From Candidatus Aenigmatarchaeota archaeon (GTDB taxonomy: Archaea > Aenigmatarchaeota > Aenigmatarchaeia > QMZP01 > QMZT01): a DNA stretch of 64,000 nt. The number at the start of each line of letters is the position of its first letter. Positions within the stretch are counted from its first letter, which is position 1. Shown piece by piece: positions 1-64,000 of this stretch. The position numbers and the translations under genes are program-made. The notes beneath the pieces are model-generated. The model saw nothing but the letters and a program-made list of their open reading frames with translations. It was not told the DNA's origin and made no database searches. The stretch spans positions 861,795 to 925,794 of the forward strand of contig CAVSBQ010000002.1 in NCBI GenBank assembly GCA_963726265.1. The letters are read 5' to 3'.

Positions 1-705
1 GGTCGCCATGCCGTAGAACTCCTGGGTGAAAGGCTCCCCTGCAATTTTTAGCGACTGGTCCCTTTTCACAAGGTCCGTCGCAAGGACGTAGTCCGCTACC
101 ATGGCGTCTATAGTGCCTGATTTCAGGTCGTATAATATGCCGCTTTGAGGATTTCCTTCCGGAACATCAAAACCGTCATATGGCATGGCAGTAGCCCCGT
201 ATTTTTCCGCCTCGTCTATGCTAGTAGTTTCCTTCTGAGCCCCGACTTTCCTGCCTTTTAGGTCTTCTGGAGTTTTTATTTCATTATTGCTGTTCTTAAC
301 CACGATTGTTTGGCCTGCATTGAAGTAAGGGGAACTGAAGAGCATCCTTTCAGACCTCTCTGGCGTTATGGTTATGGATGCAATGGCGATGTCGATATCG
401 CCATTCTCCACGGCCTTGAACAGTTCATCCCAGGCATAATCGACGAATTGAATTTCAACACCCATCGAGGCGGCGATTTCCCTGATTATATCGACGTCCA
501 AACCCACTACCTGGCCTTTCTCGTCATAAAATTCCATCGGCTCATAAGGTATGTCGCTGCCCACGACGAGCTTCCCGCTCGCCTTGACATTCGATAGCGA
601 CGCATCCGTTGATCCGCCAGGAGCGTTAGTCGTGCATCCTGAAATCGCGACTACCAAAAACAAAGCTGTTAAAATGGCCACTGCACCACGTTTTTCATTT
701 GACAT
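1..705 (-). CDS. ABC transporter substrate-binding lipoprotein (family-3 solute-binding protein, amino-acid type); partial, C-terminus beyond window edge
   Basis: Reverse-strand reading from ATG at 703-705 gives MSNEKRGAVAILTALFLVVAISGC... (signal peptide plus lipobox-like Cys), then GKLVVGSDIPYEPMEF...GLDVDI...FDIAIASITITPER, typical of family-3 periplasmic binding proteins. Absent from the ORF track because it runs off the window edge. Confidence 0.6.
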   Translation of the reverse strand, partial: MSNEKRGAVAILTALFLVVAISGCTTNAPGGSTDASLSNVKASGKLVVGSDIPYEPMEFYDEKGQVVGLDVDIIREIAASMGVEIQFVDYAWDELFKAVENGDIDIAIASITITPERSERMLFSSPYFNAGQTIVVKNSNNEIKTPEDLKGRKVGAQKETTSIDEAEKYGATAMPYDGFDVPEGNPQSGILYDLKSGTIDAMVADYVLATDLVKRDQSLKIAGEPFTQEFYGMAT

Positions 706-725
706 ACACAACCCCAATTATCGCT

Positions 726-2333
726 TTAACTTCCAGTTTTATTTTTTTTAAGCTGGCTTTCAAGCTCGTTTATCCTTTTCTTCAGCTCGACCATTTTGAG
801 TTCCCTGCCGACTGAAAGCTTGTTGATTTTTTCGAGTTCTTCCGTCCTTTTTATTATCTCCTCACCGGCCTTTTTCCTTTCCGTGATGTCCTTCATGGTG
901 CCTAGCATGCGGAACGCCTTGCCTTCGGCGTTTTTCAGGACCGTGCCGCTGTTTTCCATGTAAATGTAATTGCCGTCTTTGCGCATGAACCTGTATTCGG
1001 CATCGTATTTCGTGCCTTCCTTCAGCGCCTTTTCGAGAAGGGACAAGGCCGTTTCGCGGTCATCCGGATGGATAGCGTCTCCCCATTCCTTTATGCCCAT
1101 TTTCTGGAATTCGTCGAAGCCGTAGCCGGTCAGGCTGGTTATTGCGCCCAGCCATTTAATCCTCCCGGAAGCTACGTCGTAATCATAGATTATCTGGCCC
1201 GTCTGCTCGGCGGCAATCCTGTAGGTGTTCTCGTTTTCGAAAATCACGTTCTGCACTTTCTTCTGCTCCGTGATGTCCCTGAATATTCCCTGAAGCAATT
1301 TTTTACCCTCTGTTTCAATCAGGTTGGCTTTTATCGTAACGTCCTTTAATTTCCCGTTTTTGGTGATAACGTGCGTTTCCAGTGCCTGGCCTCTGGCCTC
1401 TGTGAGATGCTTTCTGAAGGTTTCGCTGAATTGCCCTTCGATACCTTCCGGTGGGTGGAGTATCTTCTGGTGCTGCCCAATGAGCTCTGCCTTGCTCCTC
1501 CCGACCAGTTCCGTTGCTGCGCGGTTGCAGTTGACAATTATCCCCGTTTTCGCATCGGCTATGACAATGGCGTCAAGCGCCTCCTCGAACTGTATCCTGT
1601 ATCTTTTCTCGCTCTCCCTCAATTTCTCTTCGGCTTTCTTCCGCTCGGTTATGTCGCGGCCAGTGACCAATATCCCTACCGTTTTACCCTTTTCACGGAC
1701 AGGAACTGAGCCTTCATCAACTTCCAGATATCTAATTTCCCCTGATTTTGTTTTGATTTCGAGCTCTATCTTCTTCTGGGGTTGGCCGAGGAATTCCTTC
1801 GTCAGGACATAAAAGGCGGTTTTTATGGAATTCTTTGTCAGGAAACTGGCAATCGACTTGCCTACCATCTCATTCTCTGCATAGCCGCTGGCCTCAAAGG
1901 CCCTCTTGTTGGCGAACAATATCCTCCCCGTTTTATCCAAAATGAGCATGATGTCCCTCATGCTTTCCGAGATAAACCTGTATCTTTCTTCCCTTTCCCT
2001 CAATTTCTCCCCTGTTTTTTCCCTCTCGGTGACGTCGCTGCCGACGTCAAGGACTTTGGTCACCCTGCCGTTCTCCCTGATGGGTATGCCTATAAGCTCG
2101 AGAAGCAGATCCCTGCCGCCTTTAAGCTTGATGGTATAGATCGTCTTTTCCGTCACCTTCCCCTGCAGGTTCTTCCTGAATTCCAGGAATGCCCTTATCA
2201 GATCCTTTTTGCCGAGCAGGCCGATTTCGGAGAATTTTTTGCCGATGACGTCTTTGGCTTTCAGGCCTGTCAGCTTCTCCGTATACTCATTGGCTTCCAG
2301 AATCCTGCCGCCCCTGTCGATGGTGAAAGCCAC
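726..2333 (-). CDS. multi-PAS domain sensor protein with no recognisable output domain; C-terminal coiled-coil motif VGRELKMVELKKRINELE
   Basis: 535-aa ORF with repeated PAS-like blocks (e.g. GRILFANKRAFEASGY...E, ITERKKAEEKL linker heptads recurring three times). No His-kinase, GGDEF or HTH domain visible. The C-terminal 30 aa form a charged coiled-coil. Confidence 0.7.
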   Translation of the reverse strand: MAFTIDRGGRILEANEYTEKLTGLKAKDVIGKKFSEIGLLGKKDLIRAFLEFRKNLQGKVTEKTIYTIKLKGGRDLLLELIGIPIRENGRVTKVLDVGSDVTEREKTGEKLREREERYRFISESMRDIMLILDKTGRILFANKRAFEASGYAENEMVGKSIASFLTKNSIKTAFYVLTKEFLGQPQKKIELEIKTKSGEIRYLEVDEGSVPVREKGKTVGILVTGRDITERKKAEEKLRESEKRYRIQFEEALDAIVIADAKTGIIVNCNRAATELVGRSKAELIGQHQKILHPPEGIEGQFSETFRKHLTEARGQALETHVITKNGKLKDVTIKANLIETEGKKLLQGIFRDITEQKKVQNVIFENENTYRIAAEQTGQIIYDYDVASGRIKWLGAITSLTGYGFDEFQKMGIKEWGDAIHPDDRETALSLLEKALKEGTKYDAEYRFMRKDGNYIYMENSGTVLKNAEGKAFRMLGTMKDITERKKAGEEIIKRTEELEKINKLSVGRELKMVELKKRINELESQLKKNKTGS

Positions 2334-2429
2334 GAAAGGCAGGTTCTCAAAAATAGTCTTGTAAGCCTCACCGCCATTCCCGCTTGGTTCGTCTCGGATT
2401 TACCTTCCTTCGAAGTATCATACGCCCCA

Positions 2430-3065
2430 TTACCCCATCTCGACGACCTTGTCCACGAACATGCTGAGGTCCTTGGTCATCTCGGTTTTCACGTCGTCCT
2501 TCAGCGCCATCAGGACGCCCTTCGAGCCGAGGGAGCGGAAAACGGATATTATCGAGTGCACGAACCTGGTAACCACAGACGACTCTTCGTATATCAGCAG
2601 CGTGGACAGCGAATCGAAAATCGTTATGCCCGGCTTGTTGGCCTCCAGGAGTTTTTTCATGGCGATGTTCATCTCGGTCAGCGCTTTCGGAGACGAGACG
2701 CAAACGACCTTTCCGCCTGCCTCTGTCCCCGACGGACTCTTGGTCACGCAGTCTATGAAGCAGAATTTGCTGGTGTCGATTTTGCTCTTCTCGAAGTTTT
2801 TCATCAGGGTCGTGTATGGCTTGTTCGCCGAAACGTAGCATACCTTTTCGCTGAGGCTAGCCGCTATACCGGCGATGTCGTTTATTTTTTCCGAATACTT
2901 CTCGTTGGGCACAAGGACCAGTATTATGTCGTTGTCCTTTATCGCCTTTTTTGTGTCTTCCTTCTCGATTCTGTCCTTTGTCCCGGCATCCTTGATTATA
3001 AGCCCACCCCAATTTAATAAATTGATTCGGTCGGTTATAAACTTAACAAGAAAATGTTTAAACAT
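2430..3065 (-). CDS. KaiC/RecA-superfamily-like domain protein (Walker A not evident; possibly degenerate), directly upstream of the PAS sensor
   Basis: 211-aa ORF. Overall beta-alpha pattern and C-terminal segment (GVLMALKDDVKTEMTKDLSMFVDKVV) resemble KaiC/RAD55-like archaeal signalling ATPases, but no GxxxxGK[ST] is seen, so the call is tentative. Confidence 0.4.
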   Translation of the reverse strand: MFKHFLVKFITDRINLLNWGGLIIKDAGTKDRIEKEDTKKAIKDNDIILVLVPNEKYSEKINDIAGIAASLSEKVCYVSANKPYTTLMKNFEKSKIDTSKFCFIDCVTKSPSGTEAGGKVVCVSSPKALTEMNIAMKKLLEANKPGITIFDSLSTLLIYEESSVVTRFVHSIISVFRSLGSKGVLMALKDDVKTEMTKDLSMFVDKVVEMG

Positions 3066-3372
3066 GGACGCGAAAAGGGAAAAGGTCTACGCATTTCTCA
3101 GGAAAGTTCCGTCAGGAAAAATAACAACTTACGGAGAGCTCGCGAAAGCCGCAGGCACACATCCGCGCGCAGTGGCGATGTTCATGAAACACAACCAGGA
3201 CCCTGTCAATATCCCATGCTACAAAGTGATAAGGTCAGACGGTTCTCTCGGCGGCTATTCGGGCCGCGGCGGCGTTAAAAGGAAGGCGGCGCTTCTGAAG
3301 AAGGATGGCATAGCAGTAAAAAACGGCAAAATAGAGCTCAAAAAACATCTCCACCGCTTCTCAAAATCTTAA
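3064..3372 (+). CDS. MGMT-family (methylated-DNA-protein-cysteine methyltransferase C-terminal DNA-binding domain) protein, stand-alone; active-site region reads PCYKV rather than canonical PCHRV
   Basis: MDAKREKVYAFLRKVPSGKITTYGELAKAAG...NIPCYKVIRSDGSLGGY matches the Ogt/ATL helix-turn-helix plus active-site loop architecture. Start chosen at ATG 3064 rather than the longer upstream ORF. Confidence 0.55.
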   Translation: MDAKREKVYAFLRKVPSGKITTYGELAKAAGTHPRAVAMFMKHNQDPVNIPCYKVIRSDGSLGGYSGRGGVKRKAALLKKDGIAVKNGKIELKKHLHRFSKS

Positions 3373-3581
3373 AAATCCCAGTTTCAATTCTTAACCATGA
3401 AAGCCGGCATCGAAGGTCCCGAAAAAGGACGTTATCCTCTTTGTCGTGCAGGAGGTCATGCAGAAGCATAGGGAAGTCGAATCGCTGCGTGAGTTCACTG
3501 AGCTCGTCAACATGCGCCTGAAGATGGTCGACTCGAAACTTTCCGTTTCAGGCGCGCGCCTGAGGAGCATATTTATCAAGG

Positions 3582-3785
3582 ATGCACGGCACAAAGCTGG
3601 TGACGGAGACGCGCATGGGCGGCAAGACCGAGAAATGCCCCTCATGTTACTCGAGCCTTAAAAAAATCTACACGAAGAACCTGAAAGGCAGGAAAATCCT
3701 CTACAAGATGATGTGCCAGAGATGCGGTTATTCCGGAGTCAACGGAAAGTTCGCACCGAAAAGATACAAGTTCGTAAAGGCATAA
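3582..3785 (+). CDS. small zinc-ribbon protein (CxxC...CxxC)
   Basis: 67-aa ORF with CPSCYS...CQRCGYSG, a typical 4-Cys zinc ribbon. Frame and start uncertain; the neighbouring ORF 3446-3661 begins with GTG. Confidence 0.3.
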   Translation: MHGTKLVTETRMGGKTEKCPSCYSSLKKIYTKNLKGRKILYKMMCQRCGYSGVNGKFAPKRYKFVKA

Positions 3786-3796
3786 CACGAGGGTTT

Positions 3797-4817
3797 CTAC
3801 CTGTAAATGACCCTGACCTTCTTCAGCTCTTTGATGTTCCTCGCGCCGACCAGGAACATGGCATCCTCCAGCTGCGAGATGACTTTTTCCAGATGCGCTT
3901 TCACGCCCTGCCACGACTCGTTCGCCGGCTTCAGCAGGGGCAGCGCCATGCCAGCGAGGTCTGCGCCCATCGCAATCGCTTTAGCGACTTCGACGCCGTT
4001 GCGTATCCCGCCTGAAGCGATTATAGGGACTTTCACCGAGCGCGCGACGTCTCTCAGCGCCTCCGCCGTTGGGATGCCCCACTCCTCGATGTGGCTGACA
4101 TCTTCTTTCGTTCTATGCCCGTCGACCTTGACCCATGACGTCCCGCCCGCGCCCGCGATGTCTATCGCCTTCACGCCAGCGAGGACCAGGCGCCTCGAGA
4201 GCTCGCCGGAAATCCCGCAGCCCGTTTCCTTCGCTATCACCGGGACCCTGGACTTCCTGCATATCTTCCTGATTTCCTCATAAACGCCCTTCCACGCCTT
4301 GTCGCCTTCCTGCTGCGCGAGCTCCTGCGCGACGTTCAGATGGATCGCAAGGCCGTCCGCCTTTATAGAGTCCACGAGCGAGGCGATTCTTTCCAGCTTC
4401 GTATTGCCTGAGTTGCGCGGCACCGATGTTGCCGAGAAGGAAGATGCTCGGCGCGACGTCGCGGACGAGATAGGTCCTCGTCGTCTTCGCGTCCTCCAGC
4501 ATCGCGCGCTGCGAGCCGACGCCCATGCCTATGCCTAACGCTTCCGCCGCCTTCGCGAGATTCCTGTTTATGCGTTCGCCATTCGCCGTCCCGCCCGTGA
4601 TAGCCTCGATGAAAAGCGGCGCTGAAAATCTCTTGCCGAGAAACACAGTCTTCGTGTTGATTTCATCCCTGCTGATTTCAGGGAGCGCCTTATGCTCGAG
4701 CTCGACGTGCTCGAAGCCGTTCGATTTCGCGAATTCGACGTCCTCCTCCAGGCATATGCGTATGTGGTCGTCCTTCCTCGACTTCGTCACGGCTTTCGCA
4801 GAAGACATGATAATCAT
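3797..4817 (-). CDS. fni: isopentenyl-diphosphate delta-isomerase type 2 (FMN-dependent), interrupted by an apparent -1/+1 frameshift near 4395-4420
   Basis: N-terminal ORF 4278-4817 (…HIRICLEEDVEF…FIEAITGG…VGSQRAMLED…LLGNIGAAQL) and C-terminal ORF 3797-4423 (…KLERIASLVDSIKADGLAIHLN…IAKETGCGIS…DIAGAGGTSW…IASGGIRNG) are contiguous IDI-2 sequence in different frames. The shift lies in the ...cgaagctggaaagaatcg... stretch. Confidence 0.8.
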
Positions 4818-4829
4818 TATCCTATTATT

Positions 4830-5609
4830 CTATTTTCCGTTTATAACGGTTCCCAGGCCCTTTTCACCCAGAAGCGAGCGCCTGAGAAGGCCGGGCTTCA
4901 GGCCGTTTATTATCTCGACCTCGGTTCCCATGGCAAGCGCCATCCTGACTTTCTGCATCATCCCTCCGGTCACGTCGGCGATCCCGTCCGAGGAAGAAAG
5001 CGACTCGGCTATTTCCCTGAAGTTTTTCCTGTCAATCGCCCTTATTTTTTCGCCGAGCGGGCCGAGCACACCATCCGTTTTTCCTGCCATTATTATCCTT
5101 TCCGGCTTCAGCTTCCTCGCGAGGAAGCGCAGTATCTCCTCGGTCGAGATTATGCAGCAGCCCTTCGCCTCGTCGAGGCACGCGTCGCCGTATGGGACGG
5201 GTATCGCGCCTTTCGCGAGCAGGGTCTCGAGCGGCCTGGTATGCCATTCCCTTATGCTGTCGTTCTTCGCGAAGCAGGACGCGGATGGCTGTATCGAAAC
5301 GGCGTTCTCGCCTGCCTCGAGCAGCGATGATACGATAATCCTGTTGAGCTTCGCGGCGTCGTCCTGGACTCTGGCGAAGCCCTCCCAGCTCTTGCTGTTT
5401 ATGACGCCTTTGTGGGTCTGGTATTTGCTGGCCGAGACGTGCGGGAAGCTGCCGCCGCCGTGGCCGACGAGAAGCGCGAACTTCCTTTGCGCTCGCGCTT
5501 CGCGTATCTCCCTGCAAAGGCGTTTTATCACATCGTATCTCGCGGTATACGGCTTCGACTTGTCCGTTATCAGCGAGCCGCCCAGCTTGACGAATATCAG
5601 ATTTTTCAT
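4830..5609 (-). CDS. ipk: isopentenyl phosphate kinase (amino-acid-kinase fold)
   Basis: MKNLIFVKLGGSLITDK...LLVGHGGGSFPH...IISTEEIL...GKTDGVL...DVTGGM, the hallmark IPK pattern; adjacent to fni. Confidence 0.85.
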   Translation of the reverse strand: MKNLIFVKLGGSLITDKSKPYTARYDVIKRLCREIREARAQRKFALLVGHGGGSFPHVSASKYQTHKGVINSKSWEGFARVQDDAAKLNRIIVSSLLEAGENAVSIQPSASCFAKNDSIREWHTRPLETLLAKGAIPVPYGDACLDEAKGCCIISTEEILRFLARKLKPERIIMAGKTDGVLGPLGEKIRAIDRKNFREIAESLSSSDGIADVTGGMMQKVRMALAMGTEVEIINGLKPGLLRRSLLGEKGLGTVINGK

Positions 5610-5654
5610 AGTTAAAATTGCAAACCTTTATTTAAATTTGAAACAAGTACTCTC

Positions 5655-5999
5655 ATGGACGCGAAAAGGGAATGCCTCATTTCACTGAATGCGTATCACA
5701 GGCTTTATCCGGGCAGCTTCTTCGGCAGGCCGCTGAAAGCGAGAGAGCTCAGGGACGCGGGAAACTCGCTCGTTTTCGCCGGTTTCGGGGCGCTCGCGCC
5801 GCTTGCAAAAGAAAATAAGGATTTCTTCGTCATACTGCGGCTTATAGACCAGAACGTCGAGGACTTTTTCTGCATGCTCGCCTCGGGAGACATGAAGCTT
5901 TTCGCGTGCAGGTTTGACGATGCGAAGAAAGCCGCTGACAAAAAAGCGCTTGAGAAGTTCGGGAAATATTACATGGAAGAGAAGAAGAAGCTTCGCTGA
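5655..5999 (+). CDS. hypothetical protein (114 aa) embedded in the mevalonate-pathway cluster
   Basis: ORF with reasonable codon usage. No recognisable motif. Its first 19 nt are identical to the start of the MGMT-like gene at 3064. Confidence 0.35.
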   Translation: MDAKRECLISLNAYHRLYPGSFFGRPLKARELRDAGNSLVFAGFGALAPLAKENKDFFVILRLIDQNVEDFFCMLASGDMKLFACRFDDAKKAADKKALEKFGKYYMEEKKKLR

Positions 6000-6012
6000 A
6001 CTTCGCTGCTCG

Positions 6013-6603
6013 CTACGCCCATCTTTTGTAGATTTTGTTTTCAATCCCGAGCGAGTCCAGCGTCTTGCCTATTATGTGGTTTACCATTTCGTCTATGCCT
6101 TTGGGCTTTGAATACAAGGTGAGGATCGGCGGCAGTATCACCCCGCCAGCCAGCGTGACGCGGCGCATGTTCTCTATGTGTATCAGGCTCAGCGGCGTTT
6201 CCCTCGCCACGAGCACGAGCTTCCTCCGTTCTTTCAGGCACACATCCGCTGCTCGTAACATCAGGTTGTCCGAATATCCCGAAGCGACGCCGGCGAGCGT
6301 CTTCATGCTGCACGGGATTATCACCATGCCTTTCGTTTTGAAGGAGCCGGATGCAATGGCAGCAAACATGTCATTATAGCCATAAACCTTCGTGGCGAGC
6401 TTTTCAACAGCCTTTATGCTATAGTCCGTCTCGTGCTCTATCAGCTTCTTCGCCGTGTCGCTTATCACCAGATGCGTCTCGATGTCCAGTCTCTTTAGCG
6501 TTTCGAGAAAACGTATTCCCAGAAGCGAGCCGGAGCTGCCAGAAATGCCTACGATAACCTTCTCCTTCGCTTCACGCATGTTCAACTGTTCCTTTCTCGG
6601 CAT
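6013..6603 (-). CDS. ubiX: UbiX-family flavin prenyltransferase (prenyl-FMN synthase), expected partner of the UbiD-like decarboxylase
   Basis: KVIVGISGSSGSLLGIRFLETL...IIPCSMKTLAGVASGYSDNLMLRAADVCLKERRKLVLV...ETPLSLIH is strongly UbiX/Pad1-like. Confidence 0.85.
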   Translation of the reverse strand: MPRKEQLNMREAKEKVIVGISGSSGSLLGIRFLETLKRLDIETHLVISDTAKKLIEHETDYSIKAVEKLATKVYGYNDMFAAIASGSFKTKGMVIIPCSMKTLAGVASGYSDNLMLRAADVCLKERRKLVLVARETPLSLIHIENMRRVTLAGGVILPPILTLYSKPKGIDEMVNHIIGKTLDSLGIENKIYKRWA

Positions 6604-6982
6604 CGACTTTCAGCCTGTCGCCCGTCTTTATTTTGTCAATGTCTATCTGGTCGACGCAGGGTATGCCGGCGAGAATGACGCCTGTCGCGACTATCGTCTC
6701 CGTCTCCCTGTTGATTATCGCCTTCGGCGCGACGCCATTCTTCTTCAGGCCGTAAATGACGTACGACCCTACGGTCGAGCCCTTGCCGTTGGGAAAGACG
6801 AGAATCTTGCCCTTCACATTCTGCCCTTCGAGCTCGTGGCCTTTCTCTATCACGATGCCGGTCTTCGCATCGATGCCGCCGTAGAAGCCAAGCGGCGTTT
6901 TCGAGACTATCGCCTCGCCTTCGGCCTTGCCCGGCGATATGCTCCGTCCCTTCATAACTTCTTTGGTCATAACAATCACCAA
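6572..6982 (-). CDS. aconitase X small subunit-like protein (DUF126 family): putative phosphomevalonate dehydratase small subunit
   Basis: 136-aa protein with PLGFYGGIDAKTGIV...GKILVFPNGKGSTVGSYVIYGLKKNGVAPKAII, as in AcnX small subunits; immediately upstream of the large subunit. Confidence 0.7.
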   Translation of the reverse strand: MVIVMTKEVMKGRSISPGKAEGEAIVSKTPLGFYGGIDAKTGIVIEKGHELEGQNVKGKILVFPNGKGSTVGSYVIYGLKKNGVAPKAIINRETETIVATGVILAGIPCVDQIDIDKIKTGDRLKVDAEKGTVEHA

Positions 6983-7029
6983 CCTTTATGCATCATCCAT
7001 TCCTTCGAAAGACACATATTTCATATGTG

Positions 7030-8208
7030 TCATCCCTTTATCAAATCGTCTATGTTTTTGAACACGACGCTCTGCTTGCAGAAGCCCGGAAGATAATTCC
7101 CGGCCTTCCCCGAATCCACGCCAGTCGTCTTGAAGCCCATCTGTTCTATGGGAGAAACGACCATGCACGTGTCCGCGACGATTTTACCGCCCGCCTTCTC
7201 GATTATCGTCGTCAGGCCCATTCTAGTCGCGGCGTCCTTCATCACGCGCGACGTGCAGATCCACAGCGGCTTCTTCAGATGTTTACCTTCAAGCTTTTTG
7301 GATATGCTTATTATTTCCCTGAGCGACGCGTGCGGGCAGCCGATGACTACGAGGTCCGGATCCTTGCCCGTGTTGAGCTTCGCATACGCCTCCTTCAATT
7401 CCTTCTCGCCTACCTCTATGGTCTCGAGACCTTTCGTGTCCATCGCATTCGCCTCAGGCGTCATGCCGTCTATATGATAAAGAGCCACCGCTCCGCTGGC
7501 CGCCATCGCCGCTCCGAATGCTTTAAGGTTATCAGTGTTCGCGTTCTTGATGCCGGTGAAATAAGGGATTTTGCTGCCCGCGATTTTTCCTACATGAGAG
7601 CCGAGCGCGCCGAAATCGGAATTGAACTCGAGCTTAGCGTCGACCTTCACCAGCAGCTGCGGCTTCCTGTTCTCGTCGAGATGCAGGCCATAGTTCGGGG
7701 TGAAGCCGCATATCGCCGCTGCGAGGGCGGATGGCCCGCCTTCGCGGTTCGTCCTCGCGCCTATCACGGAATTCGAGAATGACACGGCAGAGCTTTCAGA
7801 CCACGCGATGTGCTCGCGGAACCTTGGCAAATTACCGGCGAGATAAGGAGTGCACGTCGCTGACATGACTATGCCCATCTTCTCGAAAGCGTCCATTATC
7901 TTCTTCTGCATCCTCGCGAAATCCTCCGGGAAACCCATCTCCTTCCAGCTTTCCATGTCCATGCCGGCCGGGTTCAGGAACGTCAGAATCCTGACCTTCG
8001 CACCTTTGTTCGCGATGTCCTCGAGGAATTCGAGGCCGGGGTCGCCTATGGATTTGTAAGACACGCCCGCGACCTGCGCGGAGCCGATTTCGATCATTTT
8101 ATCGGCCTTGTAAATCTCGCCAAGGCGCACGAGCAGGCGCATTTGTCTCTCGACGACTTCACCATGCGTTCCGTTGAGCATCTTCTCCTGTTCTTTAGTG
8201 AGATACAT
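7030..8208 (-). CDS. aconitase X large subunit-like protein (DUF521 family): putative phosphomevalonate dehydratase large subunit
   Basis: 392 aa, MYLTKEQEKMLNG...GSAQVAGVSYK...ATCTPY...WSESSAVSFSNSVIGARTNREGGPSALAAAI...VIGCPHASL. This is the characteristic AcnX large-subunit signature. Confidence 0.8.
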   Translation of the reverse strand: MYLTKEQEKMLNGTHGEVVERQMRLLVRLGEIYKADKMIEIGSAQVAGVSYKSIGDPGLEFLEDIANKGAKVRILTFLNPAGMDMESWKEMGFPEDFARMQKKIMDAFEKMGIVMSATCTPYLAGNLPRFREHIAWSESSAVSFSNSVIGARTNREGGPSALAAAICGFTPNYGLHLDENRKPQLLVKVDAKLEFNSDFGALGSHVGKIAGSKIPYFTGIKNANTDNLKAFGAAMAASGAVALYHIDGMTPEANAMDTKGLETIEVGEKELKEAYAKLNTGKDPDLVVIGCPHASLREIISISKKLEGKHLKKPLWICTSRVMKDAATRMGLTTIIEKAGGKIVADTCMVVSPIEQMGFKTTGVDSGKAGNYLPGFCKQSVVFKNIDDLIKG

Positions 8209-8218
8209 AATTCACCCC

Positions 8219-8542
8219 TCAGATTTTATTTTCGATTATTTTGCAGTTCTTCTTGAGCATCTCTATTTCTTTTTTACTCGCGTTGTTGACATGAATCCCG
8301 GCTATGCACACGACAGGCGCTTTCGTTTTCCTGCATTTCCTTTCCGCGATGGGCTTGGCGACAAGCCAGTCGTAGTGGCCTTTCCTGCTGACCACTTTCG
8401 CCGGTTTTCCTGGTGCGCACACGACGACGCAGCCTATGTGCGTCCTCTCGCCGCCGCCCAGAAAGAGCACGATGTCGCGCCCCTGCCTCTCTTCTTTCAG
8501 CCACACTTTGTATTTGCCCTTTCCTGCAGTCAGCATGCGCAT
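8219..8542 (-). CDS. conserved-looking hypothetical protein (107 aa) between AcnX large subunit and the UbiD-like gene
   Basis: MRMLTAGKGKYKVWLKEERQGRDIVLFLGGGERTHIGCVVVCAPGKPAK...VVCIAGIHVNNASKKEIEML. No family recognised. Tightly packed in the operon (11 nt after acnX-L start, abutting the ubiD-like stop). Confidence 0.4.
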   Translation of the reverse strand: MRMLTAGKGKYKVWLKEERQGRDIVLFLGGGERTHIGCVVVCAPGKPAKVVSRKGHYDWLVAKPIAERKCRKTKAPVVCIAGIHVNNASKKEIEMLKKNCKIIENKI

Positions 8543-9862
8543 CTACTCCACCAGGTAATCCTCAAAATTTATCTTCATCGGCAGCTCGGGCCTGCTGAAG
8601 TCCTTGCCCTTCGAGACGAGCGGCTTGGTCAGGTCGAAGCCGACCTTCGTCGTCTCGCGCGTGGCCATGTCAGACGAAGGGTCGAGCGACGAGCCCTTCT
8701 CTTTCGTCTTTACTATCATGTTCTTGTCTGCTTGAAAGCGAGTAGCCATGGCCCATTCGATTTCGCTCGGGTTCTCGATGTCTATGTCGCCATCGACGAT
8801 GAAAACGTGCTTCATCGATGCGTGGCCCTTGAACGCGGCTTCGATTGCTTTGCGTCCGTCGTCGTCGTGCTTCTTGTGAATCTTGACCGCGCCGTGCAGC
8901 CACGAGCATCCGCCGGGAGTTATGTAGACGTCGAGGCATTCGCATACCTTGTTGACCTCGCGGAAAATCGTCGGCTCGCGCGGCATGCCCATGAGAATCT
9001 TGTGCTCCAGGTCGCCGGGCAGCAGCGCATGGAAAAGCGCTCCCTTGCGCGCATAGATTTTCTTGACGCGCACGACCGACTGCTTGCGGACGATGTCGAA
9101 AGTCTCGGTCAGGTCGAGGAACGGCCCTTCGTCCGCGAGCTCGCCGGTGAATTCGCATATCATGACTATTTCGCTTTCCGGGACGATGTGCCCGTCCAGT
9201 TCGACGACGTATCGTCTCATGCAGCGCGTTCGCAATCGCCAGCTCGTTCTTGCCCAGCTCCGCGGATATCGCCGCGCCGATAAGGACGGTCGTCGGATTG
9301 CCTATGCAGAAGGCGAATTCCTTCAGCCCGCGTTTCTGGTATTCATTCAGATGGCGTTCCAGGATGCGCAGCACCATTTTGTCCTTGCCGATAATCATTG
9401 CCCGATGATAGGACGCGTTTGTGCCATACTCGTTGTCCTTCGCGACCGCGATGCCGGACGCGATGTAAGGCCCGCCATCCTTTGGGTAGTAGGTCAGAAT
9501 CGGCAGCTTGGAAAGGTCGCATTCAAGTTCCTCATATGCCGCTTTCGCGATCTTTACGGCGGCTCCTTCGGATGGTCTATCGCATGCGTCAGCTTCGCTA
9601 TCAGCTCCTTCTTGTCGATCCCGAGGCCGAGGCAAACCAGGTCGCGCGTCGAGCAGACGTTCGATACGACGGGCATGCTGTGGCCTTTCACGTGCTCGAA
9701 AAGCACGGGCTTGCCATTGAGCTTCTTGACTATGGTCGATATCTCGTATTTGGTGTCGACCGGCTTCTTGATTCTCGTAAGCATACCTTTCTTGTCCAGC
9801 AAATCAACAAATTCCCTCATGTTCATCAAAATCACCTTAACCCTTTCAGGCTTTTCAGCCAT
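8543..9862 (-). CDS. UbiD-family (prenyl-FMN-dependent) decarboxylase, probably anhydromevalonate-phosphate decarboxylase; reading frame broken twice
   Basis: Three overlapping ORFs carry consecutive UbiD segments. 9554-9862: MAEKPERVKVILMNMREFVDLLDKKGML...PVLFEHVKG. N-part of 8670-9635: ...LPILTYYPKDGGPYIASGIAVAKD...FAFCIGNPT. 8543-9235: ...ITPGGCSWLHGAVK...FIVDGDIDIENPSEIEWAMATRFQ. Frame changes near 9560-9640 and 9180-9240. Confidence 0.7.
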
Positions 9863-9994
9863 CCGAATCCGATATTCATAGCCTTAATAGAGAAATTGGG
9901 TTTTTATTTTAAATTGTTAACAGACGCCAATCGTCGAGTTCTGGGTCTATTTTAAAGTATTTAAATACAAATTAGCTATTAAATAGTAATAATT

Positions 9995-11065
9995 ATGACG
10001 ATAATACTACCTTCCCACGATGAAAGCGTTATGCCGCTTACCTTAGGTCATGTTCTCAGGACTCCTAGCGAAGACTGGCCAAACTACGGCATAAGATGGG
10101 ATACGCCAACGGACTTCCAAAGGCTCGTTGAGTGGAGCAGGGGCGAATACATGAGGGAATGGGCTCAGGGAGATCCGACGCAAATAGAAGTTGTTGCAGA
10201 GGCTTCGAAAAGAGCTTTCAGCGGTAATGACAACAACCAGATTCTGAGAGAAAAGACGGGCGAAGTCGTTGCTAAACATCTTGAGATGCAGACGCAAAGC
10301 GGCAAAAGAGTTTTTTATGTCCTTGATGTCGGCGCGGGCGCCGGAGATTCTTTCATAACATTTTTGGACAAAGTCCCGAAAGACTTCAAAGGTGAAATAA
10401 CTGCTGTGCTTCTGGACCCGGCCGCAAAGCCACTGGGCAAAGCTGCTGAAAGGGTTGCTGGACGCGGAATCAAATACGTGATGCTTGAAGGAAGACAGGA
10501 CCAGATACCGGAGCTGTTTGCAAAATACCTTGATGGTAAGAAAATGTCAGCCGTTTTACAGGTTGGTTCTATACATCATGATTGCAACATCCCATTCCAG
10601 CATTTTTTTAATGTAATCGAAGATGACGGCATATTCGCATCCGGCGACTGGCATCCGCAGACGTGGCAGAATCCTGCTTACGTATTGAAAATGCTGGAAA
10701 CAAACTGGCCGGAACATGAACAGGCAATAGCACATTTCAAGAAAGTTTATGGTGTAAAAAATTCATCTTTACCGCGCGACGCCAAAGACAAGCAGGCGTG
10801 CAAGGATATATTCAGATTCTGGAAAGCTTACCACGATGGCCTGAGAGAAAGGGGAAGAGATCATGGCTCAAACAGCATATGGCCGTTTGAATCGCATCAG
10901 GACTTCAGGAGATATATTGAGAAAATGAAGGCCGCTGGATTTTCGACTGACGTTGATGGTTATCTTGGCGAGCTTCTGCATGAAACAGGAACTGCAAACC
11001 CTCAAAGTTTCTACAAAAACAGTACTGTTATAATGGGAACATACGGACACAGGTTATCGGTTTGA
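9995..11065 (+). CDS. class-I SAM-dependent methyltransferase-like protein
   Basis: VLDVGAGAGDSF motif-I-like Gly-rich loop followed by acidic residue patterns (VLLDPA..). 356 aa. Substrate unknown. Confidence 0.5.
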   Translation: MTIILPSHDESVMPLTLGHVLRTPSEDWPNYGIRWDTPTDFQRLVEWSRGEYMREWAQGDPTQIEVVAEASKRAFSGNDNNQILREKTGEVVAKHLEMQTQSGKRVFYVLDVGAGAGDSFITFLDKVPKDFKGEITAVLLDPAAKPLGKAAERVAGRGIKYVMLEGRQDQIPELFAKYLDGKKMSAVLQVGSIHHDCNIPFQHFFNVIEDDGIFASGDWHPQTWQNPAYVLKMLETNWPEHEQAIAHFKKVYGVKNSSLPRDAKDKQACKDIFRFWKAYHDGLRERGRDHGSNSIWPFESHQDFRRYIEKMKAAGFSTDVDGYLGELLHETGTANPQSFYKNSTVIMGTYGHRLSV

Positions 11066-11070
11066 AATAA

Positions 11071-12003
11071 TCAGACGCCGATTTCCGTCTTAAGCGTCCT
11101 GTAGCCTTTCGCTTCTATCGCCTTCGCGACCTTATCCTGCGTGGCCTTGCCGGGCGTAAGGATGATAACGTAGCCACCGCGTCCTGTGCCTGTTATTTTC
11201 GCTCCAGCAGCGCCGTTCGCCCTGGCAACGTTTATGATTTCCTCTGCCTGCCTGCATGAAAGGTTCATTTCCCTGAGCAGGTGGTGGTTCTCGTCCATGA
11301 GCTTGCCGAGTTTTTGTATGTCACCGCTCTCAAGGACGCCTCTCGCTTCCTTCACGATTTTCACGTAATCGCTGAATAGCTTCTCGTATTTCTTCGGGTC
11401 CGCTTCCTTCGCCTTTTTCACGTCCTCGACGACGAGCTTCGTCTCCTGGGAGATGCCAGTGTTGCCGAGCACGATTTCGATGGAATGTCTCGCCTTTATC
11501 AGCTCCATCCTGTTCTCGCCGCCTTTGAAATTCTTCTCGAACCACAGCAGGCCGCCGAAGGTCGCGCAGGTATTATCGATTCCGGAAGGCGTGCCTGCCG
11601 AACCTTTCTCGCCTTCGTAGGATATCCTGTTCACCTGCTCGTCGTCCAGGCCGAGTTTGAAATATTCCGAGAACGCGCGGGCGATGGACGTCGCCATAGC
11701 CGCGCTCGCCCCTATGCCGCTCGTGCAGAAAAGGTTGCCAGAAAGCGTGATTTTCATCGGCGTTTTAACAGGGTCGATTTTCATGAAGTCGAAAATGAGC
11801 TTCATGGAGCGCTCCATCTCGTCCTTCTTCATCATCTTGTAGCCGTCTGTCGCCGGCCGCTTGTCCACGAGCTCGAATTTCTTCGCCTTCTCGATATTCG
11901 CGATGGTTTTATCGCCTATCGCCGAAGCTATCGCTGGCAGGCCATACACCACGAAATGCTCTCCGAACAAAATGATTTTTCCGAAACCATAACCTTCTGC
12001 CAT
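11071..12003 (-). CDS. mvk: mevalonate kinase (GHMP kinase family)
   Basis: GKIILFGEHFVVYG...TSGIGASAAMATSIARAF...GKITGTGRGG, canonical MVK motifs. Confidence 0.85.
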   Translation of the reverse strand: MAEGYGFGKIILFGEHFVVYGLPAIASAIGDKTIANIEKAKKFELVDKRPATDGYKMMKKDEMERSMKLIFDFMKIDPVKTPMKITLSGNLFCTSGIGASAAMATSIARAFSEYFKLGLDDEQVNRISYEGEKGSAGTPSGIDNTCATFGGLLWFEKNFKGGENRMELIKARHSIEIVLGNTGISQETKLVVEDVKKAKEADPKKYEKLFSDYVKIVKEARGVLESGDIQKLGKLMDENHHLLREMNLSCRQAEEIINVARANGAAGAKITGTGRGGYVIILTPGKATQDKVAKAIEAKGYRTLKTEIGV

Positions 12004-12086
12004 GACATCACCCCATCAGAGATATGTTAATGCACAATATTTCAAATATTTAAGCACGCAGTTTAAAAATAACTAATTGTGATTTC

Positions 12087-12263
12087 ATGGTTGCGGTAAC
12101 GGACAAAAACAAGTGCCTGAGATGCGGCGGATGTGTGGCGGTGTGCTCGAAGCTCGCGCTGAACCTGACGGAGCACGGCATAACCTGCGACGCGAAGAGA
12201 TGCATCAACTGCGCGGCCTGCGTGAACTTCTGCCCTGTCGAGGCCATGAGCCTGAAGAAGTAG
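12087..12263 (+). CDS. 2x[4Fe-4S] ferredoxin (58 aa)
   Basis: Manual translation MVAVTDKNKCLRCGGCVAVC...CDAKRCINCAACVNFCP has two CxxCxxCxxxCP motifs. Not in the ORF track (under 60 aa). Confidence 0.6.
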   Translation: MVAVTDKNKCLRCGGCVAVCSKLALNLTEHGITCDAKRCINCAACVNFCPVEAMSLKK

Positions 12264-12307
12264 GCGAATAGGCAAGCTTATTTTAAATTACAAACGAAGA
12301 ATTCTAC

Positions 12308-12718
12308 ATGATGCGCAAAGTGCTCGTGGGCGGCGTTTTCAACATCGTCCATCCAGGCCACGTCTTCTTCCTGAAGAAAGCGAAGGAGCTCGGCGATTAT
12401 CTCGTCGTGGTGATAGCGAATGACAAGACCGCCGCCAGGACGAAGCAATACGCCGTGCGCGGCCAGGAGGAAAGGAAGCGGGACGTCGAGAAACTGGGCA
12501 TAGCCAACAAGGTCGTGATAGGCGACGCAAGCGACTTCATGAAGGTCGTCCGGGAAGAGAAGCCGGACATAATAGCGCTCGGCTACGACCAGAGGATGAA
12601 CGAATACGAGCTGAAATGGATGCTCGCGCAGAGCGGCGTAAGGTGCGCGATATTCAGGATAAAGCAGAACCTGAGGGGTTACAAGACAAGCAGACTTATA
12701 AAAAAGAACAAAAAATAG
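12308..12718 (+). CDS. cytidylyltransferase-fold nucleotidyltransferase, RibL-like FAD synthase
   Basis: VLVGGVFNIVHPGHVFFLKKAKELGDYLVVVIAND has the (H/T)xGH motif. Size and architecture match archaeal RibL. Confidence 0.55.
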   Translation: MMRKVLVGGVFNIVHPGHVFFLKKAKELGDYLVVVIANDKTAARTKQYAVRGQEERKRDVEKLGIANKVVIGDASDFMKVVREEKPDIIALGYDQRMNEYELKWMLAQSGVRCAIFRIKQNLRGYKTSRLIKKNKK

Positions 12719-12891
12719 CAAGAGATTTACATGTTCTCTTCTTCTTCCTCTGATGGATCTTCGTCATCAAAGGGTTTTTCAGGAAAATCGTCGTCATCAA
12801 AGCGCAAACAAATCACCCAAATTTATTTAATATTGAACGGCATGGGTATTTAAGATTTTTGATTGTCTAGTCTCGCTTGTCGCAGAGCCGC

Positions 12892-13287
12892 TTATCTCGC
12901 CTGCTTTATCATTTTCCTGCTGCCTATTTCCCAGTATTCGACTTCCCCGCCCGCCTGGACCCTGTCCTTCAAGTCGGCAGGTATTTCGACCTCGAACATC
13001 GAGTAGTCCTCAAGGTCCATGAGCTGTGCCATGTTGCCCGTTATCGACACGACCTGTGCCCCCCTTTTCAGGATTATGGGGATGCTGCACGCAGCCGACG
13101 TGGGCTTCATGAGAGTTCGCTTTTTATCGTCGAACACGCCGACTGCTTCGACTCTCGCTTTAGTCGCGCCGTGCTTTCCGGGTTTTGACGTAGCTGTCTT
13201 CGTGACCTTGCACGGCTCGCCGTCTATCATCACATATGACCCGGGTTTCAAATCCTTTACTACTCCTACCTTTTCCGCCATGAACAA
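12892..13287 (-). CDS. eif5a: translation initiation factor 5A (aIF5A)
   Basis: TKTATSKPGKHGATKARVEAVGVFD hypusine loop; C-terminal OB-domain sequence. Confidence 0.85.
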   Translation of the reverse strand: MFMAEKVGVVKDLKPGSYVMIDGEPCKVTKTATSKPGKHGATKARVEAVGVFDDKKRTLMKPTSAACSIPIILKRGAQVVSITGNMAQLMDLEDYSMFEVEIPADLKDRVQAGGEVEYWEIGSRKMIKQAR

Positions 13288-13439
13288 CCCTCACCTTTTT
13301 AATGTAGTTATTATTGTAATGTTATTATAATAAATAATTTTGCCAGGCTGGCCTTCCTGCGTTTCTCCGGCATCGTCCCGCGAGAACAGGCATAATGTAA
13401 CCACTTGGCAAAAGTGAATATATACACTGAAATATCGAA

Positions 13440-13509
13440 ATCTTTATAAAGGAGTAAACTATAAGATATATTAACGTTTGGACTTATATAATCACTTGAA
13501 GGGAGTAAA
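13440..13509 (+). promoter_or_regulatory. AT-rich promoter region of tfb with TATA-like boxes (ctttataaagg at 13442; acttatataatc at 13482)
   Basis: Sharp AT-rich tract in a high-GC genome immediately upstream of the TFB start codon; spacing is compatible with a short-leader or leaderless archaeal promoter. Confidence 0.4.
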
Positions 13510-14472
13510 ATGCCCGCAAAAATGCCTGCAAAACATGACGAAAAAAAGCAAAAATGCCCTGAGTGCAATTCTACTAACCTGAAATATGATTCTTCCAGAG
13601 GTGAAATGACGTGCGCGGATTGCGGCCTCGTCATTAATTCTTCTATGATCGACACGACCCAGGAATGGAGAGCGTTCGACGACAGCCAGCGCTCGCGACG
13701 TGTGAGAACGGGCGCTCCGCTGACGGTGACGAAGCACGACCAGGGCCTGACGACTGAGATAGGCAAGGGGCGCGGCGAGCTGTTCAAGGTCGCGGCGAAA
13801 AAGCGCGCGCAATATTACAGGCTTTCCAAGTGGCACAAGAGGCTGATAAAATCGAAAGACCGCAACTTGTCCTTCGCGTTCTCCGAGTTGCAGAGGCTCA
13901 TTTCTTACCTGAACCTTTCGCAAGCGGTCCACGAGAAGGTCGCGAAGCTTTACGAAAGGGCGGTTGAGAAAGGTCTCGTCCGCGGACGCTCGACCGAGTC
14001 GATAATAGCCGCGCTGCTCTACACTACCTGTAGAGAGGAAGGCGCTCCGCGAACGCTGGACGAGATTTCCAAGGCTTCAGGCATCCCCAAGAGGGACATA
14101 GGAAAAACGTATCGTTATATTTCAAGGAAGCTCGACATCCGCATACTTCCCGCGAAACCCCAGGATTACATACCGAGATTCGGCTCGCTTCTTGGCCTCG
14201 ACGAAATTATCCAGGTGAAGGCGGTCAAGGTCCTCGACGAGGCGATGAAGCACGACGTGACGAGCGGGAAAGGTCCGATCGGCGTCGCGGCTGCGGCGTT
14301 GTACATCGCTGCGGTCCTCGAAGGCAAGAAAAAGACGCAGCGCGAGGTCGCGGATGCGATAGGCGTGACCGAAGTCACAATTCGAAATCGTTACAAGGAA
14401 ATAGTCGAGCGCCTCGGCATAAAGGACGAGGTCGAGGAAAAGGTCAAGGAAGACGAGGAACTGCTCGATTAA
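13510..14472 (+). CDS. tfb: transcription initiation factor IIB (TFB)
   Basis: N-terminal zinc ribbon CPECNS...CADCG, B-finger, and two cyclin repeats (…SFAFSELQRL…IAAALYTTCR…). Confidence 0.9.
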   Translation: MPAKMPAKHDEKKQKCPECNSTNLKYDSSRGEMTCADCGLVINSSMIDTTQEWRAFDDSQRSRRVRTGAPLTVTKHDQGLTTEIGKGRGELFKVAAKKRAQYYRLSKWHKRLIKSKDRNLSFAFSELQRLISYLNLSQAVHEKVAKLYERAVEKGLVRGRSTESIIAALLYTTCREEGAPRTLDEISKASGIPKRDIGKTYRYISRKLDIRILPAKPQDYIPRFGSLLGLDEIIQVKAVKVLDEAMKHDVTSGKGPIGVAAAALYIAAVLEGKKKTQREVADAIGVTEVTIRNRYKEIVERLGIKDEVEEKVKEDEELLD

Positions 14473-14484
14473 ACTCGTTCGCCC

Positions 14485-15558
14485 CTAATTATTCTTGCGT
14501 CTTAAAATTCCGGCAATTTCCCTTACAGTGGCGTCTGTTTTTACTGCCGTAAGGCACATGTGCGTCCTGGACGCCTCGAAGCCCTTTGACCTCAGGCTTT
14601 CTATGATATCATCGATTTTCGGAGGGCTCGCCTTCAGCGACTGCGCCACCATGTGCACGTCGTAATAGAAAGGATGGTCTATCTCCTCCGCAGAAAGTTT
14701 TATCTCTTTTTCGCCCTGGAATTCGAACGACTCCAGCAAACGTTTGCAGAACTCGCGATCCTGGATTTCCCCGGTCCATAGCGGGCCGATGTGCTTCATT
14801 TCGCTTCTGCAGTTATCGCAGCGGCTCTCTACGCCGATTTTTTTGTTGTGGCATTTCGGGCAGTACGAGACCATGCTTATCTTTGCCATTCCCTTTTCAG
14901 CGCCATACGAAACCCTTCCGATAACGCGGAAGTAATGGTTCGCGTGCGAATACAGGGGCTCGAAGCTCATGTCGTGCGTCGCGAGGTTCTTGATAATAGA
15001 GGTTATCAGGACGCGGATGCCCAGTTCTTTCGGGAAGTCGGTTTCCGTCACGAACACGCCGTAGCGCCTGAAGCACGCGGAAGCGAACTTCCCTGACAGC
15101 GCGCCCGAGTCCGTCGCGGTCACGCCGAGCAGCGAGGCCTTCCTGAGTGAATAAGAGACGCTTCTCAGGAACTTGATGGGCGAGCCGAACGGGTCGATGT
15201 CAACGAAATTGAACCTTCTTTTTTCGAGGAAAAGCTCGTTCGCGTCCTTGCTGGAGATTTCGTAAGATGACTTCTTTATTTTGTTAAGCGCGAGATTCTT
15301 GCGGAGAAGCTTTATGGCGGCAGGGCTGACATCGTTGAACATAACGCTGGCGACGCCCGCTTCCTTTAACAGGCGAATTCCGCGCACGCCTGTCGCCGCG
15401 AGCGGGTCGAGAACGTCTTTCGCCCCGGCGAGCCTGACGATTGCGACGGTCACGTTCCTCTGGTGCTCCATCGCCGGGTTGTAGAACGTCTCCGACGCCT
15501 TCGTCAGCGATTCGTCGGGAACGTAAAGTTTCGCTTTTCCTTCTACGGTCTTTTTCAT
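14485..15558 (-). CDS. trm1: tRNA (guanine26-N2)-dimethyltransferase Trm1
   Basis: FYNPAMEHQRN...LDPLAATGVRGIR...VDIDPFGSP...C-terminal CPKCHNK...CDNC zinc module. Start placed at internal MKKTVEG. Confidence 0.8.
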   Translation of the reverse strand: MKKTVEGKAKLYVPDESLTKASETFYNPAMEHQRNVTVAIVRLAGAKDVLDPLAATGVRGIRLLKEAGVASVMFNDVSPAAIKLLRKNLALNKIKKSSYEISSKDANELFLEKRRFNFVDIDPFGSPIKFLRSVSYSLRKASLLGVTATDSGALSGKFASACFRRYGVFVTETDFPKELGIRVLITSIIKNLATHDMSFEPLYSHANHYFRVIGRVSYGAEKGMAKISMVSYCPKCHNKKIGVESRCDNCRSEMKHIGPLWTGEIQDREFCKRLLESFEFQGEKEIKLSAEEIDHPFYYDVHMVAQSLKASPPKIDDIIESLRSKGFEASRTHMCLTAVKTDATVREIAGILRRKNN

Positions 15559-15601
15559 AGGAAATTTTTGAAAGCAGACAATAAAAACATAAAAAGAAAG
15601 A

Positions 15602-15675
15602 TGGGGCAAGTGGGATTTGAACCCACGACCTATCGGTCTTCAGCCGAGCGCTCTCCCGGGCTGAGCTATTGCCCC
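15602..15675 (-). tRNA. tRNA-Phe (anticodon GAA)
   Basis: Reverse complement GGGGCAATAGCTCAGCCCGGGAGAGCGCTCGGCTGAAGACCGATAGGTCGTGGGTTCAAATCCCACTTGCCCCA folds as a cloverleaf (7-bp acceptor, GTTCAAATC T-loop), with anticodon loop CTGAAGA. Confidence 0.8.
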
Positions 15676-15712
15676 CCGTATAACCATAATATTCTGGCAG
15701 GCAATTTAAAAA

Positions 15713-15991
15713 TCAATACGTGACCACTTTTATGCTGCGGTCTTCCTGCTGTATCTTGTATATCTTGCCCGCCCTGAACCTGCCTATGACGCTTTCCAGC
15801 GCCTTTTCCATTTCCTGGTAATGCTCGGGGCACAAATAGAGCGAAATTATGTCCCTTTTCTTGGCCGTGTGCATGTCTATCTGGTATATCAGCATCTCCT
15901 TCGACGGCTTCCTGCCGCATTCCCTGAAGTTGCAGCTCGTCCTGAGAAGGCGGATGTTGCAGTGCCTGTCGACAAGCTCGAAGAGCTCCAT
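15713..15991 (-). CDS. hypothetical small protein (92 aa) between the two tRNA genes
   Basis: ORF only; Cys/His-containing (CNIRLLRTSCNFRECG...CPEHYQ). No family recognised. Confidence 0.3.
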   Translation of the reverse strand: MELFELVDRHCNIRLLRTSCNFRECGRKPSKEMLIYQIDMHTAKKRDIISLYLCPEHYQEMEKALESVIGRFRAGKIYKIQQEDRSIKVVTY

Positions 15992-16122
15992 GTTAAGTTA
16001 TTGGGCTAAAGCTTGAAAAACGTTTCAGAAGCAGCAGGCTGACGCAGGCTTGCCTGCGCTTAAATCGATTGAAACAGGCAGGGCCTGTTTCTTTCGCTCG
16101 TCACGTCCCGGGCAGGGAACGA

Positions 16123-16194
16123 CGTCCCGAGCAGGGTTCGAACCTGCGACCTATCGGTTAACAGCCGATCGCTCTACCACTGAGCTATCGGGAC
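16123..16194 (-). tRNA. tRNA-Asn (anticodon GTT)
   Basis: Reverse complement GTCCCGATAGCTCAGTGGTAGAGCGATCGGCTGTTAACCGATAGGTCGCAGGTTCGAACCCTGCTCGGGACG. Cloverleaf with anticodon loop CTGTTAA. Confidence 0.8.
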
Positions 16195-16257
16195 AATACT
16201 AAAGTTTAACCAGCGCCAGAAATAAAAAGGTTTTTCATTCCCTTTGCAAAATCCTTT

Positions 16258-17367
16258 CTAAGGCAAGAAGTCCTGCTGCCTGATTTTTTCGGGCAGGTAT
16301 GTCTCGGAGATGAACCTTATCCCCTTCGCCGACAGCGCTTCTAACTCGAGCTTGTAGCCGAAATGTAGCATGTTCTTGAGCTCCTTCTGCCATTCCTTGG
16401 GCTTGAACCAGACGTATTGCATGAGCTCTTTCGTGCGCTTGATGTCGAGGTTGTTCATCTTTATCGTGACGTTGTGAGGTATGCCGAATTTTTCGACGTC
16501 GAGCGTCGTGAGCCCGATGTATTTCGCGTCAGGCGTGCCCAGCCGGTCTGACAGGAAGGAAAGATTGATGGAGCCCTGCTTGATGACCGAGTAAATATAA
16601 TAGCCGTAGCAGTCGGCGTCGCACAGCACGTATACGGGCAGCTTGTGTTCAATATGGAGCCGGTTGACGAGGCGGCGCGTCCCGCGCGCGGGCTGGCCCT
16701 TGCCGGTTATGATGAGGCAGTTGTGCTTCTTCCAGAACTTGTCTTCATTGAGGCGCTGCCAGACGGCGTCTTTCTCTATGACCAGGACGTAGTCTGCCTT
16801 GACGTCCTCGAACCGGATGATGTCGCTCTCGACGTTGCTCGGGATCGCCCAGCCGGAGCTGCCCATCTTGGCGCAGTTTATCCTGTCGCCCATGTCGTTT
16901 AGGACGACGTTGCCCGCCATGTAGCCCTTGCGATCGGCCTTGAGGCTGAGGTTTTCCCTGAGCGTGTTGAGCATCGCCTCAAGGTCCTCGATGACGGGGT
17001 CGCTCTCGTCCTGCTCCTCGAACGTGTTTTCCCTCGTCCCTGGAATTGTGCGCTTGAGCGCGTAGTAAAGGTCACGAATCGACGTGGTAACGCCCTGCCT
17101 GCGTATGTTCTTGCATTCCGCGGCGACCATCAGCGTCTGCATGAACTTCTTGGTGTGCGCGGCGTTCAGGTAGAAGCGCTCGCTCTTCTTTTCGCCCAGC
17201 TGGATAAGGCCGTTCTTCTCGTCAAAATATATGTTCGAGAGTGACCTGACCGGCAGCTCTAGCTTTGGGTTTTCCTGCCTTTCTATCTGGCGCAGGACGT
17301 TCTTTCCCAGTTCCTGCAGCTTTTGCGCTTCCTTCCTTTCCTTCTCCGCCTTCGCTTTCTCCATCAT
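16258..17367 (-). CDS. top6A: DNA topoisomerase VI subunit A (Spo11 homologue)
   Basis: Winged-helix plus Toprim: …SNIYFDEK…[10 protein letters not shown]… …[13 protein letters not shown]…[15 protein letters not shown]. Confidence 0.9.
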
Positions 17368-18949
17368 CTTCCTCCGTTATTTTATGCCTTTTCGAATTTA
17401 TGAGCTCGAAAATCTCCTGCTTTATTTTCTCCTTGTTCTCTTCAGTGAGCTCTGAAATAGCATTCGCAGTCTCGTCCGCATAGCGCTCGAAGGTCTGCAT
17501 CCTCTGCTGGTGGTATTCGCTTTTGCGCTTACCGGAAAGGTAAAGCCCCAGCTTACGCGAGCATTCCTGCAGCGCTAGTTTTATTTCCTTGATTATGACC
17601 GGATAACTCGCGATTGCCTCCTTCGATTCGGAGGTGAACGGCACCCACACTGAAAACAGGTGGACGAATATCGCGACCGGCTCGGGGTTCTCGGCCGAGG
17701 TCTTCATGAAATTCGCGAGGCCGTATCTCCTCCATTCGATGTCAGAAATCGACTTCGTGATAGCGCAATCCCCTTGCTGATATAACAGCGGCACGCGGTT
17801 CGCGAACCTCATGACTTTCGGCTCCGTGATCGCGCCTGCGTAGGCGATGCCCACCTCGACTTGGAAGGGCCATCCCCTGTAGACCTCGGGAGGCCTGGTC
17901 ACGGCATCGACCCACTCCGGCCTGAATTCCTTTTCGAGGCTTTTCTTGATGACGTCCTCGCCGAGAGGCGACAGGCAGTCCGTCGGCGGCTTGAGCAGCT
18001 TCACGCCCTTTATGACCTCCACGATCCTGCGCGCCTCCTCGTCCGTGATTCTCCGCGGCTTCCTCGTCTCCTCTATGACCGCCCGCGTGCATATGTCCTT
18101 CGCCGTAACCCTTCCGACCTTGGTGAACTCGCTGGTCAGGAAGCTGGCGAAGGTCCGCGCCTTCGTGTCGCGAAGCATGCGGGTGAAAACGCCGAACTCG
18201 ACGCCGTGCAGGTGTGGCATTATCTCCTTCGGCTCGCGCGGCAGGTGGCCGACCGCGTTCTCGTACACGCTTTCCACGCCGTCCGGCGCCACGAAAGTTA
18301 TCTTCGCGTGCGGGTTCACTATCGCGGTCTGCCTTATGTATTCGGGTATCGACTGCCTGTAATCCCTGTAAATGCCCTCGGTCATGAACCTCAGCGCAAC
18401 GCCGGTCGCGAATCTCATTTTGGCCCCCTGCAGGCTGTCTTTTTCCGTGGTGGAGCTTTCAACTATGATGGGCTCGTTCTTGCGCACGTCTATCTTTATC
18501 TTGTACTGGTGCAGCTTTCCGTTGCCTGTCGAGCTGAATATTTCGAGCGGCTCCCCGGTAGTAAGCTGCGTGTAAAGCGTCGCAGCGGAGACGCCTATGC
18601 CTTGCTGGCCGCGGCTCTGGCGGAGCCTGTGGAACTTCGAGCCGTAGAGCAGCTTCCCGAAAATCCTGGGTATCTGCTTCTCGACGATGCCGGGCCCGTT
18701 GTCCTCGATTATTATCTCGTATTTCTCGGGGGCGAGCTCCTTCACGCTCACGAAAATTTCCGGCAGCATGCCCGCCTCTTCGGTCGCGTCGAGCGCGTTG
18801 TCGACGCCTTCCTTGACTATCATGAGAAGCGCTTTCGCCTTGTTGTCGTAGCCGAGGAGATGGCGGTTCTTCTCGAAGAACTCGGATACCGAAATCTCGC
18901 GCTGCTCCTTGGCCATGTCTTCAGCTTTCTTCATCCTTCCCTTCCTCAA
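17222..18949 (-). CDS. top6B: DNA topoisomerase VI subunit B (GHKL ATPase)
   Basis: …[11 protein letters not shown]…IEDNGPGI…[10 protein letters not shown]… Bergerat-fold motifs, transducer domain. The C-terminal Lys/Gly-rich tail overlaps top6A by 146 nt. Confidence 0.9.
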
Positions 18950-19416
18950 GGCAGCGATACACGTAAGCGTGCGTTTTCCCTTTTATCAGCAGGCCTATCG
19001 CCTCATTCGCTCTCTCGACTTCGTCCCACTTGCCTATTATGGAGATCGTTTTTCCGTAAACGCAGATGTCCGTCTTGGTCAGCGTCTCGATGGTGTGCCT
19101 GCTTTTGCCGTCCCTGCCTATGATTCTTGCTATTGTCCTTTTCATCTGCTTCTCGCTCTCGTCGCCGAGGCTTATCACGTCGAGGCGGAAATCGTCATGC
19201 AGGAGCTTCAGCGCCTTATCTGGCGGCGAAGCCGCGGCCTATCGCCTTCACTATCTCCTTCGCCTTCAGCACGTCGAGCGCCTCGCCATCGATTTCGACG
19301 TCGTCGCCGACCGTGAGCGAGGTGTGAGTCTTTTTCTCGAGCTCCTTTTTTACCGAGCCGTTCTTCCCTATAAGCGCGCCCTTCCTCTGCTCCGGGATTC
19401 TGACAAGCTCAATCAT
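18921..19416 (-). CDS. KH-domain RNA-binding protein (two type-I KH domains), split by a frame change near 19180-19215
   Basis: 19216-19416: [22 protein letters not shown] (GxxG loop). 18921-19178: [19 protein letters not shown] (second KH). The two ORFs are in different frames. Confidence 0.55.
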
Positions 19417-19504
19417 GGGCCATCATAAGAGAATTTTAATAACAGCATAACTTAAATGTTTCACCGTCTGGGCGGCGTTTTCATGAAGCATGACGGCTGT
19501 AAAA

Positions 19505-19816
19505 TCAGATGCCGGAGATGATGCCCCTCTTCCTCAGCCATTCTATCTCGGCGAACCTGTATTTCCATATCACGTTGCCTTTCTCGTCGCTCTCGACTTC
19601 CCACGGCTGGACCAGGACGACGTCCCCGGGCCTTATCCACTGCTTCCGTTTGAACTTGCCCGAGACCCTGCACATGCGCGTCTTCTTGTCGCTGCACTTT
19701 ATCCTGAACCTGCCAGCGCCAAGCATTTCCTCGACGACGCCGAGTACTTCGCGCCCTCTCGGAGTCCTGACCCTGACGACTTCAGGAGCCTGCTCGTGCC
19801 CGTGATGGTAGGCCAT
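19505..19816 (-). CDS. eif1a: translation initiation factor 1A (aIF1A)
   Basis: …RVRTPRGREVLGVVEEMLGAGRFRIKCSDKKTRMCRVSGKFKRKQWIRPGDVVLV, eIF-1A OB fold. Confidence 0.85.
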   Translation of the reverse strand: MAYHHGHEQAPEVVRVRTPRGREVLGVVEEMLGAGRFRIKCSDKKTRMCRVSGKFKRKQWIRPGDVVLVQPWEVESDEKGNVIWKYRFAEIEWLRKRGIISGI

Positions 19817-19898
19817 AATAAGTATTCGCCGGCTGTATTAAAAGATTGCACGTCTCGAGCGCATTGCAGTTCAGTAAATTTTCACGTTCTCCTGCATC

Positions 19899-21437
19899 TC
19901 AGTAAAGATAGCCGAGCTCGAGGATGATTTTCACGTTCTCCTGCATCTCGTTGCCGAGCGATTTGTAGATGTAGGAAGACGCTGGTTTCTTTATTTCAGC
20001 CTTCGCGAGCCTGTGCTCGCTGCCCGCGGCCCACGCCACGAGCGCCTTTACCAGCGTGGCGTAGTCGTCGCTGAGCTGGGTCGCATTGGAAAGCCACGCG
20101 GTCCTGCCGCTGCCTATGCCTTCTATGTTGTAGTTTATCACGCACGCAGGCAGGCCGCTCGCCTTCTGCACGAGGAGCATCTTGTTCTGGTTGCCGCTGA
20201 TCTGGGTGACGTTCTCGTTCACGAGGAAGCTGGCGAATTCCCTCCTTTCAGGCTCCGTCACCCTTACGTTGTCCACGTAGGCTTTCCCGCACCTGTTGGA
20301 AAGGCTCATGTTCGACTGGTCGAGCCCTGCCGCCTGCGCCGACGCGGCCATTTTGCCGTCGACGTAAAGCTTCATGCTGCCGTATTCCGCGGTTATTTTC
20401 ACGTGTTTCCATGTCAGTGACGCGACGAGGACGGATGTGTTCGAACCCGTTGAGCCAAGCGGCGGGGAGCGGTAGAATGAAGTGTATCCCGTCGTCCTGT
20501 TGGTCGAGAGCGAAGCTAAATAAGCATAGCCGCCACCCTTGGCGAAGCCCACGAGCAGGTAAGCGCCGTTCTCAAGGTAAACGTCGAAGTCTATTTCCCC
20601 GCTTGCGAAGGAGTCATAGAACCTGGTGAAAATGAAGGAGTTGTCTTCCCCTGCGTTGCAGCCTTCGCCCGCCAGCTCGAGCGCGGGCGGCGTGCTGCCG
20701 ACTGCGGCGATGTCCGCGTCTCCGGCCCACTGGCCCGTGTTGCCGAAGTTGTCGTAGAACAGTGGTACGTGGATGAAGCGCTCGTAGATGACGTTGGCCT
20801 CCCTGCCGTCCTGCATGGCCGCGTCCGGGAATATTATGCCCGTGCTGTCCGAGACAGTTAAACCTGAATCCAGGCCGAACACCGTTTCCTGCACACTATC
20901 AATCACGTTCAGGTCCGCTATCTCGACCACGCCTTTGTTGTGGCCCAGGAAATTCCTGAGCGCTGCCTGCGTCGCAGCAGGGGTCAGGTCCTCGTAGCCG
21001 CGGACAAGAGTTACGTCGAAATCCAGCGAGAACAGTTCGCTGGCGCTCCCGACTTTCACCACTTCAAAAGTGGTTTTCCTGCCGTTTATGGCAAACCATC
21101 CGGGCGAAAGCATGCTGTTCACCTCTGCGAACTCACTGTCGCTGCAGAGGCAGCCAAGCTTTATCTCCGGCTTGATGGCGTTCTGGAGCGTCACCGCGTA
21201 TATCACGTTCTCCGGCAGCGTGCGGTTAAGCTCCGCGTCGACCTCGGTTTTGTTGAACCAGTCAATCCCCTTGGCGTCAAGCGCGCGGAGCGCGTCGTCC
21301 GCCATCATGCCGAGCTTGGTCTTCTGCCAGTCCGTCGCCGGCCCAGGGATGGAGGCGAACTGGCTGAAAACGAAGAACAGGAGGACGATGATGAGCAGTA
21401 TCTCGACGATGTGCATGAAGCCCTTCATCTTTGCCAT
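19899..21437 (-). CDS. large secreted protein with archaeal type-IV-pilin-like (class III) signal peptide
   Basis: Start placed at internal MAKMKG|FMHIVEILLIIVLLFFVFS: basic residues, Gly, then a long hydrophobic helix, the FlaK/PibD-type prepilin pattern. About 510 aa extracellular portion with no recognisable enzymatic motif. Confidence 0.5.
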   Translation of the reverse strand: MAKMKGFMHIVEILLIIVLLFFVFSQFASIPGPATDWQKTKLGMMADDALRALDAKGIDWFNKTEVDAELNRTLPENVIYAVTLQNAIKPEIKLGCLCSDSEFAEVNSMLSPGWFAINGRKTTFEVVKVGSASELFSLDFDVTLVRGYEDLTPAATQAALRNFLGHNKGVVEIADLNVIDSVQETVFGLDSGLTVSDSTGIIFPDAAMQDGREANVIYERFIHVPLFYDNFGNTGQWAGDADIAAVGSTPPALELAGEGCNAGEDNSFIFTRFYDSFASGEIDFDVYLENGAYLLVGFAKGGGYAYLASLSTNRTTGYTSFYRSPPLGSTGSNTSVLVASLTWKHVKITAEYGSMKLYVDGKMAASAQAAGLDQSNMSLSNRCGKAYVDNVRVTEPERREFASFLVNENVTQISGNQNKMLLVQKASGLPACVINYNIEGIGSGRTAWLSNATQLSDDYATLVKALVAWAAGSEHRLAKAEIKKPASSYIYKSLGNEMQENVKIILELGYLY

Positions 21438-21525
21438 AAGCCCAACCCGAGCCGCATAGCCCAACGGAGCGCAAGCCAAAACAGCGGAACTCAATTTATT
21501 ATTAATGCGGTTTACATTATAAAAC

Positions 21526-22920
21526 ATGGACCTGAAATCCGTTTTCTCCTATCTGGGCTTCGTCCTCGTCGCGCTCGCGGTCTCGATGCTCATTCCCTTT
21601 TTCGCGAGCTTCGTATTCGACGACGGCGTCTACATCCCGTTCCTGCTCGGCGCCTTCATCTCTTTCGTCATCGGCATAATCCTGATAAAGAGGTTCAGGC
21701 GCGAAACTCTCACGCTCGGCGCGGCCATGGTGCTCGCTGGGCTTTCGTTCCTCGTGGTTTCGCTCCTGGGCACCGTCGTCTACCTCGACCACATGCAGCC
21801 GCTGGACGCGCTCTTCGAATCGGTTTCCGGCTTCACGACAACCGGCTTCACCACCGTCGCTCCGGAAACGCTGCCATACTCCATCCTGCTCTGGCGCTCG
21901 CTGACCCAGTGGCTCGGCGGGCTGGGAACGCTGGTCATGATAATCCTCCTCTTGTCCTCGCCGGGGCTGTCCGTCTACTACATGTATAAGGCGGAGGCGA
22001 AGACGTTCAAACTGGAAGCCAACGTCCTGCGCAGCGCGAAAAAGATATTCACGATCTACGGCGTTTACACGCTCGCGGGCATAGTGCTCTTCATGCTCGC
22101 CGGCATGCCAGCCTTCGACTCGCTCAACCATTCGCTCACCGCGGTATCGTCGGGCGGCTTCTCGGTGAAGAACGGCTCGCTCGGCTACTACTCGAGCTTC
22201 ATGATAGAAATCGTCGCCATCATCCTCATGATAATCGGCGCGACCTCGATTTTCATCCACACGAAGCTCTTCGAGGGAAAGCTGAAGATATATCTCAGGA
22301 ACAGCGAGGCGCAGCTGTTCTGGCTTTTCACGGTGATTTTTTCAGTGCTGCTGACGCTCTCATTCCTCCCGCTTGCGGACCCGGTCAGGAGCGGCGTGTT
22401 CCACACCTTCTCCGCGCTCACGTCGAACGCCTTCAGCCTCGGCGTCGCCAGCTACCCCGAGCTTTCGAAATTCATCCTGGTCATGGCCATGCTCATAGGC
22501 GGCTGCGCCGGCTCGCTCGCGGGCGGCCTGCGTCTGGTGAGGGTCGGCATCCTCGGCAAGGCGGTCACGTGGATAAGCAAGAAGATATTCTATCCGACCT
22601 CGGCGGTCGTGCCGTTCAAGTTCGGCAGGAAGACCATAGACGACCAGGAGTTGACCATCATCTCGCTGTTCTCTTTCACCTATCTCATCATACTCGTCAT
22701 CTCGTCGATGCTGTTCAGCTTCATGGGCTATGCGCCGGCGGATGCGTTCTTCGTTTCCGCGTCGGCTGAAGGGAACGTCGGCCTCACTACAATCAGCGTC
22801 GCGGCGATGAACCCTGCTGGAAAGGTTTTGCTGATGATAGACATGCTGCTCGGCCGCCTGGAAATCCTGCCGTTCTTCGTCCTGTTCTTCGTGATTTATT
22901 CCAGACTAAAGTTCAGATGA
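21526..22920 (+). CDS. trkH: TrkH/KtrB-family potassium uptake transporter
   Basis: Repeated M1-P-M2 units with selectivity-filter-like GFTTTGFTT and LGGLGT segments. 464 aa polytopic. Confidence 0.85.
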   Translation: MDLKSVFSYLGFVLVALAVSMLIPFFASFVFDDGVYIPFLLGAFISFVIGIILIKRFRRETLTLGAAMVLAGLSFLVVSLLGTVVYLDHMQPLDALFESVSGFTTTGFTTVAPETLPYSILLWRSLTQWLGGLGTLVMIILLLSSPGLSVYYMYKAEAKTFKLEANVLRSAKKIFTIYGVYTLAGIVLFMLAGMPAFDSLNHSLTAVSSGGFSVKNGSLGYYSSFMIEIVAIILMIIGATSIFIHTKLFEGKLKIYLRNSEAQLFWLFTVIFSVLLTLSFLPLADPVRSGVFHTFSALTSNAFSLGVASYPELSKFILVMAMLIGGCAGSLAGGLRLVRVGILGKAVTWISKKIFYPTSAVVPFKFGRKTIDDQELTIISLFSFTYLIILVISSMLFSFMGYAPADAFFVSASAEGNVGLTTISVAAMNPAGKVLLMIDMLLGRLEILPFFVLFFVIYSRLKFR

Positions 22921-22972
22921 AGAATGTGCTTAAGAGAAATTTCAGCGTAGTGAGCCAGCGAAAGGTTTATAT

Positions 22973-23011
22973 ATCACTTATAGTGATAATATTATCATAA
23001 AAAGTGATAAT
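22973..23011 (+). promoter_or_regulatory. overlapping perfect palindromes ATCACTTATAGTGAT / TGATAATATTATCA plus a third GTGATAATA half-site abutting the mntA start codon; likely autoregulatory operator of the TA module
   Basis: Read directly from sequence at 22973-22997 and 23004-23012. Confidence 0.4.
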
Positions 23012-23599
23012 ATGAAACTCGAGCTAAAAATAGTGGATTTGCTGGCCAGAGACATAGAAAAGAAATTTACAATTAATGAGATAGCAAAAGCTCTGGAAGA
23101 GTACTATTCCTTTGTCCACAGAACTGTCAATAAGCTAAACAAAGACGATGTAATAATCAAAGAAAAAGCTGGCAAATCCTATCTTTGCTCATTGAATGTG
23201 ACGAATGAGAAAACAATGGCATTAATGCAGTTAAGCGAAATTGAAAAAAGGGGTGAATTTTTAAGCCAGAATAAAGAGTTGAAGCTAATTTTGGAGGATT
23301 TTGTCAAAGCCGCAGAAACGCAGGTTGATGCAATTTCTATCGTTCTGTTCGGGTCTTATGCCAAAGGCACAGCAACAAAGGAAAGCGATATTGATATCTT
23401 GCTGATAAGCAGAGGCAAGGCAGGAATTGACAAAATAACAAAAGGTATGTATGCAAAATACGGAAAGGAGATTAGCACAATAATAATGACCCCCGATGAC
23501 TTCAAAAAACAGAAAGATAAGGCTGTAATCAAAGAGATTATAAACAACCATTACATACTCTACGGGGTAGAGAAACTTGTAAACATGGTGTTCAAATGA
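23012..23599 (+). CDS. nucleotidyltransferase-domain protein with N-terminal winged helix (MntA-like antitoxin of MNT-HEPN pair)
   Basis: VLFGSYAKGTATKESDIDILL minimal-nucleotidyltransferase motif (GS…D.D). AT-rich. 4-nt ATGA overlap with the downstream HEPN gene. Confidence 0.7.
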   Translation: MKLELKIVDLLARDIEKKFTINEIAKALEEYYSFVHRTVNKLNKDDVIIKEKAGKSYLCSLNVTNEKTMALMQLSEIEKRGEFLSQNKELKLILEDFVKAAETQVDAISIVLFGSYAKGTATKESDIDILLISRGKAGIDKITKGMYAKYGKEISTIIMTPDDFKKQKDKAVIKEIINNHYILYGVEKLVNMVFK

Positions 23600-24162
23600 G
23601 AGCGAAAGACATAATCACAAGGGCGATGAAGCGGGCCAAAGAAGAAAGAGGCCTTAGAGTGTCAAGGCCAAACGATTATCTAAGCGATGGCCATATCAAG
23701 AAAGCAGACCACAATCTGATTGTTATGACGGATTTGAACAGGCTCGGGCATGAGGATTGGGTCGTAATTTCTGCCTATTATGCAATGTACCAGTCTGCTA
23801 CGGCATTGCTTGCAAAAATAGGGCTGGAAAGCAAGGATCACGCCACAACCGCGGCCGTTCTGGAATACCTTTTCGGCGAGCAGATAAGCAAAGAACTGAT
23901 AGGAAAGTTCAACGAGTTGAAAGAAAGGATTGAAACAATAACCATGGATGAAAAATACATCGACTATTTGTGGAAAACCAAGAGAGCAAGGGAAACTGCG
24001 CAATACGGCATTTCCATAAGCCACAAAGAAACTGATACCATTATGAGAAACGCAAGGGAGTTTGTGAGCAAGATAAAGCTGATGTTAAGTGAACTGAACG
24101 AAAAGCTGGTTGCGATTATCGGCAAGGAGATAGAGGAATTGGAAGAGATATCAAGAAAATGA
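23596..24162 (+). CDS. HEPN-domain protein (HepT-like partner)
   Basis: All-alpha 188-aa protein translationally coupled to the nucleotidyltransferase gene. Canonical Rx4-6H not obvious; RARETAQYGISISH is the closest, so nuclease activity is uncertain. Confidence 0.6.
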   Translation: MRAKDIITRAMKRAKEERGLRVSRPNDYLSDGHIKKADHNLIVMTDLNRLGHEDWVVISAYYAMYQSATALLAKIGLESKDHATTAAVLEYLFGEQISKELIGKFNELKERIETITMDEKYIDYLWKTKRARETAQYGISISHKETDTIMRNAREFVSKIKLMLSELNEKLVAIIGKEIEELEEISRK

Positions 24163-24246
24163 AGAATTCTAAGAAGACCCGGAAAATCATTTTTCTGTAT
24201 ATGCGAGCCCACGAATTTATGTTAACAACTCCTTGCTGTTCTTTAG

Positions 24247-24990
24247 TCATTCAACTATGCGCAGCAGTTCCGCGAGGTCCTTTATCACGGCATCCGGCTT
24301 CTCGCTGCCCTTCAGCTCGAAGCTGTAGCTCCTCCAGCTGGCGCTTTCATCTTTCGGCCGCTCGAGCATGACCGCCTTCATGCCAAGCGCCTTCGCCGGC
24401 CTTATGTCCCTCTCCGGGTCGTCGCCGACGTAGAGAACGCGTTCTTTCGGCACGTCAAGCGCGCGCAGCATGTACCTGAATATCTGCGGGTCGGGCTTTT
24501 CTATCCCGAACCTTTTTGAGGCGATTATCCTGTCGAAAAACTTCGCCAGTCCCGTCCACTGCATCTGCGCGTTCAGCGTGTCGACCCTCTCGTTGGAGAG
24601 GATGATAAGCTTTTTCTTCCGTTGCTTCAGTTCCGCGAGCAGCTCCCTGACCTTCACCAGGCTCTTGTCGTTTCTGAGGACGTATTTCAGGCCGCTCCTG
24701 TAGGCGACGAGCAGCTGCTGGCTTATCTTCGACCTGTCGTTCTTCTTCACCCCAAGCGCTTCCAGCGTCGCTTTTATCAGCGGCAGCTCCTGCGCGAAAT
24801 GCGAGCAGAACGGGTAGTTGAGATTCCTGTTGACCTCCGCCCACGCCTCGACGAACTTCTTACCAGCGACTTCGTAGCCGTTAGCTTCCATGATCCTGAC
24901 GAAGTCGTTCGCCTTAAGCTCCATCACTCTCGGGAAGGGGTCGCTGACCAGCGTGTTGCCGTAGTCGAAGCCTATGCCGTCGATTTTCAT
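24247..24990 (-). CDS. HAD-superfamily hydrolase
   Basis: N-terminal IGFDYGNTLV (DxDxT-like motif I), later …LIILSNE… and …VGDDPERDI motif IV. Confidence 0.7.
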   Translation of the reverse strand: MKIDGIGFDYGNTLVSDPFPRVMELKANDFVRIMEANGYEVAGKKFVEAWAEVNRNLNYPFCSHFAQELPLIKATLEALGVKKNDRSKISQQLLVAYRSGLKYVLRNDKSLVKVRELLAELKQRKKKLIILSNERVDTLNAQMQWTGLAKFFDRIIASKRFGIEKPDPQIFRYMLRALDVPKERVLYVGDDPERDIRPAKALGMKAVMLERPKDESASWRSYSFELKGSEKPDAVIKDLAELLRIVE

Positions 24991-25026
24991 GAGTAGGTTT
25001 TATTTTCATGCCTTTAAAATATTCCC

Positions 25027-25626
25027 ATGGCGCAGGCTTTGCTCAAAATCTACAATTCGCTGCTGAACGACTACGGCCGCCAGGCATGGTGGCCGACGCA
25101 TCGCAGTTTCCAGCCGAAAGAATGGGAGATATGCGTCGGCGCGATTCTCACCCAGAACACGAACTGGAGGAACGTCGAGAAGGCGCTCGACGTCCTTTTA
25201 GAAAATAAAATCATTTCCCCGGAAAAAACCCTTGGGATAAAAACCGAAGAACTCGAAAAACACATCAGGTCTAGCGGCTTCTACAGGCAGAAGGCCATTC
25301 GCCTTCGAACGCTCGCGCAGTTCATCCTCTCATTCGGCAGCTTTTCTGAATTCAACAAAAAAGTTAAGAGGGAAGAGCTGCTGAAGGTGAAAGGCATCGG
25401 CCCCGAGACCTGCGATTCAATCCTGCTATACGCCTGCAACAGGCCGTTCTTCGTCATCGACGCCTACACCAGGCGCTTCGTGCGCTCGCTCGGCATGAAG
25501 ACAAAGCAGACAAAGGCGGGCGGGGATTACGAAAGCCTGCGCAGCCATTTCGAGGCGCGCCTCCCGCGCGACGTCGCGCTCTACAAGGAGTTCCATGCCC
25601 TGATCGTGGAATGGGGGAAGCGGTAA
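25027..25626 (+). CDS. HhH-GPD superfamily DNA glycosylase-like protein (endonuclease III-related, no Fe-S motif)
   Basis: …ICVGAILTQNTNW…LLKVKGIGPETCDSILLYA…FVIDAY…, helix-hairpin-helix Gly/Pro-rich loop with catalytic Asp. Confidence 0.6.
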   Translation: MAQALLKIYNSLLNDYGRQAWWPTHRSFQPKEWEICVGAILTQNTNWRNVEKALDVLLENKIISPEKTLGIKTEELEKHIRSSGFYRQKAIRLRTLAQFILSFGSFSEFNKKVKREELLKVKGIGPETCDSILLYACNRPFFVIDAYTRRFVRSLGMKTKQTKAGGDYESLRSHFEARLPRDVALYKEFHALIVEWGKR

Positions 25627-25684
25627 AATTATAATACCATTAGAAGGTAGTAAAAGCTTTAAAACCAGAAAAACAATTAAAAAC

Positions 25685-27133
25685 ATGAAGGTTTACGATG
25701 CTCTGAAGAAAAGGTATAAAAGCAGAGTTTTGCCGGTGCTGGGAGGTTTAGGCCTGCTGGCAATCGCGGCAGTCCCAGCTTCTGCAGGAGATGGCCCGGA
25801 TAACTTATACGGGGAAAGATTTTACGATGACCTTGTTAACACGAAGCCGACAACTGAGCATGCAAGTAAACCGGCGGAATATGCTGCCGAAATAAAGGAT
25901 GCCAGCAAACACAGAAAAACGCCAAAAAGGACCCTTTCCATTAACTTGACGCAAAACCCCCTAAAAGATTCCGAATCGCTTTCAGACTGCTGGTACGCAT
26001 CCAACCAGATTTTAGGAGAGGGCAATGATTATCTGGGCGAAAAACTGGGACTCGACAAAAACCTGCTGGGCAGGCTTGGCCTTGCGGCAGGAGCCCTGTG
26101 GGGGTCGCATGTTTCTTCTTATTATGCCCATGAAACAGCCCACGATATAGATTTGGAGAGGCGTGGCATAAACCCGGGAATCGATATAGACTTATCGGAC
26201 TGGGGAGGTTTTTTTGCACCCCGCTACAGGCAAAAACCCATTGGTTTCGAAAATTACATAAAATTGGATGACGACGCTATTTTCAGGATAACGGTCAACG
26301 GGCTTAACCAGGACGAGCTTAATGCGAAAAGGGGATGGGAACAGTCCATGCTGAAGGGCGAGCTTAGTTTTTGTGACAGCCTTTCCCACCTTCGGTCAAA
26401 ACTTGAAGATGTGGTTTACATACTGGGCGTAGGCCTTGCAGAACAAAGGTTCGATGCGATATTCAGCGAACTGCCTTCCCGGTATATGTTCGCCGATTAC
26501 CATCAAAAAGGCATCAAGACCGACCCGGACATCTACACAGGTCTTCTCCAGTCCAGAGGCATAAATCTCACCAAGAAAGGTTATCTGATACAGGCCTTGG
26601 CGGCTGATATTTTGTCTTACCCGACATGGGAAAGCCTTGGGTCTGTTTTCAGGTATCTGACTAAAGGGGAAAGGACCGGCAAGCCGTTCACGTTAAAACT
26701 GGCTGACGGCCTTGAAATAACGCCTCCTCTTTTCAGTCTATACTTGACGCCGCTGGGAAGCGTCTGCGAAGCCAGTTCGATGTTCAACCCGGGCGGTAAA
26801 AATCCCTTTAAATTTTCTCTCGGGACTGATCTCGATTTTATCGGGAAAGGAAAGGTCGATCTCCTGAGAATAGGGGGCCAGCTGTACGGCGTCGATTTTC
26901 CGCTCGGGGTTAAGGTCAGCCCGTTCGCTCACGTGAACCTGCAAAAGTCATCTTTATCGCCTGACGGATTTTCAGCCGGGTTTGAGGCTTCTGTCACTCT
27001 AGCCAAAAAAATAAGGCTGCGCGGAAAGGCGGAGATGTGGAGTAGAGACCTGATAAAAAGCATGGTAGTTGAAGGCAAAAGGAGCGGCTTCAAGCTAGCG
27101 CTAGGTTTAGAAGCGGGCATCTGGAGCGATTGA
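25685..27133 (+). CDS. secreted protein with HExxH (HETAH) motif and amphipathic beta-strand-like C-terminus
   Basis: Signal peptide VLPVLGGLGLLAIAAVPASA; HETAHDID at about residue 160. C-terminal alternating pattern …GFKLALGLEAGIWSD. No confident family assignment. Confidence 0.45.
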   Translation: MKVYDALKKRYKSRVLPVLGGLGLLAIAAVPASAGDGPDNLYGERFYDDLVNTKPTTEHASKPAEYAAEIKDASKHRKTPKRTLSINLTQNPLKDSESLSDCWYASNQILGEGNDYLGEKLGLDKNLLGRLGLAAGALWGSHVSSYYAHETAHDIDLERRGINPGIDIDLSDWGGFFAPRYRQKPIGFENYIKLDDDAIFRITVNGLNQDELNAKRGWEQSMLKGELSFCDSLSHLRSKLEDVVYILGVGLAEQRFDAIFSELPSRYMFADYHQKGIKTDPDIYTGLLQSRGINLTKKGYLIQALAADILSYPTWESLGSVFRYLTKGERTGKPFTLKLADGLEITPPLFSLYLTPLGSVCEASSMFNPGGKNPFKFSLGTDLDFIGKGKVDLLRIGGQLYGVDFPLGVKVSPFAHVNLQKSSLSPDGFSAGFEASVTLAKKIRLRGKAEMWSRDLIKSMVVEGKRSGFKLALGLEAGIWSD

Positions 27134-27215
27134 AAGCGCATGTGCCGGGCAATATAGTTATTTTTACATCGTTGAAATTAACAATCTAATAAATAATCGA
27201 GACTAATAGTAAATC

Positions 27216-30200
27216 ATGGGGAAAAAGCATTCGCCTTTCCTGTTTTTGACCGTCTCGGTCTCGATTTGCGTATTATTCCTTTTATCAAACGCTTCCCCAG
27301 TTTGGGCAGATGCAGGAACCCCCTGTACTATAAATACAAATTGCTGGGATTCAGCAACGGATAACGATGGGGGTATCGCTCCAAAAACACAAGGGGTTTG
27401 CAAAGAATATCATGACACTTGTGTAGATAAAAAATGCAAGGGAGAATTTACTACTGTGAATTTTCCTGATAGCTGTCAAAGCAGTGTCAACTTGTATGAA
27501 TATTATCCAAGTGGTATCTATTGCAGCTACGTAGGGTCACTTTGTAATGATTTTGATAATACACCTGCTTGCGGAGGAAGTGGCAATCCATGTCCGGGAT
27601 GTTTTTATTACGACTGGTCCTGCACAGGAAGCGGCACAGTTAGCAACCCCGGTTACTGCGACGATACCGCAATTAATCCCGACACCCCGCCATCAACTTA
27701 CTGCACATCTTGCGGTAAACCCTGGGGCATCGGGGGCGAGGGTGCGGGTGCTTCTGCATGCTGCGGAGACGACAGCAGCGAGAACGTATTAACATGCACC
27801 GCAACCACTCTTATTGCATGGAAGACATCGAGCTGCGATGGCAGGACCGCCTGCTGCAACCCGAGCACCGACTGCAACACCGACGACAATTGCTACGCTA
27901 CAGGATCCGACTACCAGGTCTCAAGCGGGGTTGACCAGTGGGCGTATTGCGGCAGCGGCCATACGTGGTATGATTGCGACAATTACCCGACTAGTTGTTC
28001 TGTATGCGGCTATGCCAGTACAACATGCGGCGAGGCACTCAGTGAGTGCAGCAAAGGGCAGACGGAGTGCTGCGGGGATGATGAAAATGAATATAAAAAT
28101 ACATGCAACACTGTCTCCACTGTTGACTGGACCTGCAGCGTAACAGCATGCTGTAATCCCAGCACGGACTGCGTCCAGCCTGATTACACCTGCAGCAATA
28201 CTCAGGAAGCCCATAAAACCCAGACAAGCGGCAATGACATGTGGGCGTATTGCGGCAGTGATATAAAATGGCATGACTGCGATACCTATTACTCTGATTG
28301 CGGGGCAAGCGTATGCGGAAGCGCCAGCGGGGTAAAATGCGGAGAGACTTTCGATGAGTGTGTCAAGGGACAGACGGAGTGCTGCGGCGACGATTCAACT
28401 GAGGATTATGCATACTGTCAAAAGGATTCTGCTATCACCTGGTCATGCAGCAGCTCCGACACTGCCTGCTGTAACAACCCTTCCAACTGCGTCGACCCCA
28501 CTGATCCTACATGCCATACAAGCAGCAGGGGGCATGATGTTGACGCTTCGTCCTCAATAGACAACTACGCCTACTGCGACGGCTCTACGCAGCCCGGGAC
28601 ATGGAAGGACTGCGATAGTTATCCAACGTCTGTGGGCTGCAACTGCGCCCAGCAGGCGGCAATAAGATGCGGAGAATCAGGTTTCGGGGAATGTAATTTG
28701 GGCGAGATGGAATGCTGCGGCGACGACTCGGGAGAGAATTACAGGTATTGCGAGGCCGCGGCTGGCTTCCCTGCTGTTGCCGGCGACTGCGCCTCCAGCG
28801 ACAGCGCATGCTGCAACTCGGCGACTGACTGCGTCACGACAGACGGCAGCACATGCGTGACCAGCGGTAGCACTTCCGTCGACGGCGACGGCAACGGGGA
28901 CAACGACTACTGCAATGCAGGGACGTGGTATGACTGCAGCGACGCCACCAACAACCAGTGCCCGGTGGGATACATGTGCAGCGTTTCTGATGACTGCGTC
29001 CTTGATACGACGCCGCCAACGGTCTCGGTCAGCGGAGCCCCGGCGAGCTGGCAGAAGACCGACGCGACCGCAAGCGTCGTATGCAGCGATTCCTACAGCG
29101 GCTGCGACGTCACGAGCTACAAACTACTCACATACGCTTCAAACCCAGGCTCATGCCCCACCACCTACAGCAGCTACACCCTGACCAGCCCGCAGACCGT
29201 CTCCAGCCACGTCTGGGTATGCGCGGCCGCTAAGGATAACGCGGGCAATGACGGGTTTTCAAGCCCGACGGAATTCAAGGTAGACAAGACGCTGCCAGTC
29301 ACAAGCATAACCTGCAACGGGGCGGCCTGCGCATCTTCATGGTATACGGCGAACGTCGCCATCGTGCTTTCATGCACTGACACCGGAGGCAGCGGATGCG
29401 CATCGACTTACTATTGCGTGGACCAGAGCGACGCCTGCACACCCTCGACGGCGTATTCATCTTCATTTGCCGTCTCCACAGAGGGGACGAATTACGTGAG
29501 GTATTATTCGACGGACGCCGCGACGAATGCAGAGGCGGTCAAATCGCAGACGGTCCGCCTAGACAAGTCAGCTCCGACCGTATCGGTCAGCGGAGCCCCA
29601 TCGAATTGGCAGAACACGGACGCCAGCGCAGCGGTCTCATGCTCAGACCCTTACAGCGGCTGCGACGCAGCGACGTACAGGCTGAGAAGCTCTTCATCAA
29701 ACCCCGGCGCGTGCTCGCAGACATACGCTGATTACACGCTCACCAGCCCCCAGACAATTTCAAGCCACCAGTGGCTCTGCGCCGCGGCGAAGGACGCCGC
29801 GAGCAATACAGGGTTTTCAACACCATCCGAATTCAGGATCGACAAGATAAACCCGGTCGCCTCCATAACCGACGAGTCGACAATCTGGATTAGTTCTGAC
29901 GTGATAACCCTCAGCTGCACGGACACCGGCGACTCTGCCTGCGTGACGACGAAATGGTATTATTTCGACGCGGACGGCGTCTGCGCGACGACGAAGGCGA
30001 GTTACACGCTTTCCACCACGGCCGCGACCATAACGGTTAACACGAACCACAACGACTGGCTGTGCCTGTGGGTCGAGGACAATGCAGGCAACCACGACAC
30101 CGACGTCTCCTCGCAGTTGCTCGTCGACGTCAACGCGCCATCCACGGTTATAGACGAGGACGGAGGCGACTACACCGGCTACAACGTGACGGCATTCAAC

Positions 30201-32707
30201 CTCACGTGCTCCGATACGGGCGGCTCGGGCTGCAACAAGACTTACTATAAAATTGTGAACGCCACCGACAGCTGCGGCACAACGGGCTTCACCGTCGTCA
30301 GCGCGGGTTTTGTCAAGGACAACGTGACCTGCCCCTTCGGCCAGACTTGCGACCTCAAGGTATGCTATTATTCTAATGACCGCGCGAACAATTTCGAGAC
30401 GCTGAAGCAGAGCAACTCCTTCCATCTGAAAACGAACGCCTGCCAGGGAAAGCAGTGCGGAGACGCATGTTTATACACCCAGGGCATATGCGACGGGCCT
30501 GACGGCAACTGTTACGCCAGCGGAGGATGCAGGCTCGCTTGCACAGCGCCTTCGCCGGGAACAGGGAACGAGAGGATATGGGTCACTTCCGCCTGCGGCA
30601 GGACGGGCTCCTACAAGTGCGCTGCGTCCTCAATCTGCAGCAACAGCCTCGTCTCATGCTCGGTCGGCGGCTCATCCGCGCCTGTCACTGGCGACTGGGT
30701 TTCATATTCCTATCCGACCGGCTCATACGGAACAGGAGGCTCGTTCAGCATAGCGCTTTCCGGCGTCAGCAAGAGCCCGCTGGGCTTCACCATACTTTCC
30801 GAATGCGCCGTGGTCAAATCCAACGGCAGCGTCGTCTATTTTGACAACTGGGGCACCAACGTGCTGTTCTCATATACCGTGAGGCCGGAAGACCCGGAGG
30901 GCATGTGGACCGTCGACTATTGCGGGCTGTGGTCGGACTTCGAGGGCAACGGCGGTTGGCTGCTGAAGCGCAACGACACGAACTACCAGTTCGCTGTGGA
31001 CAAGTCGCCGCCTTCCATCACCATAAACCGGCCGAAAACGAATGACGTTTATTCGGCTGACTTCACGGCGAACGCCACGGTCAGTGACACGTACTCGTCG
31101 ATTGACAAGGTATTCTATCGCTGGGAAAACACCACCAGCACCGGCGCCTGGGTAGGGATGGCGCTCAGCGGCGGCGAATACACCGCTAACTTCGACGTCG
31201 ATGTGATGGCCGACGGCGTGTATTCGGTAAGGGTCAGGGCGAACGATTCCGTCGGCAACTCCGGCAACGCCTCGGTAAGCAACGTCAGGATAGACAGGCA
31301 AGCTCCGGACATAACCATCTTCAGCCCTGCGTCAGGCTGGCACAACGCCAACTTCAGCGTGACGGCCAGGGTCACGGACAACGATGCGGTCGACCACGTC
31401 CGCTACCGCTGGGAAAACCTCACGAACTCCGGTCCCTGGAACAAAATGAGCCAGGACGCTTCCGGCAATTACACAGGCGATTTTTAACGTGCATTCCGTC
31501 TCGTCGGGCAACTACACGGTGAAGGTATGGGCCAACGACACCAAGGAACAACATCGCCGAAAAAACGGTGGACAGGGTGGGCATCGATTACGTCGCCCCC
31601 GCTTCAGCAATGACGAAGCCCGTTCCCAACACCTTCGTGATGAGCAGCGTCTTCAACATCTCATGGACAGGAAGCGACAGCCACAGCGGGGTGAAATGCT
31701 ATTACGTGACTTACAAGTATTGCGACAACGGCAACTACTACTGCCCCAATGAGCAATACAACGTCAGCTTCCCGGGAGGCAGGTGTACGACTCTGACGCA
31801 ATACGAGTTCAACCCGTCCAACGAGCTTTCGTGGGTGCAGGACTTCAACAACTACACGTTCTTCTTCAAGGCCGTCGCTTTGGACAACGCCGGCAACTAC
31901 GAATCCAAGGCGGTCTGGGAGACCAACATCACGATTTACATACCCAAGCTCGTGACCTTCGCGACCATAGAAAACACGACCAAGAACAGCATCAGGAACG
32001 GAGGCAAGGTCGCGACCAACAGGACCGTCGTCATATCTGTTAATGCTAAGGCCGACGTGACCGGCGTACTCAACATAACAGTCTACTATTCCAAGCACGC
32101 GGTCGGCGCGGCCCCGTCGGCTTGGACGCCCGTCTCCTGCCTCAACATCAGGGAGTGCAACGCCTCCATACAGATGAACCTGACCGCTGCGCAGGAAAGG
32201 ATGGAGGTCTCCTATTACATCCGGGCGGAAAACGCCAGCATGACCGAATTCCTGCCGCCCAACGCCCCGGCCGGCTACTTCTACTACACGGTCTACCTGC
32301 ATCCCATATGCAACTTCCTCGTGATGGAGGAAGTGAGGGCGATTCTCGGTTCCAACGAACTGGTAGGCATCGAGGTAAGGAACATCCAGGACAGCTACGA
32401 CAACGTCACCCTGTGGTTGATGCCCGCCTTCGCAAGGTTCGTGGAGACGGACTCGCAGAAGCTTACCGTGGCCCTGAACCCCTCGGAAGACAGGCTCATC
32501 TACGCGCGCCTCGTCCCGTCCGCGGACGACTTCATGCTCACCCTGGTCGGCAACGAGTCGCAGGCAGACCCCGAGCTTTACGACGAGGACTCAGTGCGCG
32601 TCATCCTCGGCTTCCCGCCCAACTTCTCCGAGCTCAGCGATTTCGCAGCAATAGTGCTGGTCCTGCTGGCGGGAATGCTATACTTCATATTCTTCAAGAA
32701 GGACTGA
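27216..32707 (+). CDS. giant cysteine-rich repeat surface protein (about 1,830 aa if read through two frame changes at about 31487 and about 31567) with signal peptide and C-terminal transmembrane anchor
   Basis: N-terminus MGKKHSPFLFLTVSVSICVLFLLSNASPVWA. At least four roughly 100-aa Cys-rich repeats containing ECCGDD…ACCN.S.DC…AYCGS…W.DCD. Then several roughly 95-aa beta-sandwich-like repeats starting DK(S/T/I)xP (two nearly identical at DNA level, about 29000-29300 vs 29560-29860). ORFs 31489-31752 and 31568-32707 continue the same repeat pattern in other frames. It ends …FAAIVLVLLAGMLYFIFFKKD. Confidence 0.6.
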
Positions 32708-33079
32708 AAGAAGGCCTGTTTTTGAAAATCCAAAGGAACATATATTATTAAAAATCTTCCTGCATATCTTATCTATTATGAAGATTCTGGAGTATAAAGG
32801 ATTTAGAATATGCAGGGACTCGTCTCCGTACGCAGGACAAAAAAGCCTTGAAAAACCGCCTTATTCCTTTCACGTAGACAAGAATAGCGTGCTGCATATA
32901 CATAGAAAAATCGATGACATGGTGCTTCAGATGGCCGAACATCCCATAAAAGAGATAAATGTCTCGGACAAAAAGGAAATAAGAATAATAATTGACCAGC
33001 ACGAGAGCGACCTGAGAAGCCTTTTGCAGCCTGATTGTGTGGCGGCAGTAGCTTAGAAATTCAGGATTCTATCCTGAGC

Positions 33080-34084
33080 CTAGAACTCAACCCTGAACCT
33101 CAAAAACCCGGCTATCCCTCCGATGTGCAGGAACTGCTCCCCGAGCTCGTGGTCTGCTGCTATTATGACGACTGCGCCTGCCATCTTCTCCTCCTCGTCC
33201 ATCAGCCGCTCGAACTCGTTCACCTTCTCCTGCGCCACGAAAAGCGTCTCGACCGCGCCCATGCGAATCGCCTTTTCCGTCTCTTTCGCTCCGTACACGA
33301 CGAGCCCGTCCGTCTTCATGCGCTTCAGGATTTCGTTGACGTACCCGGCTTCCCTGGCCACGCGCGTCTCCCTGAGAAGCCTGTTCGCCGACTTCTTGAG
33401 GACCTCCTGCACGCCGTTCATGCCCGTCGCGCTCGCATGCTCGATTATGATTTTCCTCGCCAACTCTTTGTCCTTCGCAGTCACGTACCGCAGCAAATTC
33501 TCGCGCTCGAAGCCCGGCCCCGCCACGACGATGGTCTGCACCTCCTGGCCCCTGAGATACGAGATTATCTTGTCGTAATACTTTTCCATGTTCTCGCGGT
33601 CGTAGTTCTCTATCCGCGCCTTCATCTCCACGCCCGACTCGCGGAGGACTGCGAAGTCCGCTTCTTCCCTGTCGAGCACGCATACCATGAAATTCGCTTT
33701 CGCCACCTTCGCCTTCTCCAGCCTGTCGAGCTGGTGCGCCTTCCAGCGCTTCTTCTGCACCGTCACCACCGAGCCCGCCTCGACCTGAAGCGAATGGTAG
33801 GAGTTCATGGGGACGTCTTCCGGCCCAGCCACAATCGGCCCGCTCAGCCTGAGCACGCCCGAATCGCGGTGGAACTCCATCTTCTCGAGTTTGATGGTCA
33901 GCATCATCGGCTTCTTATCGCCGTATTCGTATTCCCCACCTCGTTTGACCGAGGCCTTGCGGAAGGTCCTGGAGGTAACCATGTCGCCAACTTCGAGCAC
34001 GCGCTCCAGATGCCACATGTCTTCCGGCGACTCCACCTGGACCTTGACCTTCTGTTCCCTCATGTCCCTGTTCAGGATTTTCAT
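33080..34084 (-). CDS. pelA: protein pelota homologue (Dom34-like mRNA surveillance factor)
   Basis: MKILNRDMREQKVKVQVESPEDMWHLERVLEVGDMV… N-domain; central and eRF1-like C-domains. Confidence 0.85.
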   Translation of the reverse strand: MKILNRDMREQKVKVQVESPEDMWHLERVLEVGDMVTSRTFRKASVKRGGEYEYGDKKPMMLTIKLEKMEFHRDSGVLRLSGPIVAGPEDVPMNSYHSLQVEAGSVVTVQKKRWKAHQLDRLEKAKVAKANFMVCVLDREEADFAVLRESGVEMKARIENYDRENMEKYYDKIISYLRGQEVQTIVVAGPGFERENLLRYVTAKDKELARKIIIEHASATGMNGVQEVLKKSANRLLRETRVAREAGYVNEILKRMKTDGLVVYGAKETEKAIRMGAVETLFVAQEKVNEFERLMDEEEKMAGAVVIIAADHELGEQFLHIGGIAGFLRFRVEF

Positions 34085-34148
34085 GAGTCCACTACACCTT
34101 TCTATTCCATTTCGACTAAAATACGCAGATTATTATGTGGTTTTAGCA

Positions 34149-34454
34149 TCATTCGTCCATTTCAGCCAAGAAAGCATCGATAATTTTTATACGGGAGGGC
34201 TCCGTGTCGCTTAAAGTTTCTACAGCCTGCAAAGCTGTCAAATATCGGGTCTGAGAAAAGCCAGCATTGAGGACTTTTTTCAATTTTACCCTTTCTGCTT
34301 TAGTGAAAAAAGGCAGCGCTTCTATTAGCATATTACCATGGGTCTCAATCTGGTTTGGTACACTGCCTTTTCGCAATTCTTGCAATTCAGTCAGGTAAAT
34401 GCCCAAAATACCATACCTGAGCTCTTTAAGTTTTTCAGGGTTGTATTTTCCCAT
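34149..34454 (-). CDS. hypothetical protein (101 aa)
   Basis: ORF only. Helical; no motif recognised. Confidence 0.3.
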   Translation of the reverse strand: MGKYNPEKLKELRYGILGIYLTELQELRKGSVPNQIETHGNMLIEALPFFTKAERVKLKKVLNAGFSQTRYLTALQAVETLSDTEPSRIKIIDAFLAEMDE

Positions 34455-34552
34455 AATAGACTCTCTGGATGCTTAAATTTAAAAGGCTTCTGGATCAGCA
34501 GAATCAGACTCTAAAAATAAAGATTTAAAGTATTGCCCCAATAGAAATTAAT

Positions 34553-35698
34553 ATGGACGAGTTTGTCGTTCTGCTGATAATCGCGGTAGTGATAATAGGC
34601 GCTTTCATGGTCATCGGTACGCCTTTAGCCAACTGGGCCGAGGGCAACTGGACCACGGGCGGCGCAACAGGGAATTACAAGTCCCTTGCCACCTTCGACT
34701 TGGGCAGGGTCGGCCTGTCCGACACCGAGGTCTCGAGGACGCTTAATTTCGGCTCGTTCACCCTTGGCCAGGACCAGGAGCAGTCGCTCAAGGAGATGAC
34801 CACGCTCAGCGTCTCGCAAGGCTATTTCGGCAGCGATTCGAAGAAGTTCGACATCGCTATCGACGAGAACATCCTCAACAACCTCAAGGACGTTAAAATA
34901 TCGTTTGACATGGGAGAGACGAACCTGTACGGCAACCTCATTTTCAAGTGGAATGACAAGGTCGTTTTCGACAAGCTGGCGAACCTCAACCACTATGACA
35001 TCATAATCGAGCCAGGCGACGTCGAGGCCGATAACACGCTCGTCATCGCCGCGGCGACGCCAGGCATGTATTTCTGGGCCGCAACCACATACAGCATGAA
35101 GGATTTCAAGGTCGTCGCGGAATACGGGCCCGAGAAGTTCGCCTCGTTCAAGGTCTACCCGAACGAAATCGAGGGATGGAACAAGGGCGTCCTGAGCTTC
35201 CACACCAACAATGCGCAGGCTGCGCAGCTGAGCATAAAACTCAACGGCCAGCAGATATACAGCGCGACCAGCCCCGGTTCTCAGGTCACCAAGGAGTTCC
35301 AGTATTCGGAAATCGGGAACGCCATACGCATCGGCGACAACGTCATCTCGTTCAAGTCCACGGGTTCGCTGGCGCTCAGCGACGTGCAATTCGTAATCAG
35401 TCTCGCAGCCGGCTCGGCAATCAAGGAGAGAGGCTTCAACGTTTCAAGCGCCGACAAGGGCCTGCTGGCCGGGAAAGGCAAGGGCAAAATCGAGTTCACG
35501 GTCGACAGCGTCGACCGCCAGGGCGTCCTTATCATAAAGCTCAACAGCAACCAGCTCAACATACAGTCCGTGCGTGCAGGAGTGAACACGGTTGACTTCG
35601 CATCCAGCGACGTTTTCGAGGGCGCGAACACCGTGACCTTCAGCAGCGGCACGGGCAGCTGGGACATCAACGGCGTCAAGGTGGGTATCGCATACTAG
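34553..35698 (+). CDS. N-terminally membrane-anchored extracellular protein (381 aa), hypothetical
   Basis: MDEFVVLLIIAVVIIGAFMVIG hydrophobic N-terminus, then a Thr/Gly/Asn-rich beta-type sequence. No family recognised. Confidence 0.45.
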   Translation: MDEFVVLLIIAVVIIGAFMVIGTPLANWAEGNWTTGGATGNYKSLATFDLGRVGLSDTEVSRTLNFGSFTLGQDQEQSLKEMTTLSVSQGYFGSDSKKFDIAIDENILNNLKDVKISFDMGETNLYGNLIFKWNDKVVFDKLANLNHYDIIIEPGDVEADNTLVIAAATPGMYFWAATTYSMKDFKVVAEYGPEKFASFKVYPNEIEGWNKGVLSFHTNNAQAAQLSIKLNGQQIYSATSPGSQVTKEFQYSEIGNAIRIGDNVISFKSTGSLALSDVQFVISLAAGSAIKERGFNVSSADKGLLAGKGKGKIEFTVDSVDRQGVLIIKLNSNQLNIQSVRAGVNTVDFASSDVFEGANTVTFSSGTGSWDINGVKVGIAY

Positions 35699-35741
35699 CA
35701 TAGCGTATTAATCCAAGTGAATGCCAGCACCAAGCGAGTAA

Positions 35742-36143
35742 GTGAGTAAGCGAGTGCGTATTTCTATGGCTGAGTGCGAGGTCTGCGGCAAGGAGTCCGC
35801 GAACAAGCGAGCCGAGATAGACGGCGTCATTCTCGAGGTCTGCGACAACTGCGTGAAGCTCGGCAAGGAAGTCGCCCCTCCAAGACCCATTTTCATCAGG
35901 CAAGCAGTCGCGAAAACTCCAAAACCAGAGTCCATCGAAAGCGAACGCGAGCTCGCAAGCGATTTCTCAACACGAATAAGAAAAGCGCGAGAGCAAAGGA
36001 ATCTCACCCAGGACGAAGCAGCGATGAAGATGGGCATCTCCCATCTTATTTACAAGCGCATCGAGGGCGGCTTCAAGCCCGACGACTCAACAGCAAAAAG
36101 GCTCGAGAGGTTTTACAGCATCGAGCTGTATGCGAAGAACTAG
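35742..36143 (+). CDS. mbf1: multiprotein-bridging factor 1 homologue (zinc ribbon plus Cro/C1-type HTH)
   Basis: CEVCGKE…CDNC zinc ribbon followed by …RIRKAREQRNLTQDEAAMKMGISHLIYKRIEGG… HTH_XRE. Confidence 0.75.
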   Translation: MSKRVRISMAECEVCGKESANKRAEIDGVILEVCDNCVKLGKEVAPPRPIFIRQAVAKTPKPESIESERELASDFSTRIRKAREQRNLTQDEAAMKMGISHLIYKRIEGGFKPDDSTAKRLERFYSIELYAKN

Positions 36144-36172
36144 TTTTTAAAATCAAATAATTTACTAATATT

Positions 36173-36796
36173 ATGAATAAAAATAAACAAATAAAAAATA
36201 AGGTTTCTGAACTACAGCGATCCGTTCATATAGTCAATGAAAAAGGCTTTTTTAAAGACCCAATCAGGGTATCAAATATTCTCACTTCCGTATTGATTAT
36301 TGTTACAATATCTTCAGTAATTGCTACTTGTGGTATCATTTCTCTAACTAGATCTCTTGAAAATACACGACAGAAAGAGCTAATTGTTTCTAAAGTGCAA
36401 TTTGTCGATAAGCTCATACTTGAACTAAAGGAAAACGAGGGCAAATTGGAACACTTAAATAAAAGTCTCGATGAATTTAGGGATAATAACGCCAACCCAA
36501 TCGATACAATTTCGATTGTTATGTTAGAAAATTCGTTTGATTTTATAGATGATAAAGAATTAGTTCAAGATATATTCGCATATTTGACAGGGTTTAGGCT
36601 ACTGAAAAAAGACATTGAATATCTCCCAGTCGGAGATATGATAGTTAAAAATGATACAATAACTAAAACACGAGACAACCTTAACGGCTTATTGGCTGGA
36701 GCCAAAAATTATGATGGCCACGTGATATATGGCATTTCCAAATTAATTGAAAAATTAGAAAGTTATAAATCTAAATTAGAAAATCAATCATTGTAA
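36173..36796 (+). CDS. hypothetical membrane-anchored protein encoded by an AT-rich (about 33% GC) gene
   Basis: Strong compositional contrast with flanks. One predicted TM helix (ILTSVLIIVTISSVIATCGIISL), coiled-coil rest. Confidence 0.4.
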   Translation: MNKNKQIKNKVSELQRSVHIVNEKGFFKDPIRVSNILTSVLIIVTISSVIATCGIISLTRSLENTRQKELIVSKVQFVDKLILELKENEGKLEHLNKSLDEFRDNNANPIDTISIVMLENSFDFIDDKELVQDIFAYLTGFRLLKKDIEYLPVGDMIVKNDTITKTRDNLNGLLAGAKNYDGHVIYGISKLIEKLESYKSKLENQSL

Positions 36797-36799
36797 TTT

Positions 36800-36858
36800 T
36801 TACTCCCCAACCACCTGCACCACTATCTCCCTCTCCCTCGGTCTCGTATCGAGGTCGC
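36800..36858 (-). other. displaced duplicate of the 3' end of the yjbQ-family gene (encodes …DLDTRPREREIVVQVVGE-stop); direct repeat copy 1
   Basis: Reverse-strand translation of 36800-36858 parallels the real YjbQ C-terminus …DFDTRPRNREIVVQIIGD-stop at 37666-37725. Nucleotide identity is about 80% over roughly 40 bp. Confidence 0.55.
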
Positions 36859-36895
36859 GCCAATAAAACGAAATTAACTTTATAAACCACTACTA

Positions 36896-36980
36896 CCTAT
36901 AAACTTATAGGTATATAGAGATAAATGAACAGTGAAAATCCGTTCATGCTAAGTGAACATTTTGTTCATTTATGATGAAC
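36896..36980 (+). promoter_or_regulatory. cluster of inverted repeats upstream of the putative TA operon: CCTATAAACTTATAGG (36896-36911), ATGAAC-N11-GTTCAT (36925-36947), TGAACATTTTGTTCA (36954-36968), GTTCAT-N5-TGAAC (36964-36980)
   Basis: Read directly from sequence. Recurring TGAAC/GTTCA half-sites suggest a dimeric repressor operator. Confidence 0.4.
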
Positions 36981-37001
36981 AGTTAAAGATAGAAAAGAAA
37001 T

Positions 37002-37343
37002 ATGCAAAAGAATATGCTCGCGCATGCCCAAGCTGCGCATGGCAGGGGAAGCGAGAAGGAATGGCATATAGAATTCAGCTGCAAGGTGGCGCATTACCCG
37101 AGGCTCGACACGGTCATCATGGTAGCGGAAGCCATAAAGAAGATAGGTCCGTGCACGAAGACCGAACTTTCAAGGAAGCTGAAGAAGGAGGTAATGTGGC
37201 CTACGCTGACCGTGATACTGGATTATTTCGAGACCATGGGCTTCATCGTCAAGGACAAGGCAGGAAGGATAGTCTGGATATACAATCCCGAGATGGTCAG
37301 GAAGTATGCGAAGAGAAAGGATCTTGAATGGAAGCCAAGATAA
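37002..37343 (+). CDS. putative antitoxin/regulator with winged-helix-like region
   Basis: 113-aa basic protein (…MVAEAIKKIGPCTKTELSRKLKKEVMWPTLTVILDYFETMGFIVKDKAGRIVW…). Overlaps the downstream RelE-like gene by 16 nt. Confidence 0.4.
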   Translation: MQKNMLAHAQAAHGRGSEKEWHIEFSCKVAHYPRLDTVIMVAEAIKKIGPCTKTELSRKLKKEVMWPTLTVILDYFETMGFIVKDKAGRIVWIYNPEMVRKYAKRKDLEWKPR

Positions 37344-37657
37344 TATTTGCCGACAAAAAGCTGAAAGAAGAATACGAGTCGCTTGAGCACAGCGCGGAAT
37401 TCGGCTGGCTTTACAAAGCGCTTAACAGAGCGTTCGCTGACATAATGGATAAGCCTTCCATCGGCGTACCGCTCAAGAAAAACAGGATACCGAAAGACCT
37501 AGCACGCAAAAAGATAGACAACATCTGGAAATACGATTTGCCAAGCGGATGGCGACTTTTGTATTCGCTTGGCCGTGAAGGCATAACGATAATAGCGCTT
37601 GTTCTGGAGTGGTGCGACCACGACGGTTATCAGAAGAGATACAGTGGCAGGAAATAA
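37328..37657 (+). CDS. RelE/ParE-fold (YoeB-like) putative toxin
   Basis: IIFADKKLKEEYESLE…KPSIGVPLKKNRIPKDLARKKIDNIWKYDLPSGWRLLYSL…ITIIALVLEWCDHDGY matches RelE/YoeB secondary-structure order and conserved aromatic/basic positions (…W+Y.L..gWRllY…lvL.w..H..Y). Confidence 0.5.
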   Translation: MEAKIIFADKKLKEEYESLEHSAEFGWLYKALNRAFADIMDKPSIGVPLKKNRIPKDLARKKIDNIWKYDLPSGWRLLYSLGREGITIIALVLEWCDHDGYQKRYSGRK

Positions 37658-37665
37658 GATGCTTT

Positions 37666-38082
37666 TCAGTCTCCGATTATTTGCACTACTATTTCCCTAT
37701 TACGCGGCCTCGTATCGAAGTCCAAAAGAGCGATTTGCTGCCACGTGCCTAACAGGAGCTTGCGGTTCTCAAAGGGGACTGTGATGCCCGGCTTCATGAG
37801 GCATGCGCGGACATGCGCGCTGCCGTTGTCGTCGTGCCATGTTTTGTGATGCTCGTAATCTGCGCCTTCTGGGGCGATTTTGTTTAGGGCGCGCTTGATG
37901 TCCTTGATGAGGTTTGGTTCGTATTCTAATGTCGAGATGGAAGCGGTCGAGCCGCTGACGAAGACGCAGGCTATGCCTGACTTGATTTTGGACTTGCGAA
38001 TGATGTCTGCGACTTCTGCCGTGATGTCTATGATGTCCGTCGCGCCTTTCGTGCTGACTGAGAACCTTGAAGTTTCCGCCAT
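37666..38082 (-). CDS. YjbQ/UPF0047-family protein (secondary thiamine-phosphate synthase-like fold)
   Basis: From internal MAETSRFSVSTKG…DIIDITAEV…CVFVSGSTASISTLEYEP…ADYEHHKTWHDDNGSAHVRACLMKPGITVPFENRKLLLGTWQQIALLDFDTRPRNREIVV. The longer upstream extension in the ORF track is unlikely to be real. Confidence 0.75.
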   Translation of the reverse strand: MAETSRFSVSTKGATDIIDITAEVADIIRKSKIKSGIACVFVSGSTASISTLEYEPNLIKDIKRALNKIAPEGADYEHHKTWHDDNGSAHVRACLMKPGITVPFENRKLLLGTWQQIALLDFDTRPRNREIVVQIIGD

Positions 38083-38138
38083 GATGCCCACGTCAATTAA
38101 TAGGAAGCAAGGAAATAATAAAATATGGAGCGACACGC

Positions 38139-39303
38139 ATGGATGTTGAAAAAGTTGAAAAAGCGGTGGACGCGCAGAAGGCCGGGATGATAAAGCTTCT
38201 TTCTGACCTGCTGGCAAGGAACACGGCCAACCCGCCCGGCAACGAATTCTTCGCGGCAGAGGTCGTCAAGGAATTCTTTGAAAGGGAAAAAATAGCATAC
38301 AGGATTTTCGAAAAGCAGAAGGGCCGTTCGAACATAATCGGTTATATAGGCAAAGGGAAGCCGCGCCTGATTATCGCCTGCCACATGGACACGGTCCCGG
38401 CTGGCGACGGATGGAAATCGAATCCTTTCCGTGCGCGAGTTGAGGGCGACAGGATTTATGGACGAGGCGCGGTCGACAACAAAGGCCCGCTGGCTGGCAT
38501 GCTCATCGCAGGCAAAATCCTCAAGAGGCTCGAGCCATCGCTTCGCTGCCAGGTCATGCTCGCCTGCGTCGCTGACGAGGAGATGGGCTCGGAATTCGGG
38601 ATGCGCTACCTGCTTGACAGCGGCCTCGACGCGGAATATGCGATTGTGCCGGACATAGAGCACGAGCTGAAGAAAATCGACGTCGCTGAGAAAGGGTCTG
38701 CTTGTTCCTGAAGGTCACTTCCCTTGGTCGCCAGGCGCACGGCTCGACTCCAGAAGCCGGGATAAACGCCGTCTGGAACATGCTCGAGTTCCTTGCGCTG
38801 CTCAAACGCTACAGGATGCGTTTTAAACGGCATCGTCTGCTTTCGCCGCCCACCATAAACCTCGGGCGTGATAAAAGGCGGGGAAGCGACGAACATGGTG
38901 CCTGCCGCATGCGAGGCGAAAATCGACATACGCTACCTGCCTTCTCAGAAATCTTCAGATATCATAAATGATGTAAAGAAGATGCTCGCGGTCGAGAAGG
39001 AAAAACAGGAAGGCGAGATTCAGGCTTGAAGTGATTGACCATCAGAAGCCCGTCGCCGTCGAAGGCGGCGCGCTGGTGAGGCTGATCAGAAAGCACGTAA
39101 AAGAGGTCACGGGAAACCATGCCGAGCTCATCGGCATCTCGGGGACGACGCTGGTCAAGCCGCTGGCCGAGAAAGGGATCGTCGCAGTGGGCTTCTCGCC
39201 CGGCAAAGGCCTTGCGCATACGGCGAACGAGTTCATCTCCATCGCCGAGCTCATGGCCTTCGCGAAGATACTGTGCCTGGTCTGCCTCGACCTTTCCGCT
39301 TAG
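38139..39303 (+). CDS. M20-family metallopeptidase (ArgE/DapE/CPG2-like), fragmented into three frames
   Basis: 38139-38711: …IIACHMDTVPAGDGW…GRGAVDNKGPLAG…ACVADEEMGSEFG. 38702-38971: …LKVTSLGRQAHGSTPEAGINAV. 39031-39303: …GISGTTLVK…VAVGFSPGKGLAHTANEFISI. Frame changes near 38700 and 38960-39030. Confidence 0.65.
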
Positions 39304-39350
39304 GCACGATAATTTTATTGATACTTTTATTAATACGCGAGGGAAAAAAG

Positions 39351-40022
39351 ATGTCTATGAAGGCGAAGAGGACGAAGAGGCTGAAGGCCAGGCCGCATAA
39401 GGCGAGGAAGACGAAGAAAACGAAAGACGCAGCCGGGAAGATAAGGATACTCTGCGTCTCCGACTACCATCGCGACAAGGGAATGGCGGATAACGTCGAG
39501 AAACTGGCCAGGAAGGAGAAGGTAGACGTCATAGTCAATGCGGGCGACTTCCTGTCCGAGGAGTTCGCGGCGAAGACGCTTGGAGCGACGCAGTTCCGCA
39601 CGTTCGTCGTGCGCGGCAACTGGGACCGCGATCTCAGCGTGTCGAACAGGAAGGTCACGGTCCTGCTCAACGAGATTGCCGAGTACAACGGTTATTTTTT
39701 CCTGGGGGTCGACTGGAACTATTACGCGCAGATACCGAAGCTAGCGAAGGGCATCGACCCGAAAAGGCTCATATTAATAACGCACGACCCGCCCTTCGAC
39801 ATCCTCGACATAAGCTACTTCGGCAGCAACGCCGGCATGCCGGAGCTCAGGGAAGTGGTCGAGGCGATAAAACCCGTTCTCCACGTCTTCGGCCACATAC
39901 ACGAGTCCGCCGGCGTGGTCAAGCACAGGGGCACGCTGTTCATCAATGCCGCCCTGCCGGAATACAGGAAAGCCGCGATAGTCGAGCTGCCCAGCCAGAA
40001 GGTTGCCGTTTTCGACGTTTAG
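39351..40022 (+). CDS. calcineurin-like metallophosphoesterase
   Basis: ILCVSDYH…VIVNAGDF…RGNWD…LITHDPP…HVFGHIHE motif series. Confidence 0.7.
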   Translation: MSMKAKRTKRLKARPHKARKTKKTKDAAGKIRILCVSDYHRDKGMADNVEKLARKEKVDVIVNAGDFLSEEFAAKTLGATQFRTFVVRGNWDRDLSVSNRKVTVLLNEIAEYNGYFFLGVDWNYYAQIPKLAKGIDPKRLILITHDPPFDILDISYFGSNAGMPELREVVEAIKPVLHVFGHIHESAGVVKHRGTLFINAALPEYRKAAIVELPSQKVAVFDV

Positions 40023-40105
40023 GACGCTTCTTCAGCTTTTTCCCGTTTTGCTTAAAAACTTAGAATCCAAGAAGACTTAAAATCAATCAAAACAAATAAA
40101 GAATA

Positions 40106-41430
40106 TTGCGTGATTGCATGCCGGAAAAATTCGAGCTGATGAATGCGAAGGGAGCGCGGGACTTTTTGCCAGAGGAAGCCATAGCCAGGCAGGAGATAAC
40201 CGGCATGCTGAAAGCGATATTCGAGAAATACGGCTATTCGCCGCTTGAAACGCCGGCGATTGAACGGAAGGACGTGCTGTCCGCGAAATTCGCAGGCGGC
40301 GCTGAAATAATGAAGGAGATGTTCAAGGTCGAGGACCAGGGCGGGCGTGAACTGGCGTTACGCTACGACCTGACGGTCCCGCTGGCCAAGGTCGTGGGCA
40401 TGAACCCCAACCTTACGAAGCCGTTCAAACGCTATCAAATACAGCCGGTATGGCGCGATGGCCCGATAAAGCTCGGCAGATATCGAGAGTTCCTCCAGTG
40501 CGACGCGGACGTCGTCGGGACGAAGTCCATGCTCGCCGACGCCGAGATACTGGCAATCGCTTCCGAATTCTTCACGAAGCTCGGGCTGAAATTCGTGATA
40601 AGGGTGAACTCGCGCAAGCTCATGAACGGCATGCTCGATTACGCAGGCATCCATGAGAACAAGATGGATGCGATTCTCGCGATAGACAAGCTCGAGAAGT
40701 TCGGCGCAGCCGCTGTGAAGAAAGAGATGGAAGAGAAGGGCTTCGCTGCGAAAGCGGTGGAAAGCCGTGCTGAAGATGCTGGAGCTGAAAGGCGGGAACG
40801 CCGAGCTGCTCGGAAAGGCCGGGAAGCTGATCAAGAGCGAGGAAGGGAAGGAAGGCGTAAAAGAGCTGCAGGGAGCTTCTGGACTATTGCGAGGCCATGG
40901 GCGTTGAGATAAAAATCGACGTCTCGCTGGCGCGCGGGCTGGAATATTACACCGGGCCGGTTTACGAGGTTTACCTGAAGGATTCGAAGGTCACGTCGTC
41001 CGTCGCCGGCGGCGGGCGCTACGACAAGATGATAGGCATGTTCATAGGACGCGGCGAATACCCGGCGACTGGGATTTCATTCGGCATAGAGCCGCTTTTC
41101 GAGGCGCTGAATGAGCAGAAGGAAGCGAGGCCGAAGACCGTTACGCAGGCCCTTGTGATTCCCATAGGCACGCTGGACGACTCGATAAAGCTCGCGAAGA
41201 AGCTGAGGGCGCTGGGAATAAAAACGGAAATCGACCTGATGGGACGCGGCATCTCGTCGAACCTGGACTACGCGAACTCGCTGGGCATTCCTTACGTCGT
41301 GTTCCTGGGGAAGAAAGAGCTCGCGGAAAAGAAGGTCAAGCTGCGCGACATGAAATCGGGCAAGGAAAAAATGGCGACTGCCGAAGAAGCAGCTTCTGTG
41401 ATAACGTCTGGGCCGTCTGGGCGCATCTAA
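40106..41430 (+). CDS. hisS: histidine--tRNA ligase, with two single-base frame changes (about 40772 and about 40872)
   Basis: N-part …KGARDFLPEE…LRYDLTVPLAKVV…KRYQIQPVWRDGP…REFLQCDADVVG. C-part (40897-41430) …ARGLEYYTGPVYE…GGGRYD… anticodon-binding domain. Both insertions sit in short homopolymers (agcc, caggg). Confidence 0.8.
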
Positions 41431-41491
41431 TATTTTTAAGTCCGCTTTTATTATCTATAGTAATCAACCAAACGAAAAAGAGGATGATATC

Positions 41492-43327
41492 ATGGTGATG
41501 AAAAGCATAAGGCACATAACCAGCTCGAATTCCAGGACGCTCGTGCCAGACACGTCCGTTCTCATAAACAGGAAGCTCTCGGAGATGATAGAAGGCGGAA
41601 AACTCGACGGCGTGAGGATAATCATACCCAGGATAGTCGTCGACGAGCTGCAGGCGCAGGCGTCACGGGGGAAGGACGTCGGCTTCCGCGGCCTGGACGA
41701 GATAAAGAAGATTAAGGCGCTTTGCGAGAAGCACAAGATAAAGCTCACCTTCAGCGGAGAGCGGCCTTCGCAGGACGACATAAGCCTGGCGAAAAAAGGA
41801 AGGCTGGACGCGCTAATCCGCGACTTCGCGGTGAAGGAGAACGCGACCCTTCTGACCAGCGACTACGTGCAGGCGCTGGTGGGCGAGGCTGAAAATGTTT
41901 CGATTGACTACGTCCCGTTCGACATAAGCCACAAGGCGATAAAAATCGAGGGCTTCTTCACCCCGGACACGCAGTCCGTCCATCTCAAGGTCGGAGTGAA
42001 GCCTTACGCGAAACGGGGGAAGCCGGGCGAGGTGAAGCTCGTCCACATCAGGGACAAGCTGGTCGATGAGGACGAGCTGAAGGCGATAATCTACGAGATA
42101 CTTTCGAAGGTCCACAAGGACCCGGGCTCGTTCATCGAAATCGGGAAGCAGGGCGCCAGCGCTCTGGTCGTGCAGATGGGCAAATACAGGATAGCGATAA
42201 CGAGGCCGCCTTTCTCGTCCGCGACCGAAGTCACGGCAGTCAGGCCCATCGTCAAGCTCGAGCTGAAGGACTACGCCCTTCACAAGGATGTGGAGGAAAT
42301 GATAGTCGGCGACACGCGCGGCGTGCTCATAGCAGGCCCGCCCGGTTCGGGGAAATCGACCTTCGCAGGCAGCGTCGCCGAGTTCCTTTCGCACATGGGC
42401 AAGGTCGTCAAGACGTTCGAGCAGCCGAGGGATCTGCAGGTCGGCCCGGAAATAACGCAGTATGCGCCGCTCGAGAACGACTGGGAGAAAACCGCTGAAA
42501 TGCTTCTTCTGGTCAGGCCGGATTACACGATTTTCGACGAGGTGAGAAAGACCAAGGATTTCCGCGTCTTCGCGGACATGCGTCTCGCCGGCGTTGGAAT
42601 GATAGGCGTCGTCCACGCGACTGACGTAATCTCAGCGATACAGAGGTTCATGGGACGCATCGAATTGGGCATGATTCCCCACGTCGTCGACACTGTCATC
42701 TACATAAAGAACGGCAAAATACAGAGGATTTACACGCTCAGCCTGCTGGTGAAAGTCCCGTCAGGCATGACCGAAGCTGACCTGGCGAGGCCGGTCGTCG
42801 AGGTGCGCGACTTCGAGACGAAGAAGCTCGAATACGAGATTTACACCTTCGGCGAGGAGAACGTCGTCATCCCGATAAAGGAGGCGCCCAAGCCGCTGGT
42901 GGACATGATCACGAAGGTCATAGGCAGGGAGATAGGCCACCTCGACAAGAACCTGCAGATAGAGTTCCTGTCGGAAAACAGGATCGTTCTGCGGGTAAGG
43001 AATGACGTCATAGCCAAGATCATAGGAAGGCAGGGCAAGAACATCGAGGACCTCGAGAGGAAGACGGGCATACGCATCTCCGTCGAGCCCAGCGAAAACA
43101 CGTTAAAACAGGAAGTCGCGTTCGAGATAGGCGAGCGCGGCAAGGCCTTCGGCATCATGGTCGGCGACAGGCTAACCGGCCAGCAGATCGATTTGTATGA
43201 CGGGGAAGAGTATTTGTTTTCGCCAGTGGTCGGAAGAAAAGGAGAAGTCAGGGTAAGGAAGAAATCCGACGAAGGCCGCAAGATTCTGAGGGCGGTAAGC
43301 TCGAGAACGCTGAGAGTGCTGGCCTAG
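41492..43327 (+). CDS. PIN-domain / P-loop ATPase / KH-domain protein (COG1855-like archaeal ATPase)
   Basis: N-terminal PIN (…LVPDTSVLINRKLSEM…), Walker A GVLIAGPPGSGKSTFA, C-terminal KH (…IIGRQGKNIEDLERKTGIRISV…). Confidence 0.7.
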   Translation: MVMKSIRHITSSNSRTLVPDTSVLINRKLSEMIEGGKLDGVRIIIPRIVVDELQAQASRGKDVGFRGLDEIKKIKALCEKHKIKLTFSGERPSQDDISLAKKGRLDALIRDFAVKENATLLTSDYVQALVGEAENVSIDYVPFDISHKAIKIEGFFTPDTQSVHLKVGVKPYAKRGKPGEVKLVHIRDKLVDEDELKAIIYEILSKVHKDPGSFIEIGKQGASALVVQMGKYRIAITRPPFSSATEVTAVRPIVKLELKDYALHKDVEEMIVGDTRGVLIAGPPGSGKSTFAGSVAEFLSHMGKVVKTFEQPRDLQVGPEITQYAPLENDWEKTAEMLLLVRPDYTIFDEVRKTKDFRVFADMRLAGVGMIGVVHATDVISAIQRFMGRIELGMIPHVVDTVIYIKNGKIQRIYTLSLLVKVPSGMTEADLARPVVEVRDFETKKLEYEIYTFGEENVVIPIKEAPKPLVDMITKVIGREIGHLDKNLQIEFLSENRIVLRVRNDVIAKIIGRQGKNIEDLERKTGIRISVEPSENTLKQEVAFEIGERGKAFGIMVGDRLTGQQIDLYDGEEYLFSPVVGRKGEVRVRKKSDEGRKILRAVSSRTLRVLA

Positions 43328-43357
43328 CTTCTTTTTGATTTTTAATAATTAGAAAAA

Positions 43358-44698
43358 TCACATGCCGCCTGTCAAGCCGAACTGCTTGGCCATCTTTGCG
43401 AACGGCCCTCGTTTGAACGCCTTGCCGCCGCCGCTCATCTTCAAAAGCTTCTTTATCTGGTTGTAGTTTTTCAGCAGGTCGCGGACGTCGGCTTGCGTCG
43501 TTCCCGACCCTTTCGCTATTCGCTGGATGCGCGCCTGCTTTATGATGTCCGGGTCTTCGCGCTCCTGCGGAGTCATGGAGCTGATGATGTGCTTCCATTT
43601 TTTCATCTTACCCTCCTGCACGTCCATGAAGTTCGCAGGCAGTTTCCTCGCGAGCGCGCCGCCGCTGGACATACCAGGTATCATGTCCATGACCTTCGAA
43701 AGGGAACCCATCTTCTGCAGCGAGCCCAGCTGCTCGCAGAACTCGTTCATCGTGAAGCGGCCTTCGATGATTTTCTTCGCCGACTCTTCCGCGCCTGCGT
43801 CTTTCGCCTTCTCGAGCAGACCCTGGAGATCGCCGTAGCCTATCAGCCTCGATACGAAGCGTTGAGGATCGTACTCTTCGAAGTCGTCGATTTTCTCGCC
43901 CACGCCTATCATGCGGACGTTCGATCCGGAGACGCTCGTCGCCGCGAGCGCGCCGCCGCCTCTCGCTGTCCCGTCCATCTTGGTGATTATCACGCCGGTT
44001 ATGCCCACCAGCTTGTTGAATTCCTCGGCCTGCTTCCTCGCGGCTTGGCCTATGTCGGCCGGAACGACAAGGAAGACCTCGTCCGGTTTTATGATTTCGC
44101 CCATCTTCTTCAGCTCTCTGGCCAGCTCCCCGTCGAGCGCGTCGCGGCCCGCGGAATCGAATATGACAACGTTTTCTTTCGCTTCCTTCGCAGCGTGCTG
44201 CGCGATGTCTTCCGGCTTCCTGCCTTCGTCGTAGACCGGGACTTCCACCTGCTTCCCTATCTGCCTCAGCTGCTCCTGCGCCGCCGCCCTGTGGGTGTCG
44301 CAGGCGACCAAAGCGACGGAAAGGCCGCGCTTTTTGAACCAGAGCGCGAGCTTGCCGCATGTCGTGGTCTTGCCGGAGCCGAAAAGCCCGATGAGCAGGA
44401 TGCGCTGGTTCTTGAGGATGAGCTTGCCCTTCTCCTTCCCGAGAAGGCCGACAATCTCGTCGTAAAGCGTCTTGATGAAGAATTCCTTGAGCGTCATGCC
44501 CTTCGGCGTCTCTTTCAGGACCTTCTCCTTTATCCTCTGCGACATATCGAAAACGAGCTTCACGTCGACGTCCGACTGGATGAGCGTGCGCTGCAAATCA
44601 CGCACGATAGCTTCGACTGCCTCTTTGTCGACCACGCCGAGTCCCATGACCCTGCGGAAGACGTCCTTTATGCCCGAGCCGAACTTGTCCAGCACCAT
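43358..44698 (-). CDS. srp54: signal recognition particle protein SRP54
   Basis: N-domain, G-domain (GLFGSGKTTTCGKLA, DTHRAAA, FLVVPAD…GQ), Met-rich M-domain. Confidence 0.9.
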   Translation of the reverse strand: MVLDKFGSGIKDVFRRVMGLGVVDKEAVEAIVRDLQRTLIQSDVDVKLVFDMSQRIKEKVLKETPKGMTLKEFFIKTLYDEIVGLLGKEKGKLILKNQRILLIGLFGSGKTTTCGKLALWFKKRGLSVALVACDTHRAAAQEQLRQIGKQVEVPVYDEGRKPEDIAQHAAKEAKENVVIFDSAGRDALDGELARELKKMGEIIKPDEVFLVVPADIGQAARKQAEEFNKLVGITGVIITKMDGTARGGGALAATSVSGSNVRMIGVGEKIDDFEEYDPQRFVSRLIGYGDLQGLLEKAKDAGAEESAKKIIEGRFTMNEFCEQLGSLQKMGSLSKVMDMIPGMSSGGALARKLPANFMDVQEGKMKKWKHIISSMTPQEREDPDIIKQARIQRIAKGSGTTQADVRDLLKNYNQIKKLLKMSGGGKAFKRGPFAKMAKQFGLTGGM

Positions 44699-45120
44699 GG
44701 TTCACCTTGCTGTCAGACGCATTAACCGATAGATATAGAATTGGCCGGTATATATAAATATTATAAAAAGCGAAAGAAGAAAGAAAAATAAAAAAGAGAG
44801 CAAGCCCGTTTTACTTGGATGACAGTCTCTTGCTCTTCACGACTACCCACAGCTTCTTCGTCATTTCGCTGGGAGTTATCCTGCTCTTGCCGAAAACGTC
44901 TTCAAGAGTTTCTCTCCTGCCGGCAAAGCAGATCGTGTAACCACCAAAAGCAACTTTCTTAGCCATAGTTTACACCCCTTAGAATTTTATAATATTGATT
45001 GCATTTTCTGCCTTATATACGTTAGCGACGCAGACGGCCCGTCCTACGAGGGAAGCCGCCGAAAGCTTTATATACATCTGAACCAATAAATAAGTAAAAT
45101 TAACTATTATTTAGTAACAA

Positions 45121-45519
45121 ATGATAGGAGGGTTGGATATCATGAAAATATTCAAGACAAAGTTTCCCAAGATTCCAACGGAAATGGGTACATATTTAGC
45201 TTTGGCTGCGCTTGGCGCTTCAGCAGCTGGTCTTTTATCATATACTGATTATAATCGGAAATTGGATAATCAGCTGAAATATCAACGTGCAGCTGTTGTG
45301 GAGACGCCATACAGTCCAAACATAGGATGGGATAATTTTGTGCATGAAGGCGGTGGCACAACAGATGACTGGTTTTTGTTCAATAAGAAATTACAAGAAA
45401 TCAACGGCGGAGACCTGACATCATTCAGGCTCGGCGACAAAATTCTCCTGCTGGATTTGGCGAACCCGAAAACAGGAGAGCCCGACGGAAAGGTTTTGCC
45501 GGAGAACTACTCGAAATAA
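45121..45519 (+). CDS. hypothetical protein (132 aa) in low-GC stretch
   Basis: ORF only; one N-terminal hydrophobic segment. No family recognised. Confidence 0.3.
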   Translation: MIGGLDIMKIFKTKFPKIPTEMGTYLALAALGASAAGLLSYTDYNRKLDNQLKYQRAAVVETPYSPNIGWDNFVHEGGGTTDDWFLFNKKLQEINGGDLTSFRLGDKILLLDLANPKTGEPDGKVLPENYSK

Positions 45520-45535
45520 AGGAGTGTGATGACCA

Positions 45536-45751
45536 ATGAAAAGCCTTTATCATGCAGTTATTATGCTACAACGTACTCCTGATGGCGATGTATACAAGGG
45601 TATGTTCGGCAACCCAAAAAATTTCACTTCAGGAACCTGCGTGGATGTGTTGGAAGGCACCGACAAGCATGCCTTGATGAGAAAAGTAAACACGAGAGGC
45701 AGGATATTGGCGCAGTCTTTAAAAACAGATTACAGGCCCATTCACTGCTAG
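45536..45751 (+). CDS. hypothetical small protein (71 aa)
   Basis: ORF only. Follows the previous gene after 16 nt; same low-GC stretch. Confidence 0.25.
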   Translation: MKSLYHAVIMLQRTPDGDVYKGMFGNPKNFTSGTCVDVLEGTDKHALMRKVNTRGRILAQSLKTDYRPIHC

Positions 45752-45756
45752 CCTTT

Positions 45757-46509
45757 TTATTTTTCCATCTCGAAGGTGGCTTCTCCGTGCTTGGAGAACT
45801 CCCTCACAATGTCCTCGCCCACTGAGCGAACCTTGCTTTCGACTTCCTTGTAATTCTTGCCCTCGCCCACCAGCATGTATCTGGGCGCGGAGACGTACTG
45901 GATTTCCAGGCCCTGCTTCTTCGCGGTGAGGAGGATTTTCTTTATCACACCCACGCCGTCGGGTTCGTTGGTCATGAGCCTCAGCTGGCCCTTCACCAGG
46001 AACGTCTTGTCGGCGAAGTTCTTCTGGGCGATTTCTATGATGGCCTTCGTCCATTTCTCGGGCAGGCCCTTCCTGGTGAGAAGGTCCGGCGTCCTGAAGG
46101 CCATCTCGAAAAGCTTCGTGAACGAGCCGAACTCCTCGATGATGTAGGGCCCGATTTCCTTCTTGGTCTGCTCGAGCGTCCTGTCGAGGCTCTTGCCGAC
46201 CATTTCCAGCAGCTTTTCGCTTCGCTTCTCGCGCTTGAACTCGTTGAGCTTGCGCACCGTGTCCTCGCGGTGCACGCGCTTCAGGGAAAGCGAGATGCCC
46301 TCGGGCCTCGCGTCCAGCACGCGGCACACGATGTATTCGTTCTCCCTCACGAACTCGCGGATGTCGCGCACCCAGCGCGACGCGATTTCAGAAACGTGTA
46401 TCATGCCCGTGGTGTCGTATTCAAGAATATAGACTATGGCGGAATGGGGGTTGATTCTCGTTACCCTGCATACGACCAGTTCGCCGTATTTGGGGAGCCT
46501 TTCATTCAT
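45757..46509 (-). CDS. eif2a: translation initiation factor 2 subunit alpha (aIF2-alpha)
   Basis: S1 domain (…LPKYGELVVCRVTRINPHSAIVYILEYDTTGMIHVSEIASRWV…) then helical and alpha-beta domains. Confidence 0.85.
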   Translation of the reverse strand: MNERLPKYGELVVCRVTRINPHSAIVYILEYDTTGMIHVSEIASRWVRDIREFVRENEYIVCRVLDARPEGISLSLKRVHREDTVRKLNEFKREKRSEKLLEMVGKSLDRTLEQTKKEIGPYIIEEFGSFTKLFEMAFRTPDLLTRKGLPEKWTKAIIEIAQKNFADKTFLVKGQLRLMTNEPDGVGVIKKILLTAKKQGLEIQYVSAPRYMLVGEGKNYKEVESKVRSVGEDIVREFSKHGEATFEMEK

Positions 46510-46510
46510 T

Positions 46511-46675
46511 TCAGACCTCTGTGGCGCCCTCGCCGGTCATGAAGGCCTTGCCGCCCGTGGGCCTGGCCAGGACCTCTCCGCACACGAGGCACTTGACTGC
46601 GCTGGCGGACTTCTCGAACATGACCTGCTCGTTCTTGCACTTGCTGCACTTCACTCGCAGGAACTTTGAAACCAT
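46511..46675 (-). CDS. rps27e: 30S ribosomal protein S27e (54 aa, C4 zinc finger)
   Basis: Manual translation MVSKFLRVKCSKCKNEQVMFEKSASAVKCLVCGEVLARPTGGKAFMTGEGATEV. Not in the ORF track (under 60 aa). Confidence 0.7.
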   Translation of the reverse strand: MVSKFLRVKCSKCKNEQVMFEKSASAVKCLVCGEVLARPTGGKAFMTGEGATEV

Positions 46676-46707
46676 ACCCATTCTCCTTATCCGTTTTCAG
46701 ATAACCA

Positions 46708-47097
46708 TCATTTGCCGGGATGTTCGGTCTTGTGCTCGGCCTTCGCTTCCTTCTTGGCTTCCGGTGCCGCCTTCGACTCCTCGGCTTTCGCATCGGCATT
46801 GCCTTTCGCCTTCTCCGACCGTTTCCGGATGATGTCCATCCTCATCTTAGGCAAGGCTTCCTTCTTGTCGTATACATGCGCCGTGACCAGCGACTCGCCC
46901 TTGCCTTTCTCCGTGAATATCTTGCGTATCAGTATGCGCTCCGCGTCCGCCTTAAGCACGCTTTCCAGGGACGGCATTATCTGGCCGCGGGTGGGCGTGG
47001 GTTTGCCGTGATGCTCGAATACCGCCTTTATTTCGTCCCTTTCCATGAAGGGATTCTTTTTGTGCTCCAAAATCTTCAATGACATCATTTCACCCAC
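46708..47097 (-). CDS. rps24e: 30S ribosomal protein S24e
   Basis: …LKILEHKKNPFMERDEIKAVFEHHGKPTPTRGQI…, S24e fold with Lys/Ala/Glu-rich tail. Confidence 0.8.
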   Translation of the reverse strand: MGEMMSLKILEHKKNPFMERDEIKAVFEHHGKPTPTRGQIMPSLESVLKADAERILIRKIFTEKGKGESLVTAHVYDKKEALPKMRMDIIRKRSEKAKGNADAKAEESKAAPEAKKEAKAEHKTEHPGK

Positions 47098-47282
47098 AAG
47101 GCGTATTTGCCCGGCGCAGTTATGCCGAGCAGCTTCGCCAGCTCCGATTCGTTAGGATCGTTGACTATTATGACGCCCTTCCACGTCTTCGTGAAATCCT
47201 TCGTCCCGCATGCGGGGCACTTCTCGTCAAGCACGAAGCGCTTGCACGTCTTGCATACTTTTTCCTTGTCAGCCATAAGCAT
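47085..47282 (-). CDS. spt4: transcription elongation factor Spt4 / RNA polymerase subunit E''
   Basis: CKTCKRFVLDEKCPACG zinc ribbon, …WKGVIIVNDPNESELAK. Confidence 0.75.
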   Translation of the reverse strand: MLMADKEKVCKTCKRFVLDEKCPACGTKDFTKTWKGVIIVNDPNESELAKLLGITAPGKYALWVK

Positions 47283-47287
47283 CAGCC

Positions 47288-47893
47288 TTATTTCTTCTTC
47301 TCTCTCCTTTCAACCTTCTCGGGCTTCTTCTCTTCCTTCCTGGCGACGGTTTCCTCGGCCTTCTCATCCTTGATGTACCAGTCGAGCGCCCCCAGGCCGG
47401 GCTGCCTAGTCGTCAGGCCGATCTTGAACTGGTTCTCGGCCATCGATATAGAGATTATCCTGGCAAGGACGACGGACTTGTCCTTTACCCTTCTCTTAGT
47501 CTTCTTGCCTGTGAACATCATGTTTTTCTGGTCATACGAGACGAAGTCGTCCATGAGCTGCGAGACGTGGATCATCCCGTCCACGGGGCCGAATCTCACG
47601 AATACCCCGAATTCCGTCACGTCTATGACCTCGCCTTTCACTATCTCGTGCTGCTCGGGCATGTATGTCAGGACCCTGAAATCCACCGGGTAGTAGAGCG
47701 CTCCGTCGCCTGGCATGATCATGCCTTCGCCTATATTCTCCACTGACATCACGGACAGTATCACGCCGAGGTTCTTGTCTATCGAGCCCTCCAGCTTCTC
47801 CTCGAGGCTCACCTTGACTGCCTCGTTGAGCTTGAGCCCGAACTTGTCTGGAGCGACGCGTACCTTGTCGCTCACGTCGAATACCTTGTACAT
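47288..47893 (-). CDS. rpoE1: DNA-directed RNA polymerase subunit E' (Rpo7) with S1 domain
   Basis: MYKVFDVSDKVRVAPDKFG… N-domain and …IVKGEVIDVTEFGVFVRFGPVDGMIHVSQ… S1 domain. Confidence 0.85.
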   Translation of the reverse strand: MYKVFDVSDKVRVAPDKFGLKLNEAVKVSLEEKLEGSIDKNLGVILSVMSVENIGEGMIMPGDGALYYPVDFRVLTYMPEQHEIVKGEVIDVTEFGVFVRFGPVDGMIHVSQLMDDFVSYDQKNMMFTGKKTKRRVKDKSVVLARIISISMAENQFKIGLTTRQPGLGALDWYIKDEKAEETVARKEEKKPEKVERREKKK

Positions 47894-47968
47894 GTCATCA
47901 CTCCTAGATTATAGGTTATAACTATACCTGTCAGGTTATATTTATAAGATTTCATGAATTTATAAACT

Positions 47969-48433
47969 TCATTCCAGTTCTTCCAGCACGCATATGTTCG
48001 GTTTCAGGGTGGCTACGTCGCTCCTGCAGAGCAGCTTTTTCATGCCGGTGGCGTCGCTTATGTTGCTCAGGTCTATCTGCGTGCCCTGGAGGTCGATCAT
48101 CCAGTCGGACGTCTCGTTCTCCGAAACGCCGTAAGACAGCATGACGTACGATCTGTCCGTGTTTATGCCCTTGACGAAGTCCTGGTACATGGTTTCCCTG
48201 GCGGTGCAGTTGTCGCAGGCCTCGTTGTGGAAGTATTCGATGATGGCGTTGCCGCCGCTCAGGACGCTCCTCATCTCGTTCAGCGTGAGCTTGCGGTTCA
48301 CGACGGTTGGCACCTGCACCTGCGTCGTCGTGCCGGCAGGCTGCGTGCGGAGCAGCGCCACTTCCGCGACGCTGGCCAGCATGACGACTCCTATGAATAT
48401 CGCCACAAGCCTCTTTTTCGTAAGGTTGTCCAT
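47969..48433 (-). CDS. membrane-anchored thioredoxin-like (CxxC) protein, hypothetical
   Basis: N-terminal TM helix, EYFHNEACDNCTA CxxC segment. Weak. Confidence 0.35.
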   Translation of the reverse strand: MDNLTKKRLVAIFIGVVMLASVAEVALLRTQPAGTTTQVQVPTVVNRKLTLNEMRSVLSGGNAIIEYFHNEACDNCTARETMYQDFVKGINTDRSYVMLSYGVSENETSDWMIDLQGTQIDLSNISDATGMKKLLCRSDVATLKPNICVLEELE

Positions 48434-48479
48434 GCAATCGCCGGATAATTCGAATAATCAAATATGTGATTAAGACGCT

Positions 48480-49097
48480 TTATAACCCTTTCAGCCTCTT
48501 CATGCGGAAGATGTTCTCCCTTTCCATCTCCTCGAGGCGCATGTTGATGAAGGCGGCCTGATCCTTCAGCCGCGGGATGACCACGAACTCGAGCGCGTTG
48601 ACCCTGCGCTTCGTCGATTCTATCTCTTTCAGCAGCTTCCTCATGGTGGTCTCGATTTCGGCTGCGCTTATTATGCTCTCGAGCAGCTCCTCGTAAGAAT
48701 TGACCATCTCGTCTATGCGCATGCTGGTCGAAAGCATGCCGTAGCCGCGCTGGACCAGGTTCTTCCTCATGGCGCCGGCCTTTATCACGGGGACGGTCAC
48801 GCCCATTATGTTCTTGACCTCCAGGTCTATCGCCGGCCTTTCGCGGAGTGCGAGCGCGACCGACTTCACGTGGACTATGCCGTCCAGGGCCGCGCTTTCC
48901 AGCATCTTGCCGTGGGCGGCGAGGAACTTGACGTTAAGCTCCCTGCGCAGGTTCCTCGCGTTCTTGAGGACCTCGAAGAACTCCATTATCAGGCCGTCGC
49001 GTTTCTTCTTGAGCAGCTTGTGGCCTGACGCCGCAAGCTTGATTTTTTTCTTCAGGTTGATGAGCTCGGACCTCGTCGCCTTGACTTCAGTTGCCAT
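48480..49097 (-). CDS. atpD: A-type ATP synthase subunit D
   Basis: Coiled-coil central-stalk protein …TRSELINLKKKIKLAASGHKLLKKKRDGL…. Confidence 0.9.
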   Translation of the reverse strand: MATEVKATRSELINLKKKIKLAASGHKLLKKKRDGLIMEFFEVLKNARNLRRELNVKFLAAHGKMLESAALDGIVHVKSVALALRERPAIDLEVKNIMGVTVPVIKAGAMRKNLVQRGYGMLSTSMRIDEMVNSYEELLESIISAAEIETTMRKLLKEIESTKRRVNALEFVVIPRLKDQAAFINMRLEEMERENIFRMKRLKGL

Positions 49098-49155
49098 TTT
49101 CAGACCTCATTTTATTTCCTTCGCTACGCCGTTCAGTTTTTGTGCAAACATTTTC

Positions 49156-50586
49156 TTACTTTTTGGCTTTCTCCGCCTTCTCGCTTTTATCTTCACTCTT
49201 GTCGCTGTAGAACCTCTTCTTGAAGTCCTCGCTTATCCTCGTCAGCTCGTCCCTCGGTATGGCCGAAAGCAGGTTCCATGAGATGCCAAGCGTCTTCTCT
49301 ATTTCCCTGTTTTCCTTTATGCCCTGGCGAACGAACGTCTTCTCGAACTCCTCCGCGAACTTGAGAAGGCGTCGGTCACGTGGCGAAAGCGCCTCCTCGC
49401 CGACTATGGCGACCAGCCCTCGAAGGTCGCGGCCTTCGGCGTAGCCTGCGTAAAGCTGGTCGGAGACCTGGCGGTGGTCTTCCCTGGTTTTCCCCTTGCC
49501 TATGCCCTGGTTCATGAGGCGAGAAAGGGAGGGAAGCACGTCGACTGGCGGGTAGATGCCTTTCATGTGCAGTTCCCTGCTAAGCACGACCTGCCCTTCA
49601 GTAATATAGCCCGTGAGGTCGGGGATGGGATGGGTGATGTCGTCTCCTATCATGGTCAGGATGGGGAACTGGGTTATGCTGCCCTTCCTGCCCTTTATCA
49701 TGCCCGCACGCTCGTAGATGTTGGCGAGGTCGGTATACATGTATCCCGGGTAGCCGCGGCGGCCTGGGATTTCCTCTCTCGCAGAGCCTATCTCGCGCAG
49801 CGACTCACAGTAGTTGGTCATGTCCGTGAGAATCACGAGCACGTGCATGTTCTTCTGATAGGCCAGAAACTCGGCGGTCGTAAGCGCGAGCTTCGGCGTG
49901 ATTAAGCGCTCGACGGCCGGATCGTCCGCAAGGTTGAGGAACACGACCGCACGTTCTATCGCTCCCGTCTCCTCGAAGTTGCGGATGAACTTCTGCGCTT
50001 CCTCGTTCGTGATGCCCATCGCGGCGAACACGACGGCGAAAGATTCCTTTTCGCCAAGGACTTTGGCCTGCCTCGCTATCTGCAGCGCGATGTCGTTGTG
50101 CGGAAGGCCGCTTCCTGAGAATATCGGCAGCTTCTGGCCGCGGACGAGCGTGTTCATGCCATCTATCGTCGAAATCCCGGTCTGTATGAAATCCTGCGGC
50201 GGCCCGCGGGCATACGGATTTATCGCCGCGCCCGTTATGTCCAGGTCGTCCTCGGGGATGATTTCTGGCCCGCCGTCAATCGGCTCGCTCCTGCCGTTGA
50301 ATATCCTTCCCATCATGTCATCCGAAACTTTAAGCCGCATGACGTCTCCGAGGAAGCGGACGCTGGCCTTCTTGCTTATGCCGCTCGTCCCCTCGAAGCT
50401 CTGGATGACGACGATGTCCCTCGCCGTGTCCAGCACCTGGCCTAAACGCTTTTCCCCGTTGGACAGCGTGACCTTGACCAGCTCTCCGTAGCCGACGGGA
50501 TGGGTCTTTTCAACGAATATCAAAGGGCCTGCAATCCTGTTTATCGTCTTGTAATCTTTCATTCTCATATTGAGCACCTCCAGCAA
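49156..50586 (-). CDS. atpB: A-type ATP synthase subunit B
   Basis: Non-catalytic nucleotide-binding subunit; …[15 protein letters not shown]… and …[30 protein letters not shown]…. Confidence 0.9.
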
Positions 50587-50589
50587 TAA

Positions 50590-52353
50590 TCACTTAATCT
50601 CCCTGATTAAACATTCTATCTCCTTGTCCATGGCCTGCACGGCCTCGTTAAGGATCTTTTCGTGGTCCTTCTCGAACTTCGCGTCCGCAATCCTGTTCTT
50701 CGCCTTGGTTTCGAGAAGGTTCCTTACCAGCACGCCCGCCTTCAGCGCGTATCTGGCCTTCTCGGAGAAGTGCAGGATGGTCTTCATCATCTTGTAGCTC
50801 TTCTTCAGGTCGCAGAACGTGTCCACCTCGTGGTAGGCGCTCTGCTGCAGGAACAGCTCTCGTATCATCCTCGCGATCTCGAGCGTGAGCTGCTCGCTTT
50901 CGGGCAGCGCGTCCGAGCCGACCAGCTGCACGATTTCCTGCAGCTTCTCCTCCTCCTGCAGGATTCTCTTGAACTCGCCGACCATCTTCCTCCAGTCGGG
51001 CGCGACGTTCTTCGCATACCACGGTTCGAGTATGTCCTCGTATAGCGAATAGGATGTCAGCCAGTTTATCGAAGGGAAATGCCTTCTGTGCGCGAGCTTC
51101 GCGTCCAGCGCCCAGAACGTCTTGACGACGCGGAGCGTCGATTGAGTAACGGGTTCTGAGAAGTCGCCTCCAGGCGGCGAGACAGCGCCGATGATGCTTA
51201 TGGAGCCGATCTTGCTGACGCCGAGCGGCTTCACTCTTCCGGCGCGCTCGTAGAACTCCGCGAGCCTGGATGACAGGTAGGCGGGGTAGCCTTCCTCGCC
51301 CGGCATTTCTTCCAGACGAGACGAGATTTCTCTCATCGCCTCCGCCCAGCGCGACGTGGAGTCGGCCATGAGCGCGACGTCGTAGCCCATGTCCCTGTAG
51401 TATTCGGCGATGGTGATGCCCGTATAAATCGACGCCTCCCTGGCCGCGACGGGCATGTTCGACGTGTTCGCGATAAGGACGGTTCTCTCCATGAGAGGCT
51501 TCCCGGTTTTCGGGTCTATCAGCTTCGGGAAATCCTTGAGGACCTCGGTCATTTCATTCCCTCGCTCGCCACAGCCGACGTAGACTACGATGTCCGCGTC
51601 AGACCATTTCGCGAGCTGCTGCTGAATCACGGTCTTTCCCGACCCGAACGGACCTGGAATACCGCCTGCCCCGCCTTTCGCCAGCGGGAACAGGCCGTCG
51701 AGAATCCTCTGGCCCGTGATGAGCGGGATTTCGGGGGTGAGCTTCTCCTTGCACGGCCTCGATTTTCTTATGGGCCATATCTGCATCATGCTGAGCTTCT
51801 TGCCGTTCGTGAGGACGGCGACGGTATCTTCGACCGTGAACTCGCCTTCCCTTATCTCCTTTATCTTGCCCGAGACCCCGGGAGGGACGAGGATCCTGTG
51901 GTCGATGACGCCGGTCTCTTTCACCGTGCCTATTGTCTGGCCTTCCTTGACGTCGTCGCCTTTCTTCACGTTCGGCTTGAACTTCCATTTCTTCTTCATG
52001 TCCAGCCCAGGCGTTTTAGCGCCTCGTCGGATGAAGTCGCCCATCATGTCCTTGAGGACCGGCAGCGGACGCTGTATGCCGTCGTAAATGCTCGTGAGCA
52101 GGCCAGGCCCGAGCATCGCGACGAGCGGCTGCTCCGTGTTCTCCACGGGCTCGCCCGGCCTGAGGCCGGAGGTGTCCTCGTAAACCTGGATGGTTATCTT
52201 GTCCGGGTTCACCTGGATGACCTCGCCCATGAGGCGCTCGTTCCCCACGCGCATCAAATCATACATCCTTGCTTCTATGTCTTCCGCAACTACAACGGGT
52301 CCGGCGACCCTGTATATCTTTCCCTTCGCTTCTGATTTTTTCTTTTCCATCAT
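50590..52353 (-). CDS. atpA: A-type ATP synthase catalytic subunit A
   Basis: P-loop GPFGSGKTV, with the A-type non-homologous insertion region present. Confidence 0.9.
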
Positions 52354-52360
52354 ACATCAC

Positions 52361-52660
52361 CTACATTTTTTTCTCCCAAAGATCTATTCCCAGAGATCTT
52401 TTGATCATGAGCCTCATGTTTTCCTCGGCCGAGATGTCGTGCGACAGGATGACGACGGTCGGCTTGACCTGGACTAAAGCGCGTTCTTTCATGCGCTCGT
52501 TCAGCATCTGGAAGTTCTCGCTGTTCATTATCAGGATGCCGATGTCCTTGCTTTCCATGACCTCCTCGAACTTCCTGTTCACCGTTTCCTTCGTAACTTC
52601 GAAAGCGTGCCGCACCCCGGCTGCCTGGAAACCCAGGGTGAAATGCTCGCTTCCCATCAC
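52361..52660 (-). CDS. atpF: A-type ATP synthase subunit F
   Basis: 99 aa; …GFQAAGV…IGILIMNS…, typical F-subunit Rossmann-like motif. Confidence 0.8.
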   Translation of the reverse strand: MMGSEHFTLGFQAAGVRHAFEVTKETVNRKFEEVMESKDIGILIMNSENFQMLNERMKERALVQVKPTVVILSHDISAEENMRLMIKRSLGIDLWEKKM

Positions 52661-52667
52661 GGCTATT

Positions 52668-53846
52668 TCATGCGTTCTTCATCACCTTGAACATTGAATC
52701 ATTAACCACTATCAGGTTCGAGTCCACGAACTTCTCGTCCAGCCCGACGGCCTTCGCGTGGACCAGCAGCCTTATGTTCTTGGTCTCTATCTCCTTCCAC
52801 AGGAGATAGCCGAATATCGGCGAAACCGAAAGCGGCTTCCTGTGCAGCATCTTGGACGCGTAGTTGAGCAGGAACTTCTCTATCGAGGCCTCGAGCCTCG
52901 AAGGCGCCTGCTCGACCTCCGGCGTGACGAGCCCCTTGTACTGGCTCTTCCTGAGCCTCTCGAAAATCGCCTGCATGCCGTCCGCCCTTATGATGGCCTC
53001 GACCAGGCTGTCCCTGAACCGTCTCGCGGGCAGGCCACGCCTGACTCTGCCTATTTTCCTGGCGGCTTCCACCACTATCAGCTTCCTTATGGTCTCCTCG
53101 TCTATGTTTTCCTTTTTGAACCTGACGACGTTCTTTATGTTCATCAGGACGATGAGGTGCTCCAGGAACTGCTTCAGCGGGTCGCTTTGCCTCATCCTTA
53201 CCCCCTGCCTGAGCTCCATCAGCCTCCTGTAGAACGTCACGTCAATCTCGTTCTCCAGCCCCGTCAGGTTGTCCGCGTCGTAGAGCTGCTTCAGCACGGC
53301 GGCGTCCACCCTCGTTATCGCGCTGATGTTCTCGATGAACTGCTCGGCGCCTTCCCTGAAAAGCCTGAGGCACGTCTCGTAGTCCGTCGGCTTTATCGGG
53401 ACCACGCCGTATTTCAGGTCCTCCTCGCCCAGCTTGTTCATGCGCGTCCTCAGCACGAGCTTTACGTTGCCCAGTATCCATTTCAGCGAATAGAGCTCTA
53501 TGATGAATTTCAGCTCCTTCTTCAGCGAGATGTCCAGGAGCTTGTTTATCACGTTCGCAAGGCTCTCGTTCATGGCAAGCTCTATAAGCTCCGTCCCCTT
53601 GTACTGCTTCGAGAGCGCGTCTATCTCGCGCTTGTATTCGCTCTCCTCCAGGAAGCGGACCATCTCGTTCAGGCCCATCTTCCTCATGCGGAGGTAGTCC
53701 TCCTCTTTCAGCAGCTTGGACTTCATCACCCTTACCCTCGTGACGGTGTACGGGTAAGTCCTGAACCTTATTCTGCCTGCCTTTTTCTTCTGCCCTGCCC
53801 TGGCCCTGCCGATTCTTGCCCTTATATCCATCAAGCCACCGCTCAT
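52668..53846 (-). CDS. atpC: A-type ATP synthase subunit C
   Basis: Helical 390-aa protein in conserved operon position. Confidence 0.8.
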   Translation of the reverse strand: MSGGLMDIRARIGRARAGQKKKAGRIRFRTYPYTVTRVRVMKSKLLKEEDYLRMRKMGLNEMVRFLEESEYKREIDALSKQYKGTELIELAMNESLANVINKLLDISLKKELKFIIELYSLKWILGNVKLVLRTRMNKLGEEDLKYGVVPIKPTDYETCLRLFREGAEQFIENISAITRVDAAVLKQLYDADNLTGLENEIDVTFYRRLMELRQGVRMRQSDPLKQFLEHLIVLMNIKNVVRFKKENIDEETIRKLIVVEAARKIGRVRRGLPARRFRDSLVEAIIRADGMQAIFERLRKSQYKGLVTPEVEQAPSRLEASIEKFLLNYASKMLHRKPLSVSPIFGYLLWKEIETKNIRLLVHAKAVGLDEKFVDSNLIVVNDSMFKVMKNA

Positions 53847-54406
53847 TCGCCGAACAGCGTTTTCGACACGCCCTTGAGCGTCCTACCCTTAAGCTGCTCT
53901 ATGAGGGTTTCGAAGCTCAGGTCGATCAGCTCCCTGCCGTCCGCGCTTTCCACTATGAAGCCGCCGTCCATTTCCTTCGTCCGTATTTCGAGGCCGCGGA
54001 ACAGCTTCTTCGCAAGCGTTACGTCTTCCTTGCGCACGTGGACGTATTTCGGCTTTGCTATCTGGCCCCTGGCCGAGTTCAGCATCTTCCTGAAAATCCT
54101 GCTTCTCTCATCCCCCTTCATGCCCTTCAGGTAGTCGAGAAACTCCAGATAGACCCTTTCCACCAGCTCCTTCTTGGCGTTCATGGCGAATTCCTTGGTC
54201 TGCCTTTTCACGATGGTCTGGCTCCTGAGTTCTATCTGGCGCAAAGCGAGCTCCATGTCCTGCCTCATCGCCTTTTCCTGTTCCTTAAGCCTCGCTCTTG
54301 CCTCGTCCATCAGTTTCTGGCCCTCGCCCTTGCCTTCGCTGATTATTTTCTGCGCTTCCCTGCGCGCATTTTCCCTTATCTCGAAAGATACCTTGTTCAG
54401 ACCCAT
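53843..54406 (-). CDS. atpE: A-type ATP synthase subunit E
   Basis: Elongated coiled-coil plus C-terminal globular domain; operon position. Confidence 0.8.
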   Translation of the reverse strand: MGLNKVSFEIRENARREAQKIISEGKGEGQKLMDEARARLKEQEKAMRQDMELALRQIELRSQTIVKRQTKEFAMNAKKELVERVYLEFLDYLKGMKGDERSRIFRKMLNSARGQIAKPKYVHVRKEDVTLAKKLFRGLEIRTKEMDGGFIVESADGRELIDLSFETLIEQLKGRTLKGVSKTLFGE

Positions 54407-54422
54407 GTTTTCCTCGCCTTAT

Positions 54423-54638
54423 TTACGCCATGCCTACTATCTGCAATGCGACGACCAGCCCGAAAATGATTATCGTTTCCGGAATGACCGTAAGGATAAG
54501 GCCCTTTGCGAAAAGGCTTTCCTTCTCCGCCATCGCCCCGATAGCCGACGTGCCCAGCTCCTTCTCTGCCCATGCCGTCGCAATAGCGCTCGCGCTTATT
54601 GTTATTGCCGCAGCGATTGCTGCCATGTCTCCTGCCAT
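54423..54638 (-). CDS. atpK: A-type ATP synthase proteolipid subunit K (c-subunit hairpin)
   Basis: Start placed at internal MAGDMAAIAAAITISASAIATAWAEKELG…; two TM helices with conserved carboxylate (…VIPETIIIFGLVVAL…). Confidence 0.75.
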   Translation of the reverse strand: MAGDMAAIAAAITISASAIATAWAEKELGTSAIGAMAEKESLFAKGLILTVIPETIIIFGLVVALQIVGMA

Positions 54639-54699
54639 ATTCACACCTCCGATTTCGAAGGACACAGGCTTCACCTGTGTCAACCACATCTATAACTAC

Positions 54700-56559
54700 T
54701 TAACTCCCGAACGGTTTGTACGGTTCACCGTCACCATGATAAAACTTCGAGAACATCTCGACGTAATGCAGCCTCAGCGACTGCAGGAAGCATCCCATGA
54801 GCGCGAGCATCATGTTCACGCCGTGCCCGGCAAAAAGCAGCGCGACGCCCATGAATAGGAATATTCCGCCCGCGTGGAACATGCCTTCCGCCATGCCGTT
54901 TATGACCAGCGCCAGCTGCACGCCCGCGAGGCCGAGCGCGGCGATACGGGCGTATGAAAGCACGTTGCTCGCTAACGCCGGAATCTCTATGAGGCCCTGG
55001 TAGCTCTCGCCTATGACCAGCAGTACGACGCCGGCGAGCAGCACGTAAAGGCTGGTCATCGGCTCGATGCCCGTCGGGATCTTGAAGAACGTGTCCAGCA
55101 GGTAAAGTATGCCGCCCGTCTCCAGGATGAACCAGCTGACCTTGCCCAGCGCATGCTTCAGCTTTCGCTCTCGTAACGCGTTAACTAACGCCATGCCGAT
55201 GCCCAGGTTGAGGTGCACGATGCCTATTATGAGGGCTATGGGCAGCATCGCGCCTATGCCCTCGGCCCTGAATATCATCGGATGGAGCGCGATCCCGGCT
55301 ATCTCTTCGAAGCCGAAGAACTCCCCGAACACGAAGCCGAAGAACACGCTCACGAGCGATGAAATCATGAGGACCGATGCGACCGAGCGCATCTTCTTCA
55401 TCTTGAACCTGATGAACGCGAAGCCGGCGAAGAGGACGAGGCCGTAGCCTATGTCGCCCATCATTATGCCGAATATTATCGGGTAAGTGAGGAAAAGCAG
55501 GAATGTCGGGTCAAGCTCCTTGTAGCTTGGCAGGGAATACAAACGCAGGAAGAATTCGAACGGCTTCACCGGGCCCTTGTTTTTCAGCAGTATGGGCGCC
55601 TCTTCATGCTCGCCGACTTCCTCGGCGTTGTAATACAGGTTGTCCGTCAGGCTGGCGAGCCGCTTTTCGAGCGCCGCTTCCTTGCCTTTCGGCAGCCATC
55701 CCTGGATGACGAAGCTGTGCCTGCTCACCGCGAACTTGAGCGGCGCCTCGGACTTGCGTATTTCTGCGGTGAGCATGTCCTCGATGCCGAGCAGCTTTCC
55801 TCCGTTCTCTTTAGTGACGCTTTCGAATTCCGTCTTCAGCTCCTGCGCCCTCTTCTCGAGCGCCTTCACCTCTTTCCTGAAAGCCTCGACTTCGTCCGCG
55901 ACGGTCGCAGTCTTCCACTCCATCTCCATGTCGAGCCTGGTGAAGCCCGAGGCCGTGAGCGCGGCTTTCGTTTTCTCCGAATCCTTCTTCCTGAAAAAAA
56001 TGATGAGCGGCAATCCCTTCTCCGTTTTGTCGTCCGCGCTTGCCATGAGCTCGAAGTCGGTCCTGCCCAGCTTTTCCTTCAGGATTACAATGTCGGGAAC
56101 AAAGCCCCCGGCGACATCGAGCGTTCCATACCCCCTGAGCACGTCGAACTTCTTGACCTTCAGCCCGGCCAGGAAGCCGAGCAGCTCTCCCTTCCTCTCG
56201 CCCGCCTTCAGCGCGGCCTCCGCCGCCTTCATCCCGGACGTGAGTCTGCCGACCTCCTGCTGGAAGCCGTTCAGGAAACTTTCCGCCTCGGCCAGGTCCG
56301 TTTCGACCTTCGCTTTCAGCACGCCCTTCGTGTTCAGCTGCGCCTTTATGGCATTAAGCGTGAGAAGCAGCTCGGATATCTTTTCCGCGTTCTCAAGAGG
56401 CGAGCCTATCGGATAATGGTCCTTTTCCTTGGGGATGTAGTCCTTGAGATGCAGCACGCCCGCGTCGTAAAGCGTCTTCACGGCGTCCTTCAGGTAGGCC
56501 TTATGCGCGACCACTGTTACCCTGCACATCTCCCTAGGCACAAGCATTGTTTCATTCAC
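54700..56559 (-). CDS. atpI: A-type ATP synthase subunit I (stator a-subunit)
   Basis: Long hydrophilic N-terminal half plus polytopic C-terminal half containing the conserved Arg-helix region. Confidence 0.85.
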   Translation of the reverse strand: MNETMLVPREMCRVTVVAHKAYLKDAVKTLYDAGVLHLKDYIPKEKDHYPIGSPLENAEKISELLLTLNAIKAQLNTKGVLKAKVETDLAEAESFLNGFQQEVGRLTSGMKAAEAALKAGERKGELLGFLAGLKVKKFDVLRGYGTLDVAGGFVPDIVILKEKLGRTDFELMASADDKTEKGLPLIIFFRKKDSEKTKAALTASGFTRLDMEMEWKTATVADEVEAFRKEVKALEKRAQELKTEFESVTKENGGKLLGIEDMLTAEIRKSEAPLKFAVSRHSFVIQGWLPKGKEAALEKRLASLTDNLYYNAEEVGEHEEAPILLKNKGPVKPFEFFLRLYSLPSYKELDPTFLLFLTYPIIFGIMMGDIGYGLVLFAGFAFIRFKMKKMRSVASVLMISSLVSVFFGFVFGEFFGFEEIAGIALHPMIFRAEGIGAMLPIALIIGIVHLNLGIGMALVNALRERKLKHALGKVSWFILETGGILYLLDTFFKIPTGIEPMTSLYVLLAGVVLLVIGESYQGLIEIPALASNVLSYARIAALGLAGVQLALVINGMAEGMFHAGGIFLFMGVALLFAGHGVNMMLALMGCFLQSLRLHYVEMFSKFYHGDGEPYKPFGS

Positions 56560-56875
56560 CCAAAAACACGCGGAACTCCTTCTTCAGGCTCTCCACGGCC
56601 TTCTCGACTTTCCTGCCCGCGTCCTTCCTGACCTTCTCCATCTCCCCCTTCCTTTCCCCGAAAAAGCGTTCCCTCTCCCTCTCGCTCCTCTCTTCGAACT
56701 GCCTGAGCTCGGCCTCCATCTCCTTCTTGAGCTTATCTAGCTCCTTCTCCTCGAAGAGCCTTGCGTTCTTCCCCATGTCCAGAATTATCTCAGCCTTCTG
56801 CCTTTCCGCCTTCTCGAGCGTCCTGTTGGCGTCTTTCTCGGCCTTCTTTATCTCGTCAAACATATCCGGATTCAT
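56552..56875 (-). CDS. atpH: A-type ATP synthase subunit H
   Basis: 107-aa Glu/Lys/Arg-rich coiled-coil at the head of the operon. Confidence 0.7.
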   Translation of the reverse strand: MNPDMFDEIKKAEKDANRTLEKAERQKAEIILDMGKNARLFEEKELDKLKKEMEAELRQFEERSERERERFFGERKGEMEKVRKDAGRKVEKAVESLKKEFRVFLGE

Positions 56876-57158
56876 AGTTACCCAACCTCTCTGCGGCTTC
56901 GCCGCTTGTTTTGAATATGTCGTTTTTCACATTGATTTTTTCATTGAATTTGAATATGTTCCAGGCGTTCCAGGCCCCAATCACGGTTTAACCGTTATTA
57001 ATATCATTAGAGCGCCTCATTCTAAAGAGATTTATATTATATAGAATAAATATAAAGGTTTTGTTTTCCACGCGTTTTCCACGCACGGTTTTCGCTGGAA
57101 ATCCTTCGGATGAAAACAAACCTTATAATTTTTGCATCCATAATTTCTAGGTGGGGTC

Positions 57159-58367
57159 ATGACTTCTCCGGCCAGGCTGTGCATAGTGTGCAAGGGCTCG
57201 AGGAAGCTCTGCGGCTGGCGCACGTGCCCGCTCTACTCGAGGATGCGCATCGCGCCCCAGATACAGGCCTCGCTGAAGAAGGATTTCTTCGGGCCATCGA
57301 CTTCGGTATTCGTGGGCCATAATTTCTATCCCGACGTCTATGCCGGGCCGATGGCCGCGCTCGACCCGGCAAACACGAACATCGGGATAATCGACTCACC
57401 CCAGGAATGGTTCGGCAGGCCATACGGCGACATCCTGCAGTTCAGGTCGCTTCTCCTCCGCTCACAGTTCAGGGAGAACGTTTTCTCCCGCTCGAAATTC
57501 GTCGAGCAGAACCAGGAGCTCGCGCTCGCTGCGAAGCCGACGGATGTCGAAATCACGTTCAAGAACGTGCCCAAGCTCTCGTTCGAATTCTCCGACATCA
57601 TCCATCCCATGGGTCCGTCCGGGACGATGGACAAGTTCAAGGTCATCGGCAATCCCAGGATACCGCGCAACGTGGAGAAGGTCGTGGCTGACGAGCTCAA
57701 GACCACGGAAGCCGCGTTCACCCTTTACAGCGGCGGCGTCGACATCTACAAGCTCATTACCATCCTCTCGTCCGGCATCTTCGGTATGCGCGAACGGCGC
57801 AAGATGGTCCCGACGCGCTGGAGCATAACCGCGACGCATTCAATGCTGGCGAACCAGCTGCTCGACAAAATCAGGCAATATCCGTCCATAAGCGATTACC
57901 GGGTCTACTCGAGCGAATACCTGGACAACCATTACGAAATCCTGCTGATGCCCGGCAACTGGGAATACGAGAATTTCGAGTGCTGGTCGCCGGGGTCGTA
58001 CTGGGCGCAGCAGCTGAAAGCGCCGGAGATAACCGAGGAATACGAGCCCTTCGGAGGCCGCAGCAGTTACGCTTCGGAACAGGGCGGCGGCTTCTATGCC
58101 AACCGCCTCGGCCTCGCCGAGGGTCTGGAGCAGATGCGCAGGCAGGCGAGATGCGTCATCTTCCGCGAAATCCACCAGGGCTATACCATCCCCGTCGGGG
58201 TCTGGCAGTGTCTGGAAAACACGAGAAACGCCTTCCGCCAGCAACCGGCGAAGTTCGCGACCATGAAGGAAGCGCTGGCCCACATAAGCACGAAACTCAA
58301 GACGCCGGTTTACGAATACGCCAGGCAGAGCATCATCCTCAAGCAGCGACGGCTAGGTGATTTCTGA
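57159..58367 (+). CDS. Nre-family putative archaeal DNA-repair protein
   Basis: N-terminal CIVCKGSRKLCG…CP Cys cluster. About 400 aa with the conserved central/C-terminal Nre domain organisation. Assigned by recall of the family, moderately confident. Confidence 0.55.
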   Translation: MTSPARLCIVCKGSRKLCGWRTCPLYSRMRIAPQIQASLKKDFFGPSTSVFVGHNFYPDVYAGPMAALDPANTNIGIIDSPQEWFGRPYGDILQFRSLLLRSQFRENVFSRSKFVEQNQELALAAKPTDVEITFKNVPKLSFEFSDIIHPMGPSGTMDKFKVIGNPRIPRNVEKVVADELKTTEAAFTLYSGGVDIYKLITILSSGIFGMRERRKMVPTRWSITATHSMLANQLLDKIRQYPSISDYRVYSSEYLDNHYEILLMPGNWEYENFECWSPGSYWAQQLKAPEITEEYEPFGGRSSYASEQGGGFYANRLGLAEGLEQMRRQARCVIFREIHQGYTIPVGVWQCLENTRNAFRQQPAKFATMKEALAHISTKLKTPVYEYARQSIILKQRRLGDF

Positions 58368-58368
58368 G

Positions 58369-58647
58369 TTATTCCTTTGATTTTTTCCATATATCAAGAA
58401 AATTAGGCGTTTCTTTTTTTATTTGTGCTCTGCTGTTTGCTAAAGAAATCTCCGCAATAATTCTAGCTTCTTCTGGTTCATGACCTTGACTGACAAGTGC
58501 TGGATGAAGATGATTGTAGGCGTAGTCTCGCGCTTTTGCAATTTCTAACCCGGCCCTTAACGTTTCATTGGTATAAGTTTGCATTGCTTTTGACCATTTC
58601 ACATCTTCCTTCAATTTTGTTATTTCAGATTTATAATCATCCGCCAT
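58369..58647 (-). CDS. hypothetical protein (92 aa), AT-rich gene
   Basis: ORF only. Confidence 0.3.
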   Translation of the reverse strand: MADDYKSEITKLKEDVKWSKAMQTYTNETLRAGLEIAKARDYAYNHLHPALVSQGHEPEEARIIAEISLANSRAQIKKETPNFLDIWKKSKE

Positions 58648-58751
58648 ACTTTAACGTTCGTAAAAAGCTTTAAAAATCACATTCAAGTGATTTTTTATCA
58701 CAGCATGTTTAAACCGAATTTATATTCCATTCCTGCCAAATTATATACTGA

Positions 58752-59534
58752 ATGATGCCGAAAAAACTGCTTTTGCTTATTGCACTGACTATAACTACTG
58801 TTGTAGGAATGCTACTGCAGACGTCAGACAGCCCTTCTTTGATCAGATACCTGTTCGCTGGCACAGGACTGATTTTTATCCCGATCATCTCGGCATGGAT
58901 TGGTATTGATGGCGCAAGGGCCTTTACCTTCAAGAGCGTCTTCGGCAAGTCATTGCTGTTCATTTCACTTGGTGTGTTAGCATGGGGACTGGGTGATGTT
59001 GCATTTTTTTATTACAACATATCGGGTACAGAAGTTCCGTATCCTTCCTTGGCTGATGTCGGATACATTGCACTGATTCCTCTTGTGAGTTATGGCGTGT
59101 TTTTGCTTCTGAAAGGCGTTAAAATGAAACTGGATGCTAAAACCATTTTCAAGATTCTGATATCGCCGATATTAGTTTTATTGGTCATATTCCCGTTTTT
59201 CATTTATGGAAAGCTGGCCGAGGATGTGGATCTGCTCACGAAAACCCTCAATGTCCTTTACCCCGTGGGCGATGTCTTGTTCTTGTCGTTTGCTCTGATA
59301 ATAATAACCCTTACTTATGGCAGTGTTCTGTTCAAATCGCTTCGCATAATCAGTTTGGGCTTCATAATAGAAGCTATGGCAGATTTTTCATTCTCTTATG
59401 CTACCGCTGCTGGCATTTATTACACGTCAAGTTGGGATGATGTCTTATTTGCCCTAGCGTTCTTTACCATAGGCTTCGGGATGTATTACATGTCGAAAAG
59501 CCTGAAAGAGCCTGCCAAAAAGCAGAGTGCCTAG
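58752..59534 (+). CDS. polytopic integral membrane protein (about 7 TM), hypothetical; AT-rich gene
   Basis: Repeated hydrophobic helices throughout. No transporter signature recognised. Confidence 0.5.
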   Translation: MMPKKLLLLIALTITTVVGMLLQTSDSPSLIRYLFAGTGLIFIPIISAWIGIDGARAFTFKSVFGKSLLFISLGVLAWGLGDVAFFYYNISGTEVPYPSLADVGYIALIPLVSYGVFLLLKGVKMKLDAKTIFKILISPILVLLVIFPFFIYGKLAEDVDLLTKTLNVLYPVGDVLFLSFALIIITLTYGSVLFKSLRIISLGFIIEAMADFSFSYATAAGIYYTSSWDDVLFALAFFTIGFGMYYMSKSLKEPAKKQSA

Positions 59535-59642
59535 ATTTTTATCGGGTAACAGGTGCTTGAGGAGTTTTAGGTTTTATAATCAGCCTGATTATATTTTAAT
59601 TGTGAGGGAAACCGCAGGCAAAAATTACAGGGTGAGATAAAC

Positions 59643-60011
59643 ATGGGAGACAGGATAAAAACCAAGAACGGCGAGGTATGGGTGGAAGGCGAAATCCTGA
59701 TGATGAAGATGTCAGGCGAGATAGAAGAGGATGAGATGAAAGAGATTGCGAGAATTAACATGGACATGATCAAGAAATTCAAATTGAAATACGTCCTGGT
59801 GGTTTCGGATGTCACGAAAACGTCTTTCGACGCAAGGCAGATGGCATCCAATTTTAACCTGGACCCGATAAAAAAAATAGCCATGATATGCAAAAACCCC
59901 GTGACCAGGATCATCGCCTCGTTCTTCATGCGAAAATATGCGTTAACGATACCGACCAAGCTTTTCTCCGATACCGAGGAAGCCAAGAAATGGTTAAGGG
60001 AGGGAAAGTGA
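59643..60011 (+). CDS. STAS/SpoIIAA-like small protein, paralogue 1
   Basis: 122 aa. About 45% identical to the next gene (…GEVWVEGEILMMKMSGE…KKFKLKYVLVVSDV…ICKNPVTRIIASFFMRKY…EEAKKWL). Confidence 0.5.
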   Translation: MGDRIKTKNGEVWVEGEILMMKMSGEIEEDEMKEIARINMDMIKKFKLKYVLVVSDVTKTSFDARQMASNFNLDPIKKIAMICKNPVTRIIASFFMRKYALTIPTKLFSDTEEAKKWLREGK

Positions 60012-60012
60012 C

Positions 60013-60387
60013 ATGGAAAAAGTAAAGTTAAAAAACAGCGAAGTATGGGTGGATGGAGATATACTCATGATTAAAATGTCGGGCGAGGCGACGTATGAAG
60101 AGATGGACGAAATCACGAACGCGAGCGCGGACCTGGTCAAAAAATTCAAACTGAAATACATCCTGGTGGACTCGGACGTCAGAAAGATGTCCTTGAGCGC
60201 GAGAAAAAAGAATTTCACTTACGTGGGAGCAGTAACAGTGGAAAAAATAGCCTTCATCTGCGCCAATCCGGTGACCCGAGCCATTGCCATGTTTTTAGTT
60301 AGGGGATACAAATTGGAGATACCGGTCAGGCTTTTCTCGAATGCCGAAGATGCCAAGAAATGGTTCAGTGAGGAGAAAAAGGCATGA
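60013..60387 (+). CDS. STAS/SpoIIAA-like small protein, paralogue 2
   Basis: 124 aa. Tandem duplicate of the preceding gene; 2-nt spacing. Confidence 0.5.
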   Translation: MEKVKLKNSEVWVDGDILMIKMSGEATYEEMDEITNASADLVKKFKLKYILVDSDVRKMSLSARKKNFTYVGAVTVEKIAFICANPVTRAIAMFLVRGYKLEIPVRLFSNAEDAKKWFSEEKKA

Positions 60388-60704
60388 AAGGAACGGAATC
60401 CGCAACGAGCGACATCGGGAAAAGGATAAACGAAATCCTCGACGTGCTCCAGAAGGCGGCAGCCGGCGACCTGAACGTCTCCGCCCCGATCAGCGAAAAG
60501 ACGGATGAGCTGGATGCGCTGGCGGCAGGCATAAACATGATGATAGAAGAGGTGAGGGAAAGGACCAAGGAGCTGGAACAGAAGAACGAGGAGCTCGCGA
60601 AGTTCAACAAAATGGCGGTCGGCAGGGAGCTGAAGATGATCGAGCTGAAAAAAAGGGTCGGGGAGCTGGAAAACCTGCTGCATGAACATGGCATCAAACC
60701 GTAG
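60384..60704 (+). CDS. HAMP-like domain protein ending in the same C-terminal coiled-coil motif as the PAS sensor (…VGRELKMIELKKRVGELE…)
   Basis: …DIGKRINEILDVLQKAAAGDLNVSAPISEKTDELDALAAGINMMIEEV… resembles HAMP (AS1-connector-AS2 with DExG). C-terminal 35 aa nearly identical in pattern to residues 500-535 of the 726-2333 protein. Confidence 0.5.
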   Translation: MKGTESATSDIGKRINEILDVLQKAAAGDLNVSAPISEKTDELDALAAGINMMIEEVRERTKELEQKNEELAKFNKMAVGRELKMIELKKRVGELENLLHEHGIKP

Positions 60705-60754
60705 CAGCTGCGCCGCGGCGAGACTGTTTTTATTCTAAGCAGTAAGATATTATC

Positions 60755-61567
60755 ATGCGCAAAGGAACGCCAGAAGCTGGAAAGCGCAGGATGCGCATAG
60801 TCCTTGCTTACCTGCGCAAAAAATACGGTGCTGAGGTCGATACTTCGATTCTGAAGAAGAGGAGCGATTTGTTCCGCCTTCTCATCTCGACCGTCCTCTC
60901 GCAGCGCGCGAAGGATGAGACGACCGAGATCGTGAGCGAGCGCCTGTTCTCGGTCGTGACCACACCCGAAGATATCCTGAAGCTCGGCCGCAGCAGGCTC
61001 GAAGCCCTCATTCGTCCTTCAGGCCCTTTCAGGCAGAAGGCGAGGAAGATAACCGAGATTTCGAAAGCGCTGGAGCGCGATTACAAAAATTCATTCCCGC
61101 GCACGCGCGAGGAGCTGATGGCGCTCCATGGCGTCGGGCCGAAGACCGCGGACATCGTCCTTTCGTACGGCTACGGCATTCCAGTCATCGCTGTCGACGT
61201 CCATGTCGAAGTTTGTTCGAAACGACTGGGATTCGCGAGGGCGAAGGCGAAATACGAGGAGATTCGCGCGAACCTCGAGAAACTCGTGCCCGAAAACGAG
61301 CGCTTCATCGTCAACCTCGGCCTCGTGAATTTCGGCAAGGCGATATGCATAACGCGGAAGCCGAAATGCGAGATATGCGGCCTGAGAAGGGTATGCAGTT
61401 ATTATGTTTCAAACAAAAATCTAAATCAGGCACGCAAAAATAAAATAAGGCGGGAGCATGGCCTACAGGGAAAGGAATTATCCGTTCACGAAGTCGCTGA
61501 CGTTCTACATCATAGCCCTGACTGTCCTGGTCTGGGCCGCTCAATTCGCCGCCTATCCGCTGGTTGA
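60755..61567 (+). CDS. nth: endonuclease III (Nth, HhH-GPD with 4Fe-4S cluster); the annotated stop is probably lost by an indel, causing read-through into the next gene
   Basis: …LISTVLSQRAKDE…LMALHGVGPKTADIVL…AVDVHV… and CITRKPKCEICGLRRVC cluster loop. The real C-terminus is probably near 61440, at the poly-A tract gcaaaaataaaataa. Confidence 0.8.
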   Translation: MRKGTPEAGKRRMRIVLAYLRKKYGAEVDTSILKKRSDLFRLLISTVLSQRAKDETTEIVSERLFSVVTTPEDILKLGRSRLEALIRPSGPFRQKARKITEISKALERDYKNSFPRTREELMALHGVGPKTADIVLSYGYGIPVIAVDVHVEVCSKRLGFARAKAKYEEIRANLEKLVPENERFIVNLGLVNFGKAICITRKPKCEICGLRRVCSYYVSNKNLNQARKNKIRREHGLQGKELSVHEVADVLHHSPDCPGLGRSIRRLSAG

Positions 61568-62141
61568 CGACGCCTTCTCGCTGGACGCAGGCTCGGTCAG
61601 CGCGGGCAATGCATACCAGCTCGTCACCTACATGTTCCTGCATGCCACCTATGTCGAAACCGCATCTGGTGGAATCACAATTTATCCAATACATATAGCC
61701 ATGAACATGTTCGTGCTCGCGATATTCGGCTTCCCGCTTGAGCGGACGCTCGGCAGAAAGAAATTCGTAACAGTTTATTTCCTTTCCGGCATAGGCTCGG
61801 CGCTGTTCTACATCTTCATGATGCCTGTGCTCGCCGGCGTAACCGGCGGAAGCCTTATAGGAGCGTCGGGCGCGGTCTTTGGCTTGCTCGCAGCCTACGC
61901 GTTCAAATACCCGAAGGCATGGGTCTACATGTTCGGCCTGGTCCCGATGCCTGCGGCTCTCATGCTGTTTTTCCTTTTAGTCGAAGAGGCGTTCCTCGGC
62001 GTAATGAGCCTGCAGCCGGGCGTCGCGAATTTCGGCCACGTGGGCGGCATAATAAGCGGCCTGCTCGTCATGGCAATATGGAAGCTCACCAGCCGCGAAA
62101 AGAAGTTCGGCGACGCGGGCTTCGAGTATGTCTGGGAGTAG
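61458..62141 (+). CDS. rhomboid-family intramembrane serine protease
   Basis: GASGAVFGLL (GxSG) on TM4 and H on TM6 (…ANFGHVGGII…); six TM helices. Confidence 0.8.
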   Translation: MAYRERNYPFTKSLTFYIIALTVLVWAAQFAAYPLVDDAFSLDAGSVSAGNAYQLVTYMFLHATYVETASGGITIYPIHIAMNMFVLAIFGFPLERTLGRKKFVTVYFLSGIGSALFYIFMMPVLAGVTGGSLIGASGAVFGLLAAYAFKYPKAWVYMFGLVPMPAALMLFFLLVEEAFLGVMSLQPGVANFGHVGGIISGLLVMAIWKLTSREKKFGDAGFEYVWE

Positions 62142-62193
62142 CGCAAAAAGGAAAACGGGAAAGGCTAATAAATCACGGATTGAAAAGTATAGC

Positions 62194-62889
62194 ATGAAAC
62201 TTACATATGCAATTCTGTCGGTTCTGGTGGTCGCGTCGGTTCTTGCGAGCGGCTGCGTCCAGCAGGGCGCTCCGGGAGGCGCAGATACGAACGGCGGAAC
62301 AGGCGGACAGCAGAACCCGCCGCTTTTTGGCGGGACGCCAAGCGGCCCCAAGCCGGGTGACTGGTCAACAGTCGCCATGACGACGACGAGCGCGAAGGCG
62401 ATCGAGTTCACCTACAAGAGCGTCGAGGTTACGCTCGGCAGCGTGGCGTACACGGGCATAGAGACGGAGACTGACACGAGCAACACCTTGATTATGTGGG
62501 AAAGGGGCAAGGAGACCAGCGGAGGCAAGATGTATTCGCTCAGCAAGGTCGGGCAGCTTACGCTCTGCAACGTCATAACGACCGAGCCAACGAATATGCC
62601 GGGCACTAAGGACCCGTATGCAAACGGCGCCGAGGGCGTAACGTCGCTGGGGACGGGGACGTACACCACTCCGACCAGCAAGACGGTCAGCGTGAACAAA
62701 TACAGATACAGCAAGGAAGGCGTGACGGGCGAATACTGGTACAGCAGCGAGGTCCCGTTCGTGATTGTCAAAAGCGACCTGAACATGACCGTCGTCGGCA
62801 GGGAAGTCAACACGAAGATGGAGCTCCAGGACTTCGGCACGGGCGCGACATCCACATTCGCGGAGAAGGACTTCGAGAAGTGCGAGTGA
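62194..62889 (+). CDS. secreted lipoprotein, hypothetical
   Basis: From MKLTYAILSVLVVASVLASGC (lipobox), then a Gly/Thr/Pro-rich linker and beta-rich domain. Confidence 0.45.
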   Translation: MKLTYAILSVLVVASVLASGCVQQGAPGGADTNGGTGGQQNPPLFGGTPSGPKPGDWSTVAMTTTSAKAIEFTYKSVEVTLGSVAYTGIETETDTSNTLIMWERGKETSGGKMYSLSKVGQLTLCNVITTEPTNMPGTKDPYANGAEGVTSLGTGTYTTPTSKTVSVNKYRYSKEGVTGEYWYSSEVPFVIVKSDLNMTVVGREVNTKMELQDFGTGATSTFAEKDFEKCE

Positions 62890-63009
62890 TTTCCCCCCTT
62901 TTCGTTCTTTGACGGATGGTTAGCCGAAGCTATTTAAAACAAAAACTGGGTAATTGAGTATTATACAACTTCGTGTATCATATCTCATCTTTGTACGGGT
63001 GGTGGTGTC

Positions 63010-64000
63010 ATGAAAAAAATAATTCCTGCCGAGAGGGCGGGCAAGGTCACTTACGCGATTCGCGACGTCGTGGTCGAGGCGAACAAGCTCAAGGCACAGG
63101 GGCATGAAGGTCCTGAACCTCAACATCGGCGATCCCAACGTCTACGACTTCGTTACCCCGCGGCACATAATAGAGGCCGTGGAGAAGGCGATGGAAAAGA
63201 ATCTCAATGGTTATGCGGATTCGGCAGGCGTCGAGGAGGCGAGGGAGGCGGTCGTGAAAGAAGCCGCCAGGGACGGCATCAAAGGCGTGACAAAAAGCGA
63301 CGTGCTGATAACCACAGGCGTCAGCGAGGGCATAGAGCTCGCGCTGAACGCCCTGCTCAACCCGGGAGAAAACGTCCTCACGCCCACGCCAGGCTATCCT
63401 GTTTACACGGCAGTCGTGCACAAGATAGGCGCGGCGCTGAACCAGTACAAAACGGACGAGGCGAATGGCTGGCAGCCGGACATAGACGATATTCGGAAGA
63501 AAATCAATTCGAAAACGAAAGGCATAATCCTCATAAATCCGAACAACCCGACAGGCTCCCTTTATTCCAAGAAGACGCTGCAGGAGATAGTCGACATCGC
63601 CCGCGAACACAACCTGCTCATATTCTCCGACGAGATATACAACAAGATTTTATTCGACGGCGAGAAGCACGTCTCGACCGCTTCACTGGCGAATGACATT
63701 CCGATTCTCACCTTCAACGGCCTCTCGAAGAACTACATCGTTCCGGGGTGGCGCGTGGGATGGATGATATTCAGCGGGCCAAGCGAGCTGCGCGCGGAAT
63801 TCCAGGAGACGGTCTTCCGCCTCGCGAGGGCGAGGCTCTGTTCGCCGGGGCCTTTTCAGTATGCCGTAAAGCCGGCGCTCGAAGGGCCGCAGGACCACAT
63901 ACCCGAGATGAACAGGAAGCTGCAGAAGCGCCGCGACCTCATCCACAAGCGCTTCAACGAAATCGAGGGTTTCTCATGCGCGAAGCCGAAGGGCGCATTC
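63010..64000 (+). CDS. class I/II pyridoxal-phosphate aminotransferase (alanine/aspartate aminotransferase-like); frame change at about 63105; 3' end beyond window
   Basis: After correcting one extra G in caggggcatg, the frame reads …KVLNLNIGDPNVYDF…GYADSAGV…ILINPNNPTGS…SKNYIVPGWRVGW…. Confidence 0.75.

Follow-up and report, generated by a model that had tools for sequence, protein, structure and literature searches.

The S-helix is a parallel coiled-coil segment that leaves HAMP, PAS, or other sensor domains and almost always lies between two signaling domains (PMC1592074). In its 'ERT' signature, the Arg occupies position d of the heptad (Anantharaman, Balaji and Aravind 2006, PMC1592074). 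Sensor-domain proteins that lack a recognizable output are encoded in many prokaryotic genomes, and signal-transduction censuses leave open how they signal. Some kinases are modulated through contact between their helical core and a separate protein, as occurs with Sda or KipI and KinA, FixT and FixL, and RetS and GacS, and these regulators are specific to their families and share no sequence relationship. In chemoreceptors, the C-terminal NWETF pentapeptide tethers CheR and CheB. Heterospecific leucine zippers of the Fos-Jun type combine a basic with an acidic heptad segment; the homodimer of one partner is disfavored by a polar residue in its core and by like charges facing each other at g/e′, a penalty that the hetero-pair relieves. 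The 64-kb stretch of archaeal DNA analyzed here (the window) encodes two sensor proteins without an output domain that end in the same conserved helix, referred to below as the tail.

Two Sensor Proteins With a Common Ending

The first tail protein contains four PAS domains and is encoded on the minus strand (726..2333, stop codon 726–728). Its start codon is uncertain, since the PAS N-cap extends in frame upstream of the GTG at 2333 and no start codon is present in that extension, though the exact 535-aa product exists as a gene model in a public protein collection. The protein ends in ...GEEIIKRTEELEKINKLSVGRELKMVELKKRINELESQLKKNKTGS*, and this tail module (729..866, minus strand) includes the near-invariant core GRELKMVELK (780..809, minus strand). 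The second is a small cytoplasmic protein of 106 aa (60384..60704, plus strand) that ends in ...EVRERTKELEQKNEELAKFNKMAVGRELKMIELKKRVGELENLLHEHGIKP*. It consists of a HAMP domain followed by an S-helix (EVRERT...) and the tail module (60549..60701, plus strand), with the core GRELKMIELK at 60621..60650 on the plus strand. The two GRELKM[VI]ELK cores are separated by 59.8 kb, and the ending common to both proteins is ...[FI]NK[LM]xVGRELKM[IV]ELKKR.... Both C-termini agree with what the initial annotation of this DNA had given. The same annotation had found no kinase, cyclase, methyl-acceptor, or DNA-binding output in either protein, and Pfam agrees, assigning four PAS domains to the first and one HAMP domain (residues 13–59, E = 4e-9) to the second and no other domain to either. 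Some database entries merely bear the JGI label 'methyl-accepting chemotaxis protein'; MCPsignal has no match in either window protein.

Neither tail matches a Pfam-A family at E ≤ 1, and NCBIfam at E ≤ 1 agrees. The tail of the small protein (residues 56–106) lies outside its HAMP match, and HAMP is absent from the PAS protein. When a six-frame translation of the window was scanned with a tail HMM built from unrelated genomes, only these two frames matched (E = 2e-16 each), the next-best match having E = 0.04, and a loose regular expression likewise returned only these two open reading frames (ORFs) and no third copy in the window. Most nucleotide differences between the two cores fall on synonymous third positions; thus, their identity has been kept at the level of the peptide and does not reflect a recent DNA duplication. 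A scan of the window with Rfam and for tRNAs gave no match at either tail locus.

A Widespread C-Terminal Module

The tail is a discrete, widespread, and unnamed C-terminal module of sensors that lack an output domain. An exhaustive HMMER profile search of a library of 1.8 billion sequences found 2,137 cluster representatives at E ≤ 1e-10 and 15,558 at E ≤ 1e-3, so that the motif occurs in thousands of proteins rather than in the two in which it was noticed. Among archaea, it is found in DPANN, Thermoplasmata, and Methanobacteriota, and among bacteria in Patescibacteria, Geobacteraceae, Nitrospirae, Chloroflexota, Gammaproteobacteria, Bacteroidales, and Planctomycetia. The culturable Geobacter sp. 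OR-1 is one carrier (L016). The consensus is ELE[KR]FNK[LM]xVGRELKM[IV]ELKKxIxELE, to which bacterial members add the extension ...EINxLxxxLGxPxxY. Across 81 unrelated proteins, the R, the E, and the second K of the core are invariant, and the M and L are 99% conserved.

In about 90% of 167 motif-bearing proteins retrieved from database searches, the motif ends 2–21 residues from the C-terminus, with a maximum of 72. The C-terminal position holds for all 120 tail proteins at the 76 analyzed genome loci, where the stop codon of 91 ORFs with the exact motif follows 8–26 residues past it. The domains that precede the tail are varied: among 88 long representatives, Pfam detected HAMP in 41, PAS in 17, dCache in 9, PocR in 4, and GAF or 7TM domains in some. 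None of the 25 Pfam families listed for these representatives is HATPase_c, GGDEF, or MCPsignal, and none lies downstream of the tail. 'Tail-only' mini-proteins of 34–90 aa were considered as a class of their own and dropped; most look like C-terminal fragments of PAS proteins.

The initial annotation had not known the helix as a named domain, and no name was found for it in Pfam, NCBIfam, the PDB, or the searched literature. The precomputed Pfam columns of the tail matches are empty across the tail region, and a profile search of the PDB at E ≤ 10 returned generic coiled coils only (E ≥ 0.33). Full-text literature searches with tail-core strings, LNMMED-type strings, DUF7793, and DUF7504 gave no relevant paper, and a concept-level search gave general S-helix and histidine kinase papers only.

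The tail is also an in-phase continuation of the S-helix 'ERT' coiled coil. Upstream of it, the HAMP protein carries ERT and the PAS protein carries KRT in a shortened S-helix. From the Arg of KRT to that of GRELKM in the PAS protein there are 14 residues, or two heptads, and from the Arg of ERT to that of GRE in the HAMP protein there are 21. Over the family, this spacing is 14, 21, 28, or 35 residues, and it is a multiple of seven in 31 of the 33 cases in which ERT is present within 40 residues upstream of the tail. AlphaFold2 models the HAMP protein with a mean pLDDT of 90 and helices at residues 4–26 and 42–101, the second predicted as a single, straight, high-confidence helix that runs through the motif unbroken at the conserved Gly, unlike the long antiparallel hairpin of a methyl-accepting chemotaxis signaling domain. 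The interpretation in the initial annotation is supported in part: the tail is a discrete, conserved ending of sensors without output, for which a docking or output role is the best reading, but it is not a free-standing helix.

Linkage to Histidine Kinases

At the loci analyzed, the next same-strand gene after a tail gene encodes a kinase with HisKA and HATPase_c domains, followed by REC-sized ORFs, and the gap between tail gene and kinase gene is often −4 to +20 nt. None of 48 neighboring kinases carries the tail. Instead, 40 of the 48 tail-adjacent kinases contain the motif AxLNxxED, which was found in only 5 of about 660 other ORFs. The association is reciprocal: in a scan of metagenomes with the query Ax[LM]NMMED, which covers and is biased towards the archaeal NMMED subtype, a tail-bearing ORF lay upstream on the same strand at 38 of the 47 kinase loci that had 1.5 kb or more of sequence in this direction. 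Co-encoding with a kinase, as expected of a trans-acting accessory sensor, is therefore seen in both directions, and tail genes and AxLNxxED kinases are reciprocally linked in gene order. Since this association was counted across related genomes, it is in part inherited, and its instances are to that extent not independent. Adjacent tail-kinase pairs occur, for instance, at the archaeal loci L067, L094, and L109, at the CPR locus L068, and at the Geobacteraceae locus L013. At L046, L011, L012, and L034, tail genes form arrays, with as many as seven ahead of one kinase gene. AxLNxxED is missing from about one-sixth of the neighboring kinases, including those of the Geobacteraceae loci L010, L011, and L020, and a profile search with the AxLNxxED segment in an index of 5.8 billion proteins gave four matches.

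Neither a kinase nor an AxLNxxED motif is present within the 64-kb window. Downstream of the PAS-tail gene, after 20 nt, begins a gene for an SBP_bac_3 solute-binding protein (SBP; 1..705, minus strand, Pfam E = 2e-34), of which the window holds the 5′ part and which continues past the window start. The order of tail gene, SBP gene, and AxLNxxED kinase gene recurs at L005, L030, L052, and L063, and at L047 and L062 a tail gene is followed by an SBP gene as far as the sequence reaches. At L040, which is syntenic with the window, the AxLNxxED kinase is encoded two genes downstream of the tail gene. The HAMP-tail gene is followed by a gene for an Nth-like protein of the endonuclease III type (HhH-GPD).

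In the kinases, 13 or 20 residues separate the Arg of ERT from the Asn of LNxxED. The ERT spacings of the two motifs place them in register, with the Asn of the kinase motif aligned with the Gly of the tail. Both cores have hydrophobic residues beyond the a/d face and carry opposite net charges, the tail being basic and AxLNxxED acidic. When all 75 pairs were modeled in register, an invariant D-K pair replaced the invariant K/K g-e′ clash of the tail homodimer. The electrostatic count is thus suggestive at the core, while away from the core the electrostatics of the same model were mixed, with new repulsions in 25–28 of the 75 pairs. In a few proteins both motifs occur in cis, with about 45 residues between them and apparently on one helix, which fits a shared, family-specific linker vocabulary as well as a plug-and-socket pair. 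Both cores are nearly invariant, so that they offer no covariation between the tail and AxLNxxED to score.

Archaeal Neighbors of the Tail Genes

The initial annotation had suggested a KaiC-like protein or a STAS pair as examples of a common partner of the two sensors. The gene directly upstream of the PAS-tail gene encodes a KaiC-like protein without a P-loop (2430..3065, minus strand; Pfam DUF7504, E = 1e-6, with a weak KaiC match). A DUF7504 gene lies immediately upstream of a tail gene at 12 other archaeal-type loci as well, in which the stop and start codons of the two genes often overlap; of these 12, five are labeled as archaeal, seven have no organism label, and none is labeled as bacterial or CPR. 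This arrangement accounts for only 12 of 135 evaluable tail genes. More broadly, DUF7504-family genes are present in 36 of about 156 analyzed loci, with a second copy beyond the kinase in several. At 89% identity, the DUF7504 protein of L040 is close to that of the window; the PAS regions of the two tail proteins share only about 30% identity, yet the tails are nearly identical.

The HAMP-tail gene forms an operon with two STAS/SpoIIAA-like DUF7793 genes on the plus strand. The first (59643..60011) matches DUF7793 at E = 5e-16 and SpoIIAA-like at E = 8e-9, and the second (60013..60387; DUF7793, E = 5e-11) overlaps the start of the HAMP-tail gene by 4 nt. In the window, L001, and L003, DUF7793 is found directly upstream of a small HAMP-tail gene, and 156 other loci contain no match to it. 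Both neighbors are conserved, but only within archaeal sublineages: DUF7504 is kept upstream in the archaeal subtype and not beyond it, and a DUF7793 gene is kept only beside the small HAMP-tail subfamily. On this point the initial annotation needs correcting: what accompanies the motif in archaea and bacteria alike is neither of these two proteins but the HisKA kinase with AxLNxxED, encoded immediately downstream.

A Proposed Trans-Acting Output Helix

On balance, it is probable, if only slightly so, that the tail is a dedicated output module that docks stand-alone sensors onto a co-encoded AxLNxxED kinase. Under this proposal, the tail would form the last 4–5 heptads of a parallel, dimeric coiled coil that leaves the HAMP or PAS sensor as an S-helix, and tail proteins stop where other proteins continue into a DHp/kinase, a cyclase, or a second PAS domain. 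The stand-alone sensors, single or arrayed, would be co-transcribed with a HisKA histidine kinase whose stalk contains the conserved, acidic AxLNxxEDxxE segment in the same heptad phase as the tail. The basic, multi-face-hydrophobic tail could then dock on this acidic segment, forming either a heteromeric coiled coil or a 2+2 helical bundle, so that the conformational state of a separate sensor would be passed to the kinase and several sensors could feed one kinase. Physical docking is what we infer here, together with where it takes place, in which stoichiometry, and in which direction it would shift kinase activity. In the organism of the window, a DPANN archaeon, probably of the Aenigmatarchaeota, whose contig spans about 1.1 Mb, both tail proteins would converge on such a kinase; in relatives, the kinase gene follows the PAS-tail gene at a distance of a few genes, and the corresponding site here would be beyond the left edge of the window.

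The most substantial alternative is that the tail is a mere homodimerizing cap, a terminal zipper of the S-helix, and that tail proteins act through other surfaces, such as PAS-PAS or HAMP heterodimerization with the kinase or ligand buffering, or have no fixed partner, the co-occurrence with AxLNxxED reflecting common descent of a single family of signaling genes together with its linker motifs. The regular heptads in S-helix phase, the single straight helix that is predicted, and the chains that bear both motifs in cis are all in keeping with such a cap, as is the finding that tail proteins and adjacent kinases share sensor domain types and cluster in an all-against-all BLAST. A zipper would not, however, need 11 residues to be nearly invariant from DPANN archaea to Gammaproteobacteria, and a tail homodimer would place an invariant Arg at d, set invariant Lys residues against each other at g-e′, and leave conserved hydrophobic residues at the outward-facing b/f/g positions. 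In addition, the tail is strictly excluded from kinase-domain chains, and at about 80%, the reciprocal neighborhood link far exceeds what paralogy alone predicts. This alternative is therefore considered unlikely. A partner-switching or KaiC-type module, in which the tail binds DUF7504, DUF7793, or both, draws on the neighborhoods described above and is more doubtful still, given that bacterial and CPR tails are conserved equally well although the DUF7504 arrangement is confined to a small minority of tail genes and DUF7793 to three loci. Since the motif is invariant across domains of life, its partner should be distributed in the same way, which holds for the kinase alone.

Descent of the tail from DHp helix 1 with loss of the His, which would make it a kinase remnant, a decoy, or the product of a frameshifted kinase gene, appears very improbable. 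VGRELKM does have a superficial likeness to the H-box strings IAAHELKTP and IARELHD, and at least one frameshift is present elsewhere in the window, in fni. Yet a comparison by hhalign of 90 tails with the DHp of 47 neighboring kinases gave a probability of 0.6%, with no alignment between tail and H-box, Pfam HisKA has no match at E ≤ 1, and the core contains no His, with Gly-Arg or Lys at any candidate phospho-acceptor position. A degenerate H-box origin was rejected on the hhalign result, and a frameshifted kinase because the DNA that follows the two tail genes encodes the SBP and the Nth-like protein and no kinase remnants; the consistent stop shortly past the motif in other genomes likewise speaks against truncation. 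Neither of the two outcomes that the initial annotation had named as refuting its reading was observed: the motif is not the generic end of a known domain, such as a truncated DHp helix, and it occurs in far more than two proteins. Finally, a chance resemblance arising from generic, low-complexity coiled-coil composition can be practically dismissed. E, K, and L abound in the tail, and its weak PDB matches are generic coiled coils, but this explanation is refuted by the wide gap between the HMM scores of the two window ORFs and those of the rest of the window, by the size of the family in the 1.8-billion-sequence library, and by the invariance of residues outside the heptad pattern.

The preferred reading, docking onto the kinase, can be extended to a universal, basic coiled-coil plug (GRELKMxELKK) that fits a universal, acidic socket (AxLNxxED) in the stalk of a co-encoded HisKA kinase, which would constitute an unrecognized layer of two-component signaling in bacteria and archaea, involving thousands of output-less sensors of the PAS, HAMP, Cache, PocR, GAF, and 7TM types and especially prominent in DPANN and CPR organisms with reduced genomes. 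This extension is put forward tentatively, at somewhat less than even confidence. If it is true, sensors could be added, swapped, or arrayed without fusion to the kinase, a natural, non-covalent counterpart of modular sensor-kinase rewiring.

The tail itself provides a searchable C-terminal signature for output-less sensors, and the adjacent kinase with its AxLNxxED segment supplies a specific candidate partner, by which 'orphan sensors' become predicted inputs of defined two-component systems. Domain databases would gain two unnamed conserved segments, of which the tail alone covers thousands of proteins. If docking is real, one kinase could integrate several stimuli through arrays of tail genes, and the rapid exchange of sensor domains with a fixed output, as seen between the window and L040, would be explained. 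The tail and its target would then also offer the engineering of split sensor-kinases a small, natural coiled-coil pair with heterospecific pairing.

Comparison With Known Systems

Of the systems outlined at the beginning, the S-helix is continuous with the tail, which follows 2–5 heptads after ERT and also has a polar Arg at d. In contrast to the S-helix, the tail helix is terminal and linked in trans to a kinase, and GRELKMxELKK is far more conserved and falls outside the published description (PMC1592074). The tail resembles DHp (HisKA) helix 1 in directly following the S-helix and in being helical and dimeric, but it lacks the phospho-acceptor His, helix 2, the catalytic domain, and any profile similarity.

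As in Fos-Jun-type zippers, a basic segment, the tail, is matched by an acidic one, AxLNxxED, and in the in-register model the hetero-pair would relieve a clash of the homodimer. The tail-kinase pairing is here deduced, however, the partners are stalks of signaling proteins, and a two-stranded zipper and a 2+2 bundle are equally likely. Tail proteins are predicted to be separately encoded kinase modulators like Sda, KipI, FixT, and RetS, none of which is known to use a conserved C-terminal coiled-coil tail common to many sensor architectures in bacteria and archaea. The tail resembles the NWETF pentapeptide in being short and conserved, in ending sensory proteins at their extreme C-terminus, and, as predicted, in having a role in docking. 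Whereas NWETF is an unstructured tether on proteins that have an output domain, the tail is a structured helix that stands in place of one.

Two sensors with a common C-terminal helix

The multi-PAS gene of the window (726..2333, minus strand) encodes a protein of 535 aa ending in ...IIKRTEELEKINKLSVGRELKMVELKKRINELESQLKKNKTGS, and the small HAMP gene (60384..60704, plus strand) encodes one of 106 aa ending in ...VRERTKELEQKNEELAKFNKMAVGRELKMIELKKRVGELENLLHEHGIKP. The initial annotation claimed that these ends share a motif, which is confirmed by both ORF ends, a regular expression, and an HMM. Six-frame translation of the window yields exactly two copies of this tail by regular expression and likewise by an HMM of tails from other genomes, which scores each copy at E = 2e-16 and the runner-up at E = 0.04. 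The annotation also held that the two sensors lack kinase, cyclase, or methyl-acceptor output, and Pfam indeed finds nothing beyond four PAS domains in the former and a single HAMP domain (residues 13-59) in the latter. At a threshold of E<=1, neither tail is matched by a Pfam or NCBIfam model. The DNA of the two tails differs mainly at synonymous positions; thus, selection acts on the peptide. A broken kinase is ruled out for both genes by what lies downstream, as an SBP_bac_3 gene (1-705) follows the PAS-tail gene by 20 nt and extends past the window start, and an endonuclease III-type gene follows the HAMP-tail gene.

At the 5′-end of the multi-PAS gene (2333-2400, minus strand), the reading frame extends upstream of the called GTG with a PAS N-cap, EAYKTIFENLPF, until a stop codon is reached; ATG, GTG, and TTG are all absent from this extension. 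Either the true start codon is uncertain or an indel is present.

Distribution and anatomy of the tail

All 34 proteins obtained in a word-indexed search with the HAMP protein as query carry [GRD]RELKM[IV]ELK near the C-terminus, preceded by ERTKELxxKxxELExF. In an exhaustive search of 1.84 billion cluster representatives, the 48-column profile A1 matched 15,558 proteins at E<=1e-3, refuting a restriction of the motif to the two window proteins. The 2,137 matches at E<=1e-10, together with the gap between the window copies and the next HMM score, exclude chance similarity. When a single genome of each species was scanned for ELKM[IV]ELK, there were at least 598 matching stretches, with carriers among archaea (DPANN, Thermoplasmata, and Methanobacteriota) and bacteria (Patescibacteria, Geobacteraceae, Desulfuromonadaceae, Nitrospirae, Chloroflexota, Gammaproteobacteria, Bacteroidales, and Planctomycetia). 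A longer form, GRELRMIELKKEINxLxxxLGxPxxY, occurs in bacteria.

The tail ends its proteins. The distance from motif to C-terminus has a median of 16 residues and exceeds 30 in 4 of 167 retrieved motif carriers. Across the 76 loci analyzed, of 78 retrieved, a stop codon lies 8-26 residues past the motif in 91 exact-motif ORFs, and an HMM re-scan produced 120 tail proteins, every one with the tail at the C-terminus. Pfam assigns HAMP (41), PAS (17), dCache (9), PocR (4), and some GAF, 7TM, and 4HB_MCP domains to 88 long representatives; kinase, cyclase, phosphodiesterase, and MCP signaling domains are absent from the families listed for them. In architecture, the tail stands where a DHp/kinase domain would be, and it is best read as an output module.

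Where an ERT motif lies within 40 residues upstream, its Arg is 14, 21, 28, or 35 residues from the Arg of GRE in 31 of 33 cases, which places both at heptad d positions. Among 81 proteins, the R, E, and K(+8) columns are invariant, M(+4) and L(+7) reach 99%, and F(-7) reaches 83%. Conserved hydrophobic residues beyond a/d, at positions -4, -2, +2, and +5, suggest that burial of the helix extends beyond a single face. AlphaFold2, given the HAMP protein and 14 homologs, returns a mean pLDDT of 90 and a single unbroken helix from 42 to 101 that passes through the conserved Gly. Derivation of the tail from a degenerate DHp helix finds no support.

A CheB-like methylesterase gene lies among the tail genes of two loci from Nitrospirae and Thermodesulfovibrio (L012 and L015; ~4469-5104 in L015). 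Since S-helix methylation is reported for Bacillus cereus RsbK (PMC4574943), covalent modification of tail-protein helices is, by analogy, a possibility.

Lineage-specific neighbors

The KaiC-like protein and the STAS pair were the partners suggested initially, and both recur beside tail genes. DUF7504, KaiC-like and without a P-loop (2430..3065, minus strand), lies directly upstream of the tail gene in the window and in 12 other archaeal-type loci, several of which have a second copy beyond the kinase. STAS-like DUF7793 (59643..60011 and 60013..60387, plus strand) lies directly upstream of the small HAMP-tail gene in the window, L001, and L003, and nowhere among the other 156 loci. However, as tail partners both are lineage-restricted, and they would be lineage-specific additions. 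Otherwise, the window HAMP-tail gene has housekeeping genes as neighbors. A multi-pass membrane protein of 260 aa without a Pfam match (58752-59534, plus strand), encoded immediately upstream of the DUF7793-DUF7793-HAMP-tail cassette, could partner the TM-less HAMP protein in the membrane; its gene is not conserved in L001 or L003.

Two further groups recur. A ~200-aa family without a good Pfam match (a weak V4R match) is encoded no more than two genes away from the tail gene in CPR loci (L022, L027, L029, L032, L036, L046, L050, L055, L056, L065, L072, and L079). In most of these it sits between the tail gene and the kinase bearing the AxLNxxED motif described below, and it may add a third component to the CPR version. 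Tail genes also have FIST-domain proteins and NMT1/ABC-type solute-binding proteins as recurrent neighbors (L014, L020, L029, L036, L049, L065; L004, L030, L047, L059, L063; L007, L013), a pattern that the window SBP_bac_3 gene fits and that suggests ligand-binding partners feed tail sensors. Across the whole window, Rfam/ARAGORN matches are confined to tRNA-Phe (GAA; 15602-15675, minus strand) and tRNA-Asn (GTT; 16121-16195, minus strand).

A histidine kinase as the candidate partner

When ORFs were called in the 76 loci and neighbors clustered, the top neighbor family of tail genes occupied same-strand positions +1 to +3, in many cases separated by -4 to +20 nt. All 10 examples are kinase-type signal-transduction proteins, nine with HisKA; HATPase_c is present in the 7/7 neighbor kinases complete within their locus, and REC-sized ORFs come after the kinases. 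Upstream of the DHp or PAS domain, these kinases carry a second conserved segment left uncovered by Pfam, A[LIVM][LM]N[IMLV][MLVI]EDxxE, as in TAVLNMMEDTDE and ALLNILEDTEEA; a subset lacks this AxLNxxED motif. By HMM, it occurs in 40 of the 48 H-box kinases of the analyzed loci, none of which has a tail, and in four kinase-like ORFs and one tail protein. For the reciprocal test, metagenomes were scanned with Ax[LM]NMMED; 75 of the 80 resulting loci have a motif-bearing ORF (mostly H-box kinases). Among the 47 loci whose sequence extends 1.5 kb or more upstream, 38 show a tail-bearing ORF there in the same orientation. Tandem arrays of four to seven tail genes precede one kinase (seven in L046, 3062-11090; several in L011, L012, and L034). 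A few chains hold both motifs in cis, among them a member of the L046 array (9010-9762).

The window is part of a contig of ~1.1 Mb, and its TFB protein falls into a cluster, at 90% identity or more, with Candidatus Aenigmarchaeota sequences. Within the 64-kb window, neither a kinase nor AxLNxxED is found. L040, from an Aenigmatarchaeota MAG, is syntenic with window 1-8,200, sharing the order AcnX, UbiX, IPK, fni, ogt, DUF7504, and PAS-tail gene; in L040, a 187-aa membrane protein and then an AxLNxxED kinase follow. Identity is 89% for DUF7504 and ~30% for the PAS regions, and the last ~45 residues are nearly identical, an alignment pattern indicating that the sensor part is exchanged and the tail kept. 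In L005, L030, L052, and L063, an SBP gene and then an AxLNxxED kinase come after the tail gene, while L047 and L062 show tail gene and SBP up to the end of the available sequence. Since an SBP gene also follows the window PAS-tail gene, a putative kinase just past the left edge is plausible. In the same stretch, fni (type-2 IPP isomerase; 3797-4817, minus strand) is split by a frameshift near 4400. The intact 336-aa L040 ortholog matches frame -1 over aa 1-138 and frame -2 over aa 134-334. Either a pseudogene or an indel of the assembly would account for the split.

Proposed docking and relation to the S-helix

The HisKA kinase with AxLNxxED is the sole partner with equal phyletic spread and a reciprocal gene-order link, on neighborhood evidence from loci that are not phylogenetically independent. 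Because the kinase alone combines these properties, it is proposed that the tail docks onto the AxLNxxED segment of the co-encoded kinase. The Asn of AxLNxxED lies 13 or 20 residues past the ERT Arg in 35/35 cases; therefore, the tail and kinase motifs share a heptad phase, with Asn aligned to Gly. The tail core has a basic net charge and the kinase segment an acidic one. In an in-register parallel model, pairing two tails creates an invariant K/K clash at g-e′ and sets Arg opposite Arg, and the hetero-pair has an invariant D-K pair in 75/75 cases, with outer positions mixed. It is possible that the tail is a mere homodimeric cap. However, such a cap accounts poorly for how extremely the tail is conserved, for its exposed hydrophobic residues, and for the clashes between like charges. 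Docking on the kinase, with a geometry and a sign that are likewise putative, would couple the stand-alone sensors to it. Of the docking or output module initially envisaged, the discrete C-terminal module on output-less sensors thus stands; the docking itself is putative, and the proposed partner becomes the HisKA kinase. This offers a testable mechanism for output-less sensors.

Neither a profile search of the PDB nor full-text searches of the literature for the motif strings yielded a relevant match. The tail signature and its kinase pairing are absent from Pfam, NCBIfam, PDB, and the searched literature, in keeping with the earlier remark that the motif was not recognized as a named domain. 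The S-helix and the accessory regulation of kinases are already known. The S-helix is an 'ERT' coiled coil (Anantharaman et al., 2006; PMC1592074), which the tail extends. However, its location between two domains is stressed in that work, whereas the tail, unusually, ends the protein. What is new is this terminal, highly conserved signature and the reciprocal pairing between it and another conserved motif, located in the stalk of co-encoded kinases.

Follow-up and report, generated by a model that had tools for sequence, protein, structure and literature searches.

Gene content of the locus

[quoted passage not shown] Mevalonate kinase (MVK) is located upstream of UbiD (Table 1). The MVK, AcnX, AcnX_swivel, UbiD domain, UbiX, and IPK assignments all exceed their Pfam or NCBIfam cut-offs, and the enzyme set is that of the archaeal mevalonate pathway as summarized in PMC12547664. 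The UbiD-family protein is presumed to be the anhydromevalonate phosphate decarboxylase (AMPD); NCBIfam lacks a model specific to AMPD, and the nearest solved structure (6H6V/6H6X) bears no more than a generic UbiD-family name in its deposition. The AcnX large subunit is 92% identical to its orthologue in locus L005.

A 356-aa open reading frame (ORF) on the opposite strand is inserted between UbiD and MVK. It contains the string VLDVGAGAGDS and has no Pfam or NCBIfam match, and its site holds no gene in L005 and an unrelated 190-aa ORF without hits in L001. The only RNA genes identified by Rfam and ARAGORN in the 64-kb window are two tRNAs.

Table 1. Positions of genes and sequence features in the window
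Feature	Position	Strand	Evidence or remark
Mevalonate kinase (MVK)	11071..12003	-	TIGR00549 226 bits, cut-off 163
356-aa ORF	9995..11065	+
UbiD-family decarboxylase, presumed AMPD	8543..9862	-	UbiD_N, UbiD, UbiD_C
GGTGGAG, Shine-Dalgarno-like motif	8546..8552	-	Within UbiD 3' end; sequence reading
LpdD-family (PF21758) small protein, maximal ORF	8219..8542	-	107 aa
Small gene, likely CDS	8219..8536	-	105 aa + stop; second Met start as in homologues
AcnX large subunit (PMDh-L)	7030..8208	-	Pfam AcnX 543 bits
AcnX swivel/small subunit (PMDh-S)	6572..6982	-	AcnX_swivel_put 121 bits; NCBIfam NF003046 186 bits
UbiX-family flavin prenyltransferase (prFMNH2 synthase)	6013..6603	-	Pfam Flavoprotein; TIGR00421 254 bits, cut-off 109
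Isopentenyl phosphate kinase (IPK)	4830..5609	-	NF040647 IPPK_Arch 199.6 bits, cut-off 120
Type-2 IPP isomerase-like FMN enzyme (IDI2)	3797..4817	-	One frameshift near 4390-4405
Conserved 128-aa gene	3401..3782	+	One frameshift near 3575
tRNA-Phe(GAA)	15602..15675	-
tRNA-Asn(GTT)	16121..16195	-
Peptidase M20 ORF	38139..38711	+	Profile positions 2-92 of 206 only
Histidyl-tRNA synthetase (HisRS), first ORF	40106..40912	+	Pfam profile positions 1-196
HisRS, second ORF	40897..41430	+	Profile positions 248-308 and anticodon domain

Several genes in the window are interrupted. Two frameshifts (~9555-9560 and ~9210-9213) that compensate each other spread the UbiD gene over three frames, and the first of them creates an in-frame TAA. 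Its orthologues are intact at 426-444 aa (426 aa in L005, L007, and L008). Frameshifts also occur in the IDI2-like gene and in a conserved 128-aa gene, and HisRS is divided between two ORFs that cover successive parts of its profile. Because HisRS, an essential single-copy gene, has been struck as well, the frameshifts are probably assembly indel errors rather than signs of pathway decay or pseudogenization. A truncated peptidase M20 ORF also lies in the window.

The small gene is intact and under purifying selection

The initial annotation described an unassigned 107-aa gene between the dehydratase large subunit and the UbiD-like decarboxylase, and the ORF, its strand, and its neighbors are all confirmed. 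Read from the sequence, the frame runs intact from ATG to stop over 107 codons, and its translation includes HIGCVVVCAPGK and VVCIAGIH. Nearly all homologues are 105 aa long and begin at the second methionine (MLTAGKGK...), so the likely coding sequence of the window gene starts there too. The GGTGGAG motif lies 9 nt upstream of this second ATG (8534-8536) and may act as a Shine-Dalgarno-like signal for the small gene. The spacing of about 10 nt to each neighbor that had been given holds on one side only: 10 nt separate the small ORF from the AcnX large-subunit gene on the same strand, while the UbiD stop codon (TAG, 8543-8545) directly abuts the first ATG of the small ORF (8540-8542), which leaves a spacing of 0 nt (TAGATG).

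Close homologues numbered 34 in a word-indexed search, with identities of 58-93%, and the named ones belong to Candidatus Aenigmatarchaeota metagenome-assembled genomes (MAGs), where the proteins are labeled 'hypothetical protein' or, in some JGI records, 'gallate decarboxylase subunit D'. At a broader scale, a profile search of 1.84 billion representatives (E ≤ 1e-3) placed 1136 clusters at 50% identity in the PF21758-type family. Compared pairwise with its orthologues, the window gene has a dN/dS of 0.05-0.15, and the full set of pairs spans 0.02-0.17. Combined with a Pfam match at E = 4e-24, the homologues, clusters, and dN/dS values establish that the ORF is a genuine gene under purifying selection and no chance reading frame.

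Assignment to the LpdD family

The only Pfam match of the small protein is to PF21758 (85 bits against a gathering cut-off of 27), spanning positions 2-106 of the 115 in the profile. An older copy of Pfam names this family 'PAC_bac', and the precomputed Pfam annotation uses LpdD_chaperone. The protein is covered by no NCBIfam model. Among PDB sequences, phmmer matched only Lactiplantibacillus plantarum LpdD (8p4w/8pzh/8po5; E ~ 1e-3, residues 11-94). Structure prediction, which had been proposed as a check in the initial annotation, produced an AlphaFold2 (AF2) monomer model built from 23 orthologues with a pLDDT of 93.9 and a pTM of 0.86. In a Foldseek search of the PDB the six best matches of this model are all LpdD chains, on which it superposes with a TM-score of 0.84-0.86 and an rmsd of 2.0-2.5 Å, followed by the proteasome chaperones PAC3 and Pba3/4 at a TM-score of only 0.50-0.57. 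The predicted fold agrees with that of LpdD, a Pba3/4-like beta-sheet with two helices. By sequence and predicted structure, the small protein belongs to the LpdD family, and no unrelated housekeeping family matches it.

In LpdD, H35, H61, and D63 coordinate Mn2+ at the surface, H35 and H61 being strictly conserved (PMC10865409). In the phmmer alignment, H35, H56, and D58 of the window protein (107-aa numbering) align with these three residues, and H84 corresponds to LpdD H89, the histidine of the GxH motif. A family-wide alignment of 26 sequences, comprising archaeal orthologues, bacterial representatives, and the LpdD fragment, has invariant columns at the glycines and histidine of GG..H.G and at the G.H motif, while the second histidine, the aspartate, and one asparagine are at least 90% conserved. 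The two histidines are spaced 21 apart in the archaeal proteins, as against 26 for LpdD and 30-31 for the majority of bacterial members. Judged from these alignments, the archaeal proteins are a compact, short-loop form of the family, and with a shorter ligand loop their binding properties could differ from those of LpdD.

The several cysteines outside standard Zn-ribbon spacings that were remarked upon initially are indeed present in the strings described, but they form no metal-binding motif and are not conserved. No cysteine is conserved across the 26-sequence alignment: C38 is replaced by serine in most orthologues, and C79 and C100 are retained in no more than the closest subfamily, giving way to alanine or serine in the Thermoplasmatota orthologues. 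The cysteines of the window protein are therefore incidental, and a Zn-ribbon or other cysteine-based metal-binding function was rejected on this ground and because PF21758 is the sole Pfam match.

Genomic context in archaea and metagenomes

Context was compared in two independent samples. The first, selected by the small protein, consisted of six contigs reached through exact-protein look-ups together with 35 GTDB species genomes, the latter drawn from the Aenigmatarchaeota, the Thermoplasmatota (Thermoplasmata), MAGs assigned to 'Methanobacteriota' or 'Euryarchaeota', and one bacterium. Wherever the upstream DNA of an archaeal locus is readable (39 of 39; 6 + 33), a UbiD-family gene lies immediately 5' of the small gene, on the same strand, and the two genes often overlap by 4-17 nt (17 nt in the Thermoplasmatota). 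In the archaeal loci of this sample MVK precedes UbiD and the AcnX large and small subunits follow the small gene, which places the homologues in the pathway cluster known from the window. A TruD gene on the opposite strand comes between the small gene and AcnX in the Thermoplasmatota loci while the overlap with UbiD is kept, and the small gene is thus tied to UbiD and not to the dehydratase. An HD-domain phosphohydrolase gene (196-199 aa) occupies the interval between the LpdD-like gene and the AcnX large subunit, within the same operon, in the Aenigmatarchaeota-type relatives L008 (8321-8911), L004 (8315-8914), and L011.

The second sample was selected by UbiD and held 80 metagenome loci, 69 of them with enough downstream DNA. 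The small gene is present in eight of the 69, in each case directly after UbiD, and absent from the other 61, in most of which the AcnX large subunit directly follows UbiD. No PF21758-like ORF was detected elsewhere within about 6 kb in these 61 clusters. Three look-ups of the closest 424-aa-type UbiDs likewise led to MVK-UbiD-AcnX clusters without the small gene. One locus of separate interest, L044 (JGI Ga0366820_1004287), holds a UbiD-AcnX-L/S-UbiX-IPK cluster without an LpdD-like gene, beside genes of the shikimate pathway and for a sigma-54 activator, and an NCBI record assigns the protein to a Deltaproteobacteria MAG; this may be a bacterial carrier of an archaeal-type lower mevalonate pathway.

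In a rough neighbor-joining (NJ) tree, the LpdD-linked UbiDs are polyphyletic and fall into a large Thermoplasmatota-type clade, an Aenigmatarchaeota clade of 444-aa enzymes, the window lineage, and several singletons. The UbiD of the window lineage is nested among LpdD-less 424-aa enzymes in the same rough tree. The proposition that one AMPD subtype needs LpdD is unsupported, as the LpdD-linked AMPDs form no single clade there. An AMPD alignment covering seven independent LpdD-linked groups contained no column that cleanly separates LpdD-linked from LpdD-less enzymes; the best columns, at about 0.84 versus about 0.18, did not hold in one or two of the groups.

Two UbiD types occur within the Aenigmatarchaeota loci, 444 aa in L001-L004 and 426 aa in L005, L007, L008, and the window. 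Between these two sets of loci the neighboring genes are 80-93% identical and the LpdD-like gene ~70%, but UbiD is only ~47% identical. This pattern of identities suggests that the decarboxylase gene was replaced within an otherwise conserved cluster and that the LpdD-like gene was retained.

The association of PF21758 with UbiD is not exclusive. A Desulfovirgula member (L041, 7974-8363) has no UbiD within 8 kb and is instead surrounded by SelB, a PCC-domain protein, a Methyltransf_28 gene, and FeoB, while the 298-aa protein P0155 is a fusion of a class II aldolase with PF21758. A search among long family members for a UbiX-LpdD or UbiD-LpdD Rosetta-stone fusion found none, the other long members carrying only PF21758. 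Membership in the family alone is therefore weaker evidence than the strict synteny observed here.

Discussion

The LpdD-like protein is quite probably a chaperone that binds reduced prenyl-FMN (prFMNH2) and loads or protects this cofactor for AMPD. The initial annotation had raised, as one of two options, a protein serving the prenyl-FMN decarboxylation step as chaperone or maturation factor, and the LpdD-like sequence, the predicted structure, and the linkage to UbiD all favor it. Under this explanation the small gene is co-transcribed with the decarboxylase gene and probably translationally coupled to it, since reading frames that abut or overlap suggest coupled synthesis. UbiX, encoded three genes downstream in the same operon, would make reduced prenyl-FMN; the LpdD-like protein would capture the oxygen-labile prFMNH2 at the conserved loop surface with the His-His-Asp site and pass it to apo-AMPD, with a higher yield of loaded, matured holo-enzyme as the outcome. 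That the protein binds prFMNH2, that AMPD is its client, and that transfer runs in this direction are all inferred from homology to LpdD and from gene context. It should be noted that the client gene in the window is itself frameshifted, which counts against this explanation.

The main rival to a transient chaperone has the protein serve permanently as a stoichiometric, non-catalytic subunit of AMPD, making the decarboxylase heteromeric. The frames that abut UbiD in the window (TAGATG) or overlap it by 17 nt in the Thermoplasmatota would suit coupled, equimolar synthesis, and the JGI label 'gallate decarboxylase subunit D' on some orthologues points the same way. Such a subunit is nonetheless decidedly unlikely, as LpdD was characterized as a free prFMNH2-binding dimer that acts on heterologous UbiDs (E. 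coli UbiD and A. niger Fdc), and both the polyphyly of the linked UbiDs and the lack of a cleanly separating AMPD column argue against a co-evolved interface. It is very improbable that the protein is instead a third component of the AcnX-type dehydratase, as the initial annotation had also suggested, or a maturation factor for that enzyme (e.g., for a [4Fe-4S] cluster). The 10-nt distance to the AcnX large subunit in the window and the several cysteines would fit such a role, but TruD in the Thermoplasmatota and the HD-domain gene in L008, L004, and L011 stand between the small gene and AcnX, the cysteines are not conserved, and sequence and fold are those of LpdD. Least credible of all is a proteasome-assembly chaperone of the PAC3 or Pba3/4 type unrelated to the pathway, which could draw on the older 'PAC_bac' name and the distant Foldseek matches, but LpdD is far closer (TM-score 0.86), Pfam has since renamed the family, no proteasome genes lie nearby, no sequence match exists, and the linkage to UbiD is strict.

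For the prFMNH2-chaperone explanation, the distribution of the gene bears on how much the pathway depends on it. As only eight of the 69 UbiD-selected clusters carry the gene and the Methanosarcina mazei pathway works without it, the small gene is a lineage-specific accessory to the archaeal mevalonate pathway. A stronger proposal would make the LpdD-like protein an obligatory fifth component of the lower pathway in the Aenigmatarchaeota and the large Thermoplasmatota-type clade, in which AMPD would fail to take up prenyl-FMN or to mature it when the protein is missing, one such setting being strict anoxia, with no O2 to drive maturation. This proposal is unlikely; if it were true, lipid-precursor synthesis in these archaea would depend on a dedicated cofactor chaperone, and the protein would be a part that improves engineered archaeal-type mevalonate (MVA) pathways.

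Both the family and its function are already known, and the pairing of LpdD with AMPD reveals no new kind of system, though the pairing itself appears to be undescribed in the searchable literature. A search of the openly accessible literature found no paper combining 'LpdD' and 'mevalonate', and the LpdD and PhdC papers make no mention of archaea or mevalonate (PMC10865409, PMC13040415). Publications on the archaeal pathway (including PMC12547664) name MVK, PMDh, AMPD, prFMN synthase, and IPK and no further component. LpdD is so far the only characterized prFMNH2-binding chaperone, and here a distinct compact subfamily is tied to AMPD in several uncultured archaeal lineages. This would provide a second, physiologically essential class of client for testing how LpdD proteins work and a candidate part for the ATP-saving archaeal MVA pathway that is being engineered in E. 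coli and other hosts. It also corrects the annotation of archaeal MAG genes labeled 'hypothetical protein' or 'gallate decarboxylase subunit D'.

Comparison with known systems

The eukaryotic PAC3/PAC4 and Pba3/Pba4 chaperones share with the window protein a distantly similar alpha/beta sandwich, but have no sequence similarity to it and neither the metal triad nor, on the side of the window protein, a proteasome context in common. The prFMN maturases PhdC and YclD are closer in role, being accessory to UbiD/UbiX systems and increasing UbiD activation, but they belong to an unrelated, flavin-reductase-like fold and family and oxidize the prFMN radical catalytically (PMC13040415); the window protein has no sequence match to either.

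In M. mazei the AMPD (MM_1526) and PMDh (MM_1525/1524) genes are consecutive, and the UbiX-type prFMN synthase is encoded by MM_1871 (PMC12547664). The enzyme set and the order AMPD, PMDh-L, PMDh-S are the same as in the window, but no gene lies between AMPD and PMDh-L, where the window lineage and the Thermoplasmatota-type MAGs add the LpdD-like gene. The M. mazei pathway is functional in E. coli with only AMPD and a UbiX-type prFMN synthase (PMC12547664). As E. coli has no LpdD homologue (PMC10865409), the chaperone is not a general requirement of AMPD.

The closest counterpart is L. plantarum LpdD itself, the prFMNH2-binding chaperone of the gallate decarboxylase LpdC (Gahloth et al. 2024, PMC10865409), for which crystal structures are available (PDB 8PO5, 8PZH, 8PZO, and 8P4W). 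The protein is dimeric and takes up prFMN in the reduced state alone, and it raises LpdC activity when UbiX is limiting. Once loaded with prFMNH2 it activates apo-AnFdc, and also E. coli apo-UbiD when a further cell component is present. Metal binding is not strictly required, and the authors of that study report that LpdD is rarely found alongside UbiD (PMC10865409). The window protein resembles LpdD in its PF21758 membership, predicted fold, H-H-D triad, GxH histidine, and location among genes of a UbiD/UbiX system. It differs in its low identity (about 22%), its length (105 aa versus about 136 aa, the C-terminal extension being absent), its shorter ligand loop (21 versus 26 from His to His), and the position of its gene directly after UbiD. 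The clients differ as well: that of LpdD is a bacterial aromatic-acid decarboxylase, whereas the presumed client in the window is an aliphatic-substrate UbiD of an essential archaeal isoprenoid pathway.

Follow-up and report, generated by a model that had tools for sequence, protein, structure and literature searches.

Cultivated DPANN archaea reportedly depend on being in physical contact with a host (bioRxiv 10.1101/2023.02.24.529834). Outside the Nanohaloarchaeota, where SPEARE proteins have been proposed to mediate host interaction (PMC6642349), little is known of the molecules involved. SPEARE proteins are very large and mostly extracytoplasmic. They carry a transmembrane (TM) helix near the C-terminus together with adhesion domains that vary, and their hallmarks are serine-protease, laminin-G and intracellular type III restriction-endonuclease domains (PMC6642349). 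The gene analysed here, from a 64,000-nucleotide stretch of archaeal DNA (the window), has a product that resembles SPEARE in being a very large DPANN protein, predicted to be mostly extracytoplasmic, with a TM anchor near the C-terminus. It is not a member of that group: none of the defining domains was found with Pfam or NCBIfam, and its cytoplasmic tail consists of KKD alone.

Other giant surface proteins offer partial parallels. Giant Ca2+-stabilised adhesins are bacterial, are exported by type I secretion and are held in the outer membrane by their N-terminus. They share with the present protein a chain of Ig-like extender domains and a (here putative) distal binding region, and a Foldseek search with the stalk model matched three of them (MpIBP 4p99, SiiE 2yn5 and a large adhesion protein, 6xi3) at E 1e-9 to 1e-11. 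The archaeal protein differs from them in its Sec signal, its anchoring by a C-terminal TM helix and its Cys-rich head. The RTX/Ca_tandemer model (NF033510) scored 16.5 bits (E 0.008) against a cut-off of 50. Archaeal S-layer glycoproteins, such as Haloferax volcanii csg (7ptp), are major envelope proteins that form a 2-D lattice. They, too, are anchored in the membrane at the C-terminus, have Ig-like domains rich in sequons and show a conserved motif right before the TM helix, whereas the head described here is variable, Cys-rich and sequon-free, and no CTERM model is matched. With Leptospira OmpL47 only the repeat domain is shared: two domains lie above the NF047446 cut-off, and the OmpL47 equivalog (NF047441) reaches 38.8 bits against a full-length cut-off of 250.

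The locus contains the following features, where aa positions refer to the 1,829-aa protein.

27216–27308, plus strand: Sec-type signal peptide, aa 1–31 (MGKKHSPFLFLTVSVSICVLFLLSNASPVWA), read from the sequence.
27309–27710, plus strand: unique Cys-rich tip, aa 32–165, with 14 Cys by count and no homologue among about 300 proteins compared.
27711–29006, plus strand: four tandem CCGDD modules, found with the family profile.
27711–28025, within these: M1, aa 166–270, 13 Cys.
28026–28337: M2, aa 271–374, 14 Cys.
28338–28667: M3, aa 375–484, 14 Cys.
28668–29006: M4, aa 485–597, 15 Cys.
29007–30431, plus strand: five Ig-like β-sandwiches, aa 598–1072, ordered A-B-A-B-B (NCBIfam).
30432–30995, plus strand: the conserved stalk begins, with a linker of 11 Cys (aa 1073–1150) and a β-sandwich (aa 1151–1260).
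30996–31561, plus strand: two Big_3_3/Big_7 Ig-like domains, aa 1261–1448 (Pfam).
31481–31485, plus strand: frameshift 1, a T5 run (GATTTTTAACG).
31543–31548, plus strand: frameshift 2, AAGGAA, with one base too many (or two lost).
31562–32605, plus strand: an fn3-like domain and two more β-sandwiches, aa 1449–1796 (homology, AF2).
32606–32707, plus strand: juxtamembrane GFPPNFSEL, TM helix (AAIVLVLLAGMLYFIFF), KKD tail and stop codon (hydropathy, AF2 helix).

Three reading frames make up one gene (27216–32707, plus strand). The frame 1 ORF (27216–31487) encodes 1,423 aa; frame +1 follows from about 31486, and frame +2 takes over at about 31546 and runs to the stop at 32707. Deleting one T from the T5 run and one base from AAGGAA yields 1,829 aa, in agreement with the preliminary description, which had estimated about 1,830 aa on joining the frames. 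Removal of the T gives GNYTGDFNVHSV, which lines up with the repeat before it as well as with homologues P0166 and P0167. The second correction gives WANDTK(G)NNIAEKTVDRVGIDYV, where homologues read NDTNGNNVTKTV and NDTMGNVAEKTL. The preliminary description had also allowed for three separate genes. This is contradicted by homologues of 45–56% identity that cross both junctions in single ORFs, from which the unity of the gene follows. Proteins P0122, P0040, P0166 and P0167 and the ORFs of contigs L002 and L005 are intact through both sites, and in P0122 a single 950-column HSP covers both junctions. The L002 ORF (1,110 aa) has the same architecture, and L005 carries two tandem paralogues (ORFs 520–4050 and 4226–8788).

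Both frame changes, which fall in the second Big_3_3/Big_7 domain, are most likely single-base assembly errors and not biology, because the nearby HisRS and M20 peptidase genes carry the same type of short-homopolymer insertion. Within 10 kb, a GGG run (40871–73) interrupts HisRS and an A5 run (39001–05) the peptidase, and both genes are unbroken in syntenic L005 and L006. The public assembly has homopolymer indels that split real genes, and the biological frame changes implied in the preliminary description lose ground. A point against this reading is that the four known frameshifts cluster in 31.4–41 kb, as further pairs of neighbouring ORFs that were checked proved to be unbroken genes. If the shifts were real mutations, the locus would be a true pseudogene or its product would be cut to 1,423 aa, and the protein would be secreted without an anchor or not made at all. 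This is how the public record reads, with products of 1,423 and 376 aa (P0014, P0165), and the two shifts run in the same direction, 60 nt apart. No independent cover of the two sites was found, since the one independent assembly (L001, from Logan) ends at 30082, and no protein of about 100% identity spanning the junctions occurs in the collection searched. We nevertheless regard a pseudogene as distinctly unlikely. HisRS, which shares the insertion type, is essential and single-copy, the 386 codons downstream of the shifts are still open and 52–56% identical to homologues, and sequon and TM features are kept there. Slipped-strand phase variation needs longer runs than the 2–5 bases present at these sites. 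Upstream, L001 equals the window over 25575–30082 save one substitution that precedes the gene, so the Cys-rich part is not an assembly artefact.

Hydropathy and sequence place the protein ends as had been proposed, with an N-terminal signal-peptide-like segment and a single C-terminal TM helix followed by KKD. The signal peptide has a KK n-region, a hydrophobic core and VWA preceding DAG, and it is the sole N-terminal hydrophobic window. Besides it there is exactly one hydrophobic segment (aa ~1803–1827), where AF2 predicts a helix. The motif G-x-P-[AP]-[NDS]-F-x-[EG]-[LM] plus TM helix is common to P0166–P0169 and the L002 and L005 ORFs, and a basic tail follows the helix in these homologues except for the L002 ORF. 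Motif, TM helix and basic cluster follow the layout of an archaeosortase signal, with the core G-x-P-[AP]-[NDS]-F present in seven homologues. No match was obtained with NCBIfam CTERM models (PGF-CTERM, PEF-CTERM and others) at E ≤ 1.

Behind a tip (aa 32–165) that has no homologue among about 300 proteins compared and no Pfam or NCBIfam match, the head consists of the four modules, and Cys makes up 12–13% of it. The preliminary description had noted at least four modules of roughly 100 aa with about 14 Cys each. The counts bear this out, and the family profile finds every copy (domain E 1e-13 to 5e-23). We define this CCGDD family from two alignments, having found no curated family. A module is about 100 aa long; its invariant Cys occupy profile positions 16, 17, 46, 47, 53, 59, 78 and (93), and its motifs are CCGDD..E, ACC....DC and W.D. 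The four copies at aa 166–597 place the protein in the family. M4 contains a Ca-binding-like loop of the DxDxDG type (DGDGNGDND, aa 556–564), and its AF2 model is a confident β-hairpin structure (pLDDT 80.3, pTM 0.73).

The profile matches 503 protein clusters at E ≤ 1e-3, 219 of them at E ≤ 1e-10, and 612 copies were found in the 161 proteins examined. Module proteins are as long as 6,834 aa and contain as many as 16 copies (local count), and all named carriers are DPANN archaea (Undinarchaeales, Aenigmat-, Woese- and Altiarchaeota). A C-terminal TM-like segment is seen in only 11 of 152 family proteins, which speaks against the anchored surface reading, but many of the 152 are fragments. Companion domains occur in few of 55 relatives and are limited to fn3, Big_13, Laminin_G_3, CarboxypepD_reg and similar domains, all extracellular and non-enzymatic.

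The module is undescribed in the libraries searched (Pfam, NCBIfam, PDB and BFVD), as had been suspected when it could not be assigned to any domain by eye. Over aa 32–597, the whole protein gave no match in Pfam-A or NCBIfam at E ≤ 1, including EGF, laminin EGF, TSP_3, granulin, VSP and the DUF4215/myxococcal Cys-rich repeat. Isolated modules had no NCBIfam match at E ≤ 10, nor did a 99-sequence module profile match PDB sequences at E ≤ 10. With the confident module model, Foldseek returned no match at E ≤ 0.001 in PDB or BFVD. No Pfam family able to cover the module was present in 55 plus 8 relatives; acid_disulf_rpt occurs in 2 of the 55, yet isolated modules do not match it. Granulin is built of hairpin stacks with CC doublets, and thrombospondin type 3 repeats bind calcium. 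The module resembles the former in its CC doublets and stacked β-hairpins, M4 the latter in its DxDxDGxxD loop, and the protein resembles Giardia variant surface proteins (VSPs) in a Cys-rich variable ectodomain, conserved TM helix and short tail. These are analogies only: homology to any of the three is not supported (no Pfam match at E ≤ 1, best Foldseek PDB hit E 3.8).

Eight Cys are invariant across the module alignments, including the CC doublets, and each module is probably held by at least four disulfides around them. Optional Cys come in pairs (phi 0.75), and the Cys count is even in 327 of 425 copies. A Cys content this high, with its invariant doublets, might alternatively serve metal binding or redox chemistry (scavenging, sulfide or metal detoxification, electron transfer) instead of disulfide-stabilised binding. 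Odd counts in 98 of the 425 copies (23%) and acidic DxDxDG loops in 18% of copies would fit such a role. We think it very improbable, given that CxxCH haem motifs and matches to Fe-S or metallothionein families (Pfam, NCBIfam) are absent, that optional Cys are gained and lost in pairs with mostly even counts, that the β-hairpins of the confident model are what disulfide-rich extracellular modules typically show and that the accompanying domains are of adhesion or structural types. On the disulfide reading, an anoxic lifestyle, if that applies, would make extracellular disulfides need explaining.

After the modules come about 11 Ig/fn3-like β-sandwiches (OmpL47-type, Big_3_3 and Big_7). The β-sandwich-like run had been described beforehand and is now backed by Pfam and NCBIfam models above their cut-offs. 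In aa 598–1072 two types alternate. Type B corresponds to the OmpL47-type β-barrel domain: NF047446 reaches 55.9 bits (cut-off 40; E 4.3e-15) over two stretches, the best at aa ~710–781. Pfam CHB_HEX_C_1 matches weakly in this region. The stretch aa 1321–1437 matches Big_3_3 (PF13750) at E 7e-13 (49.0 bits against 27) and Big_7 (PF17957) at E 2e-8 (35.1 bits against 24.1), and AF2 pLDDT is ~88–93 over the two Big_3_3/Big_7 domains. Two details of the preliminary description need amendment. Its two repeats near-identical in DNA do not exist, as the most similar pair (aa 599–693 and 785–879) shares 67% of nucleotides and 64% of amino acids. Its DK(S/T/I)xP repeat start holds at four of seven domain boundaries, the others reading DVNAP, DRQAP and DYVAP.

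From nucleotide 30432 onwards, the gene is collinear with the syntenic L005 and L006 genes at 54–59% similarity. The stalk start has phmmer matches to P0040, P0122 and P0167 and a β-rich AF2 model. The region aa 1449–1796 is rich in N-X-S/T sequons, is 45–56% identical to P0122, P0166–P0169 and P0040, and is modelled as all-β, with tandem Ig/fn3 arrays as its Foldseek matches. The stalk is thus conserved and syntenic among relatives whereas heads differ, and the number of modules varies between close relatives (4, 1, 1, 3 and 5).

Sequons show a polarity that is described here for the first time. The stretch aa 32–989 has none, against 12.4 ± 3.0 expected, while the membrane-proximal stalk (aa 990–1802) has 28 against 12.3 expected. 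The same polarity is found in the L002 and L005 homologues and family-wide. We infer that the stalk is probably heavily N-glycosylated.

Taken with the topology, these patterns suggest a protein that would be exported via Sec, remain anchored by its one C-terminal helix with a three-residue cytoplasmic tail and project from the cell as a long rod. Its membrane-proximal half (aa ~990–1800), a chain of Ig/fn3-like β-sandwiches, would be a glycosylated spacer, and its distal half would comprise the four modules and the unique tip, devoid of N-glycosylation sites. This sequon-free, cross-linked head may be the binding end, for example for a host cell. The explanation as a whole, namely one type I membrane protein of 1,829 aa from an Aenigmatarchaeota-like (DPANN) archaeon with an adhesin-like role in cell–cell contact, is the one we favour, with moderate confidence; sequence cannot separate an adhesin from an S-layer subunit. 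The earlier call of an S-layer, adhesin or cell-contact protein likewise fits the predicted topology, Ig-like stalk, sequon pattern and DPANN context.

A structural envelope glycoprotein (S-layer or sheath) would share many of these traits, with the stalk building or anchoring the wall and the head as outer canopy. The protein shares with typical archaeal S-layer glycoproteins its anchoring by a TM helix at the C-terminus, Ig-like domains rich in sequons and a conserved syntenic place by housekeeping genes, Haloferax 7ptp is among the Foldseek matches, and the related L005 genome has its tandem pair. Against this, head content and module number vary strongly, which is unusual for a lattice subunit, the protein is a rod of 1,829 aa with about 16 domains in a chain, and 7ptp is matched only as a generic Ig array (TM 0.17). 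We consider this reading unlikely.

For the favoured adhesin-like protein, the module is a candidate contact domain of about 100 aa with eight Cys, present in at least 500 protein clusters and at least four DPANN lineages. More tentatively, and as a possibility only, CCGDD may be a DPANN-specific disulfide-knotted recognition domain, of a fold without a Foldseek PDB match, borne on conserved glycan-shielded stalks, and the exchangeable glycan-free heads may be host-range or partner determinants of episymbiotic archaea. If true, archaea would possess a counterpart of variable surface-protein systems, and reduced DPANN genomes would have extracellular disulfide-forming capacity. Heads that lack sequons and are cross-linked, set on conserved stalks rich in sequons, form a testable design rule, M4 is a defined target for structure determination and binding assays, and the module profile could serve to annotate many giant proteins, up to 6,834 aa long, that are now called 'hypothetical'.

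The genomic setting agrees with the lineage assignment. The best named relatives of SRP54 are from Aenigmatarchaeota (77–80% identity), and archaeal neighbour genes include Pelota, Topo VI, A-ATPase and Nre. The position of the gene beside housekeeping genes is syntenic in relatives. The AT-rich stretch 27150–27215 is a putative promoter region, and an oligo-T tract is located after the stop codon.

The giant gene opens as a 1,423-aa open reading frame (ORF) at 27216-31487 and is followed in the next two frames by short, overlap-free continuations that end at 32707. Three-frame translation of 31381-31700 gives a protein that runs on unbroken (...DASGNYTGDF / NVHSVSSGNYTVKVWANDTK / NNIAEKTVDRVGIDYVAP..., slashes marking the frame changes), in register at the junctions with the Ig-like repeat before it. 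A single protein of 1,829 aa, in line with the approximately 1,830 aa first proposed for the joined frames, results once a T is dropped from the T5 run at 31481-31485 and one base from AAGGAA at 31543-31548.

Homologues cross these junctions in single ORFs. Proteins P0166 and P0167, which cover 98-99% of the C-terminal query at 52-53% identity, are unbroken through the first frame site and read through the second as '...NDTNGNNVTKTV...' and '...NDTMGNVAEKTL...', respectively. One HSP with P0122 (1,504 aa) covers aa 909-1827 at 51% identity, and P0040 (1,924 aa) matches aa 958-1810 at 45%. A search for related loci with the whole protein found three. On L005, a syntenic contig of a related genome, Pelota and the same 381-aa gene adjoin two paralogues in tandem, both intact, with 1,176 and 1,520 codons (ORFs 520-4050 and 4226-8788). 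L002, from an archaeal MAG, carries an intact 1,110-aa homologue (ORF 7599-10931) with its parts in the same order. Because homologues span both junctions, a reading as three separate genes can be rejected. Such sequence comparisons prove the single continuous frame to be the ancestral state, and a real, single gene is well supported. In the public record (a 1,105,251-bp contig), two pieces of it are annotated apart, as P0014 and P0165.

The frameshifts themselves are probably not real, because the next 10 kb hold two more genes with the same kind of break, one surplus base in a short run, and one of these genes is an essential single-copy aminoacyl-tRNA synthetase:

38160-39294 (+): M20-family peptidase, split across two frames at an A5 run (39001-39005)
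40106-41430 (+): histidyl-tRNA synthetase (HisRS), split into ORFs of 268 and 177 aa at GGG 40871-40873

Both are single genes in the syntenic contigs L005 and L006 (388-389 aa for the peptidase, 427-438 aa for HisRS), and dropping one G from HisRS restores KELQ/ELLDYCEAMGV. An essential single-copy synthetase is unlikely to be a pseudogene, and its split indicates indel errors in the assembly. That the giant gene is a real pseudogene, its frame changes being genuine, is less likely given that HisRS carries the same breakage nearby. Runs of just 2-5 bases, as at the frame sites, are too short for phase variation, which was rejected on that ground. Further ORF pairs in adjacent frames elsewhere in the window had also come under suspicion as frameshifts but are complete separate genes, so that the errors are concentrated in 31.4-41 kb. 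An independent Logan assembly (contig L001) is identical to 25575-30082 save for one substitution upstream of the giant gene, and the Cys-rich half of the gene is thus independently confirmed; L001 ends before the frameshift sites. Sequencing run ERR10755944 contains the same population.

The 1,829-aa protein is composed of the following parts:

aa 1-31: signal peptide
aa 32-165: unique 14-Cys tip, with no detectable relatives
aa 166-597: four tandem CCGDD modules (M1-M4) with 13, 14, 14 and 15 Cys
aa 598-1072: five Ig-like domains, of which those of B type match the OmpL47-type barrel domain (NF047446; 55.9 bits, cut-off 40)
aa 1073-1150: 11-Cys linker
aa 1151-1796: six further β-sandwiches, including Big_3_3 and Big_7 above Pfam thresholds
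aa 1797-1829: GFPPNFSEL motif, one transmembrane (TM) helix and KKD

The preliminary description had already recognised the signal peptide, at least four modules of about 14 Cys each and the single TM helix followed by KKD. It had also taken two β-sandwich repeats to be near-identical in DNA, which does not hold: aa 599-693 and 785-879 share 64% protein and 67% DNA identity.

The Cys-rich domains that build the head of the protein belong to an uncatalogued family that is spread across DPANN and is defined here by the approximately 100-aa CCGDD module. Only seven proteins came up when the four modules were used in a word-indexed homology search, and the family became visible only by exhaustive profile search. 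The module alignment offers no conserved stretch of 7-10 columns. For this, the four copies were aligned with the few word-search matches and the profile was run against 1.84 billion cluster representatives, matching 503 proteins at E<=1e-3, 219 at E<=1e-10 and 43 at E<=1e-30. Module-bearing proteins reach 6,834 aa; by local count, 161 fetched proteins hold 612 copies, with up to 16 in one protein. All named members belong to DPANN groups (Undinarchaeales, Aenigmatarchaeota, Woesearchaeota and Altiarchaeota). The few Pfam domains found beside the modules are of adhesion or structural types (fn3, Big_13, Laminin_G_3, CarboxypepD_reg and DUF2341), and no clearly catalytic domain recurs among them in the relatives scanned.

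Across 425 full-length copies, eight Cys are invariant or nearly so (profile positions 16, 17, 46, 47, 53, 59, 78 and 93). One optional Cys pair co-occurs (phi 0.75), the remaining optional Cys are mutually exclusive alternatives, and 327 of the copies have an even number. As optional Cys are paired or alternative and counts mostly even, the pattern is that expected of disulfides; a metal-binding role for these modules is less likely. A DxDxDGxxD/E Ca-binding-like loop occurs in 18% of copies, ten times the chance rate, including M4 (DGDGNGDND, aa 556-564). The AF2 model of the module (99 sequences) is a confident, small β-hairpin domain (pLDDT 80.3, pTM 0.73).

The module had been said to match no nameable domain, and family, PDB-sequence and fold searches bear this out. 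The module region of the giant protein has no Pfam-A or NCBIfam match at E<=1, among 63 relatives the module is not covered by any Pfam family, the profile has no match among PDB sequences at E<=10, and Foldseek gave best E values of 3.8 (PDB) and 3.3 (BFVD). No description of the module was found in the literature searched on Cys-rich, disulfide or adhesin proteins of DPANN and on Cys-rich proteins of Aenigmarchaeota. Isolated modules matched nothing in NCBIfam at E<=10, and acid_disulf_rpt (NF033662, 'acidic double-disulfide repeat') was rejected as their identity for that reason. That model does match 2 of 55 module-bearing proteins (P0016-P0117, alignment A3); as it fails on isolated modules, these proteins may carry another kind of Cys-rich repeat beside their CCGDD modules.

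Head and stalk also differ in potential N-glycosylation sites (N-X-S/T sequons). None falls in aa 32-989, against 12.4±3.0 expected (the observed zero was reached in 0 of 5,000 shuffles), and 28 fall in aa 990-1802, against 12.3 expected. The L002 and L005 homologues have the same polarity. Family-wide, modules are sequon-depleted (366 versus 544±21), whereas the remainder of these proteins is enriched (2,486 versus 1,984±38). This polarity of predicted glycosylation sites is striking and is a new observation. Conservation with syntenic relatives begins at nt 30432 (aa 1073); heads are not collinear among relatives and hold 4, 1, 1, 3 or 5 modules. In the L005 paralogues, stalks are about 55% identical to that of the window and Cys-rich heads are wholly different, with one CCGDD module each. 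Public gene calls break up the second of these paralogues, a fully open 1,520-codon ORF.

Directly before the TM helix, the motif G-x-P-[AP]-[NDS]-F-x-[EG]-[LM] is present in seven of seven close homologues. It lies at 32606-32632 in the window and at the C-termini of homologues P0166-P0169, L002 7599-10931 and the L005 ORFs; in most homologues the helix is followed by a basic tail. The layout of motif, helix and tail is like that of an archaeosortase (sortase-type) sorting signal; no CTERM model matched the C-terminus in the NCBIfam search. On L002, the homologue lies among several further putative surface proteins (11133-18613), which have a signal sequence at the N-terminus and a TM helix at the C-terminus, the helix being followed in most of them by a basic tail. 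Radical-SAM/SPASM-like and glycosyltransferase-like genes, judged by eye, adjoin the homologue, and the region may be a gene cluster for the envelope or for glycosylation.

That the predicted protein is exposed at the surface is supported by its topology signals, by its Ig-like spacer and sequon pattern, and by the DPANN setting. In kind, it is an ordinary modular archaeal surface protein. A conserved, glycan-shielded stalk would present a cross-linked, glycan-free and variable head, a layout from which we infer a putative adhesin or contact protein. The main rival is an S-layer role. The stalk model (aa 1073-1829, AF2; mean pLDDT 68, about 90 in the Big domains) is all-β with a helix at the end and, by Foldseek, resembles generic tandem Ig/fn3 arrays, including macroglobulin domains; it is as such an array that the Haloferax S-layer protein 7ptp resembles it, and the extenders of the giant adhesins 4p99, 2yn5 and 6xi3 resemble it too. 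For the adhesin or contact reading, the logic is comparable to that of giant bacterial adhesins and of SPEARE proteins, proposed mediators of host contact in Nanohaloarchaeota (PMC6642349). Membership in either family is ruled out because SPEARE defining domains and RTX repeats are absent. The reading also fits the elevated surface-protein diversity of Nanoarchaeota (PMC6142677).

With a contig of 1.1 Mb, the source genome is small and DPANN-type. Archaeal neighbour genes in the window include Pelota, topoisomerase VI A and B, A-type ATPase, Nre and SRP54, the last with its closest named relatives in Candidatus Aenigmatarchaeota MAGs (77-80% identity). Because the neighbours are housekeeping genes and synteny is conserved, a mobile-element origin of the giant gene was rejected. 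Directly upstream lies the gene for a 482-aa protein (25685-27133, +) that has a hydrophobic segment at its N-terminus and a HETAH (HExxH, zinc-protease-like) motif but no match in Pfam or NCBIfam; it shares a Logan contig with the start of the giant gene. Further upstream, a nucleotidyltransferase gene (NTP_transf_2) adjoins a HEPN gene at 23012-24162 (+), which looks like a typical MNT-HEPN toxin-antitoxin pair, and 19899-21527 (-) encodes a possible further surface protein of 542 aa, which matches Laminin_G_3 (concanavalin-like lectin) weakly. At 59589-60701 (+), two tandem DUF7793/SpoIIAA-like paralogues precede a HAMP-domain ORF, all three overlapping by 11-13 nt in different frames with every domain complete. 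A complete-looking A-type ATP synthase operon occupies 47950-56930 (-): Pfam recognises subunits I, C, A and B, and additional small ORFs lie between these genes and beyond them.

Follow-up and report, generated by a model that had tools for sequence, protein, structure and literature searches.

A putative toxin-antitoxin cassette and a displaced yjbQ gene end at a convergent-gene hot spot of Aenigmatarchaeota

Introduction

The lambdoid phage 21 and the element e14 of Escherichia coli integrate into the 3' end of the icd gene and supply a replacement end for it. Additive genomic islands and tycheposon-like arrays at tRNA genes likewise grow by successive insertions and contain partial 3' ends of the conserved gene. 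[quoted passage not shown] Integron cassettes, including archaeal ones, have also been described (Ghaly et al., 2022, PMC9668308).

The genomes of DPANN archaea are tiny, these organisms depend on hosts, and the routes by which they gain and exchange genes are very poorly known. Here, we describe a locus in an Aenigmatarchaeota genome that constitutes a sequence-level record of such exchange, with a hot spot in empty and occupied states, serially displaced gene ends and strain-level polymorphism. It also documents how an insertion is tolerated where two essential-looking genes have overlapping stop codons. The window referred to below is the whole stretch of DNA that was analysed, 64 kb in length.

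Results

A repeated yjbQ end encloses a two-gene module

A repeat search of the window yielded a 60-nt direct repeat at 36797-36856 and 37663-37722, the copies of which are identical at 44 of 60 positions (73%) and are spaced by 866 bp. On the minus strand, 37666-37725 encodes the live end of yjbQ (...LDFDTRPRNREIVVQIIGD-stop) and 36800-36858 a second copy of it (RDLDTRPREREIVVQVVGE-stop). In 300 Markov-1 random sequences of 64 kb, ungapped comparison with the live 60-mer gave best scores of 31.0 +/- 1.1 identical positions on average and of 35 at most, and the next best real match within the window stands at 31 compared with the 44 observed. A chance repeat is ruled out by this permutation test, and the duplicate of the yjbQ C-terminus that was originally predicted from the letters of the sequence is therefore real. 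Homology between the copies ends 57-60 nt 5' of the stop codon and the window contains no further yjbQ fragment, which excludes a longer tandem duplication of yjbQ, one of the contrary outcomes that the original prediction had named. A second high-scoring C-terminal repeat in the window, at 59.6-60.4 kb, consists of two tandem paralogous genes. The locus is composed of the following features:

35742..36143, plus strand: MBF1-type HTH gene (HTH_3, E=6e-9), convergent with yjbQ, conserved far border of the hot spot
36173..36796, plus strand: AT-rich ORF of 207 aa between remnant and MBF1 (GC 0.31, GC3 0.26)
36800..36858, minus strand: displaced native yjbQ 3' end, 18-19 codons plus stop, an untranslated remnant (89% identical to the live end of L085)
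36859..36873, no strand: junction spacer between remnant and cassette, common to L167, different in L081 and L165
36874..37001, plus strand: cassette promoter/operator region (TATA-like box, palindrome, TGAACA cluster)
37002..37343, plus strand: candidate antitoxin/autorepressor, 113 aa, winged helix-turn-helix (AF2, Foldseek)
37328..37657, plus strand: candidate toxin, 109 aa, RelE/ParE superfamily, closest to YoeB (AF2, Foldseek, profiles)
37658..37665, no strand: spacer of 8 nt that separates the stop codons of the convergent toxin and yjbQ genes (read from the sequence)
37666..37725, minus strand: live yjbQ 3' end, foreign, last 19 codons plus stop (drop in GC3 and in identity)
37666..38094, minus strand: intact UPF0047/YjbQ gene, 142 aa from the ATG at 38094 (PF01894), the target gene with its 3' end replaced

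The copies enclose the promoter/operator region and two ORFs with a 16-nt overlap, so that the predicted palindrome cluster and two-gene module are both present. The accompanying description of the enclosed segment as markedly AT-rich throughout holds for its intergenic part (GC ~0.33-0.36) and not for the two genes (0.47-0.50 versus ~0.55 in the neighbours). The gene that is indeed AT-rich, 36173-36796, lies outside the repeats.

The junction of yjbQ and MBF1 is a hot spot of insertion

Genomic context was read from homologues of the window proteins; exact look-ups with the window yjbQ and toxin proteins matched no contig. Orthologues of yjbQ that are 60-86% identical occur in Aenigmatarchaeota MAGs in the conserved order M20-yjbQ-MBF1. 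At seven distinct related loci the site is empty and the MBF1 stop overlaps or nearly abuts that of yjbQ (4-nt overlap, or a distance of at most 18 nt). The gap amounts to 1522 bp in the window, and eight distinct occupied sites hold 966-6282 bp. Comparison with the empty relatives thus shows the region between yjbQ and MBF1 in the window to be an insertion, as had been proposed. Since the ancestral stop codons overlap, there was no neutral DNA to insert into.

Displaced yjbQ ends accompany other cargo at no fewer than five further loci, namely a collagen-repeat protein (L002), a LAGLIDADG_3 protein plus an HTH protein (L005), a Bro-N protein (L013, with a 71-nt repeat containing 3 mismatches), an HNH_3 protein (L085) and a SoFic-like protein plus a methyltransferase (L081). 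The Fic cassette of L081 has a duplicated 3' end of the methyltransferase gene on its flank, that is, the same architecture on another gene. In L005 the peptide encoded by the remnant is the same as the live C-terminus of L004, a relative with an empty site, and the live end of L005 is similar to that of another lineage. L167 agrees with the window at 88.8% of positions over 3.2 kb and has the remnant junction in common with it; 2.8 kb beyond, it contains another remnant (FDTKSRDIEIVVQVVGE-stop), which is older. These two remnants show that 3' ends have been displaced serially. Two loci from one metagenome, L089 and L165, have yjbQ genes that are 98.6% identical until 34-37 nt before the stop codon and then continue into unrelated ends and cargo. 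Taken together, the comparisons point to at least six independent insertions with different selfish or defence cargo and show the convergent junction to be a hot spot for cassette turnover in this clade of Aenigmatarchaeota (DPANN). A pilot scan of 1.7 Mb returned further candidates of displaced 3' ends.

The breakpoints, counted from the stop codon, lie at -57 in the window and in both remnants of L167 (R1 and R2), at about -40 in L002 and L085, at -34/-37 for L089 versus L165, at -63 in L005 and at -71 in L013. The 5' limits of the remnants are clustered 39-71 nt from the stop and not spread across the gene. L002 and L085 have about 58 nt in common beside their remnants and differ in cargo.

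The 207-aa ORF at 36173-36796 is a separate, earlier insertion at the same hot spot. It is absent from the empty sites, is replaced in L167 by 5.4 kb of other genes and bears no similarity to the gene in the equivalent place of L081. Searches of Pfam, PADLOC, NCBIfam and PHROGs with its product gave no match.

The live end of yjbQ is foreign and the remnant is native

The yjbQ product matches PF01894 with E=1.1e-35 over the entire profile (1-117 of 117; residues 23-139 of 142). As the match reaches residue 139 of 142, the live copy is the functional C-terminus, and the imported live end completes the UPF0047 domain. The remnant has no upstream reading frame, with stop codons 11 codons upstream. 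Its counterpart in L167 is more decayed (RDLDSQPREREVVVQLVGE).

The remnant and the live yjbQ end of the close relative L085 agree at 89% of the last 45 nt. The live end of the window, on the other hand, reaches only 63-69% with L085 over the last 90 nt, and the identity with the closest relatives falls from 0.93-0.96 upstream to 0.63-0.69 over the last ~70 nt. The copy under selective constraint is hence about three times more diverged from the relatives than the neutral one. In parallel, GC3 decreases from 0.80 to 0.53 and then 0.38. The body of the gene and its last 60 nt also differ in their nearest relatives. For the last 60 nt, L167 scores 0.90, the insertion being common to both by descent, and the best match apart from L167 is the toxin-antitoxin-linked end of L081 (0.82), a locus that upstream reaches only 0.72. 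With L167 excluded, the best independent match to the live end is 78-82%, and the donor lineage lies outside the sample. The distinction between a foreign replacement end and a displaced original end, which the original prediction had drawn, is borne out by these identities, which show the live yjbQ end to be foreign and the remnant to be native.

At the 5' edge of the repeat a stretch of 10 nt, TCGATACGAG (37712-37721), is the same in both copies; distal to this core the remnant has native sequence throughout and the live copy foreign sequence. The stretch is likely to be the crossover zone. An apparent identity switch at about -70 against L085, which among relatives lacking the cassette is the nearest, is confounded, as L085 may carry an imported end of its own; relatives other than L085 match the window yjbQ up to about -57. 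L005 is too divergent from L004 and L095 for the left crossover to be placed. The 8-nt spacer at 37658-37665 is wholly different in L167, though both flanks are ~90% identical.

The cassette encodes a candidate winged-helix antitoxin and a RelE-fold toxin

The AF2 model of the 109-aa protein (pLDDT 80.5, pTM 0.72) predicts a compact alpha/beta RelE fold. The top 40 Foldseek matches in the PDB are all of the RelE/ParE type (RelK, HigB2, ParE2, YoeB, RelE, YafQ), with target-normalised TM values of 0.58-0.74 among the top 20; after these follow just three chains, of the ribosome-binding effector Cami1. A profile search collected 547 relatives. Among 80 sampled relatives Pfam assigned ParE_toxin to 32, YoeB_toxin to 12 and ParE_like to 8, and the family profile matches YoeB chains with E=8e-5 to 9e-4. 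The window protein alone matches ParE_toxin with E=0.05, below the Pfam threshold. W75, R76, Y79, H98 and Y101 show a conservation of 90% or more among the 80 relatives, a pattern compatible with YoeB-like catalysis; Arg76, His98 and Tyr101 would be comparable in position to Arg65, His83 and Tyr84 of YoeB. The protein is probably a ribosome-dependent mRNA endonuclease of the YoeB/RelE kind. In two lineages the toxin gene acquired independent nonsense mutations at Trp27 (TGA in L165/166, TAG in L084) and the antitoxin gene is intact.

The model of the protein encoded upstream has a pLDDT above 88 over residues 31-100, with the helix-helix-helix-strand-strand topology of a winged helix at residues ~35-102 and a disordered N-terminus. 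Foldseek matched it with the winged-helix domains of IclR, MarR, TubR and AspA. It has 52 homologues and precedes a RelE-like gene in every context read. The predicted folds and the profiles thus agree with the initial reading of the cargo as a winged-helix protein plus a RelE/ParE-fold protein. Neither protein had a significant match in PADLOC, NCBIfam and PHROGs; relatives of the toxin matched Pfam at family level. The pair appears to add an unannotated winged-helix/YoeB-like toxin-antitoxin family with ~550 cluster representatives.

The promoter region contains a TATA-like TTTATAAA at 36879-36886 and a palindrome with 9-bp arms, TACCTATAA-N2-TTATAGGTA, at 36894-36913. Both are kept in all cassette contexts, including L082-84. 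TGAACA occurs at four exact sites within 56 nt (36926-36981), versus 45 in the whole 64 kb, and this cluster is confined to the window and L081. The layout of a type II toxin-antitoxin operon is present, with small co-oriented overlapping genes, a predicted DNA-binding protein and a palindrome at the promoter. We infer toxicity, neutralisation and autoregulation for the cassette: through the TATA-proximal palindrome the winged-helix protein most likely represses transcription from its own promoter, and it most likely also neutralises the toxin.

The cassette is mobile and its end is discrete

The cassette proteins of the window and L081 are 90% identical, compared with 75% for yjbQ and 70% for M20, and the cassette resides in at least eight genomic contexts. 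These comparisons show it to move horizontally. In two loci its neighbour is not a yjbQ remnant: in L081 it adjoins the 3' remnant of a methyltransferase gene, in L165 a fragment of MBF1. The flanks on the far side hence vary by lineage, and the promoter-side limit of the cassette falls on the same nucleotide (TTAACTTTATAAAC) in three different flank contexts. At other, unrelated sites short imperfect direct repeats lie beside the cassette, of 23 nt in L082 and L173, 38 nt in L084 and 48 nt in L172.

No integrase gene was found in the window insert, the eight occupied sites and ten further window ORFs, the window covering 64 kb of a genome of ~1.1 Mb; the ORF next to tRNA-Phe encodes a Trm1 methyltransferase. 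Both repeat copies, folded on both strands, yielded no attC-like hairpin (z of -0.76 to +1.55 relative to shuffles), and no match to Rfam was obtained. IMG/VR viral contigs contained no relatives of either cassette protein and none of the degenerate yjbQ-end pattern. A viral carrier is rejected on these grounds. The original prediction had remarked on the lack of an integrase, and this agrees with our searches. Its picture of a single self-contained att element with a lost or trans-acting integrase finds no support, as the breakpoints vary and the remnants of other genes occur as borders.

Discussion

We propose, with a probability of about 0.6, that cassettes turn over at the convergent-gene hot spot via recombination through the conserved terminus of yjbQ. 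The incoming segment of ~0.85 kb would consist of a type II toxin-antitoxin operon and the foreign last ~45-60 nt of yjbQ. Crossover would fall within the conserved D-F-D-T-R codons, where the identical 10-nt core lies, or immediately upstream of them. The yjbQ gene has stayed full-length and ends in foreign, AT-shifted codons, and its native last 57 nt have been shifted 866 bp downstream and are left as an untranslated remnant. Joining would be achieved by the general recombination system of the host acting on the short conserved yjbQ terminus, either by a single crossover of a circular cassette with one yjbQ end or by homology-facilitated illegitimate recombination with linear DNA that stems from a related genome. 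The cassette would need no dedicated integrase of its own. The insertion would be tolerated at overlapping stop codons because the incoming DNA supplies a spare gene end.

The footprint is also the classical one of attL and attR with a replacement 3' end, and it might be argued that the cassette is, or once belonged to, a site-specific integrative element whose att site mimics the end of yjbQ, a tyrosine or serine recombinase having acted in trans or having since been deleted and the 10-nt core being the site of strand exchange. The position of this core at the 5' edge of the repeat, with native sequence distal to it in the remnant and foreign sequence in the live copy, agrees with such an element, as do the clustering of the remnant limits (those of the window/L167 R1 and of L167 R2 begin within ~3 nt), the element-side arm common to L002 and L085 and the discrete ends of the cassette. 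We nevertheless consider it unlikely. A recombinase gene was encountered neither in the eight occupied sites nor in the ten further window ORFs, IMG/VR offered no relatives of the cassette or the yjbQ end, and the breakpoints (-57, ~-40/-37, -63, -71) do not comply with a single fixed core. Furthermore, in L081 and L165 the cassette borders on remnants of genes other than yjbQ, and at further sites on unrelated repeats, and one att specificity cannot explain borders of differing sequence. Random illegitimate joints, on the other hand, would not yield a discrete cassette end, which hints at a defined mobile cassette served by other machinery; the clustered remnant limits and the stretch common to L002 and L085 likewise count against the reading proposed above. 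A discrete non-autonomous cassette that creates flanking target duplications of 14-60 nt by a transposition-like process or by replicative template switching would account for the same cassette ends in several contexts and for the imperfect local direct repeats at four to five unrelated sites, which score above 200 shuffles. As an explanation of the locus it is nonetheless improbable: no transposase was found, the window copies do not form a simple target duplication given the excess divergence and shifted base composition of the live copy, and the insertions with Bro-N, HNH, LAGLIDADG and collagen-like cargo have the yjbQ-end architecture and not the cassette ends in common.

Spread by homing, in which a free-standing endonuclease encoded at the site would cleave yjbQ termini that lack the cassette and repair would introduce the adjacent DNA along with a recoded, cleavage-resistant yjbQ end, is very improbable. 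Endonuclease-type cargo directly follows yjbQ at two sites (LAGLIDADG_3 in L005, HNH_3 in L085) and recoded live ends fit self-immunity to cleavage; the window insert, however, encodes no nuclease apart from the RelE-like toxin, and homing alone leaves no duplicated end. We attach next to no weight to the remaining readings of the direct repeat that flanks the insert, which are an internal (tandem or target-site) duplication of the resident yjbQ end with subsequent drift, and an integron attC cassette, even though integrons have been reported in Aenigmatarchaeota MAGs (PMC9668308). Under drift the divergence pattern should be the opposite of that observed, and repeat homology extends over just 57-60 nt; target-site duplication plus drift was rejected for the reversed divergence (remnant 89%, live end 63-69%), the shifted composition and the discordant nearest relatives. 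The attC cassette was dismissed because the single strands fold no better than shuffles and Rfam gave no match, and an intI gene was not found.

Recombination through the conserved yjbQ terminus by host functions is thus the reading that we prefer. The marks of C-terminal displacement, which are a foreign live end, a native displaced end and serial orphan ends, are encountered in the window, L005 and L167. The event is not a one-off, and nothing appears to mark a self-contained integrating element. It is possible, though we regard it as rather doubtful, that DPANN archaea possess a cassette system that needs no integrase and uses the ~20 conserved terminal codons of a housekeeping gene as a portable recombination site. 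A cassette would carry its own gene end, insert at the orthologous end in another genome by host recombination, displace the resident end and so build up, at a convergent pair lacking intergenic DNA, arrays with selfish and defence genes. Such a system would be functionally analogous to integrons or tRNA-linked islands and would work with no recombinase dedicated to it; the short repeats beside the cassette at unrelated sites would stem from the same process. If no dedicated recombinase is needed, reduced genomes would have a simple and general route for cassette exchange at their disposal, and displaced 3' ends would be a cheap computational marker for such hot spots.

Integrons resemble the locus in that small cassettes, promoter-bearing or promoterless and often toxin-antitoxin modules, are arrayed at one site; here, by contrast, there is no attC-type fold, IntI or attI, and the repeat is the end of a coding gene. 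With the YefM-YoeB and RelBE systems the cassette has in common that the antitoxin gene comes first, that the genes overlap, that the operator is palindromic and that the toxin adopts the RelE/ParE fold. It differs in its antitoxin, a winged-helix protein and not Phd/YefM or the ribbon-helix-helix protein RelB, and in that neither cassette protein reaches the threshold of a curated family. As with phage 21 and e14 in icd, the target gene is kept intact by alternative terminal codons and a silent original end lies at the other junction. These elements, however, have their own integrase and one fixed core, whereas none was found here, the breakpoints vary and the inserts are as small as 0.8 kb. 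Islands at tRNA genes similarly form a hot spot beside a conserved gene that is rich in defence and selfish cargo, but the target here is the end of a protein gene at a convergent pair and no associated integrase is seen. The locus resembles those of Rhs, CDI and T6SS effectors in that the conserved part of a gene anchors the incoming DNA, which supplies a new 3' end plus cargo and shifts the old end downstream; repeated events string up orphan 3' ends, two of them serially in L167, and no integrase would be needed. In the effector loci the displaced 3' end is a variable toxin domain with its immunity gene, while in the DPANN host described here it is the conserved end of a housekeeping UPF0047 enzyme, represented by remnants of 13-23 codons and accompanied by unrelated selfish or defence cargo.

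Inserted DNA at the 3' end of yjbQ

The yjbQ loci matching best that of the window come from MAGs of Aenigmatarchaeota, and their gene order is conserved: metallophosphoesterase, M20 peptidase and yjbQ are followed by convergent genes for MBF1 and a 381-aa protein. At seven distinct comparison loci (L003, L004/L093, L104, L092, L095, L007 and L019) the site is empty, with the stops of yjbQ and MBF1 overlapping by 4 nt or lying 0-18 nt apart, whereas the insert between the two genes measures 966-6282 bp in eight distinct loci and 1522 bp in the window. Both the cassette and the AT-rich 207-aa ORF next to it are therefore inserted DNA, and the insertion into the 3' end of yjbQ that the original prediction put forward, together with the empty site to be looked for in related genomes, has been found.

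Features of the occupied site in the window
36173-36796, 207-aa ORF between the yjbQ remnant and MBF1; GC 0.31, GC3 0.26
36800-36858, minus strand, displaced yjbQ end (remnant), reading RDLDTRPREREIVVQVVGE-stop
36879-36886, TATA-like TTTATAAA in the control region
36894-36913, perfect palindrome with 9-bp arms, TACCTATAA-N2-TTATAGGTA, in the control region
36926-36981, four exact TGAACA sites within 56 nt, in the control region
37002-37343, plus strand, candidate antitoxin ORF, 113 aa
37328-37657, plus strand, candidate toxin ORF, 109 aa
37666-38094, minus strand, complete UPF0047/YjbQ gene, 142 aa (PF01894, E=1.1e-35, whole profile)

Searches of Pfam, PADLOC, NCBIfam and PHROGs gave no family match for the 207-aa ORF, and L167, L081 and L165 lack it, with other genes in its place. 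The yjbQ product ends in ...LLDFDTRPRNREIVVQIIGD-stop, and this C-terminus is indeed re-encoded by a direct repeat (36797-36856 and 37663-37722; 60 nt, 44/60 identical, spacing 866 nt). In 300 random 64-kb sequences with the dinucleotide make-up of the window the best match to the repeat was 31.0 +/- 1.1 with a maximum of 35, and the second-best real match within the window is 31. Since homology is limited to the last 57-60 nt ahead of the stop codon and each copy terminates exactly at a stop, a longer tandem duplication of yjbQ, the outcome named as speaking against insertion, is rejected. Apart from the yjbQ repeat, the window has a single strong C-terminal repeat, in an AT-rich stretch at 59643-60387; it consists of two whole tandem paralogous genes (122 and 124 aa) and contains no remnant.

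Over its last 45 nt the remnant matches, at 89% identity, the live yjbQ end of L085, one of the two closest relatives of the window (86% identity over 2.3 kb), while the live end of the window itself reaches only 63-69%. GC3 along yjbQ is 0.60-0.80 and then drops to 0.53 and 0.38 in the final two 45-nt blocks. For the 117 nt that precede the repeat in yjbQ the nearest loci are L167, L085, L001, L089 and L165 (0.88-0.90); over the last 60 nt identity to all of these except L167 falls to 0.63-0.72, and the best match after L167 becomes the cassette-bearing L081 (0.82 at the end versus 0.72 upstream). Duplication of the target followed by drift is rejected, as the neutral remnant lies near the relatives and the constrained live end far from them, which is the opposite of the pattern expected. 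It follows that the live end was imported and that the silent remnant is native, just as had been proposed. The crossover can be placed only to within the 10-nt identical core TCGATACGAG or the nucleotides immediately upstream of it.

In the closest relative of the window, L167, the same remnant-spacer-cassette junction is present, so that the insertion is older than the split of the two. Identity between them is 88.8% over the stretch that runs from the remnant up to and including the phosphoesterase gene, and 98.5% in the end of MBF1. The L167 remnant has drifted further (RDLDSQPREREVVVQLVGE), and about 2.8 kb beyond it a second, older yjbQ remnant, FDTKSRDIEIVVQVVGE-stop, follows in the same orientation. 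L167 is a serial array of displaced yjbQ ends (2759-2815 and 5605-5665) with AT-rich cargo (GC 0.28-0.36) between and after them, amounting to 5.4 kb (DUF4365, YdjM, zinc-ribbon and unknown genes); in the window the 207-aa ORF alone occupies this place. The spacer between the toxin and yjbQ stops is wholly different (window 37658-37665, GATGCTTT; L167 6411-6419, AACCGAGTT) within inherited flanks of about 90% identity.

The M20 peptidase gene adjoining yjbQ (38139-39303) is disrupted: three stop codons interrupt its frame between ~38709 and 38860, and the frame changes around 39000. L081 and L167 have intact orthologues of 397 and 387 aa, and identity to that of L167 is 78% in the first 289 residues and 96% in the last 103. 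The disrupted gene could be a pseudogene, a mosaic or the product of assembly indels.

A probable winged-helix/YoeB-like toxin-antitoxin cassette

The two plus-strand ORFs of the cassette overlap and are preceded by a 128-nt control region. The palindrome is conserved in every cassette context and lies ~25 nt downstream of the TATA box, where transcription should start. Only the window and L081 have the TGAACA cluster, which L167 lacks through an indel of ~58 nt; it is therefore an accessory feature.

For the 109-aa protein a fold is predicted with confidence (pLDDT 80.5), and toxins of the RelE/ParE type (RelK, HigB2, ParE2, YoeB and archaeal RelE) account for all of its 40 best matches to solved structures. 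On its own the protein remains below the Pfam threshold (ParE_toxin, E=0.05). A family profile search yielded 547 cluster representatives, and the profile matches YoeB crystal structures (E=8e-5); ParE_toxin was found in 32, YoeB_toxin in 12 and ParE_like in 8 of 80 sampled relatives. Residues W75, R76, Y79, H98 and Y101, conserved to at least 90% in the 80 relatives, would constitute YoeB-like catalytic equipment. The predicted structure of the 113-aa protein combines a disordered N-terminus with a confident winged helix-turn-helix resembling domains of IclR, MarR, TubR and AspA. In two independent lineages the Trp27 codon of the toxin is a stop, TGA in L165 (5631-5633) and L166 (832-834) and TAG in L084 (9986-9988), and the antitoxin is intact in both, as expected if the toxin is harmful. 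The predicted toxin-antitoxin cargo is supported in its core, and the modelled proteins would add an unannotated winged-helix/YoeB-like family. The statement that the insert is markedly AT-rich throughout holds only in part, the two genes having a GC content of 0.47-0.50 versus ~0.55 in their neighbours.

Elsewhere in the window, an AT-rich islet (23012-24162, GC 0.36-0.43) encodes a nucleotidyltransferase (NTP_transf_2/Polbeta) next to a 188-aa ORF. The nucleotidyltransferase N-terminus matches the HVO_A0114 family, which we take to be winged helix, and the islet may hold a toxin-antitoxin pair of the MNT/HEPN type.

Between the window and L081 the cassette proteins are 90% identical, compared with 75% for yjbQ, 70% for M20 and 68% for the phosphoesterase. 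Relatives of the cassette were not found in IMG/VR viral contigs; its contexts are the following.

Contexts of the cassette
Adjoining yjbQ, four lineages: window, L167, L081, L165/166
Adjoining Fic genes: L082/83
Beside a HAD hydrolase gene: L084
pdxS/T nearby: L172
Adjoining a SnoaL gene: L173
Behind a Rad51-like gene: L174/175
Within the Mbh-type hydrogenase/Mrp cluster of another archaeon, in a more distant version: L168-L171 (~7943-8523 in L168)

In the distant pair the antitoxin is 81% and the toxin 54% identical, the latter weakly matching YhaV and RelE_StbE. At unrelated sites, local sequence forms imperfect direct repeats on either side of the cassette that outscore 200 shuffles (L082, 23 nt; L084, 38 nt; L172, 48 nt; L173, 23 nt; L174, 14 nt, borderline).

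Recurrence with other cargo

Occupied yjbQ/MBF1 junctions with other inserts
L002: collagen-repeat protein; displaced yjbQ end of 13 codons
L005/L094: LAGLIDADG_3 and HTH protein; displaced end of 20 codons
L013: Bro-N protein; 71-nt repeat with 3 mismatches
L085: HNH_3 endonuclease and two small genes; remnant with internal stop
L081: cassette, SoFic-like gene and methyltransferase; degenerate remnant
L001: EamA transporter; no detectable yjbQ remnant
L086: PDC-S01-type ATPase and small membrane protein; no detectable yjbQ remnant
L091: cluster of small predicted DNA-binding proteins, as read from the sequences; no detectable yjbQ remnant

The remnant peptide of L005/L094 is identical to the live yjbQ end of the empty-site relative L004. 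Displaced ends also arise from other genes. In L081 (1558-2641) the SoFic-like gene lies between the live 3' end of the methyltransferase gene and its displaced copy (KITSVKVSARK-stop, 2606-2641), which is the same architecture. In L165 (5101-5143; L166 302-344) an MBF1 fragment, RIESGFEPDDSTAK, located 176 nt past the live MBF1 stop, abuts the cassette TATA box, and a yjbQ remnant is absent at this junction. The architecture is therefore not bound to yjbQ sequence. The L081 methyltransferase also occurs in L002, across the yjbQ remnant. The size polymorphism to be sought among related genomes exists within a single metagenome: L089 (1841-2017) and L165 (5891-6067) share 98.6% identity in yjbQ until 34-37 nt before the stop, beyond which the terminal codons are unrelated and cargo and downstream DNA differ. 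Read from these sequences, the difference is strain-level polymorphism at the hot spot.

Directly upstream of the yjbQ remnant, L002 (10788-10859) and L085 (3723-3796) have ~58 nt in common (82% over 74 nt) despite differing cargo, and this stretch resembles an element-side arm that has been conserved. In 1.7 Mb of fetched loci, a pilot scan revealed additional cases, from other archaeal MAGs, in which the final 11-25 codons of an intact gene recur slightly downstream of it as a short copy (L151 5623-5697; L102 3179-3226; L044 19795-19857 and 17493-17534; L009 13091-13132).

Mechanism and comparison with known systems

No integrase or transposase was detected in any insert examined or among ten further ORFs of the window; the repeats do not fold like attC sites and have no match in Rfam. 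Breakpoints are not constant from one event to the next, lying at about -57, -40/-37, -63 and -71 nt relative to the stop. Overlapping convergent stops would offer no neutral insertion point, only inserts restoring a gene end would survive, and DNA from the occupied hot spot of a relative would supply the end that is needed. Taken together, these points favour general recombination via the short, highly conserved yjbQ terminus. It could involve a single crossover with a circular cassette carrying one yjbQ end, a circle that may arise from recombination between the two repeat copies of the donor, or linear DNA and homology-facilitated illegitimate recombination, the route put forward for the orphan arrays of T6SS and Rhs loci (PMC5361080). 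A recombinase acting in trans, or an unknown mechanism moving cassettes, is a live alternative because at four or five unrelated sites the cassette lies between short imperfect direct repeats that outscore shuffled controls, and because the promoter-side cassette limit is identical in three flank contexts, remnant lengths are clustered and L002 and L085 share sequence adjoining their remnants, all of which argues against a purely random far-side joint.

The winged-helix protein would bind the palindrome at the expected transcription start and repress the operon, and would also keep the toxin inactive. Upon loss of the antitoxin the YoeB-like toxin would cleave mRNA on the ribosome, and such an addictive module would stabilise adjoining inserted DNA.

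Of the single small integrating element originally envisaged, the core stands, namely insertion, imported end, silent native remnant and toxin-antitoxin cargo. Its scope has to be widened: cassettes have entered this hot spot repeatedly, 3' ends have been displaced in series, and no integrase is visible. The locus, from a little-studied archaeal group, is related to two known kinds of system, 3'-end-replacing integration and C-terminal displacement arrays.
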